NCBI RefSeq assembly: GCF_902713615.1
Contig: NC_052158.1
Coordinates: forward strand, 51,898,539-51,962,538
Direction of reading: 5' to 3'
Source of the DNA: Scyliorhinus canicula
Lineage: Eukaryota
Length of the DNA: 64,000 bases
Within the stretch, counting starts at the first letter, position 1; the number at the start of each line of letters is the position of its first letter. A program made the position numbers and the translations under genes. Below, piece by piece: positions 1 to 64,000 of this stretch. The notes under the pieces were generated by a model. That model was not told the origin of the DNA. It saw nothing but the letters and a program-made list of their open reading frames with translations, and made no database searches.

Positions 1-99
1 TATGGTGGTGGTGGGAAAGGGTTCATGGGAGAGGAGATTTTGTACTTTCCTATTTTGTATTTCTACCAAACTGATTCTACATTTGGTCTTCTGAGCCAA

Positions 100-350
100 G
101 ATCATTTCTCCCTACTCTGTTGCTTTACTAACAGAGCTACCCCACCAACTTTTCATTTATCCCTGTCCTTCTGAAAAGTCAAAATTCATGAACATTCATT
201 TCCCATCCTTGGTTGCCTTGCAATGACATTTTTTTTAATAGCTGACATATCATACTCAGTTATTTCTAATTATACCATCAATTCAACCATCGTGTTACAA
301 ATACCAGGGCAATCAGTTAAAGAGCCTTTCATGAAAATACTTTATTAAGG
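100..350 (-). mobile_element. Highly decayed CR1 endonuclease-region remnant
   Basis: Loose similarity (aacagagctaccccacc...ctgtccttc) to the CR1 APE segment at ~41760-41900 in this window. Confidence 0.4.
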
Positions 351-469
351 CATTTATGGTTTTAGAACATGGAACGATACAGATACAAATGTAAACATAT
401 TCCAGTACGTAACACATCTCTGCATCTCCCACTGTTCCAGCCTAATCTGGACACAAAATAGCCCAACTC

Positions 470-2440
470 CCCGCTACCCCCGCTTACTCCCTAACCTTTA
501 TTGAATCTGCTGACAGTTTAGTTTTCTCTGATGAGTCAATAAACGGCTGCCTCCTCTGAATGAACCCTAATATTGATCCTCTCTGGGCGATCTCAAGCCT
601 GAGAAACCCAGCCATATCCCCGATTTCAGCAGCTCCGAGTCCCTCCACGCTAGTAAGATCTGTCTCCGGGCTAGCAAGGAGGCAAAGGCCCAAACGTCAG
701 CCTCGCTTGCCCCATGGACTCCCGGGTCTTATGATATTCCAAAGATCGCCACCTCTGGACTCGGCGCCACCCTCGTTTTTAGCACCTTAAACATGACATC
801 CACAAATCCCTGTCAGAATGCCCTAAGCTTCGGGCATGGCCAAAACATGTGGACATGATTTGCGGGCCCTCCCACACACCTCCCACACCTGTCCTCCACC
901 CTAAAAAACCTCCTCATCCGGGCCATCGTCATGTGTGCCCAGTGAACCACCTTGAATTGTATCAGGCTGAGCCTGGCACATGATGAGAACGTGTTGACTC
1001 TACTCAGCCCATCCTTTCACAGACCCGCCTCTACCTCCCCACCCAGCTCATCTTCCATTTATGCTTCAGCTTTCCTATCTGGGTTTTATCCCATTCCACA
1101 TGTTCTTTATGTATTTCTGAAACCTTCCCCTCCCTCACCCCTGTTCCAGAAACTACCTTATCCTGTATCCCCTATGGCGGTAGAAGCGGAAAGGTCGAAA
1201 CCTGTCTTTGCACAAAATCCCTTATCTGCAGATAACGAAACCCATTCCCTCCCGGCAATTTGAACTCCTCCTCCAAATCCTCTAAACATGGAAAGCTCCC
1301 ATCAATAAACAGGTCACCCAGCCTCTCATTCCCTATTCTCTGCCAGCTCTGAAACCCCCCATCCAACCTCCCAGGACAAACCGGTGATTGCCACAAATTG
1401 GAGCCCACACCGACGCTCCCTCCATTCCCATATGCTTCCTCCACTGCCCCCAGACTCTCAGGGCCGCCTCTACCACTGGGCTTGTGGAGTACCGAGCCAG
1501 TGAAAACGGCAAAGGAGCCGTTATCAGTGTCCCAAACGTGTGCCCTTACATGATGCCACCTCTACCGGCTCCCACACCGACCCCTCCCCCACTACCCACT
1601 TCCTGATCATAGCTATATTTGACGCCCAGCAGTTGTTCCTAAAGTTCGGTAGTGCCAGACCGCCCCTCCCTGCCGCCTCAGCTCCGCTCCAGCAGTACTT
1701 TCATTACTCGCGGGGTTTTACCCGCCCACACAAACCCAGATATCACTCTATTCACCCGCTTAAAAAAGGCCTTTGGTATAAAAATAGGGAGGCACTGGAA
1801 AAGAAACAAAAATCCCATTGGAACCATCATTTTCACAGTCTGTACCCTCCCCGCCAGTGACAACAGGAGCATGTCGCACCTCCAAAAGTCCTCCTTCATT
1901 TGTTCAACTGGCCGGGTTAAATTTAATTTATGTAACTGCTTCCAACCCCGTGCCGCCTGAATACCGAAGTCACGAAAATTCCCTCCCACCACTTTAAACG
2001 GCAGCTCCACCAGCCTCTACTCGTGCCCCCTCGCCTGGATCACAAAAACCTCACTTTCACCCATATTCAATTTGTACCCCGAGAACTGGCTAAATTCCCC
2101 TAATTTCCACATAATCTCCCCCATCCCCCTAACGGGTCAGAAATATATAGGAGTAGGTCGTCTGCATATAATGGGACCCTGTGTTCCACCCGCCGGACTA
2201 ACTCCTTCCAGTCCTTTGACGCTCTCAGCGCCATCGCCAATGGCTCTATAGCCAAGGCAAACAGCAGTGGGGAGAGGGGACATCCTTGCCTCGTCTCCTG
2301 GTACAGTCGAAAGTACTCCGAGCTCACCCGATTTGTCTGCACACTTGCCACTGGTGCCTGGTACAGCAACTGAACCCAGTCAATAAAGCCCTGCCCAAAC
2401 CCAAACCACCCCAGGACCTCCCACAAATTCTTCCACTGTT
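470..2440 (-). mobile_element. L1-clade LINE, 5'-truncated ORF2 relic (RT and C-terminus)
   Basis: ORF 2100-2426 has RQGCPLSPLLFALAIEPLA and LYADDLLLYI RT motifs; downstream fragments give the L1 C-terminal region; many stops and frameshifts. Confidence 0.9.
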
Positions 2441-2445
2441 ACTGG

Positions 2446-3790
2446 TTTTGAGGGCGTGGATAGAGACGGATTCTTGTAATGGGTCGGGGTTGCGGGCACT
2501 GGCGACGGCACCGCTATCATTTGCCCCGGGGAGGTATTCAGGTAATCCTTAGTAGTAGCACGCTGAAGATATGGGGGCAATTTCAACGGCACTTCAAGTT
2601 GAGGGGTTCGATAGATTGGATTTGTTTATTGTCACATGTACCGAGGTACAGTAAAAAGTATTTTTCTGCTCAAACAGATCATTAAATACATGAAAAATAA
2701 AATCAAATAAAAAGAAAATACATAATAGGGCAACACAAGGTACACAATGTAAATACATAGACACCGGCATCGGGTGAAACATACAGGAGTGTCGTGTTAA
2801 TCGGGTCAGTCCATAAGTGGTGAATGGCGATAAGAGAGTATCACAGGTTCGAGCCAGGGAAGATAGATGCAAGGTTCGGGGATGGGAGGAGACAGGGGTA
2901 AAAAAGATGAAGCATCTGTTTCTGGAGGAGCGATTTGCAATTTTGGAGGAGCTGGGGATGAAGTACGGGCTCCAGCATGAGGAGGGCTTCAGATATATGT
3001 TGATGTGGAATTTTGCCAGAAAGATTTTCCCGAGCTTCCCGGTGGCACCATCCTCGTTATTGAAGGAGGTGCTGTCAGTAGGGAGGCTGGAAAGTGGGGT
3101 GGCCTCAGCGATCTACAGCAGGATTATGGAGGAGGAAGGATAAGGGGTCCATGGAAGGGAAATAAGGCCAAGTGAGAGGAAGAGTTGGGGGTGCAGCTGG
3201 AGGAAGGATTATGATGCAAAGTGCTACGAAGGGTTAATGCCAAGACCTTGTGTGCGAGGCTGGGGCTGATTCAGGTAAAAGTAGTGCATAAGACACACTA
3301 AACAAAGGCAAAGATGAACCAGCTGTTTGAGGGGGTGGAGGATGGTTCAAAACGGTGTGGGTGGGGCTCAGCCAATCATGTCCATATGTTCTGGTCCTGC
3401 CTGAAGTTGGAGAAATATTGGGGATGTTTTTTCAGCACCATGTCTGAGGTTCTGCGTGTGGGATTGGAGCCGGGTCCCCGGGGCCATATTCAGGCTGTCG
3501 GACCTGCCGACAGGAGTGGGAGCAGACGTTATAGCCTTTGCGTCATTGATTACTCACCGGCAGGTTCTGTTGGGGTGGTCAGCTTCTCCCCACTGTGTGT
3601 GGGGGATATAATGGAGTTCCTGTATGTGGAGAAGGTGAAATTTGCCCTGAGGGAGGCAGATGAGGGGTTCTACCAGAGATGGGCTTGTTTGTTTTACATT
3701 TTGGGGACCAGGTTTCTGTCAAGTGCGGGGCAGGAGGCGAGGGGGGGGGGGGGGGGGGGGGATGGTTTGTGCATTGTTGTAAATATGTTA
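2446..3790 (+). mobile_element. Second L1 relic (ORF2 C-terminus), back-to-back with the first and interrupted at ~2612-2816
   Basis: 2460-2590 is homologous to the reverse complement of ~1480-1600; ORF 3314-3799 has the Cys/His-rich HVHMFWSCLKLEKYW motif; G-rich 3'UTR. Confidence 0.8.
2612..2816 (-). mobile_element. Short LINE 3' end (L2/Rex1-like tail) inserted in the L1
   Basis: Minus strand ends ...ggtacatgtgacaataaacaaatccaatc, a typical non-LTR 3' terminus; L1 sequence resumes on both sides. Confidence 0.45.
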
Positions 3791-4128
3791 AAATGTTGAA
3801 AATTTGAATTTAAATATATATATTTTTAAAGTCTCTGTAATTTCCTTCTTTCCCATTATTAATCTCCCAGTCTCACTTTCTTAAGAAAAATTTAGTCCCC
3901 AGTCCAAAGATGTGCTGGTTAGGTGGATTGGCCATGCTAAATTGCCCTTAGTGTCCACAGAACATAGAACATTACAGTGCAGTACAGGCCCTTCGGCCCT
4001 CAATGTTGCGCCGACCTGTGAAACCCCTCTAAAGTCCCTCTACGCTATTCCCTTATCGTCCATATGCCTATCCAATGACCATTTGAATGCGTTTAGTGTT
4101 GGCGAGTCCACTACTGTTGCAGGCAGGG

Positions 4129-4522
4129 CAGGGGTGGGCAAACTACGGCCCGCGGGCCGCATGCGGCCCGCCAAAGGTATTTCTGCGGCCCACCAAGTCA
4201 TTACAAAAAAAAACAAAAAAAAAATTTTTTTTTTAATTTTTTTTTTTTTTTTTAATTTTTTTTTAAAGGTTAATGGGTGGGGGGGCTGTTGGGTTACTTA
4301 CTGGTATAGGGTGGATACGTAGACTTGAGTAGGGTGATCATTGTTTGGCACAACATCGAGGGCCGAAGGGCCTGTTCTGTGCTGTACTGTTCTATGTTCT
4401 ATATGAGGCGCCCAGAATCATAACCGGGTGAAGTAATTATTTTACTTAATATACTATGCGGCCCTTTGTGAATTGTGAATTTCTGAATGCGGCCCTTGCA
4501 CGGAAAAGTTTGCCCACCCCTG
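4129..4522. mobile_element. hAT-superfamily MITE (Charlie/MER-like), containing an HE1 SINE 3' fragment (~4268-4403)
   Basis: TIRs CAGGGGTGGGCAAACT / AGTTTGCCCACCCCTG; perfect 8-bp TSD AGGCAGGG at 4121-4128 and 4523-4530; the uninterrupted CR1 site is visible at ~9035. Confidence 0.93.
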
Positions 4523-5304
4523 AGGCAGGGCATTCCACGCCCTTACTACTCTCTGAGCAAAGAACCTACCTCTGACATCTGTCCTATATCTATCTCCCCT
4601 CAATTTAAAGCTATGTCCCCTCGTGCTGGACATCACCATCCGAGGAAAAAGGCTCTCAATGTCCACCCTATCTAATCCTCTGATCATCTTGTATGCCTCA
4701 ATTAAGTCCCCTCTTAACCTTCTTCTCTCTAACGAAAACAACCTCAAGTCCTTCAGCCGTCCCTCATATGATCTTCCCTCCTTACCAGGCAACATTCTTG
4801 TAAATATCCTCTGTACCCTTTCCAATGCTTCCACATCCTTCCTATAATGTGGCGATCAGAACTGCACGCAATACTCCAAATGTGGCCGCACCAGAGTTTT
4901 GTACAGCTGCAACATGACCTCATGGCTCCGAAACTCAATTCCTCTACCAATAAAAGCTAACACACCGTACGCCTTCTTAACAACCCTCTCAACCTGGGTG
5001 GCAACTTTCAGGGATCTATGGACATGGACACCGAGATTTCTCTGCTCGTCCACACTACCAAAAATCTTACCATTAGCCCAGTACTCTGCCTTCCTGTTAT
5101 TCCTTCCAAAATGAATCACCTCACACTTTTTTGCATTAAACTCCATTTGCCACCTGTCAGCCCAGCGCTGCAGCTTATCTATGTCCCTCTGTAACTTGTA
5201 ACATCCTTCTGCACTGTCCACAACTCCACCGACTTTAGTGTCATAGAACATAGAACATAGAAAATTTACTCACCCATCCTTCTACGCCCTCCTCCAGGTC
5301 ATTT

Positions 5305-5641
5305 ACAACATAGAACATAAAACAGTACAGCACAGAACAGGCCCTTCGGCCCTCGATGTTGCGCCGAACAATGATCACCCTACTCAAACCCACGCAACCC
5401 GTATACCCATAACCCAACAATCCCCCCACTAACCTTACACTACGGGCAATTTAGCATGGCCAATCCACCTAACCCGCACATCTTTGGACTGTGGGAGGAA
5501 ACCGGAGCACCCGGAGGAAACCCACGCACACACGGGGAGGACGTGCAGACTCCACACAGACAGTGACCCAGCCGGGAAACGAACCTGGGACCCTGGAGCT
5601 GTGAAGCATTGATGCTAACCACCATGCTACCGTGAGGCCCC
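5305..5641 (-). mobile_element. HE1-type V-SINE, full length
   Basis: tRNA-derived head, V-domain core (GTGTGGAGTCTGCACGTCCTCCCCGTG...GGTTTCCTCCCACAG) and CR1-derived tail. Confidence 0.92.
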
Positions 5642-7490
5642 AAAACAGATCCTTGTGGCACACCACTAGTAATTGGACACCAGTCAGAGCATTTCCCATC
5701 AACCACCACTCTTTGTCTTCTATCAGCTAGCCAATTTCTGATCCAAACTGCTAAATCACCCTGAATCCCATGCCTCTGTATTTTCTGCAATAGCCTACCG
5801 TGGGGAAACTTATCAAACGCTTTACTGAAATCCATATACACCACATCAACTGCTTTACCCTCATCCACCTGTTTGGTCACCTTCTCGAAGAACTCAATGA
5901 GATTTGTGAGGCACGACCCACCCTTCACAAAACCATGTTGACTATCTCTAATCAACTTATTCCTTTCCAGATGATTATCCATCCTATCTCTTATAAACCT
6001 TTCCAAGACTTTTCCCACAACAGAAGTAAGGCTCACTGGTCTATAGTTACCGGGGTTATATCCACTCCCCTACTTGTACAATGGGACAACATTTGCTATC
6101 CTGCAGTCCTCTGGCACTATTCCTGTAGACAAAGATGACTTAAAGATCAAAGCCAAAGGTTCAGCAATCTCATCCCTAGCTTCCCAGAGAATCCTAGGAT
6201 AAATCCCATCCGGCCCAGGGGACTTATCTATTTTCACACCTTCCAGAATCGCTAACACCTCCTCCTTATGAACCTCAAGCCCTTCTAGTCTAGTAGCCTG
6301 TATCTCAGTATTCTCCTCGACAACTTTGTCTTTTTCCTGTGTGAATACTGACGAAAAATACTCATTTAGCACCTCTCCTATCTCTTCGGACTCTACGCAC
6401 AACTTCCCACTACTGTCCTTGACTGGCCCTACTCTGACCTTAGTCATTCTTTTATTCCTGATATACCTATAGAAAGCTTTAGGGTTATTCTTGATCCTAC
6501 CTGCCAAAGACTTCTCATGTCCTCAATTGGCTCTTCTTAGCTCTCTCTTTAGAGCCTTCCTAGCTAAAGTGTAACTCTCAAGCGACCCAACTGAACCATC
6601 ACGTCTCATCTTCACATAAGCCTCCTTCTTCCTCTTGACAAGTGTTTCAACTGCTTTAGTAACCTGTGGTTCCCTCACGACTTGGGGCTGCTCCCCCTCC
6701 CCCTTAAGGATCCCGAAAACACGATCTGAGACATCGCGGACCCTGGCACCTGGGAGGCAAAACACCAACCGCGAGTCTCTCTCGTTCCCACAGAATCTCC
6801 TATCTATCCCCCTAACTATGGAGTCTCCAATGACTAATGTTCTACTCCTCTCCCCCTTCCCTTCTGAGCAACAGGGACAGACTCTGTGCCAGAGACCTGT
6901 ACCCCATGGCTGACCCCTGGTAAGTCCCCCCCCCAACAGTATCCAAAGCGGTATACCTGTTACTAAGGGGAACGATCCCTGTACTGACTGCTTACCCCCA
7001 GCCCCTCTCACCGTCACCCATCTATCTTTATTCTTTGGCGTAACTACCTCCCTGAAGCTTCTATCTATGACCCCCTCTGCCTCCCGAATGATCCGAAGTT
7101 CATCCAGCTCCAGTTCCCTAACACGGTTTTTGAGGAGCTGGAGTTGGGTGCACATCCCACAGATGAAATCAGCAGGGACACTGACGGCATCCCTCACCTC
7201 AAACATTCTGCAGGAGGAGCATTGTAGTGCCTTCCCTGACATCACCTCTAGATTAAAAAAAACAAGAAAAAGAAAGGAAGAGCTTACCTGATATTCCCTC
7301 AAACCCTGCTCCCGCTGAAAGGTAAGCAAATTTAAAGGCACTCACTCACCTTCACGACAGGCCCCTGCTCCCGCTTCCCAACGACCGTGGCTTTTTTTTT
7401 TGGTTAGAGGAGGAGGTGGGGGGGAGAAACACTGAGGAAGTGTTTCGGGTTTAACTGTCACTTGACAACAGCCCCTCCACAAACCACGTT

Positions 7491-8070
7491 CAAATTAGGC
7501 TGACCGCACTGCACGTATGCAAATTTACCCAGAACAGCCAATCAGTAGCTCTGCTCTGCTGTCCTCTGCTGGATGCTTGCCTTCACTCGAACTCCTCGGG
7601 TCTCTTTCGCAGGTACACCTTAAAATTAGGCTCACCGCACTGCACGTATGCATTAGCTCTGCTCTGCTGCCCTCTGCTGGATGCTTGCCTTCACTCAAAC
7701 TCCTCGGGTCTCTTTCGCAGGTATACCTTCAAACTAGGCTGACCGCACTGCACGTATGCAAATTTCCCCGGAACAGCCAATCAGTAGATCTGCTCTGCTG
7801 CCCTCTGCTGGATGCTTGCCTTCACTCGAACTCCTCAGGTCTCTTTCGCAGGTACACCTTCAAATAAGGCTGACCACACTGCACATATGCAAATTTCCCC
7901 AGAACAGCCAATCAGTAGCTCTGCTCTGCTGCCCTCTGCTGGATGCTTGCCTTCACTAGAACTCCTCGGGTCTCTTTTGCAGGTACACCTTCAAATTAGG
8001 CTGACCGCACTGCACGTATGCAAATTTCCCCGGAACATCCAATCAGTAGCTCTGCTCTGCTGCCCTCAGC
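7491..8070. repeat. ~130-bp tandem repeat, ~4.6 copies, carrying octamer and CCAAT motifs
   Basis: Units start at ~7491, 7620, 7731, 7861 and 7992; ATGCAAAT at 7517, 7756, 7887 and 8018; (A/T)CCAATCAG/GCCAATCAG ~20 bp later; copy 2 has lost both motifs. Confidence 0.9.
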
Positions 8071-8866
8071 CTTCCCTCATATGATCTTCCCTCCATACCA
8101 GGCAACATTCTGGTAAATCTCCTCTGCACCCTTTCCAAAGCTTCCACACCCTTCCTATAATGTGGCGACCAGAATTGAACGCCTAACCCCAAATGCGGCC
8201 GCACCAGAGCTTTGTACAGCTGCAACATGACCTCATGGTTCCGAAAGTCAATCCCTCTACCAATAAAAGCTAACACACCGTACGCCTTCTTAACAACCCT
8301 CTCAACCTGGGTGGCAACTTTCAGGGACCTATGGACATGGACACCGAGATCTCTCTGCTCATCCACACTACCAAGAATCTTACCATTAGCCCAGTACTCT
8401 GTCTTCCTGTTATTCCAAAATGAATCACCTCACACTTTTCACTGGAAGTGTGTCCAGCTGCAGCTCCTGTTAGACCACATTACGGCTCTGGAACTGCGGA
8501 TGGACTCACTTTGGAGCATCCATGATGCTGAGGAGGTCGTGGATAGCACATTCAGTGAGTTGGTCACACCGCAGATTAGGATTGGTGAGGGAGACAGGAA
8601 ATGGGTGATCAAAAGGCAGAGAAAGAGCAGGTAGGCAGTGCAGGTGTCTGCTGCAGTCATCTCCCTCCAAAACAGGTATATCGTTATGGATGCTGTTGGA
8701 GGAGATGACTCACCAGGGGAAGGCAGTAGTAGCCAGGCTCATGGCACCGTGGCTGGCTCTGCTGCACAGAAGGGCGGGGAAAAGGATGGCAGGGCTATAG
8801 TCATAGGGGATTCAATCGTAAGGGGAGTAGACAGGCGTTTCTGTGGTCGAAAACGAGACTCCCGAA
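8070..8866. mobile_element. CR1 RT fragment (minus, 8070-8440) joined to a CR1 ORF1 fragment (plus, 8440-8866)
   Basis: ORF 8043-8366 has the RT C-terminus; ORF 8638-8883 has GRAIVIGDSIVRGVDRRFCG (SGNH esterase). Confidence 0.82.
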
Positions 8867-10175
8867 TAGAACATAGAACATAGAATGATACAGCGCAGTA
8901 CAGGCCCTTCGGCCCTCGATGTTGCACTGACATGGAAAAAAACTAAAGGCCATCTAACCTACACTATGCCCTTATCATCCATATGCTTATCCAATAAACT
9001 TTTAAATGCCCTCAATGTTGGCGAGTTCACTACTGTTGCAGGTAGGGCATTCCACGGTCTCACCACTCTTTGCGTAAAAAACCCACCTCTGACCTCTGTC
9101 CTATATCTATTACCCCTCAATTTAAGGCTATATCCCCTCGTGCTAGCCACCTCCATCCGCGGGAGAAGGCTCTCGCTGTCCACCCTATCTAACCCTCTGA
9201 TCATTTTGTATGCCTCTATTAAGTCACCTCTTAACCTTCTTCTCTCTAACGAAAACAACCTCAAGTCCATAAGCCTTTCCTCATAAGATTTTCCCTCCAT
9301 ACCAGGCAACATCCTGGTAAATCTCCTCTGCACCCGTTCCAAAGCTTCCACGTCCTTCCTATAATGAGGCGACCAGAACTGTACGCAATACTCCAAATGC
9401 AGCCGTACTAGAGTTTTGTACAACTGCAACATGACCTCATGGCTCCGGAACTCAATCCCTCTACCAATAAAGGCCAACATACCATAGGCCTTCTTCACAA
9501 CCCTATCAACCTGGGTGGCAACTTTCAGGGATCTATGTACATGGACACCGAGATCCCTCTGCTCATCCACACTACCAAGAATTTTACCATTAGCCAAATA
9601 TTCCGCATTCCTGTTATTCTTTCCAAAGTGAATCACCTCACACTTCTCCACATTAAACTCCATTTGCCACGTCTCATCCCAGCTCTGCAGCTTATCTATG
9701 TCCCTCTGTAACTTGTAACATCCTTCGGCACTGTCCACAACTCCACCGACTTTAGTGTCATCTGCAAATGTACTCACCCATCCTTCTACGCCCTCCTCCA
9801 GGTCATTTATAAAAATGACAAACAGCAGTGGCCCCAAAACAGATCCTTGTGGTACACCACTAGTAACTGCACTCCAGTCTGAACATTTCCCATCAACCAC
9901 CACCCTTTGTCTTCTTCCAACTAGCCAATTTCTGATCCAAATTGCTAAATCACCCTGAATCCCATGCCTCCGTATTTTCTGCAATAGTCTACTGTGGGGA
10001 ACCTTATCAAACACTTTACTGAAATCCATATACACCACATCAACTGCTTTACCCTCATCCACCTGTTTGGTCACCTTCTCAAAGAACTCAATAAGGTTTG
10101 TGAGGCATGACTTACCCTTCACAAAACCGTGTTGACTATCTCTAATCAAATTATTCCTTTCCAGATGATTATACT
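8867..10175 (-). mobile_element. 5'-truncated CR1/HER1 with an open 396-aa RT ORF (8959-10149)
   Basis: GVPQGSVLGPLLFVIFIND and FADDTK motifs; intact 3'UTR and (CTATGTT)n tail. Confidence 0.95.
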
Positions 10176-10179
10176 TGAA

Positions 10180-10341
10180 AATGAAAATGAAAATCGCTTA
10201 TTGTCACGAGTAGGCTTCAATGAAGTTACTGTGAAAAGCCCCTAGTCGCCACATTCCGGCGCCTGTCCGGGGAGGCTGGTACAGGAATCGAACCGTGCTG
10301 CTGGCCTGCTTGGTCTGCTTTATAAGCCAGCGATTTAGCCT
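10180..10341 (-). mobile_element. Short tRNA-derived SINE (second family)
   Basis: Minus strand: GGGGCTGGTTTAGCTCAC (A box)...GGTTCGATTCC (B box)...GTGACAATAAGCGA(TTTTCA)n; relatives at 49620-49782 and 59105-59256. Confidence 0.78.
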
Positions 10342-11012
10342 TGTGAGCTAAACCAGCCCCTTCCTATCCAATACAGTTAAGTGTGGTTACTAGGGTTACG
10401 GGGATAGGGTGGAGGTGTGGGGCTTAAGTGGGGTGCTCTTTCCAAGGGCCGGTGCAGATTGATGGGCCGAATGGCCCCCTTCTGCACTATAAATTCTATG
10501 TTCTATGTTAAATGCATACTTTAGCTATTCTTGCCTTTTTATACACTTTTGGAAATTCTTACTCTGTTTTTCTTATATTTCTTACTAATTTCCTCATACT
10601 CTAATTTCTCTCTCAGCATTAATTTTCAGTCATCTCTTTCTTGTTTATAAAAGTTCACCAATTTTCTTACCTACCAATTCATGGCATTGTCTGTCTTTTA
10701 TTTCAACCTTCATTCCCTTAGTTGGCAGCAAATGATGAATCCTTCTCATGGAGTTTGCCTTCCATAGTGGAATATATCTTTGTCGAGAATTATGAGGTAT
10801 CCCCTTGAATATCTCTTTGCTTCTCTACCTTTGTACCTATTTTCCCATTCCACATTAGCAAATTTTATCTTCATACCCTTGTAATGCCATTATTAAGTTT
10901 GACACTAGTTTCAGAACTTCATTTATCATCTTCAAATTTAATGTGAAATTCCATCATATTCTGATCACACTTGCCTAAAGAATCCTTTACTGTGATGTCA
11001 CTTATTAAACCT

Positions 11013-11191
11013 GGCCGGAATTCTCCAGTCGTTGGGATTCACTTTTCCCAATGGCTACACACCCGTTAACAGGTTTCCTGGCAGCATGGGGTGGTTTCAA
11101 TGGGTAATCGAATTGACAAGTGGTGTGAGGATAGAATCCGTCACCAGCGATGGATGCGCGGCTGAGAAAAACGAGGCTGGAGAATTCCGCC
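11013..11191. mobile_element. Small MITE, probably PIF/Harbinger-derived
   Basis: TIRs GGCCGGAATTCTCCAG / CTGGAGAATTCCGCC; flanked by direct ACCT. Confidence 0.65.
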
Positions 11192-11291
11192 ACCTGTCTC
11201 AAAACATATCACCAATTCTAAAATAGTCTTCCCCTTGAATAGTCACAGAATGTGTTTTAAGCAACTGACCAAAATATACTCTGTGAAAAAG

Positions 11292-11484
11292 GCAGCATGG
11301 TAGCACAGTGGTTAGCACAGTTGCTTCGCAGCTCCAGCGTCCCAGGTTCGATTCCCGGCTTGGGTCACTGTCTGTGCGGAGTCTGCACGTCCTCCCCGTG
11401 TGTGCGTGAGTTTCCTCCGGGTGCTCCGGTCTCCTCCCACAGTCCAAAGATGTGCAGGTTAGGTAGATTGGCCATGCTAAATTG
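11292..11484 (+). mobile_element. HE1 SINE, 3'-truncated
   Basis: Head and V-domain present; breaks into CR1 and then Gypsy sequence. Confidence 0.88.
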
Positions 11485-11519
11485 CGGTGACCAGAATTGC
11501 ACGCAATACTCCGAATACT

Positions 11520-14500
11520 CCACTTTAAATCACATACTTGATTTCGACACCGATGACCCGAAGGCGCCTTTTCAAGTCGGCATCATAAGAAAAAACAGGG
11601 TGTACCCAAAGCACAGAATCAGCCTCTACTGATACACAGCATCGATCCGGATGACGAGTGGTGTGCCACCCTTACGGTCAACCGGTCCCAAATACGGTTC
11701 CACCTGGACCGCCTCAAGCAGCAGCTGCAAGACCTTCAGGACCAAGGAGTGATCTCCAGGGTCACGGAACCGACCGACTGGGTCAGTTCCATGGTATGTG
11801 TAAAAAAGCCTTCCGGCGAATTGAGAATTTGCATTGATCCCAAGGATCTCAATCGCAATATCATGAGGGAGCACCATCCAATTCCAAAGCGCGAAGAGCT
11901 CACATGTGAAATGGCTCACGCCAAGCTCTTTACCAAACTCAACACCTCAAAAGGATTCTGGCAAATCCAGCTTGATGAATCTAGCAGCAAACTCTGCACG
12001 TTCATTACCCCCTTTGGAAGATATTGCTACAACAGAATGCCGTTTGGGATCATCTCTGCGTCCGAGGTGTTCCATAGGATCATGGAACAAATCATGGAAT
12101 GGATTGAAGGTGTTCGCATCTATGTCGATGACATAATCATCTGGTCCACCACCCCGCAGGAGCACGTTAATCGCCTCCAGCGCATCTTCAGACGGATACA
12201 TGAACATGGCCTCTGCCTCAACAGAGCCGTGCTCTTTTGGTCAGACAGATATCAAGTTCCGAGGGGATCACATCTCCCAATTGGGTGTGCAGCCGGATGC
12301 GGACAAGGTAGCTGCCATCACAGCTATGAGAACGCCAGAAGACAAGAAGGCGGTCCTCCGGTTTTTGGGGATGGTGACATTTTTAGGGAAGTTTATCCTT
12401 AACCTCGCCTCTCACACCACGGCTCTCAGGAACCTGGTCAGGAAGACGACAGACTTCCAGTGGCTCCCTGCCCACAAGCGTGAATGGAGGGAACTCAGAG
12501 CTAAACTAACAACGGCCCCGGTCTTAGCTTTCTTTAATCCAGCAAAAGAGACCAAACTTTCGACAGATGCCAGTCAGTCCGGCATTGGAGCCGTGCTCCT
12601 GCATCGTGATGCGGCCTTATCATGGGCCCCTGTTGCATATGCGTCGTGGGCAATGACCCCACGGAGCAGCACTACAAGCAGATAGAAAAGGAATGCCTGG
12701 GCCTTCTGACCGGTGTTGTGAAATTTCACGATTATGTCTATAGGCTTTCTCAATTCACCGTTGAGACCAACCATCGCCCGCTGGTCAATATAATACAGAA
12801 GGACTTGAACGACATGACGCCTCGCCTCCAGCGTATTCTGCTCAAGCTCCGGAGATAAGACTTCCAGCTGGTGTACACCCCGAGCAAGGACCTCATCGTT
12901 GCGTACACTCTCTCCAGGTCAGTCAACACTCCATATGACCCAGTGGGGTTTGTCTGCCAGGTTGACGCCCATGTGGCATTCGCGGCCTCCAATCGCCCTG
13001 CCTCAGATGAACGCCTTGTCCAAATTCGCTGCAAAACGGTAGCTGACCCCCTGCTACAGCATGTCATGCACCACCTGATGGACGGGTGGCTCAAGGGTCA
13101 ATGCCCTCAGTTCTATAACATCAGAGACGATCTGGCTGTAATAGATGTGGTTCTTCTGAAACTGGACCGCATTGTGATCCCGCTTAGCATGCACCAGCTT
13201 GTCCTGGAACAATTCCGCGAGGGCCACCTGGGCGTGGGGAAGTGTCGCCGACGGGCCAGAGAGGCTGTGTACTGGTCCGGTATCAATGATGACATCGCCA
13301 ACACAGTGCTCGACTGTCCCACCTGTCAGCGCTTTCAGCCGGCCCAACCATGAGAGACACTGCAGCCCCATGAGTTGGTCACGTCACCTTGGACCAAGGT
13401 GGGCATCGACCTGTTCCACGCGCTGGGGAGAGACTATGTCCTGATCGTGGACTACTTTTCAAGGTGATACGGTTGCACGACCTCACTTTGTCCGCAGTCT
13501 TTCGGGCATGCATAGAAACCTTTGCTCGACACGGCATCCCACTCACGGTGATGTCAGACAATGGCCCCTGCTTCACCAGCCAGGAATGGTCCAGCTTTGC
13601 CTGGTGGTACAATTGTGCCCATGTGACGTCCAATCTCCTGTACCCCCAATCCAACGGCAAAGCGGAGAAGTGAGTACACATCGTCAAGAGGCTCCTATGC
13701 AAGGCTGCCGATGCTGGGTCTGATTGCTACCTTGCCTTACTGGTCTATCGCTCCTCTCCCCTGTCCACTGGCCTGTCGCTCCGCCCCCCTGTCCACTGGC
13801 CTATCGCTCCGCCCCCCTGTCCACTGGTCTATCGCTCCTCTCCCCTGTCCACTGGCCTGTCGCTCCGCCCCCCTGTCCACTGGCCTGTCGCCAGCCCAAC
13901 TACTCATGAATCGCACCCTGAGGATGACGATGCCGTCCATCCATGTCCCAGACCTCGACCACGTCCCGGTTCTTCGCCGGATGCAGCTGTCTCGTGCACA
14001 GCACAAGGCGGCTCATGACTCCCGTGCCGCTGATCTCCCCGCTCTCGCTCCAGATGACAACATTCGCGTCCATCTTCCGGATGGTGGCTGGTCTGCAACC
14101 GCTGTTGTCCTTAGGCAGGTGGCCCCCCCGCTCATTTCTGGTTCGGCTACCAGATGGCTCTGTTCTGCGCAGCAATCGACGCGCCCTTCGCCTCATTCCA
14201 CGCCCGCCACGTGATCCTCCGGTGTTGCCTCGCCCTCATGCTGACCCTGCCACGGACTGTGCAGAGTTTCCTGTCACTCTGCCTCCCCCTGACTGTGATG
14301 CCGTCCAGCCCGCTCCTGAACCGGCGGCTCTCGACCCACCCCTGAGGCGGTCAACCAGAATTCATCGCCCACCTCAGAGACTAAACTTATGAACTTTGCA
14401 AAGTTATGGACTCTCTGACTTGTTTTGTTGCCTTGTTTGATCGTTTTCCTGGTTAATGCTGTTCTCGTTCCTCTTGTTGCATACTGCTTCTCTGCACCAG

Positions 14501-14638
14501 GCACCTTCCCTTGTAAATAGGTTAGTTTTCATGTACATAGTCCTGTAAATATGTCTTCGCACCCCACACGTAGTTAAGAACATTATCACCACACATTATT
14601 TATTGCCACAAACATACATTTTTTTTTTAAAAGGGGGG
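11520..14638 (+). mobile_element. Ty3/Gypsy internal region (RT-RNase H-IN), 5'-truncated and decayed
   Basis: RICIDPKDLN, MPFGI, YVDD, STDASQSGIG, HLGVGKCRRRAR..CPTC, SDNGPCF and YPQSNGKAE motifs; PPT AAAAGGGGGG at 14629-14638. Confidence 0.93.
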
Positions 14639-15387
14639 TGTCATAATATACACCAGTATATCATGGTGCAGACACACACTCTGATTGACACACAGCAAGA
14701 CCAATCAACATGCATAACACCGCAGCCAATCACCAGTTAGAGCACACTCACTATAAAGACAGAGGGCATCAGTTTCCCCGCCCTTTCAGAAGTACAAGAG
14801 CTTACAGCACAGATCCTCATTGTGGTGAATGTGATTCACACTATATATAGTTGCCAATATCACTCCATGTATATATGTTCGTTATCTACCCGTTGTAAGA
14901 TCAATGCTGTATATAGTTGCCAATATAACTCCGTGTATATATGTTCACTATCCACCATTGTAAGTACAGTTGCACTATCCGACCACCAGGGGGAGTCACT
15001 CTGGGAGTACGCAATAGTTTGTACTGGGCTCCTCCCTTGGCTCCGCCCAGGACTCCTCCCCCTGGGACCGATGTATAAAGATCAGTGCCTTAGAGCCAGC
15101 CTGCAGTACATCTGAAGTTCAACGACGAATAGGCTGGCTCTGTTGTAAGTGTATTAAAGCCTCTATTCAGATCCAACTACACGTGTTCGCTGAATTGATG
15201 GTTCCATCACTCACCATGTGCTGAGTGATTAGACTAGTTAGGCTAGGCATAGGTCTTTAGTTTAATCTAACATCGTGTTAACCCACAGTCAGAGTATGTT
15301 CAACAGTTTATAGTTTAATAAAATAGTGTTGTACTATTTTAAGTGTTGGTGGCCTGTATGTGTTCCACGGATCCAGAGCACCCAACA
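14639..15387 (+). mobile_element. 3' LTR of the Gypsy element
   Basis: TG start directly after the PPT; CCAAT boxes, TATAAA at ~14752, AATAAA at ~15317; ends ...CCCAACA. Confidence 0.82.
14821..15209 (+). mobile_element. Solo LTR of another family nested inside the Gypsy LTR
   Basis: TGTGG...CATCA ends; flanks CTCAT/CTCAC (imperfect 5-bp TSD); TATAAAG at ~15074 and ATTAAA at ~15153. Confidence 0.75.
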
Positions 15388-15389
15388 GT

Positions 15390-15770
15390 CCTGTCTCTTC
15401 CACATTTCTCTCTCTCTGACACAGTCCTGCTCCTCTCACATTCACAGTCGTCTCGCTCACTCACATTTCTCTGTTTCTCAGACACATAGCCCTGTCTCTC
15501 ACTCACTCATTCTTCTCTCTCCCTCAGACACAGTTCTGTCTCTCACTCCCATTTCTGAGTCTACCTCAGACAGTCCTGTTTCTATCACACATTTCTCACA
15601 CACAACCCTGTCCTTCACACACACGCATACATGTGTCTCTCTCTGACTCACAGTCGTGTCTCTTACACTCTCACGGTTCTCTCTCTTCCCACACACAGTC
15701 ATCCCCTCTCACACACAGACTTTGAGTTTATATGTGCCTGTCACTGTTTTTCTCACTCTGCCTCTCCACA
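15390..15770. repeat. CT/CA-rich low-complexity repeat in PSMB8 intron 1
   Basis: Degenerate (ctctcacacag)n-type sequence. Confidence 0.7.
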
Positions 15771-15877
15771 ATCCTCCTGTTTTTCTGCTTTACAGTTTTT
15801 AGTTCAGAAAACGAGTGTGATGTTGAAGAAACCGGAACCAATTCAAACATTAGCAGAGTGAAACTCCAATTACTCAC

Positions 15878-16021
15878 ATCCAACCCCCGCGGCACGGATA
15901 TTTCCCCGTTCCTGGCACCGAAAGCAAAGTCATGCCCCTGATCCAGAAACTGCTCTTTTTCTCCGAAAGGGAATGCAGCCCGACCCCAGTCCTGAAACCC
16001 GCAAACATCAACCAGCGCCAT
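15878..16021 (-). CDS. PSMB8: Immunoproteasome subunit beta type-8 (LMP7), coding exon 1 (propeptide)
   Basis: Encodes MALVDVCGFQDWGRAAFPFGEKEQFLDQGHDFAFGARNGEISVPRGLD, matching the PSMB8 pattern MALLDVCG...LALPRGMQ; good Kozak (gaaATGG); 48 codons ending at a phase-0 donor GAT|GTGAGT as in PSMB8; MHC class I gene nearby. Confidence 0.88.
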
Positions 16022-16063
16022 TTCCAGAGAGAGAGACGGAGGGAGAGAGCTTCTTCACCAAAC

Positions 16064-16135
16064 CCGGAAAGTGGAATCGAAAGTAACTTCAGATCAACCG
16101 AAACTCAACAGCAACCCGCCCCCATCACATTGGCG
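16064..16135 (-). promoter_or_regulatory. PSMB8 proximal promoter: ETS, ISRE/EICE, IRF-like site, GC box and CCAAT
   Basis: CCGGAA at 16064; GAAAgtGGAAtcGAAAgt at 16067-16084; AACCGAAACT at 16096-16105; CCCGCCCC at 16115; ATTGG at 16129; all 45-115 bp upstream of the ATG. Confidence 0.7.
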
Positions 16136-16137
16136 GC

Positions 16138-19100
16138 TGAGGGGTCGGGGTCACATTGGAATTCGGGACTGAGGGGGTCACATTGGGATTTGGGGCTGTA
16201 GGGGGTTAATTTGGGAATGGACAATGAGGGGGTTAATTTGGGAATGGACAATGGGTTTGGGCAATGAGGGGGTCACATTGGGATTGGGGACTGAGGGGGT
16301 CACATTGGGATTGGGGACTGAGGGGATTCACATTGCGATTGGGGTCTGAGGGGGTCACATTGGGATTGGGGACTGAGGGGATTCACATTGGGATTGGGGA
16401 CTGAGGGGGGGTCACATTGGGATTGGGGACTGAGGGGGTCACATTGGGATTGGGGTTTGAGGAGATTCACATTGGGATTGGGGACTGAGGGTGTCACATT
16501 TGGATTGGGGCTGAGGGGGTCACATTGTGTTTGGGGACTGAGGGGATTAACATTGGGATTGGGGACTGAGGGGGTCACATTGGGATTGGGGACGGAGGGG
16601 GGTCACATTGGGATTGGGAACTGAGGGGTCACATTGGGATTGGGGTTTGAGGAGATTCACATTGGGATTGGGGACTGAGGGGGTCACATTGGGATTGGGG
16701 ACGGAGGGGGGTCACATTGGGATTGGGAACTGAGGGGGTCACATTGTATTTGGGGACTGAGGGGATTAACATTGGGATTGGGGACTGAGGGGGTCACATG
16801 GGATTGGGGACGGAGGGGGGTCACATTGGGATTGGGAACTGAGGGGGGTCACATTGGGATTGGGGTTTGAGGGGATTCACATTGGGATTGGGGGACTGAG
16901 GGTGTCACATTTGGATTAGGGGCTGAGGGGATCACATTGTGTTTGGGGACTGAGGGGATTAACATTGGGATTGGGGACTGAGGGGGTCACATTGGGATGT
17001 GGACGGAGGGGGGTCACATTGGGATTTGGACTGAGGGGGTCACATTGGGATTGGGGACTAAGGGGTTTCATATTGGGATTGGGGTCTGAGGGGGTCACAT
17101 TGGGATTGGTGACTGAGGGGATTCACATTAGGATTAGGGTTTGAGGGGATTCACATTGGGATTGGGATTGAGGGGGTCACATTGGGATTGGGGACTGAGG
17201 GGGTCACATTGGGATTGGGGACTGAGGGCATTCCTATTGGGATTGGGGACTGAGGGGATTCATATTAGGATTGGGGTTTGAGGGGATTCACATTGGCATT
17301 GGGGATTGAGGTGGTTCGCATTGGGATTGGGGATTGAGGGGGTCAGATTGGGATTGGGGACAGAGGCAGCTCACATTGGCATTGGGGACTGAGGGGATTC
17401 ACATTGGGATTGGGGACTGAGGCTGGTCACATTGTGTTTCCGGACTGAGGGGATTCACATTGGGATTGGGGTTTGAGGGGGTCACATTGGGATTGGGGAC
17501 AGGAGATTCACATTGGGATTGGGGTCTGGGGTCACATTGGGATTGGGGACTGAGGGGGTCACATTGGGATTGGGGATTGGGGTCACATTGGGATTGGGGA
17601 CTGAGGCTCGTCATATTGGGATTGGGGACTGAGGGGATTCACATTGGGATTGGGGACTGAAGGGATTCACATTGGGATTGGGGTTTGAGGGGGTCACGTT
17701 GTGTTTGGGGACTGAGGGGGTCACATTGGGGTCTGGGGTCATATTGGGATTGGGGACTGAGGGGGTCACATTGGGATTGGGGATTGGGGTCACATTGGGA
17801 TTCGGGACTGGAGTCATATTGGGATTGGGGACTGAGGAGGGGTCACATTGGGATTGGGGATTGAGGCTGCTCACATTGGGATTGGGGACTGAGGGGATTC
17901 ACACTGGGATTGGGGACTGAGGGCCTCACATTGGGATTGGGGACTGAGGGGGTCACATTGAGATTGGGGACTGAGGGGAATCACATTGGGATTGTGGACG
18001 GAGTCTGGTCACATTGCGATTTGGGGCTGAGGCTGGTCACATTGGGATTGGCGACTGAGGGGATTCACATTGGGATTGGGGACTGAGGGGCGGTCACATT
18101 GGGATTGGGGACTGGGGTCACATTGGGATTGGGGATTGGGGTCACATTGGGATTGGGGACTGGGGTCACATTGGGATTGGGGCCTGAGGAGGGGTCACAT
18201 TGGGTTTGGGGACTGAGGGGGTCACATTGGGATTGGGGACTGAGGGGGTCACATTGGGATTGGGGACTGAGGTCACATTGGGATTGGGGACTGGGGTCAC
18301 ATTGGGATTGGGGACTGAGGCGGGGTCACGTTGGGTTGATGGACTGAGGGGGTCACATTGGGATTGGGGACTGAGGAGGGGTCACGTTGGGTTGATGGAC
18401 TGAGGGGGTCACATTGGGATTAGTGACTGAGGGGGTCACATTGGGATTGGGGACTGGGGTCACATTGGGATTGGGGACTGGCGTAACATTGGGATTGGAT
18501 ACTGGGGTCACATTGGGATTGGGACTGAGGAGGGGTCACATTGGGTTGATGGACTGAGGGGGTCACATTGGGATTGGGGACTGAGGAGGGGTCACATTGG
18601 GTTGATGGACTGAGAGGGTCACATTGGGATTATGGACTGAGGGGGTCACATTGGGTTTGGGGACAGAGGGGGTCACATTGTGATTGGGCACTGAGGCTGG
18701 TCTCATTGGGATTGGGGCCTGAGGGGGTCACATTGGGATTCGGGCCTGAGGGAGGGGTCACATCGGTATTGGGGACTGAGGGGGTCACATTGGGACTGGG
18801 GACAGAGGGGATTCACATTGGGATTGGGGACTGAGGGAGGGGTCACATTGGGATTGGGGACTGAGGGGTCACATTGTGATTGGGTTCTGAGGGGTCAAAT
18901 TGGGATCGGGGACTGAGGGGGTCACATTGGGATTGCGGACTGAGGGGATTCACATTGTGAGTGTGGAAGTCAGGGGATTCAAATTGCGATTGGGGACGAG
19001 GATTTCACAAAGGGATTGGTGATTGAGGGGAATCACATTGTGATTGGGAATTGAGGGGATTCACATTGGGATTGGGGACTGAGGGGGTCATATTGGGATT

Positions 19101-20219
19101 GGCGACTAAGGAGGTCATATTGGGATTGGGGATTCAGTCCGTCACTTTGGGATTGAGGACTGAGGGGATTCATATTGGGATTGGGGACTGAGGCTGGTCA
19201 CATTGGGATTGGGGTCTGAGTGGGTCACATTGCGATTGGGGATTGAGGGGGTCACATTGGGATTGGGGACTGATGGGTTCACATTGGTATTGGGGCCTGA
19301 GGGGGTCACATTGGGATTGGGGACTAAGAGGGTCACTTTGGGATTGGGGACTGAGGGGATTCACATTGGGATTGGGGACTGAGGCTGGTCACATTGGGAT
19401 TGGGGTCTGAGGGGGTCACTTTGGGATTGGGGACTGAGGGGATTCACATTGGGATTGGGGACTGAAGGGGGTCGCACTGGGATTGGGGATTGACGGGATT
19501 CACATTGGGATTGGGGGACTGAGGGGATCACGTTGGGTTTGGGGTCTGAGGGGGTCACATTGGGATTGGGGACTGAGGCTGGTCACATTGGGATTGAGGT
19601 CTGAGGGGGTCACATTGGGATTCGGGAATGGGGTCACATTGGGATTGGGGACTGACGGGATTCACATTGGGTTCAGGGACTGAGGGGGTCACATTGGGAT
19701 TAGGCACTGAGGGGGTCACATTGGGATTAGGCACTGAGTGGGTCACATTGGGATTGGGGAATGGGGTCACATTGGGATTGGGGACTGGGTCACATTGGGA
19801 TTGGGGACTGGGGTCACATTGGGATTGGGGACTGGGGTCGCATTGGGATTGGGGACTGATGGGGTCAGAGTGGGATTGGTGACTGATGGGGTCAAATTGA
19901 GATTGGGGACTGGGGTCACATGGGGATTGGGGACTGGGGTCACATTGGGATTGGGGACTGAGGAGGGGTCACATTGGGATTGTGGACTGAGGGGGTCACA
20001 TTGGGATTGTGGACTGAGGGGGTCACATTGGGATTGTGGTCTGAGGGGATTCACATTGGGATTGGGGACTGAGGCTGGTCACATTGGGATTGGGGACTGA
20101 GGGGATTCACATTGGGATTGGGGACTGAGGGGTCACATTGGGATTGGGGACTGAGGGGATTCACATTGGGATTGGGGACTGAGGCTGGTCACATTGGGAT
20201 TGGGGACTGAGGGGTCACA
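16138..20219. repeat. G-rich minisatellite, ~27-bp unit GGGATTGGGGACTGAGGGGGTCACATT, running into an assembly gap
   Basis: About 150 degenerate units with 21-27 bp variants; N gap at 20220-20719. Confidence 0.97.
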
Positions 20220-20719
20220 NNNNNNNNNNNNNNNNNNNNNNNNNNNNNNNNNNNNNNNNNNNNNNNNNNNNNNNNNNNNNNNNNNNNNNNNNNNNNNNNN
20301 NNNNNNNNNNNNNNNNNNNNNNNNNNNNNNNNNNNNNNNNNNNNNNNNNNNNNNNNNNNNNNNNNNNNNNNNNNNNNNNNNNNNNNNNNNNNNNNNNNNN
20401 NNNNNNNNNNNNNNNNNNNNNNNNNNNNNNNNNNNNNNNNNNNNNNNNNNNNNNNNNNNNNNNNNNNNNNNNNNNNNNNNNNNNNNNNNNNNNNNNNNNN
20501 NNNNNNNNNNNNNNNNNNNNNNNNNNNNNNNNNNNNNNNNNNNNNNNNNNNNNNNNNNNNNNNNNNNNNNNNNNNNNNNNNNNNNNNNNNNNNNNNNNNN
20601 NNNNNNNNNNNNNNNNNNNNNNNNNNNNNNNNNNNNNNNNNNNNNNNNNNNNNNNNNNNNNNNNNNNNNNNNNNNNNNNNNNNNNNNNNNNNNNNNNNNN
20701 NNNNNNNNNNNNNNNNNNN

Positions 20720-21178
20720 ATAGGGTGGATACCTGAGTTTGTGTAGGGTGATCATTGCTCGGCACAACATCGAGGGCCGAAGGGCCTGTTCTGTGCTGTA
20801 CTGTTCTATGTTCTATGTTCTATAACTGAGCAAGCACTAGAGGGAGCACGGGAGAGCTATAAATACACAGGGACAGGAAGTGAGGCCACACTTCACGGAA
20901 GGCAGAACTCGTAGCACCTTTGAGACTACGAGCTTTATTAAGACACGAGGAACAACACAGAGTGTGCTGCGGTGAAGCAGAGGATCCGTCCGATGGAGAA
21001 TCCGGCCCAGAGTATTCAATTCTGGTCACCACACTACCAGAAGGAAGTGGAGGCTTTGGAGAGGGTACAGAAGAGGTTTACCAGGATTTTGCCTGGAATG
21101 GAGGGCATTTGCTATCAGGAGAGGTTGGATAAACTCAGTGTGTTCTCACTGGAACGACGGAGGTCGAGAGGCAACCTG
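20720..21178 (+). mobile_element. HE1 tail, LTR-like fragment (TATAAATA at ~20857) and short CR1 RT fragment
   Basis: HE1 3' end at 20720-20823; IQFWSPHYQKEVEALERVQ at ~21010-21178. Confidence 0.6.
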
Positions 21179-21179
21179 G

Positions 21180-22100
21180 TCACTGTATGGACATCGTTGT
21201 GTCGGGACTCCGCGTCGGTTTCTGGCCTGATAGGTGTCATCAGCCACGACTGCAACCCCTGTTGCCTCGCAGCCAACCCTACAGCCGGTGGGGGGGGGTG
21301 CCCGTCAAACATGCCAGGGATCACCGAGTATGCCAGGATGAAGGAATAGTGCACGCTGCTGGGTGTTGGGCACAGACATGCATGATGCGCATCTGTTGAT
21401 CGCAGACCAGCTGGATGTTTATGGAGTGGAACCCCTTTCTGTTTGTATATAGAGGCCTATTATCCGCAGGTGCACGTAGGGTAACATGCATGCCATCGAT
21501 CACCCCCTGGACCCAGGGCATCATGGCGATGGCAGTGAACCCTGCAGCCTGGGCATCCTGGAGGCCGTGGTCCACATGGAACAGAATGTACTGGTCCTCC
21601 TATGCATATAGGGCCTCCGTGACGGCGCTACTGAACCTGTGTACCGATGTCTGCGAGATCACAGACAGGACCCGACTTGGTGAATGGAAGGACCCTGCTG
21701 CATAGAAGTTGAGGATGGCGGTCACCTTGACAGTCACCGGGAGCGGGTGTCCTCCTCCATACCGCTGTGGTACCAGGTGTGCCATCATCTGGCAGATGTG
21801 TCCCTCTGCTCATTCGCAGTCTCCGTCTGCATATCGGTCCGGCATGTTCTCGACTGACATGCGGCACCGGTACACAAGGGGCCTCATCTGGTGCCCCCTT
21901 GTCACCTCCTCCTCCTCCTCGGCTTGTTAGGCAGCCGGCCCTCCAGCCTGTGTGGCCGCTACCTGCCCCTCTCCAGCCGGCTCCTCTGCTGCAGCCTCCA
22001 CCTCCTCTCTGAGCGACCCCTGCTCACGCTACCACAGGGAACCCCCACCCCCCCCACCTCTGGCCAGGCTGGTCATGTGGAATGCATGAGGGTTGAATGG
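21180..22100 (-). pseudogene. PIF/Harbinger (HARBI1-like) DDE transposase relic
   Basis: HPLPVTVKVTAILNFYAAGSF and VQGVIDGMHV..NRKGFHSINIQLVCD motifs; frameshifted. Confidence 0.85.
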
Positions 22101-22109
22101 GCCGGTTAA

Positions 22110-22981
22110 ACGGTCACGTGTTTTCGTGTATCTGAGGAGTCTGAAGGCGGAAGTTGCAGGAGACGCACCTGAAGCTGGGGAATCAGACGAGGCTGAGGAA
22201 GGAATGGGTGGAACAGGTGTTCCACTCAGGGCTGGATATGAAGATGAGGGGGATAACTCTGTTGGTTAACAAGATGTTGGCTTTTGTGTTTGGGAGCTTT
22301 GTGTGGCCTATCCGGCTGCTGGCGGATGAGGGTGTGTGTGTGAGCGGGTGAGGGCTGCTATTCGGGGTATGTGGAGTTGAGCGACACAGGGAAGGACACA
22401 GCCGGCATGCTGTGGAGGGCACTTGATTCGGGTGCATAGGGAGAGGGTGGAGCAGGAGGAGAGAGCAAGGATGGTCGTTGAGATTCTGAGGGTGGATTGG
22501 AAGCACTCGGTGTTGAAGGAAGAGGGGCTGCTAAGAGAAAGACGGAAGCTCCAGATGGAGTTTGGATTAGTGTCCATGTGGAAGGCAGTGGGTATTGAGG
22601 AGGGCCAGATGGACAGTGTAGGAGTACGGGAAGAAGGCAAGCAGGATCCTGGCCCAACAGTTGAGGGAGCAAGCAGCGGTGAGGGAGATTGGTAGGGTGA
22701 GGGATGAGAGGGGTAAGGTGGTGATGGATCCGGAGTGGGTGAATGGGCATTTGAGGTCTTCAATAGGAGACTGTACGAGTCAGAGCCACCGGCTGGCGAG
22801 GAGGGGGTGCGGCGATTCCTAGATAGGTTGGAGTTCCCTAAGGAGGAGAGGCTCCAATTGGCCTAAGGGAGATGATGGTTGACATGATTGTGATGCAGGC
22901 CAGGAAGGCCCCAGTCCTGTACATGTTCTCAGTAGAGTTTTATAAGTTTGGTGCCGAAATGGAACTACTGCTGGTGAGGAT
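22110..22981 (+). mobile_element. L1 relic, left part (endonuclease region), split by the provirus
   Basis: LQETHL motif at ~22155; the reading continues across the TSD into 36184 (ctggtgaggat|gtacaacaag). Confidence 0.8.
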
Positions 22982-23844
22982 TGTAGCCACCTGGATTGGC
23001 CACTTCCTCACACAAAATGGAAGGACGCAAAGGTTACAGGGAAAAATGGACATTGGCAAAGAAACAAGCAGTTTACAGAATTCCCTGTATTCTAGCTGCT
23101 AAAGAAACCAGACAGAATTGTAACTAACACGGGCAGCAGGGTAGCATGGTGGTTAGCATAAATGCTTCACAGCGCCAGGGTCCCAGGTTCGATTCCCGGC
23201 TGGGTCACTGTCTGTGCGGAGTCTGCATGTCCTCCCCGTATGTGCGTGGGTTTCCTCCGGGTACTCCGGTTTCCTCCCACAGTCCAAAGATGTGCGGGTT
23301 ACGTGGATTGGCCAGGCTAAATTGCCCTTAGTGTCCTAAAAAAAAAAAATAAGGTTAATGGGGGGATTGTTGGGTTACTGGTATAGGGTGGATACGTGGG
23401 CTTGAGTAGGGTGATCATTGCTCGGCACAACATCGAGGGCCGAAGGACCTGTTCTGTGCTGTACTGTTCTAATTCTAACAAGCTGCGCATATTAAGTGAG
23501 CGATTCACGGTGATTCCCAGGCACAATGGACACAACAGTTAACTGCAATCGCTACATTCTATAGAAGGTCAGACATCCCGGCGCCAGTTCCCTTATCCAG
23601 ATAAGTATTGGCCTGTTAGTGGTAGTGATAGCCTAGTCTTTTAGTTTTATATGCATGAGTAGTAGATAACTGTATTATAATAAACGCGTCTTGTTTGAAC
23701 TTACTAACTGGTGTATTGAGTTATTGGTCTGAACCTGAACTTGAATCTTGTGGCGGTATCATAAGGATACCTGGCGACTCTAGAGCTAAGGAATAAAACA
23801 GAGCTAAATTGAGTGTAAAGTACACTCACCCAGAACGAGCAACA
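22982..23844 (+). mobile_element. 5' LTR (HE1 insertion at 23131-23474; ~400-bp internal deletion)
   Basis: Colinear with 35274-36183; SINE flanked by CTAACA direct repeat. Confidence 0.93.
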
Positions 23845-23849
23845 TTTAG

Positions 23850-23872
23850 TGGCGAACTCTGACGGGACTCGA
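23850..23872 (+). promoter_or_regulatory. Primer-binding site, tRNA-Arg(UCU)-like
   Basis: TGGCGAACTCTGACGGGACTCGA versus the complement of the vertebrate tRNA-Arg-TCT 3' end as recalled (TGGCGACTCTGGTGGGACTCGA); 5 nt after the LTR. Confidence 0.6.
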
Positions 23873-23878
23873 CTAGAA

Positions 23879-23912
<34 letters not shown>

Positions 23913-24185
23913 ACTCCGAGAGAACCCAACAATTTGAATCAGAAATCCAATTGGGAAAAGGAAAAACCACAAGTGTTCAAGTAGTTCACATCAATCCTCA
24001 TAATTCGGAAGTGTGTTTTTTGCATGCGTAACTAACAGGGTTATAATGTAAAACCGAGATATTTTTGTAGCGACAAACTGTCGGGAGTTTATAATTCGGA
24101 AAATAGCAAAAGCCGTACCCGTATTTTATAGCATTGCCTTAATATCCCTCGTTCCAAATTTAAAAGAGAGCATAAGATAGAAGAA

Positions 24186-25860
24186 ATGGCCATGCAGGCA
24201 ATGGAACGCCTCATGAACCCAGAGCAGTTCGTGGTCGCAGCAACCAGCAGCAGCAGAGTAGTTCAGTGTCCCGTTTGGGAGCTGGAACTCAGGAAGTACC
24301 TCAAAGGGAAAGGAGGTGAGTTTTGTTCGAATGAGGAGATAGGTCCCGGGAGTATAGGGCATATTTGGTGGGAGAACCTGTCTAAAATTCATAAGAAAGG
24401 TTTGAGTAAAACACGTAAGCCGATGGCAATTGTGCCCTGCTTGGCACAATTGTGAGGCACAGAGGAGGTCGTCAGGACGCTCCGAGCAGATTTAGAGGAG
24501 AGTAACAGAATGAGCAAAGTGGATGTCAGGGACATCGAGAGAGAGAATTTAGAATTAAGGCAAAAGTTGGCAGATAAGGATAGAGAGGTGGATGATTCCA
24601 AGAGGGCACACCAGTCTTGTCTAGCCCATCTGAGCAGCTCCCAGGTACAATACGAAAAAGCCTATCAAGATGTGCAGTGTGCAGTCTTGATAAGACAAGA
24701 ATCAGAGAAGCAGGTAGAGACACTGAAGAAGCAGTGTTGCAACCTGAAGGCAGCTTTAAGGGCACTCCATGCTGCCACCACTGAGCAAAGGTAAAGCACA
24801 GTGGACCATGCTAAGTGTAGGAAACAGATTGCGGAGCTGCAATCTCTGCTTTCTGTGCAGAATGGCTTCCAAAAAACTTTGGAACACAATTAGAGGAAGA
24901 GAATGAACCAGATTGGCAGGAGTTAAGCAAGACAGCACAGCGATATGTTCAGGGAACATGTGCACTAGAAACGCAGCAGAAAAGGGAAGCGCCCAAACCC
25001 CCCACAGATCAGATAGCACCCGCACCAATGAACCCAATCACTACCCAACGAAAAGCAACCGCAGACGGCGCACCCGAGATCACCTACACCACCCCCTTAA
25101 CCGTGACTCAACTAAGGGACGCGTGTGAGAAAATCACCCCGTTCCTCCCCACCTCAGACCCCCACCAATTCTTTGCAAGAGTTAAACAACAGGGGACCAT
25201 GTACGGCCTCGATGCGCGAGAGCAGGTTAAGCTCACAGTTGAGTTTAGACTCATCAGTAGTTGCAGCCCTCCCCGACCCACAGAACGTTGGAGGAGGCAC
25301 CCTCGAAGAAATGCATACAGCTATTTTGGATGCAATAGGATATAACAGAGGAGACCCAGTTGAAGGCCTAAACAAGTGTAGGCAGAAAAAGACCGAGCAC
25401 CCCACAGCATTCGCAGGAAGGCTGGGGATTCACTTCACTGCAGTTTTCGGTGAATTAGACCACGCACATTTGACCGAAGATAACATGGTTAAATGGACCC
25501 GTACTATTATCTCCCACGCCACAGAGGCAGGACAGAAAGCCTGCTCTAATTAAGACCCCTCAGAAGAGACCCATAATTAAAAATTGGTCTTGAAAAGATT
25601 GTCCCGCGCTTGGGAGTAATCTGTGCACAGTAAGAGCTCACCAAAACCCCGCATGGGTAAACGAGGGACAGAACAGCCCCCCACAGAAGTCACAGGAATG
25701 TTTTAACTGCGGACAGTTAGGGCATTTTGCTAGAGAATGCAATGCACCACAAAAACCTCAGAGAGGCCAGCAGACAGGCACTCTGAACAGGAATAGAGCA
25801 AAGCCTATTCACAGTATAGGGACGCAGTCAGGACAGACCAATGTGTACGGAACAGACTGA
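24186..25860 (+). pseudogene. gag: gag (coiled-coil region, capsid-like region, one CCHC knuckle), several stops
   Basis: ATG at 24186; CFNCGQLGHFAREC at ~25698-25740; terminal TGA at 25858-25860. Confidence 0.85.
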
Positions 25861-28800
25861 CGGTGTTCGGGCTCCCCCACTTGGGTCTGTGACACACTCT
25901 GGGACACATCCGGATGACCGGTAGTCACAGCGAAAATTCGGGGAAAGCCCATAGAGTTACTCTGGGATACAGGAGGGTCCCGCACGACCATTAATTCCTC
26001 CACTACACCACAGGCAGACACGTGGCCCACAACAGCCACAATAACACTCAGCGAATTTACAGGACACTCACAGCAAGGAACCATTACAGCCCCTCTACCA
26101 ATTCAGCTAGGGAATATCTCCACCAGTTGTTTTAGTTGATCTGCCCCACACAGCAGAACACATGCTGGGCATTAATTTTATGAATGCACACAGCCTGTCG
26201 TTCGACCCAGTCAATCAGTGTGTCTGGCGAATGGCAAGGTCTGAAAGAGCACCCGCAATGCTCACAGTAGGTGAGTATGAAAATAGGATTAGCGCAGTAG
26301 GCGACTATTGTTTTGACCCGACCACGCTCAGCATGACAAACAGGTTAGGGCAGTTTTAAACAAACACAGGACAGCATTTGCCAGTCACCATCACGACTGC
26401 GGCAGGATGACTGGACAAGTTCAGATTACAGGACCTGACCCGAGACCACAAAGACAGTATAGATTTCCCCTGGAAGCAGAGGAAGAAATTGGAAAGGTTA
26501 TAGAGAGCTTATTAGAGCAGGGCGTACTAAGGACAGTAGCCTCCACTAATAATGCCCCTATTTGACCAGTGAGGAAGCCCGACGGATCATGGCGTCTGAC
26601 CATTGATTATCGGGAACTCAACAAAGTTACCCCAGCAGTAGCCCCCATGGTAGCAACAAGTCCCGAGACCATGCTCAAGCAGGGACTCAACTCCAAGTAT
26701 TTTACGGTTTTGGACATTAGCAACGGCTTTTGGTCAATCCCATTGGCGAAGGCGTGCCAGTACAAATTTGCCTTTACTTCTAAAGGTCAGGAGTGCACGT
26801 GGACATGCCTCCCACAAGGATTCCACAACTCCCCCTCCATTTTCCACCGACAGCTGGCAAATGGACTAGCAAAATTTTCCCAACCCGAATGTCTGGTACA
26901 GTATGTGGACGACCTATTACTGCAGACAGACACCAAGGAAGAGCACATCATGCTTCTGTCTGAACTCCTACAACTCTTACAGTCAATCGGATGTAAAGTA
27001 AACCCCAGAAAGGCCCAACTATTGGAGAATAAAGTGATGTATTTGGGTACAATCATCACGCATAGCAAACGCGAGATTGAGTTCAAAAGAATTGACTCGA
27101 TCGTCAAATTGCCCCTTCCCCAAAATGTTTCAGCCCTCCGGTCATTTTTAGGACTGGTTGGGTATTGTCGGAACCATATCGATGGTTTTGCGACCAAGGC
27201 AGCCCCACTTTCAGACCTCCTTAAGAAAGGAGCCCCTTGGGAATGGCTTCTGCAGCATACAGAGGCTTTGGAAGATTTAAAGAAAGCCCTTAGCGCAGCT
27301 CCTGCACTACAAGTTCCAGGCCCGCTTTCCCCCTATGCAATTGAGGTAGCAAGCACAGATCTGACCCTCTCGGCCGTGCTCCTTCAGGAACGGCACGAGC
27401 AGCTACGACCAGTGGCTTATGCCTCCAGACTTTTAGACCCAGTAGAGCAAGGATTTTCAGCCTGCGAAAGGCACCTACTTGCAGTATTCTGGGCAGTACA
27501 GAACTTTTCTTACATTACCGGACTAAACCCCATAACGATTCTGACCGAACACCCCCCCACACAGCTTCTATTGGATGGACGACTGAAGGACGGTTCAGTT
27601 AGCCAAATTAGAGCAGCTAGGTGGACCCTTCTTTTACAAGGAAGGGACATCACAGTTAAACGGACTAAGACACACCTTCTCAGCAGACAACCTCCAATAC
27701 CCAGGACAACCCCATGATTGCGAGATAGTACCCCCCTCCACAACACAGGACCCTTCATTGCAAAGACACCCCCCAAGAAGATAGGAAGTTCAACTCAAAG
27801 CCCCCAGCACACAGACACGTGTGGTGTGTCCCCTTGTAGATTTATGTGGATGGTTCATCCACTGTTTTTAATGGTGAGCGCATTACAGGATGCGGCATCT
27901 ATGTAGAAGTGCACAGGGACGCGCATTAGAAGAGATATCTTTAAAGTTACCTGGTCACTTAGGCACGCAGGCAGCAGAACTCACGGCCATAGCTTACATA
28001 GTGGACCACCCAGATTCGTTCCCCAGCCCAGCAGATATATATTCTGACAGTCTATATGTCTGCAACAGTTTAACGGATTTCCTACCCATGTGGAAGACAA
28101 GAGGCTTTGTTTCCGCGGATGGAAAGCCCCTTCCATCAGCCCCATTGCTCCGCCATATCCTAGAACAGGCAAAGGATAGGATTTACGGAATAATTAAAGT
28201 AAGAAGTCATCATCGGTCATCCCCCCTGGAAATGTGAAAGCCGACGCACTGGCTAAAGCAGGTTCCAGGCACGGACATTTTTGGACACCCCCAGCTAGCG
28301 CCCCAGCTAGCGCCCCTGTGAGTTCAGTTCAGGTCTCACAGACAGACATTGAGGATCTAGTACAGGCACAAAGACAGGACAGCAATCTCAGGGAGATTAG
28401 TAGAGGAAGGTTTTTGGCCCCTTACGACAAGTTTAAACACGCTCTGACCACACACGAGGGTGTGGTTATGAACGATAAATTGTATGTGGTTCCTGTGAAA
28501 GACACGAATCAAATTATTGCCTTATTCTGTTGCACGTTTTACTATGGGCGTAAAACGCGTTTATTGGAGTGTATTAACACGCCTCCGAGTTCGACGTGTG
28601 CTTAACACTGCTAGGCTCTGTTCTATGTAATTATTTAAGCTCTGGAGTCGCCAGCTGCCGTATAGGCAACGTCACAAGTATTCCAAGGTCAAATTCAAAG
28701 TAATAAAGATGATACACCGATTAGTCAAGTTCAAACGATCAATATTTATTATACAGTTAATAATAAATACTCATGCACACACACTAAGAGACTAAGCTAC

Positions 28801-31055
28801 AACTAAACATAAGCAAACAGAATACTTATCTAACAGGAACAGGCAAGGTCAGAGAACGAGGCCTTCGTCCTGGTTTTGTCTGCAGCCTTCAGCAAGCGTT
28901 CTGGCACTTGGGAGTCTAGCGGGCTTGGATCGCGTAGCGAGCGTTGAACTTACGGTTTCGGCGGCTGGTGCTCAACGGCTGGAGTCAGGATACCAGGTGT
29001 CAGTCGGGGCCGGAGCACAGGTTTAACAGACCGGACAACACGAGGTCCCTATCTTTTATAGGGGTTCCGTTGTCCTTCCCTCTTCTCGGGCGGGCTCTAC
29101 CTATTGGATCAATTTCTTATCGATACTGGATTAATTCCCCAATGCGAGGGGGTCTCCGTGATGGAGGGGGCGTTTCTTATGTCCTTTTGTTCGGAGGTTT
29201 CTGGTGCCTCGATGTCTGGGTCTTGATTGGAATGTGTCCATTCAGAACCAAATGTATCTATTGTGTGGGTGTTCAAGTCTGATGGCCTCATTAGCATGCA
29301 AAGCGTTTTGCCATTTGCACCTAGCTAAGGTCTCTTCACCTGAGCCCAAACTGGTTTCTGCTGCTGCAGAATGCAAACTGCTCTTTGCAGACTGCTGTTC
29401 TGGCTGAACTGTCTGTTTCTCAGCAGCCTTCCATTTTAGTTTGGCTCAGTGTCCATTTTGCGTGGCCAGCATGGCTACAATTCCATGACAGTCATGGACA
29501 TCAAGGGATAGACCCCACCACAGCCCACCTGAGACAGCTCTGTTGGTGGCCAAATTTGAGAGAGGATGTAACACATTACATCGATAATTGTTTAATTTGT
29601 GCACAGAATAACCCGGAGAGGTATTCAAAGAAGGCACAGCTCAGTTACTCTCGCCCCGTTAATGGCCCCTGGACAAACCTCCAGATCGATTTTATAGGAC
29701 CATTGCCCCCTTGAAGGAATGGCTATAAATACGTACTGGTGGTCATTGATACGTTCACGAAATGGGTAGAGGCTTTCCCATCTCGAACTAACACAGCCAA
29801 AACTACCGCAAAGATCCTGACACACCACATCTTTACTAGATGGGGACTCCCCAGAAGTATTGAGTCGGACCAGGGATCACATTTTACAGGACGGGTCATG
29901 AAGAAAGTCCTGACCATATTCGGCATTAAACAAAATTTCCACATTGTGAACCACCCCCAGTCCAACGGTATAGTGGAACGCATGAATCGGACTCTAAAAT
30001 CGACCCTTAGAAAGATGGTCCAGGAAAACAGTACAACTTGGGATTCGGTGCTCCCATTCGCACTTATGTTCTTAAGGAATACGGTTTCAGCTTCAACAGG
30101 TTTCATCCCACACACACTCATGACCGGACGCCCCATGAAAGGTTCTGAATTCCTTTTAGGACTTTACATGACCAGCCCAGATGTGACGCCCCTCACACAC
30201 GAGACAGCAGTAAAGCAATTAGTGGAAAATGTAAGATCGGCTCAATTAACAGCCGCAGTTAAATTGGGAAAGAAAAAGAAACAGAGCAAGGCTTGTTTCG
30301 ACAGAACAGTACATTCCACAGAGTTTCAGGTTGGACAACAGGTAATGTTATCTGTGTATAACCCCAGCATGTTTTTGGCCCCAAAATGTTCCGGCCCGTA
30401 CTCAATTGTGGACAAAATCAGTCCGTCAGTATATAAGATAAAGTACCCCAATGGGAAGACTGCCTGGTTCCATATCAACCAGTTAAAGGCATATGGAACA
30501 CAGTCCAACCACACACACCATGTCCTGCTAGATGCAGCAGAACACCACGCCCCGCCCACAAGAGTCACATTTCCACCCTCCCCCTCACAGACCAGCACCT
30601 CATCGGACTCGACCTCGACTCCGCCCATTGACTTCAGACCACGCCCCGAAACGCCCACAAGCTGCCACAGCAGAGACAGCGACTGTGACTCTGACGACAG
30701 CCACAGCATGCCTCTCTACTGCCCTGATACAACAGACCCCACACACACCGACTACGAACCTGACTCCAGTGATTTGGAGATCACTTACATTAAGACACCA
30801 GACCCACACCCAGACCCACCGCCCAACTATGACGACCCCGACAACGTTCACACAAATTTGGACACGACAATTTGGCACCGAGACAACTCTTACAGGCTCG
30901 TCCGGAATGACGAGAAAGACCCTCGGTCACACAACTCACTCATAGCATGCCTGATCCATACAAGGTTATGGGATCCGGGAGAAGAGGATGACTTTAAGTC
31001 TGACTCCCGACACGGCAACCCCTTTGCGCCCCTGTTCGCAGAAGATAATGATTGA
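25861..31055 (+). pseudogene. pol: pro-pol: protease, RT, tether, RNase H, integrase with long C-terminal extension
   Basis: LLWDTGGS; LDISNGFWSIP, LPQGFHNSP, YVDD; degenerate RH (EVAS/ERHL/TEH); second RH (YVDGSS at 27843, QAAEL, YSDS, KADALAK); IN HHCC, IDFIGP, SDQGSHF, ERMNRTLK, GPY. Confidence 0.92.
28528..29479 (-). mobile_element. Antisense solo LTR of a related family inserted between RH and IN
   Basis: TG...CA ends; TSD ATTC at 28524-28527 / 29480-29483; removing it restores NQIIALF|HDSHGHQG; minus-strand TATAAAAG and AATAAA. Confidence 0.9.
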
Positions 31056-31893
31056 GGTGTCCAGATGATGTAAAAAGAGGAACCGCTTGAGAGATAAACG
31101 GTGTCCTTTTCTGATGGAACCTGCAGTATGTTTGTTGCATGTTTGTTTGTTTGTGTTTTGTTTGTTTTCCAGCAACAGTAACTCTGCAGCCACTTGCACA
31201 GTTTGTCCGCCGATACCCACGGGAACTTGCCAAGCTTGCTGGTCAGCTAGGACAGCTGAGAGCTTGCCCGGACCCCATTTCATAACTGCTCTTCTGTTTG
31301 GAGGACAGAAGAGGCAACCCCAATGATGACTACATTCTTGCCCATTCGTTTCAGGTCGCTCAGGCAGTGGAGAAACGGCATTGGGGACCCGCCCTGTCTG
31401 AGGACCACCCCACTGGTCCACTAAGCTTGGGTACAGCACAGCACGCCCTACCCGGGGATTCCACCCAAATCTTACCCGTCGTGGCCCATACGCAACTCAT
31501 TCGAAACTCTTATTTCTAAAAAGTTTGGTTTTGTTTCCTTTGTTTAGGTAGCCCTTTGGTTGCCATTCCAGATGCTATTTACATCCATGAACATTGGGAT
31601 GGTAAATTGCAAAGCCTGCAAGACGGCTCGCAGTGGTACAGTATTTGAGTATATGCCTGGTCCTAAATTTGTTTAGAAAAAAAAATGAGGGGAGTCACAG
31701 GGAGTGACTTGACCATTCATAAAGGGAAATTGACACAAGAGGACAGATATACTATCATTCGAGGTATTAAGCAGAACACTAACAGACACTATGTTTGATC
31801 CCATAGCTTTCGGACGTTCGAATGAGCGACCAAAGCAGGATCAGAGCAGGGTCAAAGCACTAAAAGAGAACAGGAAGAGAAGAGAGAAGGAAA

Positions 31894-32229
31894 ATGACAA
31901 CGCCTACTGTATTTTTCCTTTTAATATGTTCATATTTGCACGCAAACGCGAACCCCCTTTCCCCTATGACCCCGGCCGTTAATGTTTCCCAGACACAGAC
32001 CACTCCAAGCCCAGTAGACGGCAACAGTACCCCGACCTGGTGTACCAGATATCTAACTTGGTACTCCTTGTCATATGTCGTAGAGTCACTTTTGGCACTA
32101 GCGATTGTCTGCATCATAGTTCAGACCCTTCGGATAAGGAGAGCATACCGCTCTCGCGCCTTGACAGTATATAGAATGCAATCCCCTATTTTCGGATTTC
32201 ACCAGTCCCCCCAACCCCTTGACGTGTGA
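31894..32229 (+). CDS. Small predicted type-I membrane glycoprotein (111 aa) in the env position
   Basis: Hydrophobic signal (VFFLLICSYLHANA), S/T/P-rich ectodomain with NVS and NST sequons, TM (SLSYVVESLLALAIVCIIVQTL), basic stop-transfer RIRR; A at -3. Confidence 0.6.
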   Translation: MTTPTVFFLLICSYLHANANPLSPMTPAVNVSQTQTTPSPVDGNSTPTWCTRYLTWYSLSYVVESLLALAIVCIIVQTLRIRRAYRSRALTVYRMQSPIFGFHQSPQPLDV

Positions 32230-32416
32230 TAAAGGATTTATTTTTGCGTTTGTTGTCTTGTAAATAAAGGAACTTTTCAATTGATTGTAACACTGAGCTC
32301 GACTGCCGAGCCAGAGAAATGGAATGTAATACTACTATTGTTTATAAGGTTAGGAAGTTAGGATGTTTTAAAATGTTTGAGTGAGTATAGTTTATCAAGG
32401 ATAGTTAGAGGGCCCC

Positions 32417-35118
32417 GAATAAGGATGACATCCGGGCAATAGTAAGGGATGACATCGGTGCTATGGAGGATAAGGTTGAATCCATTTGGGTGGAAATCAG
32501 GAATAGTAAGGCGAAAAAGTCACTGATAGGAGTAGTCTATCGGCCACCAAATAGTAACGAGATGGTGGGGCAGGCAATAAACAAAGAAATAACTGATGCA
32601 TGTAGAAATGGTACAGCAGTTATCATGGGGGATTTTAATCTACATGTCGATTGGTTTAACCAGGTCGGTCAAGGCAACCGTGAGGAGGAGTTTATAGAAT
32701 GTATCCGCGATAGTTTCCTAGAACAATATGTAATGGAACCTACGAGGGAACAAGCGGTCTTAGATCTTGTCCTGTGTAATGAGACAGGATTGATTCATGA
32801 TCTCATAGTTAGGGATCCTCTCGGAAGGAGCGATCACAATATGGTGGAATTTAAAATACAGATGGAGGGTGAGAAAGTAAAATCAAATACTAGTGTTTTG
32901 TGTTTAAACAAAGGAGATTACAAGGGGATGAGAGAAGAACTAGCTAAGGTAGACTGGGAGCTAAGACTTTATGGTGGAACAGTTGAGGAACAGTGGAGAA
33001 CCTTCCAAGTGATTTTTCACAGTGCTCAGCAAAGGTTTATACCAACAAAAAGGAAGGACGGAAGAAAGAGGGAAAATCGACCGTGGATATCTAAGGAAAT
33101 AAGGGAGAGTATCAAATTGAAGGAAAAAGCATATAAAGTGGCAAAGATTGCTGGGAGATTAGAGGACTAGGAAATCTTTAGGGGGCAACAGAAAGCTACT
33201 AAAAAAGCAATAAAGAAGAGTAAGATAGAGTATGAGAGTAAACTTGCTCAGAATATAAAAACAGACAGTAAAAGTTTTTACAAATATATAAGACAAAAAA
33301 GAGTGGCTAAGGTAAATATTGGTCCTTTAGAGGATGAGAAGGGAGTTTTAATAATGGGAAATGAGGAAATGGCTGAGGAACTGAACAGGTTTTTTGGGTC
33401 GGTCTTCACAGTGGAAGACACAAATAACATGCCAGCGACTGATAGAAATGAGGCTATGACAGGTGAGGACCTTGAGAGGATTGTTATCACTAAGGAGGGA
33501 GTGATGGGCAAGCTAATGGGGCTAAAGGTAGACAAGTCTCCTGGCCCTGATGGAATGCATCCCAGAGTGCTAAAAGAGATGGCTAGGGAAATTGCAGATG
33601 CACTAGTGATAATTTACCGAAATTCACTAGACTCTGGGGTGGTCCCGGTGGATTGGAAATTAGCAAACGTGACGCCACTGTTTAAAAAAGGAGGTAGGCA
33701 GAAAGCAGGAAATTATAGGCCAGTGAGTTTAACTTCGGTAATAGGGAAGATGCTGGAATCTATCATCAAGGAAGAAATTGCGAGGCATCTGGATAGAAAT
33801 TGTCCCATTGGGCAGACGCAGCATGGGTTCGTTAAAGGCAGGTCATGCCTAACTAATTTAGTGGAATTTTCTGAGGACATTACCAGTGCAGTAGATAACG
33901 GGGAGCCGATGGATGTGGTATATCTGGATTTCCAGAAAGCCTTTGACAAGGTGCCACACAAAAGGTTGCTGCATAAGATAAAGATGCATGGCATTAAGGG
34001 TAAAGTAGTAGCATGGATAGAGGATTGGTTAATTAATAGAAAGCAAAGAGTTGGGATAAATGGGTGTTTCTCTGGTTGGCAATCAGTAGCTAGTGGATCC
34101 TCAGGGATCCGTGTTGGGCCCACAATTGTTCACAATTTACATTGATGATTTGGAGTTGGGGACCAAGGGCAATGTGTCCAAGTTTGCAGATGACACTAAG
34201 ATGAGTGGTAAAGCGAAAAGTGCAGAGGATACTGGAAGTCTGCAGAGGGATTTGGATAGGTTAAGTGAATGGGCTCGGGTCTGGCAGATGGAATACAATG
34301 TTGACAAATGTAAGGTTATCCATTTTGGTAGGAATAACAGCAAACGGGATTATTATTTAAACGATAAAATATTAAAGCATGCCGCTGTTCAGAGAGACTT
34401 GGGTGTGCTAGTGCATGAGTCACAGAAGGTTGGTTTACAAGTGCAACAGGTGATTAAGAAGGCAAATGGAATTTTGTCCTTCATTGCTAGAGGGATGGAG
34501 TTTAAGACTAGGGAGGTTATGTTGCAATTGTATAAGGTGTTAGTGCGGCCACACCTGGAGTATTGTGTTCAGTTTTGGTCTCCTTACTTGAGAAAGGACG
34601 TACTGGCGCTGGAAGGTGTGCAGAGGAGATTCACTAGGTTAATCCCAGAGCTGAAGGGGTTGGATTATGAGGAGAGGTTGAGTAGACTGGGACTGTACTC
34701 GTTGGAATTTAGAAGGATGAGGGGGGGATCTTATAGAAACATTTAAAATTATGAAGGGAATAGATAGGATAGATGCGGGCAGGTTGTTTCCACTGGCGGG
34801 TGACAGCAGAACTAGGGGGCATAGCCTCAAAATAAGGGGAAGTAGATTTAGAACTGAGTTTAGGAGGAACTTCTTCACCCAAAGGGTTGTGAATCTATGG
34901 AATTCCTTGCCCAGTGAAGCAGTTGAGGCTCCTTCATTACATGTTTTTAAGGTAAAGATAGATAGTTTTTTGAAGAATAAAGGGATTAAGGGTTATGGTG
35001 TTCGGGCCGGAAAGTGGAGCTGAGTCCACAAAAGATCAGCCATGATCTCATTGAATGGCGGAGCAGGCTCGAGGGGCCAGATGGCCTACTCCTGCTCCTA
35101 GTTCTTATGTTCTTATGT
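32417..35118 (+). mobile_element. CR1 LINE (APE+RT, 5'-truncated) inserted in the provirus 3' region
   Basis: ORFs 32463-33170, 33303-34145, 34093-34746 and 34751-35023; tail (TTCTTATG)n. Confidence 0.94.
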
Positions 35119-35273
35119 CCCCTATGACATAGCGCCAAATAGAGATTGTGGATAAAAATTTTCTGCATAGTTGAGGAAAGTGCAGAGGCCATGGAACTCG
35201 CTGAGGTCAGGGAACGGAGACACCGTACTTAGGTGATCCTTCACGCTTTCGCGTTAGGATCACAAGGAGGGAG

Positions 35274-36183
35274 TGTAGCCACCTGGGTTGGCCACTTCCT
35301 CACACAAAATGGAAGAACGCAAAGGTTACAGGGAAAAATGGACATTGGCAAAGAAACAAGCAGTCTGCAGAATCCCCTGTATTCTGGCTGTATACAGAAA
35401 CCAGACAGAATTGTAACTAACGAGCTGCGCATATTAAGTGAGCGATTCACGGTGATTCCCAGGCACAATGGACACAACAGTTAACTGCAATCGCTACATT
35501 CTATAAAAGGTCAGACATCCCGGCGCCAGTGGAGTCTGAAACAAAGGACACAAATAAGGTGGAAGGAACCGCCCAGTGATCGAGGAATAGCCCCGTTATT
35601 GGGGAAATTCAAATCAATCGATTGGGAAGAGACCCAATCGATTGAAAGTTTATAGAGGGTCCGCCCAGAAGGGCGCGAAGCCCCTGGGACCTACAAAAGT
35701 CAGATCCCAGGACTGATTCGTTCTTCTTGACCAGCCGGCACTCCCAGCAGAACACCTTTGCAGCAGAAGACCTTGAGAAGGAGAGGCCTGGTCAGCAGCC
35801 GCCATCAAGTAAGTGTCATACAATGCACGCTACGAGGGTAGACACTCCTGACCCCTTTAGTCCACAACTATTGGAAACCTGCGGATCCAGGACAAAGCTA
35901 GAGGCCATTGTTCCCTGATCCGGCAGTTCCCTTATTCCAGATAAGTATTGGCCCGTTAGTGGTAGGATTAGCCTAGTCTTGTAGTTTTATATGCACAATT
36001 AGTAGATAACTGTATTATAATAAACGTGTATTGTTTGAACTTACTAACTGGTGTATTGAGTCATTGGTCTGAACTTGAACTTGAATCTTGTGGCGGTATC
36101 ATAAGGATACCTGACGACTCTAGAGTTAAGGAATAAAACAGAGCCATTTGAGTGTAAAGCACACTCACGCAGAACGAGCAACA
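35274..36183 (+). mobile_element. 3' LTR, preceded by PPT AAGGAGGGAG (35264-35273)
   Basis: TG start after the purine tract; TATA-like CTACAAAAG at ~35690; AATAAA at ~36018 and 36132; ends CAACA followed by the TSD. Confidence 0.93.
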
Positions 36184-37470
36184 GGATGTACAACAAGGTG
36201 AGAGAGTGGGGTCTCCCCCCCCTACATTGTCGCAGGCTTCCATCCCCCTAATTTTAAAGAAGGATAAGGACTCTGAGCAATGTGGGGCACACTGCTGAAT
36301 GTCACTTCTGAAAGCTGATGGAAAGCTGTTGGTGAAGGTTCTAACATCACAAATTGAGGACTGAGCATCGGGGATGATAGGGGAGAACCAGACGGGATTT
36401 GTGAAGGGAAGGCAGTTGTCAGCAAATGTGCTGGGGCTGATTAATGTAATGATGCCCCGGAGGGGGAGGAGGTAGAAGCAGTGGTTATGGATGTGGGGAA
36501 GGCTTTGATCAGGTGGAGTGTGTGTATTTATTGGGGGTGCTGGGGCAGGGGTTTGTGGATTGGTCCGGCTGCTGTACAGAGCATCGGTGGCGAGTGTTTG
36601 GACGAACTGGATGAGTTTGAGGTCACATCGTGGGGCGAGACAGGGGTGCCCGCTCTCCCAGTTGCTTCTTGCCTTGGCGATAGAGCCTTTACAATGGCGC
36701 TTCGGGTGTCGAGGGATTGGAAAGGATTGAGCAGGGAGGTGCTGAGCATACGGTTTCATTATATACGGACAATTTGTTGTTATATCTTGGACCTGCTGGG
36801 CAGCATTGGAGAGATTATGGAGATTTTGGGGGACTTTGGTTGTTTCTTGGGGTATAAGTTGAACATGGGGAAGAGCAAAGTATTCCCAATCAATGCTGGA
36901 GGGCAAGGACGGAGATTCGGGCAGATGCCGTTAAGAGTGGTGGGGGCCGAGCTTTAGGTGTTTAGGAATCCAGATGGCATGGAGCTGGGCCCAGCTAAAC
37001 AAATTGAACTTGGCATGATTGTTAGGGGGAAGTAGGTGGATTTTAAGAGGTGGGATGTGTTGCCGCTGTCGCTGCTGGGTGTGTGCAGACAGTACAAATG
37101 GCGGTGCTGTTCAGGTTTCTGTTCGTGTTACCGAGCCTCCTTATCTTTCTCGACAAGTTCTTTTTCAGGAAAGCTAATGGGATAATTTTGGGGTTTGTGT
37201 GGCCGGTGAAGACCCTGTGAGTGACGCAATTGTTCTTGGAGAAGGTAGAGAGGAGGGCATTGCCGAATATCATAAATTACTTTTGGCCGATGAATATTGT
37301 GGAGGAGAGCTGGCCTTTGGCGGGGGGGAGGGTGGGGGGGGGGGATCGGTGGATGGAGGCGGTGGCGTGTCGGGGAAAGAGATTAAGGGCACAGTTGTTG
37401 CCACCTCTTCTGTTCTCACCGGCCAGGTACTCCATGAGCCCATTGGTGGTATCAGCATTAAGGTGGGGAG
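36184..37470 (+). mobile_element. L1 relic, right part (RT region)
   Basis: RGARQGCPLSQLLLALAIEPL; FLGYKLNMGKS. Confidence 0.85.
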
Positions 37471-37473
37471 CTG

Positions 37474-38221
37474 ACTTCCGATGGCGGCCAAGGAGTGAGT
37501 GGTCGCACATTTGGTGGCTCCGGCTTAAGGGGGATTTTTTTGGTCTGTTCCTGCCCGAAGGGCTTAGTATTTGAGGGCAAAAGGTACAGGAGTACTCCTC
37601 TGATGTGCTGGTTAAAATGGGAGAGGTGGATGCGAGGTGGGGTTGGCGTAAGGGGAGCACTGAGGGGGGGGGATCCACGATCCTGAAGTTCTGCCTGCAT
37701 GATCGATTCTCCAGGTCCTCCACCTTGTCCTGCAGCCTCCTCTGTTGATCTCGCATCAACCCCATCTCCACTGCCATCAAGGCAAACTGCTCCTTGCGCT
37801 CCCCACCGCCTCCTCCACCTTCTGGATCACCTGGCCCTGAGCCTACAGGCTCATCTCCACACAGTCGATCCCCGCCTTTATCGGGTCCATCACCCTGGCC
37901 AGGTCCTCCAAGTTTTCTTTCCTTTGCTGGACAGATTTCTCATGGAGCTAGTTGCTCCGTTGACGTACGAGTAGGCATGATCGGTCCCCGACCCTCCGCC
38001 ATCTTCTCCTGTGTCGCAGGCACCGCAGCTTTCGACGATTGTTCCCTCCTTTTTCGACCATTTATGATGCACAGATCCGTACACTGGTGGGACACTCTCT
38101 CCTTCCACCCCTCCTGCACCTTTTACAATCTCATAGCCCAGCATTAGCCGGGAAAAAAGCTCAAAATTCACCAAGAGCAGGAGCCACCAAATGTGCGACC
38201 ACTCACACCATGGCCGAAGTC
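37474..38221. mobile_element. Two L1 5' ends in inverted (convergent) orientation, with an ORF1 fragment on the minus strand
   Basis: GTGAGTGGTCGCACATTTGGTGGCTCC at 37495-37521 and its exact reverse complement at 38180-38206; QDKVEDLENRSCRQNFRIV (L1 ORF1). Confidence 0.78.
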
Positions 38222-38224
38222 TTG

Positions 38225-38852
38225 CTGTGCCTTTTAAGTATCTTTTGGGTAATCTCTCTTGCTGGAAATGGCTGGCTCTGGATTGAGGGACGGGGAGGGA
38301 GACCCCGCTCGTTTGGTCACTTTTGTGAGTAAGACAAAGAATCCAGCACGGGTTTGTCGAGTCAAAGAGAAAGTACCTTTATTGACAACAATATGTTCTC
38401 TACTGATTCCCTCTAGTCGGTACCACACTGGCCAGCTCTATATATACAGCTGCACTGCTAATGATTACTCCGCCTCATTGGGGAGCTCATATTCCCCAAA
38501 GAACATGGGGTAACCAATTGCCCCAATCAATAGTATTCAGGAAGGTTATAAGATCTCTCCCCATAAAGTCCGAGGAAGGCGAATGAGGGTGTCAGACACT
38601 TTTGACTTCTAGCTGGGCATCATGCGCACAAGGCGCCCGATCAGGTGCCGTATAACAACAAGGCGAATGGTGCTTCTGAGATGAACGCCATGACAGGCCG
38701 ATGTTGAGAAGGCAATACCGCTGCCATTTCAGATCTCAGCGTATTTGTGTGCCAAAGTCCGTAAAAACCATGCCGAGGCGGGTACAAAATCTACAGACCA
38801 TTAGGAGTTCCGCTGGAACCACCTCAGTGATCAACTGTGGAGTGGTCCTATA
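38225..38852 (-). mobile_element. Gypsy 3' fragment (IN C-terminus plus LTR-like sequence)
   Basis: RTTPQLITEVVPAELLM integrase tail; GGGGAGAGA PPT-like tract before an LTR-like segment at ~38225-38552. Confidence 0.6.
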
Positions 38853-41800
38853 ACATAAGAACATAAGAACTAGGAGCAGGGGTAGGCCATCTGGCCCCTC
38901 GAGCCTGCTCCACCATTCAATGAGATCATGGCTGATCTTTTGTGGACTCAGCTCCACTTTCTGGCCGGAACACCATAACCCTTAATCCCTTTATTCTTCA
39001 AAAAACTATCTTTCATTACCTTAAAAACATTTAATGAAGGAACCTCAACTGCTTCACTGGGCAAGGAATTCCATAGATTCACAACCCTTTGGGTGAAGAA
39101 GTTCCTCCTAAACTCAGTCCTAAATCTACTTCCCCTTATTTTGAGGCTGTCCCCTAGTTCTGCTGTCACCCACCAGTGGAAACATCCTGCCCGCATCCAT
39201 CCTATCTATCCCCTTCATAATTTTATATGTTTCTGTAAGATTCCCCCTCATCCTTCTAAATTCCAACGAGTACAGTCCCAGTCTACTCAACCTCTCCTCA
39301 TAATCCAACCCCTTCTACTCTGGGATTAACCTCGTGAATCTCCTCTGCACACCCTCCAGCGCCAGTATGTCCTTTCTCAAGTAAGACCAAAACTGAACAC
39401 AATACTCCAGGTGTGGCCTCACTAACACCTTATACAATTGCAGCATAACCTCCCTAGTCTTAAACTCCATCCCTCTAGCAATGAAGGACAAAATTCCATT
39501 CGCTTTCTTAATCACTTGCTGCACCTGTAAACCAACTTTTTGCGACTCATGCATGAGCACACCCAGGTCTCTCTGCACAGCAGCATGTTTTAATATTTTA
39601 TCATTTAAATAATAATCCCGTTTGCTGTTATTCCTACCAAAATGGATAACCTCACATTTGTCAACATTGTATTCCATCTGCCAGACCCTAGCCCATTCAC
39701 TTAACCTATCCAAATCCCTCTGCAGACTTCCGGTATCCTCTGCACTTTTTGCTTTACCACTCATCTTAGTGTCATCTGCAAACTTGGACATATTGCCCTT
39801 GGTCCCCAACTCCAAATCATCTATGTAAATTGTGAACAATTGTGGGCCCAACACTGATCCCTGAGGAACGCCACTAGCTACTGATTGCCAACCAGAGAAA
39901 CACCCATTAATCCCCACTCTTTGCTTTCTATTAATTAACCAATCCTCGATCCATGCTACTACTTTACCCTTAATGCCATGCATCTTTATCTTATGCAGCA
40001 ACCTTTCGTATGGCACCTTGTCAAAGGCTTTCTGGAAATCCAGATATACCACATCCATTGGCTCCCCGTTATCTACTGCACTGGTAATGTCCTCAAAAAA
40101 TTCCACTGAATTAGTTAGGCACGACCTGCCCTTTGTGAACCCATGATGCGTCTGCCCAATGGGACAATTTCCACCCAAATGCCTCACTATTTCGTCTTTG
40201 ATGATAGATTCCAGCACCTTCCCTACTATTAAAGTTAAGCTCACTGGCCTATAATTACCCCGAGCCATCTCTTTTACCACTCTGGGATGCATTCCGTCAG
40301 GGCCAGGAGACTTGTCTACCTTTAGCCCCATTAGCTTGCCCATCACTCCCTCCTTAGTGATAACAATCATCTCAAGGTCCTCACCTGTCATAGCCTCATT
40401 TCTATCAGTCGCTGGCATGTTATTTGTGTCTTCCGCTGTGAAGACCGACCCAAAAAACCTGTTCAGTTCCTCAGCCATTTCCTCATTTCCCATTATTAAA
40501 ACTCCCTTCTCATCCTCTAAAGGACCAATATTTACCTTAGCCACTCTTTTTTGTTTTATATATTTGTAGAAACTTTTACTATAGAACATAGAACATAGAA
40601 CAGTACAGCACAGAACAGGCCCTTCGGCCCTCGATGTTGTGCCGAGCAATGATGACCCTACTTAAACCCACGTAACCCGTATACCCGTAACCCAACAATC
40701 CCCCCCATTAACCTTACACTACGGGCAATTTAGCATGGCCAATCCACCTAACCCGCACATCTTTGGACTGTGGGAGGAAACCGGAGCACCCGGAGGAAAC
40801 CCACGCACACACGGGGAGGACGTGCAGACTCCACACAGACAGTGACCCAGCCGGGAATCGAACCTGGGACCCTGGAGCTGTGAAGCATTGATGCTAACCA
40901 CCATGCTACCGTGAGGCCCCGTCAGGCTATCTGTTTTTATATTCTGAGCAAGTTTACTCTCATAACCTATCTTACTCTTCTTTATAGCTTTTTAAGTAGC
41001 TTTCTGTTGCTCCTCTAGTCCTCTAGTCTCCCACTAATCTTTGCCACTTTGTATGCTTTTCCCTTCAATTCCTCTCCCTTATTTCCTTAGATATCCACGG
41101 TCGATTTTCCCTCTTTCTACCGTCCTTCCTTTTTGTTGGTATATACCTTTGCTGAGCACTGTGAAAAATCGCTTGGAAGGTTCTCCACTGTTCCTCAACT
41201 GTTACACCATAAAGTCTTAGCTCCCAGTCTACCTTAGCTCTTCTCTCATCCCATTGTAATCTCCTTTGTTTAAGCACAAAACATGAGTGTTTGATTTTAT
41301 CTTCTCACTCTCCATCTGTATTTTAAATTCCACCATATTGTGATCGCTCCTTCCGAGAGGATCCCTAACTATGAGATCATTAATCAATCCTGTCTCATTA
41401 CTCAGGACCAGATCGAGGACCGCTTGTTCCCTCGTAGGTTCCATTACATACTGTTCTAGGAAACTATCGCGGATACATTCTATAAACTCCTCCTCAAGGC
41501 TGCCTTGACCGACCTGGTTAAACCAATCAACATGTAGATTAAAATCCCCCATGATAACTGCTGCACCATTTCTACAAGCATCAGTTATTTCTTTGTTTAT
41601 TGCCTGCCCCAACATAATGTTACTATTTGGTGGCCTAAAGACTACTACTATCAGTGACTTTTTCACCGTACTATTCCTGATTTCCAACCAAATGAATTCA
41701 ACCTTACCCTCCATAGCACCGATGTCATCCCTAACTATTGCCTGGATTTAATCCTTAAATAACAGAGCTACCACCTCCCTTCCCATCCACTCTGTCCTTC

Positions 41801-42240
41801 CTAATAGTTTGATACCCTCGGATATTTAACTCCCAGTCGTCACCATCCTTTAACCATGTTTCAGCAATGGCCACTGAATCAGTCATTCATGATGATTTGC
41901 ACCATCAACTCATTTACCTTATTCCGAATACTACGAGCATTCAGGTAAAGTACACTTATGTTGGCTTTTATACCTCTGTTTTGAATCTTAACACCTCGAT
42001 CAGTAACCTCTTCTAAGTTATATTTCATCTTAACTTTTCTCCTAATTTTCCTTGTCGTTGAACCCATATCTTCATTTAACAACCTGCCGCATTGCTTACC
42101 ATTTATGTTTTTACTTCCTGTTGTATTCCTTTTAGTATTACAGGGACTATTCACTGAGCTCCCCTCAGTCATTGTACCTTGTACTTTCGCCCTTTTTGAT
42201 TTTTGACTAGAGCTCCTCTGCCTTACACTTTCCCCCTTAC
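38853..42240 (-). mobile_element. CR1 LINE (same subfamily as 32417-35118) with internal deletions and an HE1 insertion (40582-40920)
   Basis: ORFs 39315-40649 and 41229-41714; translated and nucleotide segments nearly identical to the plus-strand copy. Confidence 0.93.
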
Positions 42241-43640
42241 TTCCTTTTGTTTCTGTCCCGTTTTACTTCCTTCCGACTTCCTGCATTGGTTCCCATCCCC
42301 TGTCACATTAGTTTAAGCCCTCCCCAACAGCTTTTGCAAACACCACCCCCCCCCCCCTCCCCCCCTCCCCCCCCCAGGACATCGGTTCCAGTCCTGTCGA
42401 GGTGCAGACCGTCTGGTTTGTACTGGTCCCACCTCCCCCAGAACCGGTTTCAATGCCCCAGGAATTTGAAATCCTCCCTCTTGCACCATCTCTCAAGCCA
42501 CGCATTCATCCTATCTATCCTGACATTCCTGCTCTGACTAGCTCGTGGCACAGATAGAAATGCGGAGATTACTACCTTTGAGGTCCTACTTTTTAGTTTA
42601 ACTCCTAACTCCCTGAGTTCAGGGAGTTCAGGCGGAGCCGAGGTGCGGGTCGGGGGGGGGGGGGGGGGGGGGGGGAGTGGGATGGCCTTACCGAACTTTA
42701 AGAACTATTACTGGGCGGCAAATATAGCCATGATAAGGAAGTGGGTAGTGGGGGACGGGTCGGTTTGGGAGCAGGTGGAGGCGGCAACATGTCGGGGCAC
42801 AGGTTTAGGGCCGTTGGTAATGGCACCTCTGCCGTTCTCACCGGCCCGGCATTCCACAAGTCCGGTGATAGTAGCAGCTCTGAGGGTATGGGGGCAGTGG
42901 GGGAAGTATATGGGAGTGGAGGGAGCGTCGATGTGGGCTCCAGTCTGAGGGTGGGGGAGGGGAAGGTTTCGGAAATTTATAAAGAGCTCATGGAGTGGGA
43001 GGGGACCCAGATAGGAGAGGTAAAGCACAAGTGGGAAGATGTGCTGGGTAAGGAGCTCGAAGCAGGTCTATGGGAGGATGCTCTGAGTAGAGTCAACGCA
43101 TCCTCATGTGCCAGGCTCAGTCTGATACAATTTAAGATGGTCCACTGGGCACCAATGACGGTGGCCCGGCCAAGGAGGTTTTTTTGAAGGAGTGGACGAC
43201 AGGTATGGGAGGTGTGTGGGACGGCCCGCAAATCATGTCCACATGTTTTGGGCTTGTCCGAAGCTTAGGGATTTATCGAGCTGATGTCCACGGTTGTAAA
43301 GACAAGGGTGGCACCTAGTCCAGAGGTGGCGATTTTTGGAATGTCGGATGACCCGGGCTTCTAGGGGGCGAGAGAGGCTGACATGTTGGCCTTTTCCTCC
43401 TTGGTAGCCCGGAGACGGATCCTATCGGCATGGAGGGACTTGGAGCCCCCGAAATCGGGGATATGTGTTAGCGACATGGGCGGGTTTCTCAGGCTTGAGA
43501 AAATCAAGTTCGCCCTCAGAGGATCAATGTTAGGGTTCGTCCGGAGGTGGCAGCCGTGTATCCATTGACTTCTTTGGAGAAAACTAAACTGTTAGCAGAT
43601 ACTATAAAGGGAGAAGGTATGGAATGAGGGTGGTAGGGGG
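42240..43640. mobile_element. CR1 ORF1 3' fragment (minus, to ~42620) followed by an L1 C-terminal relic (plus)
   Basis: WGHWNRFWGRWDQYKPDGLHLDRTGT-type esterase end; ALPNFKNYYWAAN and HMFWACPKL L1 motifs. Confidence 0.75.
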
Positions 43641-43769
43641 AGATAGTTTAGTTTAGTTTAGGTGAGATCAGCATGTGGAGGGGAAGAGACAGGGGAATTG
43701 TGTGTATAAGCCATGATGGCTGGGTATGATTGTTGTTTGGGGGGGTGCTATTTACTGAGTTATGTTTAC

Positions 43770-46732
43770 AGGGGGATGGGAACCTAAATTGTAGTCCCAG
43801 TGTACAGGATGTTGAGAGTAGTGAGGTCAGGGATAGGGATAGGGTTGAAAGTTCGAAAGAGGGCACCGGCAAGCAGGACGCTGGTTTGAAGTGTGTCTAC
43901 TTCAACGCCAGGAGCATCCGGAATAAGGTGGGTGAGCTTGCAGCATGGGTTGGTACCTGGGATCTTGATGTTGTGCCGATTTCGGAGACATGGGTAGAGC
44001 AGGGACAGGAATGGTTGTTGCAGGTTCCAGGATTTAGATGTTTCTGTAAGAACAGAGAAGATGGTAAAAGAGGGGGGGGTGTGGCATTGTTAATCAAGGA
44101 AAGTATTACGGCGGTAGAAAGGACGCTTGAGGACTCGTCTACTGAGGTAGTATGGGCCGAGGTTAGGAACAGTAGAGGAGAGGTCACCCTGTTGGGAGTT
44201 GTCTATAGACCTCCAAATAGTTCCAGAGATGTAGAGGAAAGGATTGCAAAGATGATTCTCGACAGGAGCGAGAGTAACAGGGTAGTTGTTATGGGGGACT
44301 TTAACTTTCCAAATATTGACTGGAAATACTATAGTTCGAGTACTATAGATGGGTCAGTTTTTGTGCAGTGTGTGCAGGAGGGTTTTCTGACACAGTATGT
44401 AGACAGGCCAACAAGGGGCGAGGCCACATTGGATTTGGTACTGGGTAATGAACCCGGCCAGGTGTTAGATTTAGATGTAGGTGAGCACTTTGGTGATAGT
44501 GATCACAACTCGGTTATGTTTACTTTAGCAATGGGCAGGGATAGGTATATACCGCAAGGCAAGAATTATAGCTGGGTGAAAGGCAATTATGATGCTATTC
44601 GGCAAGATTTAGGATGTATAGGATGGGGAAGGAAACTACAGGGGATGAGTACAATCGAAATGTGGAGCTTTTTCAAGGAACAGCTACTGCGTGTCCTTGA
44701 TAAGTATGTACCTGTCAGGCAGGGAGGAAGTTGTCGAGCAAGGGAACCGTGGTTTACTAAGGAAGTTGAAGCACTTGTCAAGAGGAAGAAGAAGGCTTAT
44801 GTTAGGATGAGACATGAAGGCTCAGTTAGGGCACTTGAGAGTTACAAGTTAGCCAGGAAGGACCTAAAGGGAGAGTTAAGAAGAGCAAGGAGAGGACACG
44901 AAAAGTCGTTGGTGGATAGGATCAAGGAAAACCCTAAGGCTTTCTATAGGTATATCAGGAACAAAAGAATGACTAGAGTAAGATTAGGGCCAATCAAGGA
45001 TAGTAGTGGAAAGTTGTGTGTGGAATCAGAGGAGATAGGGGAAGCGTTAAATGGATATTTTCATCAGTGTTTACACTGGAGAAAGACAATGTTGTCGAGG
45101 AGAACACTCAGGTTCAGTCGACCAGGCTAGATGGAATTGAGGTTCAAAAGGAGGAGGTGTTAGCAATTTTGGAAAATGTCAATATAGATAAGTCCCCTGG
45201 GCCAGATGGGATTTATCCTAGGATTCTCTGGGAAGCCAGGGAGGAGATTGCAGAGCCTTTGTCCTTGATCTTTATGTCGTCTTTGTCGACAGGAATAGTG
45301 CCGGAAGACTGGAGGATAGCAAATGTTGTCCCCTTGTTCAAGAAGGGGAGTAGAGACAACCCTGGTAATTATAGACCTGTGAGCCTTACTTCGGTTGTGG
45401 GTAAAATGTTGGAAAAGGTTATAAGAGATAGGGTTTATAATCATCTTGAAAATAACAAGTTGATTAGCGATAGTCAACACGGTTTTGTGAAGGGTAGGTC
45501 ATGCCTCACAAACCTTATTGAGTTTTTTGAGAAGGTGACCAAACAGGTGGATCAGGGTAAAGCTGTTGATGTGGTGTATATGGATTTCAGTAAGGCGTTT
45601 GATAAGGTTCCCCACGGTAGGCTACTGCAGAAAATAAGGAAGTATGGAATTGAAGGTGATTTAGCGGTTTGGATCAGTAATTGGCTAGCTGAAAGAAGAC
45701 AGAGGGTGGTGGTTGATGGCAAATGTTCATCCTGGAGTTCAGTTACTAGTGGTGTACCGCAAGGATCTGTTTTGGGGCCACTGCTGTTTGTCATTTTTAT
45801 AAATGACCTGGAAGAGGGTGTAGAAGGATGGGTTAGTAAATTTGCAGATGACACGAAGGTCGGTGGAGTTGTGGATAGTGCTGAAGGATGTTATAGGATA
45901 CAGAGGGACATAGATAAGCTGCAGAGCTGGGCTGAGAGGTGGCAGCTGGAGTTTAATGCGGAAAAGTGTGAGGTGGTTCACTTTGGAAGGAGTAACAGGA
46001 ATGCAGAGTACTGGGCTAATGGCAAGATTCTTGGTAGTGTAGATGAACAGAGAGATCTCGGCATCCAGGTACATAAATCCCTGAAAGTTGCCACCCAGGT
46101 TAATAGGGCTGTTAAGAAGGCATATGGTGTGCTAGCCTTTATAAGCAGGGGGATTGAGTTTCGGAACCACAAGGTCATGCTGCAGCTGTACATATCTCTG
46201 GTGCGGCCGCACCTGGAGTACTGCGTGCAGTTCTGGTCACCACATTATAGGAAGGATGTGGAAGCTTTGGAAAGGGTTCAGAGGAGATTTACTAGGATGT
46301 TGCCTGGTATGGAGGGAAGGTCTTACAAGGAAAGGCTCAGGGAATTGAGGTTGTTTTCGTTAGAGAGGAGAAGGCTGAGGTGACTTAATAGAGACATATA
46401 AGATAGTCAGAGGGTTAGATAGGGTGGACAGTGAGAGTCTTTTTCCTCGGATGGTGATGACCAACACGAGGGGACATAGCTTTAAATTGAGGGGTGATAG
46501 ATATAGGACAGATATCAGAGGCAGTTTCTTTACTCAGAGAGTAGTAGGGGTGTGGAACGCCCTGCCTGCAACAGTAGTAGACTCGCCAACTTTAAGGGCA
46601 TTTAAGTGGTCACTGGATAGACATATGGATAAAAATGGAATAGTGTAGGTCAGATAGGCTTCAGATGGTTTCACAGGTTGGCGCAACATCGAGGGCCGAA
46701 GGGCCCGTACTGCGCTGTGTTCTATGTTCTAT
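43770..46732 (+). mobile_element. Young CR1/HER1 LINE, near-complete ORF2 (APE+RT) with about two frameshifts
   Basis: YFNARSIRNK, ISETW, GDFNFP, GDSDHN; ORF 45016-46383 RT; 3' end identical in design to the HE1 tail. Confidence 0.95.
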
Positions 46733-46734
46733 TT

Positions 46735-49351
46735 GTAATTGTTGTTATAAAATCACAAATGCCTCAATAAAATATTTTCCAAAAAAATACTGGGATAAAT
46801 TATTGAGTTACCTTCCAGAGGAAAAACAAACTGACCTGAAAGAGTTATTAATATCACATGGGCAAGTTTGTGGAAATAAGTTGGGAAGTACTAAAATGGT
46901 TATACATGATGTAGATGTGGGAAATGCTATTTCAATTAAACAACATCCATATAGACTTAACCACCTAAAATTGGCACAGGTTCAAAAAGAAATTGAAAGC
47001 ATGCTTAAAAATGGCATAATTGATGTGGGTTGCAGCCAATGGAGCTGATGGCACCGAAACTGGACGGTACCCAAAGATTGCATGTGGACGATAGAAAGGT
47101 TAATGCAGTTACAAGAACGGACCATGGTTGGAGGACTGCATTGAGAAGGTGGGATAATCAGCTTTTATCTTCAAATTGGATTTACTTAAAGGTTACTGGC
47201 AGGTACCTTTATCCGAAAGGGCAAAGGAGATTTCAGTTTTTGTGATTCCAAATGGTATATACCAATTCAAAGTTATGCCATTTGGCATGAAAAACGCCCC
47301 AGCCACATTTCAACGGTTAACTAACAAAGTCATTTCAGGATTACCCAACTGTGCGGTGTACATAGACTATCTGGTGACTTTTAGTCAGACATGGAAAGAA
47401 CATTTGAAGCATCTTTTGGAGTTATTCGATCGACTTCAGGGGGTGGGTTTGGTGGTAAACCTAGCCAAAAGCAAGTTTGGAAAAGCACAAGTCACGTTCC
47501 TTGGCCATACAATTGGACATGGATAAATGGTCCCACAGGATGTGAAAATTAATTTATTGTGGAGTTTCCAATACCCTTGACATAAAGAGAAATAATAATA
47601 ATATTTGCTTTTTGTCACAAGTAGGCTTCAATGAAGTTGTGAAAAGTTGGCACGAGTGGTATTTACCGTAAATTTGTGCTGAAGTTTAGCAGCGTGGTTG
47701 CTCCACTGACAGACTTGCTGAAGAAGCCTAGCAAGTTTTAGCGGATGGCGGAGTGTCAACAGGCATTTGACGGCCTGAAGGCTGTGTTAACGACTGCTCC
47801 TGTGTTGGCCACCACAAATTACACAAAACCATTCAACCTGGCTATCAATGCGAGTGATGTGGGCGTAGGTCCTGTGCTCTTGCAAGAAGACGCCGAAGGA
47901 ATAGAGCGGCCTTCTGGGTATTTTACCCCAAAATGAAATGATCACCAGAGGAAGTATTGAACAATTGAAAAGGAGACTATGAGCTTGGTGCTGGCTTTGC
48001 AACGTTTTAACATTTATGTTATCAGCAATTCACCTAAAACAATTATAGATACTGATCATAATCCAATGATGTTTTGGGACAAATTCAAGAATAAAAGTGC
48101 CAGACTGTTTTGATGAAGTTTATTATTACAGCCATTTAATTTAAAACTTTACATGTGGCAGGACGAGAAAATGTGATGGCCGCTGCTTTGTCACGAATGT
48201 GATAGTGAAGCAGGTTCGATGCTGGAAAAATGGACTGTATTCTTGGACATGTTTGCCTGTTTTGATGATTTAAAATGTATGTATGTTTATTGTCAAGTGT
48301 TAGGAATGGGCAAGCGAAAAGGTGAAAAATAAAACCATCTTTGAAGTTGATGGGTTTTTTTTTTCTTGAGGGAGGTGTCACGGGAGTCTTCCTTTAAGAA
48401 AAGTTTTTGTCTTATCACATGGCTTCAGTGATGTCATTTTGTGGGTGGAGCTGAGCTGTGGCTGAGAGGTTTTTTAAAGTTTCATTTTCAGTTTGACTGC
48501 TGTGGACTCAGAAGGAGAAAAAAGTGTTTATTCCTGTCTTTCCATGGTTTCATTTTAAAGAATTGTTCCAGAAAAATCTCTCATTGATTATAACTATCTG
48601 CTGTGGGAACTTAAAATATATAGTTTGCTTTCTGGGAGGGTTTAAACCTGGTGAGACGGGATCAGAATCTCAGGGAAATCCAGTCTCATTCATACAGAGT
48701 GCTGGGCCACGCCCTTGTAAAGGGGCTTTTGGTTTACAGGATTGTGTGTTTGAATTGAATAGTGAAGAAGGAATTCATTAAATGTCATACATAGATTATT
48801 GTAGCTGTGTGGGGCCTCACGGTAGCATGGTGGTTAGCATCAATGCTTCACAGCTCCAGGGTCCCAGGTTCGGTTCCCGGCTGGGTCACTGTCTGTGCGG
48901 AGTCTGCACGTCCTCCCTGTGTGTGCGTGGGTTTCCTCCGGGTGCTCCGGTTTCCTCCCACAGTCCAAAGATGTGCGGGTTAGGTGGATTGGCTATGCTA
49001 AATTGCCCGTAATGTAAGGTTAATGGGGGGATTGTTGGGTTACGGGTATACGGGTTACGTGGGTTTAAGTGGGGTGATCATTGTTCGGCACAACATCGAG
49101 GGCTGAAGGGCCTGTTCTGTGCTGTACTGTTCTATGTTATGTTTGCAATTGATAAAAATTCTTGATGTGTGTTTATGTTAACTAAGTTCTTAGAATAAAG
49201 CTTATTTTTTGAGCAAAGTGTCTGGGAAGACTATTGAATTACACCTTCAGTGAAAGCTCTCGTGCTCATCCTAAACAAATTCAACATAAAGGTTGTAGGT
49301 CAGGTGAACTTCATAATACACTTTGGAGTTTCTAAGCCCCAGCCCATAACA
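46735..49351 (+). mobile_element. Gypsy 3' portion ending RT-RNase H then LTR (Gmr1-type layout); LTR 48376-49351 with an HE1 insertion at 48811-49140
   Basis: IKQHPYR, DLLKGYWQV, MPFGMKNAPATFQ, YIDY, INASDVGVG, ENVMAAALSRM* at ~48200; PPT GAGGGAGG then TGTCA...TAACA. Confidence 0.82.
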
Positions 49352-49619
49352 ATATTAAAGTGAGACTGGCTGTCTCGCTCTAATACATCGCATCATCTCG
49401 TGCTATTGTGTTTGATGTCGCGAGGTGTTGTGAGCTGGGTCACCTGGCTTCTATCGCCACGGTACAGCCGCTGCTATTCAGGCGCAGCGAGGCCGTTCGA
49501 TCGCACCCTGTACTGTACTTCAAAAATACTTAATTGACTGTAAACCATGTTGGCTGTCTGATTGAATGTTTCCAAGTGCTCTGCTATAACATCTTATCAA
49601 GCTGGTTCAGCATTATTAA

Positions 49620-49782
49620 GCTGGTTTAGCTCAGTGGGCCAGACAGCTGGTTTGTGATGCAGAACAAGGCCAGCAGCGCGGGTTCAATTCCCATGCCAGC
49701 TTACCCAAACAGATGCCGGAATATGGGGAGTGGGGGCTTTTCAGAGTAAATTCATACTTGTGACAATAAAAGGGTATTATTA
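49620..49782 (+). mobile_element. tRNA-derived SINE (second family)
   Basis: CTGGTTTAGCTCAGTGG A box, GGTTCAATTCC B box, GTGACAATAAAAGG(TAT)n tail. Confidence 0.72.
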
Positions 49783-50849
49783 AAACATCTTTAATAATGG
49801 CTCTAACATTTTCCCTGTAACTGGTCTGTAGTTTCCTGCTTTCTGTCTCCAACACATTTTGAATTGTGGAGTTACATTTGCCGTTTTTCTATTTTCCAAT
49901 TTAATAGAACCTTCCCCAAATCTAGGTAATTTTTGGAAGAATAAAACCATTGCATCAACAATCTCATTAGTCACTTCTTTTAAGACGCTTCAATAAAATC
50001 CATTCGGACCTGGAGACTTTCAGCCCGAAGTCCCAACAATTTACTCAGTATCACTTCCCTGGTGATTGTAATTTTCCCAGAGTTCCTTCCTCCCTACCAT
50101 TTCCTGATTTACAACTCTTTCTGGAATGTCTTGCCGTTCCCAGAAATAATCGCACTTTTGAATCAAATCTGTTAAACACTTCGATATCTGGGAGTTTCAC
50201 TGTTAGAAGATTTGCATGTTCCTTACCATTAGATGCATTAGACAGAGACAGATACTGGAGTCCAAATCTAATTTATTAGAATTTAAGTAAATACAAAATT
50301 GCAAGTACGAATCGAGCCACCTCTTGCAAAGCACAACTCCCCCCTCCCCCGACCCAACCCCATGAGCAATAACACACCGGATTATGTTCCACAACTCCTA
50401 GCAATGAACACTTCCCTCTTCCCCAGGAGGGTCTCATGGAGCAGGTCGCCCCACCCCTCCTCCGAAGGTCTCGGGAATCAAACTCCCACGCTCTGTGGGC
50501 AGGTCAGATGCGGTGGGCACAACAATCCGTGAAAAGCCAGCTGGATTCAGTGTAAGTGGAGCTCCGGACTCCAATAGAGCACCTGACAATGTAGTCAGAA
50601 GCTGAGGGATGGCGATCAGGCTCACCGCTACACTAAATGTCTGAGAGACAATTAAAGAATTTAACTGTTAAAATGCAAATAAGCCCCACATCAATGAATG
50701 AATCAATGGGCGGAATTTTCCACTCCCAGCGGCAGGAATCATGGCGGGCGGGACAGCAAGATTTGTCGGAAAACCGAAAATCAGATTCCCATTGGTGGGA
50801 AGTTAGTTTGGAATCTTGTTTACCCAATTTTCATGGTGGTTTTAAAGGT

Positions 50850-51584
50850 CAAGGCGATGTGCCTGAATGTTTATTAAAAGACAGAATCATATTCCACCTG
50901 CAGATTATGCACCCAGCCAGCTGGAAGCTATAAGCTTCTCTTTTGTGACTGTACATAAAGTAGTGTGCACTTGGCAAGCTCAACCTGAGGTCGGTAGCTG
51001 CTGCTTTCGCCTTCCATTCACAGTCAGAGAGATGTGTCTGCTGCCTCAGAGATATGTCTGCTGCCTGAGAGATATGTCTGCTGCCTGTCATACAAGCTGT
51101 GCCAAGGCTGGGTAAGGGGGAGGGCTGAGTCTGCAATAGCCCGTGTCTGTGTGGAGGAGTGAATGGCTCAATGGAGACTGTGAAGTAACAGTGAATCGAG
51201 GCACTGCCTGTCAGCCCCACCACAAGATTCATTGCCGCCCTCATGGATGCAGAATGAATAAACTGACCAGCATACGATACGATCCCACGTGTCCAGCCCT
51301 CCAGCGGAAGTCATTCCAATTCCTGCTCCTGCCACTCAGTCTCCAGAATGGAAAATGCCGCCTAATATTCCAGAATTTGTGCAGTAAACAGTGCAAATTG
51401 ATGCTAGATTCATCAATTTCCCAATACAGAAAGCACATATAATTCATTATCTACACCCCCCCCCCCCCCATTACAATCAGAGTTTCAGATGTAGTTGATG
51501 AAACTCCCTCCCGATTCTCTCATCACCTCCATTCGCTGATCATTGATTGAACTCCGTGGAATGTCACCGCGACACAAGAAAGCA
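50850..51584 (-). other. Candidate 3'UTR exon of the MHC class I gene
   Basis: Strong acceptor TTTTATTTCTCCTCCTCAG|TG at 51585; AATAAA on the minus strand at 50870-50875; unique non-repeat sequence; upstream exon has a donor 2 nt after the stop. Confidence 0.6.
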
Positions 51585-51629
51585 CTGAGGAGGAGAAATA
51601 AAATAGATGGTTAGTGATGTAGATCTATC

Positions 51630-51970
51630 AGCCCCCCAACACCATCAGAGCCTCCTCAAACACCAACAAACCCCACCAGACCCCAAAAACCCCATAAAGG
51701 CCCCAAACCCTCCATCAGATCTGCCCCAAAACTCCTAAACCCCTCCATCAGATCCCCAACACCAACAAAACCCCATCAGACCGCCCCAAACACCAGCAGG
51801 TCCCCTCAGACCGCCCCAAACATCAGCAGGTCCCCTCAGACCGCCCCAAACACCAGCAGGTCCCATCAGAACACCCCAAACACCAGCAGGACCCAACAGA
51901 ACACCCCAAACACCAGCAGGTCCCAACAGAACACCCCAAACACCAATGCAACACACTTGACCCAAAACCA
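51630..51970. repeat. ~30-bp C/A-rich minisatellite (ACCGCCCCAAACACCAGCAGGTCCCCTCAG)
   Basis: About 6 clear units at 51780-51950 plus degenerate flanks. Confidence 0.85.
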
Positions 51971-52519
51971 GCAAATCCCACCTTACCCCTCATTTTCCAT
52001 TAACTAGTAACACTGGATCCTGGGGGCCACAGTAGGGGAAAGAGGCATCATAAAACCCCAGTGAAAACTGAATTCCTCGAAATTAAACAAGCAACTAACA
52101 GCACTCTGCGCCCCGGGGGAGATGCTGTGAGATGTGTTCCCCACCTCAAACTACTTGTGAGGCACAATCCAGCAGAAAAGTTTCTAAGTGACATTTGTGG
52201 TGGGTTTTGCTGGGAGTTTCCCTCTCTATCAGAGTTCACCTCGAATACCTAACGACGAGTCACTTTTTTGGGTCCTGGGCAATTTCTCCCCAGTCAGGCC
52301 CACACTTCAAGTTCAGTTCCCCAGTGATGAAAATAGTTCACTGCCCAGACTGGCTCCTCCGCAATCAGGCCACCATTTTGAAAGAGTGCTCTGTTCCCTA
52401 AATGGGCTTGAAGACCGCCACACCCCCCACCCATGGACAATGTCACCCATACTCCACATCTCCCCCAAGTGATGACACTCCACTATGGGGTCACTGAGGG
52501 CCTCCCTTTCCAGGCTTTC

Positions 52520-52750
52520 CCACACCCTCTTTCTTTTCTTTTAATTTACAGTACCCAATTATCTTTTTTCCAATTAAGGGGCAATTTAGCGTGGTCAATC
52601 CACCTGACCTGCACATCTCTGGGTTGTGGGTGTGAAACCCACTTAGACACGGGAGAATGTGCAATCTCCACACGGACAGTGGCCTATGGCCTGGATTCGA
52701 ACCCTGGTCCTCAGTGCCGTAGGCAGCAGTGCTAACCACTGTGTCACGTG
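52520..52750 (-). mobile_element. Diverged HE1-like V-SINE
   Basis: Reverse complement of head (GCGGCACGTGACACAGTGGTTAGCAC) and V core. Confidence 0.75.
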
Positions 52751-53043
52751 CCGCCCTCCCACATCCTCTTCCAGGCCATCCCCTTTGACGACCCCAACCC
52801 TTCACCCCCACCCCCAAAACCTTTCAGAGGTCTCTTCATACTCGCCCTGCACCCTCCCATCCTTCATACCGCCCTTCTTTCATTGGCATGGCCCCCTCAG
52901 GCCCTGACCCTTGGCTGTGCCTCTCCCGTTTGGGCGCACCATGGCCAGTAGATCGCACCCTTGATATGTCTTGCCTCAGATTAGCAACTCAGGTGGCCAG
53001 TCCCAAAGCTCAAGTGTTGAATTGCATGACCCAGTCTTTAATG

Positions 53044-53152
53044 GAGAGAGAAGAGAGGAGAGAGAGGAGAGAAAGAGGGGAGAAGAGAGGAGAGAGACAA
53101 GAGAGAAGAGAGAAAAGAGAGGAGTGAGAAGGGAGAAGAGAGAGAGAGCGAG
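53044..53152. repeat. GA-rich microsatellite
   Basis: (GA/GAA)n run. Confidence 0.85.
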
Positions 53153-53268
53153 AATGAATAATTTTACAAGATACTGAACTGCACCCAGATTCCACCCGAG
53201 GGGGTACAGTAAACACCAGCTGGAAAACTCCAGTTTCACCACTCACTATTGATCAATAATACTCATAC

Positions 53269-53323
53269 CTTTAGGCAGTGGCATTGGTTGAAGAGTTTGA
53301 TGAGGAATCACCTTTATCAGAAG
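53269..53323 (-). CDS. MHC class I cytoplasmic exon 2 (stop codon at 53271-53273)
   Basis: TTAACAG| acceptor, |GTATGA donor; phase 1 reads (T)SDKGDSSSNSSTNATA*, the serine-rich tail typical of shark UAA-type class I. Confidence 0.85.
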
Positions 53324-53369
53324 CTGTTAATGGAAGAACAAGCATTAATAAACTGTTTACCATCAGTGG

Positions 53370-54223
53370 GCAACAGGCTCAGAGGGCCACAACGCACAGA
53401 GAGGGTCACAAGGGGCAGAGAGGGCCACAACGCACAGAGAGGGTCACAAGGGGCAGAGAGGGTCACAAGGGGCAGAGAGGGTCACAAGGGGCAGAGAGGG
53501 ACACAAGGGGCAGAGAGGGACACAAGGGGCAGAGAGGGACACAAGGGGCAGAGAGGGACACTAGGGGCAGAGAGGGACACTAGGGGCAGAGAGGGACACA
53601 AGGGGCAGAGAGGGACACTAGGGGCAGAGAGGGACACTAGGGGCAGAGAGGGACACAAGGGGCAGAGAGGGACACAAGGGGCAGAGAGGGACACAAGGGG
53701 CAGAGAGGGTCACAAGGGGCAGAGAGGGTCACAAGGGGCAGAGAGGGTCACAAGGGGCAGAGAGGGTCACAAGGGGCAGAGAGGGTCACAAGGGGCAGAG
53801 AGGGTCACAAGGGGCAGAGAGGGTCACAAGGGGCAGAGAGGGTCACAAGGGGCAGAGAGGGTCACAAGGGGCAGAGAGGGTCACAAGGGGCAGAGAGGGT
53901 CACAAGGGGCAGAGAGGGGCACAAGGGGCAGAGAGGGTCACAAGGGGCAGAGAGGGACACAAGGGGCAGAGAGGGTCACAAGGGGCAGAGAGGGTCACAA
54001 GGGGCAGAGAGGGTCACAAGGGGCAGAGAGGGTCACAAGGGGCAGAGAGGGTCACAAGGGGCAGAGAGGGTCACAAGGGGCAGAGAGGGTCACAAGGGGC
54101 AGAGAGGGTCACAAGGGGCAGAGAGGGTCACAAGGGGCAGAGAGGGTCACAAGGGGCAGAGTGGGTCACAAGGGGCAGAGAGGGTCACAAGGGGCAGAGA
54201 GGGTCACAAGGGGCAGAGAGGGC
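53370..54223. repeat. 19-bp minisatellite GGGGCAGAGAGGGTCACAA (~43 units), intronic
   Basis: Near-perfect tandem array; 19-aa periodicity in the spurious ORF equals 3 units. Confidence 0.96.
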
Positions 54224-54415
54224 CAGATGGTGACGCACAGAAACGCAAGAGAATGCAGGTCACACACAAACACAGTCAGAGGGTGTGGGGGGGGGGTGTC
54301 ACACAGCGATGAAGACAGATCTATAAATTGAACACTGAACAGATACAAAGTGAGCAATATTTCCTATTTTCTTTACACAGTTAGATGAAGATGCAGTGGT
54401 TTGAGATAAACTTAC

Positions 54416-54448
54416 TCTTTGCTGGATTGTAGCCAGTCTTCTGCCCCG
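54416..54448 (-). CDS. MHC class I cytoplasmic exon 1 (33 nt)
   Basis: TTTTACAG| and |GTAAGT; phase 1 reads GQKTGYNPAK with the conserved class I tail tyrosine. Confidence 0.85.
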
Positions 54449-54585
54449 CTGTAAAACAAGGAAGTTTCAGTTAGTGACCAGAGAGCGACATTCAGAGAGG
54501 AGAAAGGTGGGGGACAGCAACCATTTCATCTTTCCCAGCTACTTTCCCTGCTGGCAGGGGTCATTTGTAGGAAAATAGGTACATT

Positions 54586-55511
54586 GGGCTGGATTCTCCG
54601 ATTTCCAGACTAAATGCTGACGCCGGAGTGGGAACAGTGACGTTTATGACAGAGTAAAACGGCACATCAATTCTGGGACCATTGGGAGGGCCTAGCAGCT
54701 GGGCCGGGTATATCACCCGGTTCCCACGGCACAAACGGCTGGAGAATGGCTGAGTTAGTGGCCATGCATGTGCACAGCAGCGGCCGCAGCGTACAGCATG
54801 GCCACTCGCGGACCCGGCCTGCCAAATAATGACCCCCAGTAACCCCCCTCACCACCCCTGGACCACCCCCCCCCCCCCCCCCCCCCGGACTGTAGTGGCA
54901 CTGGACACAGTCCGCAGCCGCCAAGAGGGGTCGACAAAAATTAAGTGTTCCGCGCAATCAGGAAGTCGGCTCATCGGAGGCGGAGCATCGGGCTTGATCT
55001 TGCCGGGCGGCGGAGGGGAAAGAGTGTGTCCATTTTGGACGCTGGCCCGACGATCGGTGGGCACCGATCGTGGGTCTGTCCCCTCCCGAGCACAGTCGTG
55101 GTGCTCCAGTCCCAATCGGGCCCCTGGATGCCCCAAACGGGCATCTGGCGCCCATTTCACGAATGCAGCGACCAGGTGTGTTTGCCTCCGTCGTGAAACG
55201 GGCGTGAAGGGCCGACCGCTCAGCCCATCGGGCTCGGAGAATCGCCGTTCGCCGTGAAAAACGGCGNNNNNNNNNNNNNNNNNNNNNNNNNNNNNNNNNN
55301 NNNNNNNNNNNNNNNNNNNNNNNNNNNNNNNNNNNNNNNNNNNNNNNNNNNNNNNNNNNNNNNNNNNNNNNNNNNNNNNNNNNNNNNNNNNNNNNNNNNN
55401 NNNNNNNNNNNNNNNNNNNNNNNNNNNNNNNNNNNNNNCGGGGGCGTAAAAAATGTCGGGGTGCCCTCCCGCGATTCTCCCAGGCCGCGTGGGGAGCGGA
55501 GAATCGTGCCC
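54586..55511. mobile_element. Harbinger-like MITE (contains an N gap) in the class I intron
   Basis: Ends GGGCTGGATTCTCCG / CGGAGAATCGTGCCC; related partial ends at 50708 and ~56243. Confidence 0.65.
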
Positions 55512-55603
55512 ACTATATCTTACACCTACCCAGTTCCCCACTGCTTCCCACATTTGCAGCATCCGGAGTCCCTTTGTCCAGCGTGCAACTGCCCATTTCC
55601 TAC

Positions 55604-55707
55604 CTTTCTTTTGTAGATGACGACACCCACAATGGCGAGAGCGATGAGCACCAGAACAGCAATGACAATACCAACAATAACTGGGACTGTGGAGTCAGCC
55701 TTCGGCT
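55604..55707 (-). CDS. MHC class I connecting peptide/transmembrane exon
   Basis: CTTTCAG| acceptor, AAG|GTAGGA donor; (E)PKADSTVPVIVGIVIAVLVLIALAIVGVVIYKRK. Confidence 0.9.
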
Positions 55708-55924
55708 CTGAAAGACAGAATAAATCAGAGTGAGAAAGTCAATCATCAGGGACCAGAAACATTAAAGGGGTCAGGGGAGAAGGTGCACTGAATCGAGTCA
55801 CATTGTAGTATCCCAGGATATACAGCTCAGCACTGACCATCTCTCCCAGACAGAGAGGGAGAGAGAGACAGCAAGAAAGAGCGGGCGAGAAGATTGGATC
55901 TTTACACAATGGAGATGGTCTTAC

Positions 55925-56182
55925 CATAAAACAGGATCATCGGCTCAGTCAATCCACTGTGAGCCACCTTACAGGAGTACTTGGCCGATACAGCGTCGTA
56001 GTCGGTGTGTTTTTCCATCTGGAAAGTGCCGTCATGATTAGGCCGGACCCCACTGGAATACATCTCGGCATCTTTCTCATCTCTGTGCATTATCACCTCG
56101 ATGGACTGAGGGTAGAACCCTGTGGCGACACAGGAGAGCTTGTTGCTGTTACCCAGGCGGGTAAAGGACACAGATGGAGCAA
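55925..56182 (-). CDS. MHC class I heavy chain alpha3 (IgC1) exon, UAA-like
   Basis: 258 nt, phase 1-1, AG/GT boundaries; VAPSVSFTRLGNSNKLSCVATGFYPQSIEV...PNHDGTFQ...YSCKVAHSGLTEPMILFY with both cysteines and the GFYP and PNxDGT(F/Y)Q class I motifs. Confidence 0.93.
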
Positions 56183-56949
56183 CTGAGAGAGAGAGAGAGA
56201 GTAAAAGTGTTAATGTCAGAATAGAGAGAAATTCAACACGTTAGCTGGAATTTTCTGGCCAGTTCCAACGACGGTGACCCCTCGCCGTCGGTTCGCCGCC
56301 AGTGGGGCTGCAAACATGAAACCCCGTCACTGGCCGATATCGGGCTGCCTGTGCTACCCAAAACAAGCCGAGGAGGCACAGAAAAACCGGACCATTGACC
56401 CCACTCAGTCAGAGAACCTTCGAAGAATTATGGTGCAAAACCTCTGATGAATGAACAAAATTTACCTGCATCTCAATTCCAGATTTGAAATCTGGAATGC
56501 GAGACTGATCATGTGTCAGTTTTGTTGCAACAACAGGGTCACATCATTGCATCCACTTCTGAAACAGCTATTAAAGCAAAGGATTATAAAGAGACTTTCT
56601 CAAGCGGAAGAAGAAATTATGTGTCTTAAACTGGAATTGCATGACTTTTAGGGAATGTTTGAAGGCAGTTGAAGACAATTCTCATTGTGAATCAAAGGTA
56701 CAAAGAGTTGGTGAAACAGGATGCTTTCACTAAAATTAGTCAAGGAAATCCTTTTCCAGGTTTTCCATCAGACCCTGAAGCTGGTGTGTCAGTATCGATC
56801 CAGACAGTTTGAATTGGGTGGGTTTTTAGGGGATGTGTTCGATTCCCCTCCTTTACTTAAGGAGTCAGGAGGAAAATGTTCTACGAGAAATCCTATTTTC
56901 AAAATGTCAATGAAATGCACTCAGAGCCTACGTGGACCAGCTGGCAGAT

Positions 56950-57520
56950 GTGTTCGCTCGGCCTTTTCTCATTAGAACGGAGAAGGATGAGGGGCGACTT
57001 GATAGAGGTTTATAAGATGATCAGGGGGATAGATAGACAGTCAGAGACTTTTCCCCAGGTGGAACAAACCATTACAAGGGGACATAAATTTAAGGTGAAT
57101 GGTGGAAGATATAGGGGGGATGTCAGAGGTAGGTTCTTTACCCCGAGAGTAGTGGGGGCATGGAATGCACTGCCTGTGGAAGTAGTTGAGTCGGAAACGT
57201 TAGAGTGTAGATTAATTTGTTCTTAAGGGCAGCACGGTAGCATTGTGGATAGCACAATTGCTTCACAGCTCCAGGGTCCCAGGTTCAATCCCGGCTTGGG
57301 TCACTGTCTGTGTGGAGTCTGCACATCCTCCCCGTGTGTGCGTGGGTTTCCTCCGGGTTCTCCGGTTTCCTCCCACAGTCCAAAGATGTGCAGGTTGGGT
57401 GGATGGCCATGATAAATTGCCCTTAGTGTCCAAAATTCTATGATCCATGATTAACCTAGGACAAACGTTCGGCACAACATCGTGGGCCGAAGGGCCTGTT
57501 CTGTGCTGTATTTCTCTATC
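56950..57520 (+). mobile_element. CR1 3' fragment followed by an HE1 SINE (57227-57520)
   Basis: FSLERRRMRGDLIEVYK; HE1 head, V core and tail. Confidence 0.85.
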
Positions 57521-57720
57521 TATCTTCAACCTGTCCCTGATGCAGCTCAAGGTAGTGCACAGAGCCTACGTCACTGAGATACACATGAATGGGTTCTTCC
57601 CTGAGGTGGAGGACAAGTGTGAGAAGTGTGGGGGGGTCTGGCCAACCACACCCACAAGTTCTGGACATGCCGCAGACTCAGGGAATTTTGGACGGTCTTC
57701 TTTGAGTCTATGTCCAAGGT

Positions 57721-57932
57721 AAGAAGTCTTACAACACCAGGTTAAAGTCCAACAGGTTTGTTTCGAATCACTAGCTTTTGGACCACTGCTCCTTCCTCAG
57801 GCTGATTCCTCAGGTGAGGAAGCCATGCTCCGAAAGCTAGTGATTCGAAACAAACCTGTTGGACTTCTACATGATGTTGTTAAGACTTCTTAATGAGCCC
57901 ACCCCAGTCCAACGATGGCATCTCCACATCAT
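57721..57932. mobile_element. Penelope-like inverted terminal repeat (fold-back) inserted in L1 debris
   Basis: ~75-bp arms 57721-57800 / ~57815-57891 (AAGAAGTCTTACAAC...GTTGTTAAGACTTCTT). Confidence 0.6.
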
Positions 57933-60270
57933 ATGCCCAAGGTGGTGGGGGCCGAACTGAAGCCGTGCCCGTCTGTGACGGTCTTCGGGGTATCACAGCA
58001 TCCAGACAGGGAAAGTGATGGACGCTCTGGCCTTCGCCTCACTGACCGCCAGGCGGAAACTTTGGGGCCTCCGAGTGACTGTCAGATCTAGCCGAATTCC
58101 CGAGGCTAGAAAAATTCAAATTTGAAATCAGAGATTCCACACCACATGGAGCAAATTCACAAGCCTATTTACAGACCTGTTTGCAGCCAGTGGGGCGGGG
58201 TGGGGGGGCACGTGGGCGGTGGGCAGGAAACAGGGATAGCTGCCCGTAGAGTGGAGACCTCAAGAGAAGCAGAGAAGGAAATGGGCAGGAGGCCCACTTT
58301 CTGGAGGGAACAAAGGCCTTCCCTGCATGGGGAGGAACCGGCATAAGAATCAGACCCACCCTCGATGGCCTGACGACCAAGGGGAAGTGGGACTTCCTCC
58401 CTGCCACCCCCACCCCGCGGAATTAAGTCTACTGTTGAGTCCCTTGAGGAACCAACCACACCAAGACACAGAAGGGGCAAACTGGGGACAACCCCAACCG
58501 CCAAACGTAGGAGTTCCAGCGGAACCGGACAAACCAGTTAAAAATCTAACATGATATCAAAATGTAAATATTATCCAGCATTGGGAGCCCCAGTGACGGC
58601 TGTAATGACAGCGAGGGGCTGAAGGCTGGTTGATCCAATCTATGTACAGGTTTCTTCCTTGTCGTTTTATTATACTTCACGTGTGAAACCCAGCCCTTAT
58701 TCTTCTCTGTAACTGTCACTTGAAACACCAATAAAAATATTCAAATAAAATATTTTCAATGATGGGGCTAACTCAAAATAAGAGATATAGCTTGATAGAA
58801 AACATCTGCCATAAAATTAAAACAATGTGTATAATTAACTAAAAGTCAATTTCAATATTGACTAACTGACTGTCTAACAATTGAGTAAGATGGGCTTTTG
58901 ACATTTTGAAGATATTAGAAGGGATCTCGAGAAACCGTTTTGGTAGAGATGTTGAAAGCATTGTGGAGAAAGAGAGAGAGAGTTGATGAGAGAATAATGC
59001 AGGAAGAGAGAGGTGGAGCGCACAATCTTTACACAACAGAGTTGGATTTAACAACTTTTCGAGGTTGTCACTTAACATCCTGGTCTGAGAATGTGGTGAG
59101 AAGTCTTTATAATCTTTATTATTGTCACAAGTAGGCTTACATTAACACTGCAATGAAGTTACTGTGAAAATCCCCCAGTCAGCACATTCCGGCACCTGTT
59201 CAGGTACAGAGAGGGAGAATTCCCAATGTCCAAATTACCTAACATCACGTCTTTTGNNNNNNNNNNNNNNNNNNNNNNNNNNNNNNNNNNNNNNNNNNNN
59301 NNNNNNNNNNNNNNNNNNNNNNNNNNNNNNNNNNNNNNNNNNNNNNNNNNNNNNNNNNNNNNNNNNNNNNNNNNNNNNNNNNNNNNNNNNNNNNNNNNNN
59401 NNNNNNNNNNNNNNNNNNNNNNNNNNNNNNNNNNNNNNNNNNNNNNNNNNNNNNNNNNNNNNNNNNNNNNNNNNNNNNNNNNNNNNNNNNNNNNNNNNNN
59501 NNNNNNNNNNNNNNNNNNNNNNNNNNNNNNNNNNNNNNNNNNNNNNNNNNNNNNNNNNNNNNNNNNNNNNNNNNNNNNNNNNNNNNNNNNNNNNNNNNNN
59601 NNNNNNNNNNNNNNNNNNNNNNNNNNNNNNNNNNNNNNNNNNNNNNNNNNNNNNNNNNNNNNNNNNNNNNNNNNNNNNNNNNNNNNNNAAGGGAACAAAG
59701 TCCCTTAGAGAGAGCGTTTAGCCACATTTCCTGGGACTTGCAGCTCCCCTCGACACTCACTCCCTCCTGNNNNNNNNNNNNNNNNNNNNNNNNNNNNNNN
59801 NNNNNNNNNNNNNNNNNNNNNNNNNNNNNNNNNNNNNNNNNNNNNNNNNNNNNNNNNNNNNNNNNNNNNNNNNNNNNNNNNNNNNNNNNNNNNNNNNNNN
59901 NNNNNNNNNNNNNNNNNNNNNNNNNNNNNNNNNNNNNNNNNNNNNNNNNNNNNNNNNNNNNNNNNNNNNNNNNNNNNNNNNNNNNNNNNNNNNNNNNNNN
60001 NNNNNNNNNNNNNNNNNNNNNNNNNNNNNNNNNNNNNNNNNNNNNNNNNNNNNNNNNNNNNNNNNNNNNNNNNNNNNNNNNNNNNNNNNNNNNNNNNNNN
60101 NNNNNNNNNNNNNNNNNNNNNNNNNNNNNNNNNNNNNNNNNNNNNNNNNNNNNNNNNNNNNNNNNNNNNNNNNNNNNNNNNNNNNNNNNNNNNNNNNNNN
60201 NNNNNNNNNNNNNNNNNNNNNNNNNNNNNNNNNNNNNNNNNNNNNNNNNNNNNNNNNNNNNNNNNNNNNA

Positions 60271-63200
60271 CAACACAGAAGCTCCTGTAAATAAACCCAA
60301 ACACAACACAGAGCCCCTGTAAATAACCCCAACACAACACAGAGCCCCTGTAAATAAACCCCACACAACACAGAGCCCCTGTAAATAACCCCAACACAAC
60401 ACAGAGCCCCTGTAATAAACCCCAACACACACAGAGCCCCTGTAAATAAACCCCAACACAACACAGAGCCCCTGTAAATAAACCCAACACAACACAGAGC
60501 CCCCTGTAAATAAACCCCAACACAACACAGAGCCCCTGTAAATAAACCCCAACACAGAGCCCCTGTAAATAAACCCCAACACAACACAGAGCCCCCTGTA
60601 AATAAACCCCAACACAACACAAAAGCCCCTGTAAATAAACCCCACACACACACGAAGCCCCTGTAAATAAACCCCAACACAACACGAGCTCCTCTGTAAA
60701 ATAAACCCAACACAGAAGCCCCTGTAAATAAACCCACACACAGCGGCCCCTGTAAATAAACCCCCAACACAGAGCCCCTGTAAATAAACCCCAACACAAC
60801 ACAGAGCCCCTGTAAATAAACCCCAACACAACACAGAGCCCCTGTAAATAAACCCCAACACAACACAGAGCCCCTGTAAATAAACCCCAAACAGAGCCCC
60901 TGGCAAATAAACCCCAAACACTGAGCCCCTGTAAATAAACCTCAACACAACACAGAGCCCCTGTAAATAAACCCCAACACAGAGCGCCTGTTAAATAAAC
61001 CCCAACACAACACAGAAGCCCCTGTAAATAAACCCCAACACAACACAGAGCCCCTGTAAATAAACCACAACACAACACAGAGCCCCCTGTAAATTAAACC
61101 CCACACAACACGGAGCCCCTGTAAATAAACCCCAAACACAACACAGAGCCCCTGTAAATAAAACCCCCAACACAACACAGAGCCCTGTAAATAACCCCAC
61201 ACCACAGAGCCCCTTGTTAATAACCCCAACCACAACACAGAGCCCCTGTAAATAAACCCCACACAACACAGAGCCCCTGTAAATAAACCCCAACACAGCA
61301 GAGCCCCTGTAAATAAACCTCAACACAACACAGAGCCCCTGTAAATAAACCCAACACAACACAGAGCCTCCTGTAAATAAACCCCAACACACACAGAGCT
61401 CCCTGTAAATAAACCCCAACACAAAACAGAGCCCCTGTAAATAAACCCCAACACAACAACAGAGCCCATGTAAATAAACCCCAACACAACACACAGCCCC
61501 TGTAAAATAACCCCACCACCACACAGAGCCCCTGTAAATAAACCCCACCCCAACACAGAGCCCCTGTAAATAACCCACACAACACAGAGCCCCTGTAAAT
61601 AAACCCCAACACAACACAGAGCCCCTGTAAATAAACCCCAACACAACACAGGACCCCTGTAAATAAACCCAACACAACACAGAGCCCGGTAATAAACCCC
61701 CAACACAGAGCCCCTGTAATAAACCCCAACACAACACAGAGCCCCTGTAATAAACCCCAACACAACACAGAGCCCCTGTAAATAACCCCCAACACAGAGC
61801 CCTGTAAATACCAACACCCCCTTATAACCCACACAACCCAGAGCCCCTGTAAATAAACCCCAACACAACACAGAGCGCCCTGTAAATAAACCCCAACACA
61901 GAGCCCCTGTAAATAAACCCCAACCCACACAGAGCCCCTGTAAATAAACCCCAACACAGAGCCCCTGTAAATAAACCCCAACACAGAGCCCCTGTAAATA
62001 AACCCCCAACACAGAGCCCCTGTAAATAAACCCCAACACAACACAGAGCCCCTGTAAATAAACCCCAACACAACACAGAGCCCCTGTAAATAAACCCCAA
62101 CACAACACAGAGCCCCTGTAAATAAACCCCAACACAACACAGAGCCCCTGTAAATAAACCCCAACACAACACAGAGCCCCTGTAAATAAACCCCAACCCA
62201 ACACAGAGCCCCTGTAAATAAACCCCAACACAACACAGAGCCCCTGTAAATAAACCCCAACACAACACAGAGCCCCTGTAAATAAACCCCAACACAACAC
62301 AGAGCCCCTGTAAATAAACCCCAACACACACAGAGCCCCTGTAAATAAACCCCAACACAACACAGAGCCCCTGTAAATAAACCCCAACACAACACAGAGC
62401 CCCTGTAAATAAACCCCAACACAACACAGAGCCCCTGTAAATAAACCCCAACACAACCAGAGCCCCTGTAAATAAACCCAACACAACACAGAGCCCCTGT
62501 AAATAAACCCCAACACAGAGCCCCTGTAAATAAACCCACACAACACAGAGCCCCTGTAAATAAACCCCAACACAACACAGAGCCCCTGTAAATAAACCCC
62601 AACACAGAGCCCCTGTAAATAAACCCAACACAACACAGAGCCCCTGTAAATAAACCCCAACACAGAGCCCCTGTAAATAAACCCAACACAACACAGAGCC
62701 CCTGTAAATAAACCCCAAACACAGAGCCCCTGTAAATAACCCAACACAACACAAGCCCCTGTAAATAACCCCCAACACAACACAGAGCCCCTGTAAATAA
62801 ACCCACAACACAGAGCCCCTGTAAATAAACCCCAACACAACACAGAGCCCCTGTAAATAAACCCCAACACAACACAGAGCCCCTGTAAATAAACCCCAAC
62901 ACAAACACAGAGCCCCTGTAAATAAACCCCAACACAAACCCCTGTAAATAAACCCCAACACAGAGCCCCTGTAAATAAACCCCAACACAACACAGAGCCC
63001 CTGTAAATAAACCCCAAACACAGAGCCCCTGTAAATAAACCCCAACACAACACGACGCCCCTGTAAATAAACCCCAACACAACACAGAGCCCCTGTAAAT
63101 AAACCCCAACACAACACAGAGCTCCCTGTAAATAAACCCCAACACAACACAGAGCCCCTGTAAATAACACCCCAACACAACACAGAGCCCCTGTAAATAA

Positions 63201-64000
63201 ACCCAACACAACACAGAGCCCCTGTAAATAAACCCCAACACAACACAGAGCCCCTGTAAATAAACCCCAACACAACACAGAGCCCCTGTAAATAAACCCC
63301 AACACAACACAGAGCCCCTGTAAATAAACCCCAACACAACACAGAGCCTGTAATAAACCCCAACACAGAGCCCCTGTAAATAAACCCCCAACACCGAGCC
63401 CCTGTAAATAAACCCCAACACAACAGAGCCCCCTGTAAATAAACCCCAACACAACAGAGCCCCTGTAAATAAACCCAACACAACACAGAGCCCCTGTAAA
63501 TAAACCCCCAACACAACACAGAGCCCCTGTAAATAAACCCCAACACAGAGCCCCTGTAAATAAACCCCAACAACACAGAGCCCCTGTAAATAAACCCCAA
63601 CACAACACAGAGCCCCTGTAAATAAACCTCAACACAACACAGAGCCCCTGTAAATAAACCCCCCAACCAACACGAGGCCCTGTAAATAAACCCCACACAA
63701 CACAGAGCCCCGTAAATAAACCCAACACAACACAGAGCCCCTGTAAATAAACCCCAACACAACACAGAGCCCCTGTAAATAAACCCCAACACAACACAGA
63801 GCCCCTGTAAATAAACCCCAACACAACACAGAGCCCCTGTAAATAAACCCCAACACAACACAGGAGCCCCTGTAATAAACCCCAACACAGCGCCCCTGTA
63901 AATAAACCCACCACAACACAGAGCCCCTGTAAATAAACCCAACACAACACAGAGCCCCTGTAAATAAACCCCAACACAGAGCCCCTGTAAATAAACCCCA
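60271..64000. repeat. Satellite, 32-bp unit GAGCCCCTGTAAATAAACCCCAACACAACACA (27-bp variant), preceded by gaps and continuing past the window end
   Basis: About 120 tandem units; N gaps at 59257-59688 and 59770-60270. Confidence 0.97.

Follow-up and report, generated by a model that had tools for sequence, protein, structure and literature searches.

An aged env-less provirus of the catshark genome and the conserved small open reading frame in the env slot of its family

A retrovirus-like element with a tether, a second RNase H and no env lies at positions 22,982 to 36,183 of a 64,000-nucleotide stretch of the catshark Scyliorhinus canicula genome (contig NC_052158.1; hereafter the window, whose numbering is used throughout, features being on the forward strand unless stated). 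It raises the question of where among the retroviruses such an element belongs, and what its family might use in place of Env. Paired LTRs, a 4-bp target duplication and gag and pol domains were all found, which confirms a provirus, and this provirus is an aged, broken copy in a large endogenous retrovirus family of the catshark genome. The reading preferred here, which we give an even chance, is that of a decayed copy of an env-less family of basal Retroviridae, in which a selected small membrane-protein gene in the env slot aids capsids in reaching or crossing a membrane.

Structure of the provirus and later insertions

The provirus is flanked by the target-site duplication GGAT (22978..22981 and 36184-36187), and a 4-bp duplication is also found at 13 of the 14 other family elements for which both ends were found. 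The 5' LTR (22982..23844) contains a later SINE-like insertion (23129..23474), recognized as a gap between LTR blocks and repeated in part at 20720-20808, and is without ~390 nt that the 910-nt 3' LTR (35274..36183) has. Both LTRs have TG..CA ends; 24 of their 521 aligned sites differ (4.6%; K2P 4.8%), slightly less than the 5-7% estimated by eye in the sequence-only reading, whose view that the insertion is old nevertheless holds. The primer-binding site (23850..23871, 5 nt past the LTR) varies between copies and is likely of tRNA-Arg type; no tRNA gene match was obtained for the variant of the 22982-36183 copy, and the assignment rests on the variant of another family copy, to which the 3' end of a tRNA-Arg(TCT) gene of the same genome is complementary. 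The polypurine tract is at 35264..35273. An antisense solo LTR (28528..29479, minus strand; target duplication ATTC) lies in pol and matches a younger subfamily of the family at 99% over 952 nt; the insert had been correctly recognized, but its end had been put at 29483, and 29480-29483 is its target duplication. A later LINE insertion (32425..35115, ends approximate), which we take to be CR1, carries an endonuclease and RT and is not at this place in other copies.

The gag gene (24186..25860) is broken by stops and frameshifts, has no Gly2, and includes an N-terminal coiled-coil region, whose only matches are weak ones to coiled-coil families, and one CCHC knuckle (25699-25740); one Gag piece compared with SnRV Gag showed no similarity. 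At the gag-pol junction (25858..25863) an in-frame UGA followed by CGG, a type II readthrough context (PMC13517186), forms a predicted readthrough site, and TGACGG is present in 31 of 35 matched junctions among 60 loci. The protease region (25861..26300) is frameshifted, with a DTG motif near 25967 that recurs in other copies. The reverse transcriptase (26455..27243; PF00078, E 9e-33), with YVDD at 26902-26913 and one stop at 26563-26565, is followed by the tether (27244..27660), a Gypsy-type RNase H fold without catalytic residues that matches PF17917/PF17919 and aligns with the MMLV connection domain. The degeneracy that had been noticed in this copy is echoed by an EVAS-like motif in 27 of 35 other copies, so that the tether is dead family-wide. 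The second RNase H (27834..28270) is a separate domain, as had been proposed from its DGS, QAAEL, YSDS and KADALAK motifs, and matches PF00075 at 33.9 bits against a cut-off of 25.8; these four acidic motifs are spread over three frames in this frameshifted copy and are present in 29, 28, 28 and at least 28 of the 35 other copies, the misses being no-match rows. The integrase (29484..31055; stop at 29712-29714) has H2C2, a DDE core (rve), GPY/SH3 and a long acidic Pro/Thr tail, and its GPY motif and the single Gag CCHC had likewise been read correctly. By known retrovirus biology, tRNA-Arg would prime reverse transcription, Gag-Pol would be made by UGA readthrough, the second RNase H would remove RNA while the tether serves structurally, and integration would make the 4-bp duplication.

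Position among retroviruses

LTRs, primer-binding site, polypurine tract, target duplication and tether plus second RNase H are Retroviridae traits, the last pairing being ordinary for retroviruses, and env is the one missing. Three RT trees, with loki, foamy, SnRV, class I, class II and Gypsy rows and without ERV-L, ERV4, Odin or fish foamy-like sequences, were built under LG+G and a mixture model; loki rows were labelled via motifs in the supplement of the loki paper and by clustering with such rows. All three placed the provirus inside canonical Retroviridae, with loki excluded (support 100/98, 100/99 and 100/99), at an unresolved base shared with SnRV, Ovex1-like, frog and coelacanth elements. 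The family is very probably a basal canonical Retroviridae lineage near SnRV and Ovex1-like elements. The sequence-only reading had offered a loki-like or a basal retroviral lineage; the latter stands, the RT being deep among canonical retroviruses, and the former falls, the AU test rejecting the window and its closest relative joined to loki (p 0.0057; p 0.017), while the wider lineage joined to loki is borderline and not rejected (p 0.053). Its distinction of a retroviral provirus from Gypsy is upheld by an RT outside the standard Gypsy clade in the trees, by the AU test (p 0.004) and by a dead tether beside a separate second RNase H.

The RT motifs LDISNGFWSI and LPQGFH, previously called foamy-like, are present but in the SnRV form, LPQGFH being confined to SnRV rows in the alignments of the loki paper. 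The provirus RT is outside the foamy clade in all three trees, which hold no fish foamy-like ERVs, though the AU test does not reject a foamy placement (p 0.077); foamy membership is rejected by the Gag/pol layout, in which a CCHC is present and pol is joined in frame by UGA. The SnRV and clade Huo traits of one CCHC, an in-frame gag-pol stop and an allowed GPY-like motif (PMC2717909, PMC4299795) are present; the trees show a basal polytomy and no SnRV clade (AU p 0.38 for a 14-row group, 0.14 for window plus SnRV). ERV3/ERV-L and ERV4 are rejected on structure, since a 5-bp duplication with neither zinc finger nor GPY is expected of them and 4 bp (13/14), CCHC and GPY are found here. The assignment is to an env-less ERV by descent, not an infectious retrovirus, a label chosen because env loss is common among ERVs.

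SnRV and clade Huo, including elephant-shark CmiERV lineage I (PMC6001957, PMC4422223), share RT motifs and 49-51% RT identity with family copies, and SnRV shares in-frame gag-pol with a stop, one CCHC, a primer-binding site starting TGGCGA and a non-myristoylated, coiled-coil Gag (PMC2717909). Unlike SnRV, the family has no env, its junction is UGA-CGG rather than UAG-GGC, and its RNase H and integrase are not SnRV-like. The nearest named Pol relatives are Ovex1-like bird elements and the "NYNRIN-like" Pol of frogs, coelacanth and turtles, a group that shares the RNase H side and basal RT tree region with the family; the frog and coelacanth Pol have 53-57% identity to it over RT and tether. 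Ovex1 differs in being single-copy and without a zinc finger, and in having a dead RT and a long ORF3.

Other parts of pol lean elsewhere. The second RNase H has its best PDB matches in foamy viruses. In a tree built on 146 columns, where the window was represented by only part of its domain, a 97/93 split separates this RNase H from SnRV and class I and puts it on the side of foamy and loki. The integrase scores 180-196 bits with loki against 100 with SnRV and 86-91 with foamy, and its tree, which has no row for CGIN1, the type expected of loki integrases, is a polytomy taking in loki; metagenome scans returned distant integrase relatives alone. Loki and Odin (PMC7947760, PMC9040795) resemble the family in having a tether and a second RNase H, in the type of the latter and in a similar integrase, Odin, known from sea anemones, also in being without env; BHIKHARI elements, which are related to loki, carry gag alone. 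A placement outside the canonical retroviruses, as a lokiretrovirus-like or Odin-like element, would accommodate these likenesses and the p of 0.053 for the wider lineage. This placement is nevertheless very unlikely and already largely refuted by the three RT trees and AU tests, the missing loki RT motif, and a loki survey of three cartilaginous-fish genomes that found none. Lokiretroviruses are rejected also by Env, no F-like env and no env-sized frame being present in sampled copies, and Odin by its RT being sister to loki, to which the window is not sister (an indirect argument, from trees without Odin sequences). An RT of canonical-retrovirus type is combined in this lineage with a foamy/loki-type RNase H and an integrase resembling that of loki; should the combination hold, the loki integrase may be ancestral instead of a later substitute, with consequences for the domain-swap scenarios that have been published.

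An env-less family and its small open reading frame

The absence of env reported for this copy extends to the sampled family. Among 39 copies fetched, 33 had both landmarks (integrase and LTR), and in 30 of these the interval was 1.16-1.85 kb with no open stretch above 214 aa; the other three had longer gaps, two of which contained frames of a LINE-like or other unrelated kind. A second sample of 20 loci included 15 with paired LTRs, where the interval measured 1.55-2.0 kb and open stretches did not exceed 280 aa. An SnRV Env segment found no match among 8 candidates in the catshark genome, which is weak evidence, and a PF00429 search gave 78 env matches, of which the 8 fetched belong to another family and have only the SINE-like insert in common with the env-less family. 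The family is large, recently active and transcribed, without env in sampled copies: LTR identity in the youngest copies reaches 99.7%, and reads from four raw RNA runs span the element from end to end, with one direction predominating in the 3 bulk runs. A search of indexed sequencing runs listed none from RNA. A pol-less derivative keeps gag and the small ORF (no RT or second RNase H in 10 of 40 examined matches, 9 of those with the small ORF). A literature search, to which Repbase, Dfam and subscription journals were outside, found no description of the family or of the small ORF; ERVs of the catshark in which neither Gag nor Env domains were detected are reported to group with fish foamy-like elements (PMC10699275).

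In the env slot, after a non-coding spacer (31056..31893) with an acceptor-like candidate site at 31547, lies a small ORF of 111 aa (31894..32229; 111-118 aa across copies), present in 17 of the 20 loci of the second sample; in a wider survey 150 of 5,375 first-look candidates were scored. Its predicted parts are a signal peptide, called from hydropathy alone, a short Ser/Thr/Pro-rich stalk with N-glycan sites, a Trp/Tyr-rich helix, a membrane helix, a basic patch and a conserved tail. The N-terminus is hydrophobic in 67 of 74 variants despite 12 sequence clusters, an N-glycan site is kept in 73 of 74, the patch behind the anchor has 5-7 K/R per 15 residues in 13/13 variants, and Gly2, for myristoylation, is in none of the 13. 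A structure model gives a helix at 49-95 with low confidence (pLDDT 62). Pfam, PDB, a viral fold library and ESM Atlas yielded nothing significant, and metagenome scans no relative of the small ORF.

The core of the small ORF is under purifying selection. Its dN/dS is 0.16 (codon bootstrap 0.10-0.23), against 0.98 and 2.46 in the other forward frames, for 56 copies picked by DNA similarity alone, the pairs of which are not independent; an earlier set picked by amino-acid pattern, which gave 0.17, was redone with this DNA-only picking, and an RT bin of 35 pairs (0.74) was set aside as probably reflecting a frameshifted row. The core is open in 7 of 12 pol-less copies and 8 of 13 core indels break the frame, as expected because of decay after insertion. 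The gene persists across subfamilies, in the derivative without pol and in another catshark, Scyliorhinus torazame (homolog P0390, 48% identity), and very likely encodes a working protein. No spliced read from leader to small ORF and no GT-AG joint was found (one joint of 2 reads, linking gag to a point just upstream of the ORF, contains additional letters and was not counted), and the spacer holds 14 ATGs upstream, both of which weigh against the preferred reading.

The conserved small ORF, the size of the family and its young copies had escaped the sequence-only reading.

Possible roles of the small protein

The small protein would sit in the membrane as a type I glycoprotein and, through its basic tail, recruit the non-myristoylated Gag there. 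That it acts in capsid-membrane traffic seems to us an evenly balanced proposition; that it is itself a fusogen is rather doubtful. As a stand-in for Env it might allow capsids to cross from one cell to a neighbour in contact with it, a route put forward for sORF2 of Drosophila MDG1-group retrotransposons (PMC11952523). These too are env-less retroelements with a ~110 aa protein, and sORF2 and FAST proteins share with the small ORF a short outer part, one membrane helix and a basic patch, and a place after pol in some insect elements. They differ in belonging to Metaviridae or other viruses, in being mostly myristoylated and in an outer part of ~30 residues; the small ORF, for its part, shows no sequence similarity to them, lacks Gly2 and has glycan sites and a predicted signal peptide. 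The boldest form of the proposal, which we think rather unlikely, is that a vertebrate retrovirus lineage swapped Env for a FAST-like small fusogen that carried capsids directly from cell to cell, such as out of the soma into the germ line, and later multiplied in the catshark genome together with a pol-less gag and small-ORF satellite. If the protein is a fusogen, Retroviridae would have their own equivalent of the sORF2 route of flies, in a lineage keeping the oldest RNase H type.

The same features would suit an accessory protein that modulates the host, by removing a restriction factor or immune receptor or by blocking superinfection, in a family that, as other env-less ERVs do, multiplies within germ cells. 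A signal peptide, glycosylated stalk and conserved cytoplasmic tail are fitting for viral immune-modulating membrane proteins; the top viral fold match is an adenovirus E3 glycoprotein, though at a non-significant E of 0.6; SnRV has several small accessory ORFs (PMC12193657); and the small ORF has diverged more quickly than pol, amino-acid identity between subfamilies being 48-67% for the former and 88-92% for the latter. No positive selection is seen, however (whole-ORF dN/dS 0.31-0.59), and the retention of gag and small ORF together in the pol-less derivative suits a joint structural role equally well, so that an accessory function is judged unlikely, if far from negligible. Env-slot position and an upstream acceptor-like site could instead point to a gutted Env, a signal peptide fused to the membrane-proximal region, anchor and tail and kept as a membrane anchor: the order of parts is that of the two ends of an Env, and the relatives SnRV and Ovex1 have env. 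Such an origin is improbable, since the small ORF has no similarity to SnRV Env and no likeness to the frames of the 8 genome env loci and 5 reference viruses (best E 0.46, 399 frames), and those loci hold no family DNA except the SINE-like insert; the protein-database search for relatives of the small ORF covered lengths of 61-207 aa.

Env loss is usually read as the passage from retrovirus to cell-bound retrotransposon; here a successful env-less family keeps a selected membrane-protein gene, and offers a vertebrate system for testing a recent open question, the movement of retroelements between cells without Env. Crocodilian ERV4 (PMC4299795) likewise has a membrane-protein gene under purifying selection in place of env, but its nectin3 is a captured host mRNA with three Ig domains, and the element duplicates 5 bp of its target and has neither zinc finger nor GPY.

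A minor point is the setting of the provirus in the MHC, suggested earlier: 37 of 40 MHC class I matches are on this contig, the nearest ~0.95 Mb off, and the setting is plausible, but incidental.

The small open reading frame in the env position

Neither space nor frame for env was found in any sampled copy of the endogenous retrovirus family to which the window provirus (22982-36183) belongs, in agreement with the sequence-only reading of an element lacking env. PF00429 has 78 scored matches in this genome; the eight that were checked are the gamma-type env of another ERV family (loci L256-L262). The env slot is occupied by a small open reading frame at 31894-32229 (+), absent from that reading, encoding a predicted membrane protein. 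In 13 variants it shows a hydrophobic N-terminus and then a stalk that is about half Ser/Thr/Pro and bears one or two N-glycan sites; beyond the stalk come a helix led by Trp-Cys, a single membrane helix, 5-7 basic residues and a tail that is conserved.

Purifying selection on the 66-codon core of this ORF is strong and specific to its frame: in 56 of 69 loci, chosen solely on DNA similarity, dN/dS is 0.41, 0.21 and 0.16 as distance rises, and the other forward frames of the core give ~1 and 1.3-2.5. Taken over the whole ORF, dN/dS is 0.31-0.59, so that selection there is less strong than on RT and integrase (mostly 0.07-0.26). The N-terminus has turned over into 12 clusters but keeps its hydrophobic character in 67 of 74 variants, as compared to 8 and 27 in the other frames. 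Among 4,481 candidates of 61-207 aa only one outside homolog was found, a gene model of Scyliorhinus torazame with 48% identity, and this match is the chief ground for regarding the host as a catshark. What is notable is this selected small membrane-protein gene replacing env in a young, large family.

A family-related pol-less derivative of 5.8-5.9 kb is arranged as LTR, gag, spacer, small ORF and LTR, and its gag has a different C-terminal end with two CCHC knuckles. The derivative is represented by loci L139, L152 and L245-L254, and 39 other matches extend across nearly the full 601-nt query at 94-96%.

Replication of the element would presumably follow standard retrovirus biology. That the small protein is accessory and host-modulating is conceivable but doubtful, and that it is a gutted Env is quite improbable; the favored role is delivery of capsids to a membrane or across it, because the gene lies in the env slot, Gag lacks Gly2, the derivative retains exactly gag and the small ORF, and there is a parallel in flies. 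Env-less fly retrotransposons move from soma into the oocyte, and the agent proposed for this is a small membrane protein with a basic tail (PMC11952523). The small protein differs from FAST proteins in its absence of a myristoylation motif and in its apparent signal peptide and glycans, and on these grounds was not assigned to that class.

Anatomy, age and activity of the family

The anatomy originally read from the window was borne out: the provirus lies within a 4-bp target duplication, the LTRs that bound it begin and end with TG..CA, and Pfam identifies a CCHC knuckle, RT, tether, separate RNase H and GPY/SH3 integrase. The integrase also carries a conserved ~185-aa acidic Pro/Thr/Asp-rich tail (30501-31055) without a Pfam match. 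The window copy is dead, with stops and frameshifts in gag and pol, and contains three later insertions: a SINE-like element inside the 5' LTR, a LINE before the 3' LTR, and an antisense solo LTR inside pol (28528-29479) that shares 99% identity over 952 nt with the LTR of a younger subfamily belonging to this same family. The LTR pair differs at 24 of 521 sites (K2P 4.8%). The insertion age is poorly fixed, since a mammalian rate gives about 11 million years and the shark rate assumed by PMC4422223, ten times slower, would give about 110 million years.

A 1.7-kb pol query yielded 4,933 first-look candidates, a figure that is not a copy number; all 40 that were scored are matches, non-window copies being 91-95% identical. 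The SnRV (snakehead retrovirus) RT query gave 144 scored matches in this genome, and all 20 fetched belong to the window's family, with RT amino-acid identity of 88-92% to the window RT and LTR pairs of 93-99.7% in 15 of the 20. By our own count 41 of the 144 matches sit in stop-free frames of at least 1,400 residues, and the family was thus active recently.

Reads from three bulk RNA runs, which cannot be assigned to single copies, span the entire element. Most of them point the same way, which is the sense strand provided that the libraries follow the usual stranded design. In run X23, gag-pol has a depth of ~15-50, the spacer after integrase one of 137-262 and the small ORF one of 58-70. 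In all three runs the peak depth of the element is in this non-coding spacer (7320-7979 of family locus L242). Oligo-dT bias and pol-less copies can account for the 3' rise. No splice joint was found in the RNA reads.

Placement of the lineage

The closest named Pol proteins are 'NYNRIN-like' models of frogs and coelacanth (53-57%); proteins of Xenopus, birds and turtles come next. RT trees were built from 71 of 81 extracted rows, from 82 rows, and from 36 rows under a mixture model; near-duplicate and partial rows were omitted, the later sets were thinned, and none contains Odin, ERV-L or fish foamy-like rows. Class II reference rows are taken to be such by their motifs. Foamy rows were labeled by comparison of L077 with PDB foamy Pol, together with its cluster, and the WDSV row is that of 12,708 nt. 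SnRV was assigned to P0025 by a by-eye match to the SnRV RT row in the PMC7947760 supplement, and to L070 by its length of 10,688 nt, the same as in PMC12193657; loki (lokiretrovirus) rows were labeled by motifs in the PMC7947760 supplement, plus rows clustering with them.

The three trees agree on a loki clade (100/99) and on canonical retroviruses (100/98-99) that include the window RT. In the 82- and 36-row trees the window RT shares an open polytomy with rows of SnRV, of Ovex1-like elements and of frogs, coelacanth and turtles, outside the foamy, class I and class II group (97/94 and 90/96, respectively). AU tests gave p 0.0057 and 0.017 for the window RT with loki, 0.053 for the wider lineage with loki, 0.077 for the window RT with foamy, 0.14 with SnRV, and 0.38 for a 14-row SnRV-like group; grouping with Gypsy was rejected (p 0.004). 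On these trees and tests, of the proposal of a loki-like or basal retrovirus, 'loki-like' fails and deep branching holds; the AU tests neither establish nor reject membership of 'clade Huo'. The lineage falls within a part of Retroviridae that has been described but is poorly classified.

The second RNase H is, as first read, a separate domain in Pfam, with top PDB scores against foamy RNase H, and a split with 97/93 support puts it on the side of foamy and loki, apart from SnRV and class I (four rows lacked an extractable domain). PMC7947760 calls this type the most ancient. A dual RNase H is ordinary for retroviruses. The integrase tree, which carries a long-branch warning, does not fix the position of the window copy but sets it amid rows of loki, frogs and coelacanth, at a distance from SnRV and foamy.

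Nine bird 'NYNRIN-like' Pol proteins near the window lineage (P0010, P0012, P0014-P0016, P0018, P0019, P0022 and P0024; four unnamed) lack the RT YxDD and fit the published Ovex1 description. The C-terminal 150 aa of the Pyxicephalus gene model P0001 runs from integrase through a hydrophobic stretch to what by eye resembles an Ig-like domain; this could be a membrane gene captured downstream of pol, or else a fusion in the gene model.

Gag-pol junction, primer sites and genomic surroundings

In 31 of 35 matched junctions the gag frame continues into pol through UGA-CGG, a known readthrough context (PMC13517186). Primer-binding sites vary between copies, one variant being complementary to a tRNA-Arg(TCT) gene of the same genome. 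The sites (window 23850-23871; L088-L152) differ widely and look like several tRNA-Arg types and hybrids with small indels. Five proviral 5' ends (L200-L204, near match 1501-1522) share ~45 nt with the intron-less 3' half of tRNA-Arg(TCT), reaching back to the anticodon loop; the usual primer site is 18 nt, far shorter, and reverse transcription may here have copied beyond its normal stop on the primer.

The provirus had been read as lying in the MHC. Of 40 matches to MHC class I, 37 are on the window's contig, and the closest is ~0.95 Mb away; since the family is spread across many contigs, the site carries no special meaning. Elsewhere in the window, an exon-like stretch at 55600-55710 (-) encodes a membrane anchor with a basic stop-transfer (P0408), which we take to resemble MHC transmembrane exons, and long tandem-repeat arrays at 53213-54331 and 59700-63628 give rise to spurious open frames. 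A separate decayed LTR-retrotransposon pol at 11557-14392, with YVDD, an RNase H with a DAS motif and H2C2, is Gypsy-like by eye.

Follow-up and report, generated by a model that had tools for sequence, protein, structure and literature searches.

Vpu and the adenovirus E3 proteins are small viral transmembrane (TM) proteins that act as immune modulators, and foamy viruses need Env to bud. Endogenous retroviruses (ERVs) of vertebrates that lack env are generally regarded as confined to the cell that produces them. As set out in the accessible part of one source, env-less ERVs multiply well by intracellular copying (10.1101/2021.11.23.469661). In insects, env-less LTR elements are described that encode a TM protein of 63–107 amino acids with an amphipathic ectodomain and a basic patch, its gene sometimes lying 3′ of pol; in Drosophila, capsid transfer has been shown and a role of this protein, sORF2, in the transfer has been proposed, and fusion by sORF2 was not reproducible in cultured cells, according to the available sections of that report (PMC11952523). 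In the reovirus FAST protein p14, a basic motif at a place equivalent to that of the motif described below drives Golgi export and is required for fusion (PMC3952855, available in part).

The window analysed here is a stretch of 64,000 nucleotides from the catshark Scyliorhinus canicula (NC_052158.1). It contains an open reading frame (ORF) for a predicted small type I membrane protein of 111 amino acids (31894..32229, + strand; ATG at 31894, TGA at 32229, translation stop-free), which lies downstream of pol in an endogenous retrovirus. The element has paired LTRs, a target-site duplication (GGAT, 4 bp, on both provirus flanks), a primer-binding site (PBS), a polypurine tract and the order gag-pro-RT-RH-IN, in which the position of the protease is deduced and has no Pfam match. 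All its features are on the + strand unless stated. The 5′ LTR (TG...CA, 22982..23844) holds a SINE-like insertion (~23129–23474) and is missing ~260 bp; its identity with the 3′ LTR is ~94% across 530 aligned bases. A PBS-like stretch 3′ of the LTR (23850..23868) is found at the same position in most copies; its two ends are constant, and its middle differs in both sequence and length between copies, young ones included. Broken gag (24186..25860; five stops and three frameshifts) encodes an N-terminal coiled-coil-like region and one CCHC knuckle, and has no Gly2. Broken pol (25861..31055; three stops, eight frameshifts and one insertion) encodes RT (YVDD), a tether-type RNase H-like domain, a second RNase H and integrase. 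A solo LTR of a related subfamily sits reversed inside pol (28528..29479, − strand; 4-bp duplication ATTC, full length, 76% identical to young LTRs). Between pol and the ORF are a conserved non-coding block with approximate bounds 31274..31634, mapped by its distance to the ATG from copy L075 (7593–7950), and a branch-point-like motif with a splice acceptor (31767..31806), the AG of which has its last base at 31806, leaving 87 nt to the ATG. Downstream of the ORF come a LINE that is missing from sister copies (32423..35114), which we take to be of CR1 type, the polypurine tract (35264–35273) and the 3′ LTR (35274–36183), with a TATA box, a splice-donor-like site and AATAAA.

Pfam identifies RT, the RNase H-like tether (PF17919/PF17917) followed by the second RNase H (PF00075), integrase and the CCHC knuckle. 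The best solved relatives of the RT in a PDB comparison are MLV and foamy RT, and the nearest named pol proteins are from frog and coelacanth, at 53–57% identity. In a quick RT tree of 50 rows, the gypsy rows form a separate clade with 100% support, and the catshark family falls outside the Gag_p30/MLVIN_C rows, whose domains are of gamma/epsilon type, near frog, Xenopus and coelacanth rows, on a backbone with 26% support; the references were without labelled SnRV, ERV-L, foamy or Lokiretrovirus rows, and Lokiretroviruses also carry a dual RH. With its tether and second RNase H, and an RT outside Ty3/gypsy, pol is, as judged from its sequence, of Retroviridae type. The label "class III-like" is provisional because the tree backbone is weak and holds no labelled class III reference. 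In young copies (L071–L089) gag and pol share one reading frame, as gag-TGA-pol; the TGA near 3001 is followed by CGG, presumably a read-through context. Pol frames of 1408–1411 amino acids occur at many loci genome-wide.

The 111-residue ORF is the third gene of this large class III-like catshark ERV family and is not specific to one locus. As first-look candidates, a genome search gave 1,845 at the DNA level (40 scored) and 5,375 at the protein level (150 scored), figures that are not copy numbers. So as not to select on the ORF itself, 40 loci were taken from 146 integrase matches, 20 because they ranked high and another 20 for their long pol frames; in 38 of these 40, pol is followed by the ORF. 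Ten more loci were reached with distant pol queries, and nine have the ORF, the stretch of the tenth being without its 3′ side. No long env-type frame lies downstream of pol in the 40 integrase-chosen loci, and none of the 50 pol-chosen loci is an env-bearing member of the family. We also considered that distant pol queries might reveal an env-bearing sister family; these searches put the same catshark family on top. The 20 copies nearest to the window copy have the same short layout after pol. Among the 20 loci with long pol frames the ORF is open in 18, two of which frameshift in the last residues, and the median LTR identity is 99.6% (19 measurable copies, two of them at 100%). Near-identical LTRs together with open ORF and pol indicate that the family was recently active. 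Over all 90 loci, 53 passed our intactness filter, the motif part of which missed three further open frames, and a second Scyliorhinus species keeps the protein at 54% identity. The count of intact copies, a check that the initial annotation had proposed, gives only 11 among the 30 copies nearest to the window copy, which speaks against co-option at this locus. Two internally deleted copies, L037 and L064, keep LTR sequence and the region of the small ORF with most or all of pol gone, and copies of this type could be non-autonomous carriers of the gene.

The protein is 111–118 amino acids long across the family. It is made up of a predicted signal (residues 1–19), a Thr/Pro-rich linker with sequons, an amphipathic W/C/Y helix (48–58), a TM segment (~58–76) with an invariant Glu64, a basic motif and an SP-x-F-x-F-x-Q tail. 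In the window copy the hydrophobic N-terminus comprises residues 5–13 by hydropathy, the sequons are at N30 and N44, C50 is the sole cysteine between signal and TM, and the top-scoring TM 19-mer is residues 58–76, followed by the basic stretch and a tail of ~35 amino acids. The initial annotation had described these elements (signal peptide, two sequons, one Cys, TM and basic stretch), and translation and hydropathy agree with it, the signal peptide still being a prediction made by hydropathy and the −3/−1 rule only. That rule is satisfied in 49 of the 53 intact copies, even though their N-termini are divergent. All 53 have the W-C pair and 52 have at least one sequon; a single ectodomain cysteine is invariant family-wide, and a second one, 11 residues earlier, is confined to young subfamilies. 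The 11-residue segment before the TM has a hydrophobic moment of 0.87–1.06, computed without a shuffle control. A low-confidence AlphaFold model (pLDDT 63) places helices at 3–19 and 49–94. When the post-pol region was simulated in 2000 Markov controls, none contained an ORF with the two hydrophobic segments. The basic stretch quoted in the initial annotation is present, but in a shortened form: a 12-nt in-frame deletion near 32135 removes four codons relative to sister copies, and the longer motif is retained by 51 of the 53 intact copies. A furin site and a CX6CC motif are each absent from the ectodomain of all 53, as the same annotation had said of this copy. None of the 53 has Gly2 (N-myristoylation), and a YxxPhi-like tail pattern is found in just six.

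Selection was measured pairwise in 52 copies, namely the 53 intact ones minus one duplicate locus. Between subfamilies dN/dS is 0.20–0.25, with bootstrap upper limits ≤0.40; since pairs share ancestry, these codon-bootstrap intervals are somewhat too narrow. Constraint is strongest in the core, residues 48–84 (pre-TM, TM and basic motif), at 0.07–0.10, followed by the tail at 0.11–0.16; signal and linker are at 0.30–0.65, and the N-terminal ectodomain is poorly constrained (0.26–1.25). In the core dS is high or saturated (0.9–2.3) and dN is low. The features kept by selection are the first sequon, the W-C...W-Y amphipathic segment, the TM with its invariant Glu, the basic motif and the SP-x-F-x-F tail. 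A sliding test of all three frames gave 0.8–3.6 for the other two frames over the core and tail windows, so that constraint is limited to the frame of the ORF; over the 900 nt upstream, 90-nt windows gave no consistent frame signal. The conserved non-coding block, for which we suggest a cis-acting role, is 76–86% identical between subfamilies, whereas the DNA of the ORF is only 43–74% identical. Changes private to a single copy have a dN/dS of 0.53–0.83 and shared changes 0.21–0.53. The gene thus appears to be one that is selected during replication of the element and decays after insertion. We also asked whether U3, or the stretch from pol to the TM gene, holds another accessory ORF, and found no consistent frame-specific signal; a 135-residue U3 frame seen in some young copies is unsupported as a gene.

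A branch-point and acceptor motif precedes the ATG by 72–103 nt, as a strict pattern in 45 of the 53 intact copies and as variants in the other eight. Transcription was assessed from raw-read runs X22–X24 only, by alignment to young copies. The young copies are transcribed, as seen in RNA reads, a check proposed at the outset: reads of X23 and X24 fall almost entirely on the strand that sense RNA would give if the library is stranded. Depth after pol is ~3–8 times that over pol (34–60 versus 3–10 in X23, and 89–229 versus 21–40 in X24), and the other of the two alignments gave a similar picture; deleted copies, a 3′ bias or a promoter within the element could also produce this step. The step is at ~2600 in L073, just after pol, and adjoins a short-repeat region (L075 7350–7590) that differs strongly between subfamilies. 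The two RNA-read alignments to young copies list no splice joints, so the subgenomic mRNA is something that we infer. Ten database proteins from two Scyliorhinus species have the ORF region at their C-terminal end; in the nine models inspected (the tenth, P0128, is an isoform) host or unknown sequence is joined shortly upstream of the start, in three of them at the same residue. Gene models of this kind rest on RNA junctions found by the annotation pipeline. These catshark models ending in an ERV exon (P0118–P0122 and P0126–P0130) include a HEPACAM2-like protein, the EP3 receptor, a SUGCT-type CoA-transferase, KIAA1958 and others. In the HEPACAM2-like model the ERV exon adds a TM and a basic tail to Ig domains.

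A homology search with the single protein gave 13 candidates, none with E ≤ 1. A profile of 23 copies, run against 1.84 billion representatives, gave five matches, all of them Scyliorhinus gene models, and eight longer proteins of the same kind; neither an Env nor any homologue from beyond Scyliorhinus was among its matches. Protein collections cover unannotated repeats poorly, so this result does not establish absence from other sharks. P0121, P0122 and P0126–P0130 were considered as Env-sized proteins and set aside as host genes carrying the ERV exon. Pfam gave nothing significant; the best match, TMEM156 (E = 0.0017; 18 of 23 members with E ≤ 1), we read as generic TM similarity. The best ESM Atlas score was 0.88, below the lead threshold of 0.9, and a Foldseek viral search with the AlphaFold model gave no match with E ≤ 0.001, so no fusogen was matched by sequence, atlas or fold. 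We conclude that the ORF is very probably a conserved third gene of an env-less ERV family. The initial annotation had proposed a novel accessory gene replacing env; as regards gene status and position this is upheld by the family-wide occurrence, the purifying selection, the gene's own acceptor and the lack of any Env match.

What the protein does is a matter for more cautious proposals. We tentatively favour, by analogy and at somewhat less than even probability, a surface glycoprotein that stands in for Env and helps particles to pass between touching cells. A spliced or subgenomic mRNA would put the ATG of the ORF first. Signal peptide, sequon and basic motif would carry the protein to the plasma membrane with its N-terminus outside, where the basic/SPIF tail would gather capsids, built from a Gag that lacks the myristoylation glycine; close to the membrane, a W-C-x-x-x-x-x-W-Y helix, amphipathic and invariant, would engage the facing membrane, as proposed for sORF2 and FAST. 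All of these functional steps we infer. Counting for an Env substitute are the presence of the gene in 38 of 40 loci, a dN/dS of ~0.2, the open frame in young copies with intact pol, the acceptor and the sense RNA. Counting against a role in transfer is the efficiency of intracellular copying, which can explain the copy number without a transfer protein. The stronger version, that a vertebrate retrovirus lineage swapped Env for a mini-fusogen with a signal peptide and spreads from cell to cell (possibly from soma to germline), is conceivable and on balance doubtful. If true, it would give the Retroviridae their first equivalent of insect sORF2 and add a new, glycosylated class to the small fusogens.

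Among the alternatives, the one that survives best, though we consider it unlikely, is that the element copies itself intracellularly and that the protein is an accessory factor which reroutes or degrades a host membrane protein (a restriction factor, a receptor or MHC class I) in the manner of Vpu or E3. The predicted type I topology, with its signal peptide and sequon, suits E3-like proteins better than FAST, and the invariant Glu in the TM and the conserved tail suggest a protein partner. Weak leads point the same way, namely Pfam Hum_adeno_E3A (E = 0.09, in three of 23 members) and adenovirus E3 CR1-beta as the top Foldseek match (E = 0.34), but neither score is significant, the YxxPhi-like pattern is confined to the six tails noted above, and the proximity of an MHC class I exon is meaningless for a family spread over many chromosomes. 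A cell-confined element would, moreover, probably gain little from a surface modulator.

It is slightly less likely still that the protein is a shrunken Env, in which a signal peptide has been fused to membrane-proximal, TM and tail parts and which has been kept to anchor capsid assembly or budding. The env position, the env-like acceptor, the signal peptide and the Trp-rich pre-TM segment would fit such an origin, as would a Gag without Gly2. The nearest named pol relatives are the frog and coelacanth elements, and among the class III ERVs of frogs one that likewise has a gag-stop-pol layout encodes an Env of 441 amino acids, as described in the accessible text of PMC8278194. The initial annotation had held that there is no room for an Env; this is not borne out, since with the LINE removed ~1.5–1.7 kb separate the pol stop from the polypurine tract, a space that is non-coding and would hold a 441-residue Env like that of XtERV-S. 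Against a shrunken Env, the profile has no match in 20 env loci of other families in the catshark genome, several of them with furin site and CX6CC (best E 1.4), nor any Env among the 1.84 billion representatives, where all five matches are from Scyliorhinus. The 50 pol-chosen loci include no env-bearing member, and the longest open frame around a match is 322 amino acids among the 300 matches listed. Gamma-type retroviral Envs exceed 400 amino acids and have a furin site and CX6CC; the catshark proteins have 111–118, and neither motif occurs in any of the 53. On the proposed check for a deleted env remnant, the comparison covered Envs other than the closest ones, those of frog and coelacanth. 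With this scope, and with an env-sized space after pol, a shrunken Env is weakened as an explanation but keeps a modest probability. The 20 env loci (L123–L142) belong to other ERV families with gamma-type Env frames of up to ~570 amino acids, furin site and CX6CC, and their integrases are ~42% identical to that of the family described here.

The initial annotation had also suggested that the window copy is a candidate for co-option next to antigen-presentation genes, and the idea that the host has recruited it for a role beside an MHC class I gene now seems very improbable. The frame is open, a class I exon lies ~24 kb off, and other copies of the family appear as exons of host gene models, which indicates that exonisation does occur in this ERV family. 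However, the candidates number thousands genome-wide, and the window copy with 20 sisters has 17 ORF breaks in 2,383 codons versus 14.7 expected from gag and pol (the rate comes from well-covered sequences, 15 of gag and 14 of pol, and leaves large insertions aside). With the rate of the window copy itself, the frame would be open with a probability of 0.32, and with that of the group the probability is 0.44–0.52, so this frame is likely to be still open by chance. The observation that the ORF is open while gag and pol are broken thus holds for the breakage of gag and pol, and fails as a sign of openness beyond chance. Private changes in the nearest copies are near neutral (dN/dS 0.83), and the four window-only codons (two synonymous, two nonsynonymous) are too few to test. 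The window copy has, in addition, lost four residues from the conserved basic motif and has an extra ATG upstream of its ORF. In a domesticated gene the frame at a single locus would have stayed open for longer than neutral decay predicts, and no such excess is found. We conclude that the window copy is very probably a fossil of an old subfamily and is not co-opted here.

The MHC class I alpha-3 (C1-set) exon is at 55905–56240 on the − strand (its closest match in PDB is a chain of MHC class I, E 1e-23), and no alpha-1/alpha-2 exon was found in the unmasked window sequence scanned. Pfam was run on 288 of the 317 stop-free frames that the window has beyond the element and found no other host domain; four stretches of N could conceal some. 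The family being large and spread over many chromosomes, the proximity to MHC class I is unremarkable. The window also contains two remnants with LTR-type RT/RNase H, one with integrase (11557–13670, +) and one at 47158–47933 (+), a DDE_Tnp_4 transposase fragment (21324–21599, −) and long tandem arrays (~16100–20200, 53200–54400 and 60200–64000) with periods of 27–28, 19 and ~32 bp.

Finally, it is equally improbable that a conserved RNA element merely happens to contain this frame and that no useful protein is made from it: no spliced mRNA or peptide is seen and a conserved non-coding block lies upstream, but dS in the core is high or saturated with low dN in the ORF frame only, and the DNA of the ORF is less conserved than that block.

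A surface protein held under purifying selection through rounds of env-less amplification suggests that env-less vertebrate ERVs may not be confined as assumed, and it offers one small gene on which this can be tested. Screens that demand a full env, as described in the available parts of PMC10435555 and PMC4422223, would miss the family despite its copies with identical LTRs. For annotation, it matters that the ERV gene feeds spurious exons into catshark gene models.

As far as we have searched, a gene for a small membrane protein that occupies the place of env in a shark ERV family with recent activity is previously undescribed. In the literature covered, largely that outside subscription journals and repeat databases, we found no vertebrate ERV in which a small TM gene takes the position of env. 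A published catshark family, ERV-Spuma.0-Sca, has 866-bp LTRs and an annotated env CDS of 1,326 nt (PMC10699275, accessible in part), and four short motifs of our family are absent from the spreadsheet supplement of that paper as seen; the annotated layout may set the two families apart, although they are not firmly separable. Fish foamy-like ERVs resemble the catshark family in having unannotated extra ORFs under purifying selection; in contrast, those of teleosts keep env, and the accessible sections report no TM motif detected in their accessory genes (PMC5210030, PMC5512871). XtERV-S of African frogs resembles the catshark family, provisionally class III-like, in its class III-type pol, in an in-frame stop between gag and pol and in a splice donor upstream of the PBS, for which the catshark element has only a donor-like site in the LTR. 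It differs in its gamma-type Env of 441 amino acids with furin site and CX6CC and in its 5-bp rather than 4-bp target-site duplication (available text of PMC8278194). The nearest named pol matches, at up to 57%, are frog proteins that may differ from XtERV-S itself.

The reovirus FAST proteins are similar in size and architecture, having 95–198 amino acids, one TM, an ectodomain of ~38 residues and a membrane-proximal polybasic motif, all of which the catshark protein matches; cell–cell fusion has been shown for FAST, whereas the catshark protein is known from sequence alone (PMC3952855, PMC3701659 and PMC12945298, each available in part). FAST proteins have no signal peptide or glycosylation and several are myristoylated, according to the accessible text of PMC3952855, whereas the catshark protein is predicted to have a signal and sequons. 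The catshark family has neither an N-myristoylation site nor a dicysteine-bounded hydrophobic patch; the predicted signal peptide, the sequons and the missing myristoylation site place it outside FAST. Insect sORF2 differs in its hosts, which are Metaviridae, in its mostly 5′ position relative to gag, in its length of 63–107 amino acids and in a selected N-myristoylation motif, none of which we find in the catshark family (PMC11952523, available sections). The catshark gene belongs to a dual-RNase-H vertebrate element, encodes a predicted signal peptide and sequons and has no sequence match to sORF2, and the word "shark" occurs nowhere in the main text of PMC11952523 as available. The likeness lies in the overall design. 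In the Drosophila MDG1 group and other insect LTR retrotransposons an env-less element encodes a short protein with a single TM, an amphipathic motif and a basic patch, and in seven of 22 lepidopteran cases the gene is downstream of pol (PMC11952523, in the part available); the catshark family likewise has, on the sense strand of an env-less LTR element and 3′ of pol, a gene for a small protein with a TM, an amphipathic segment and a basic patch.
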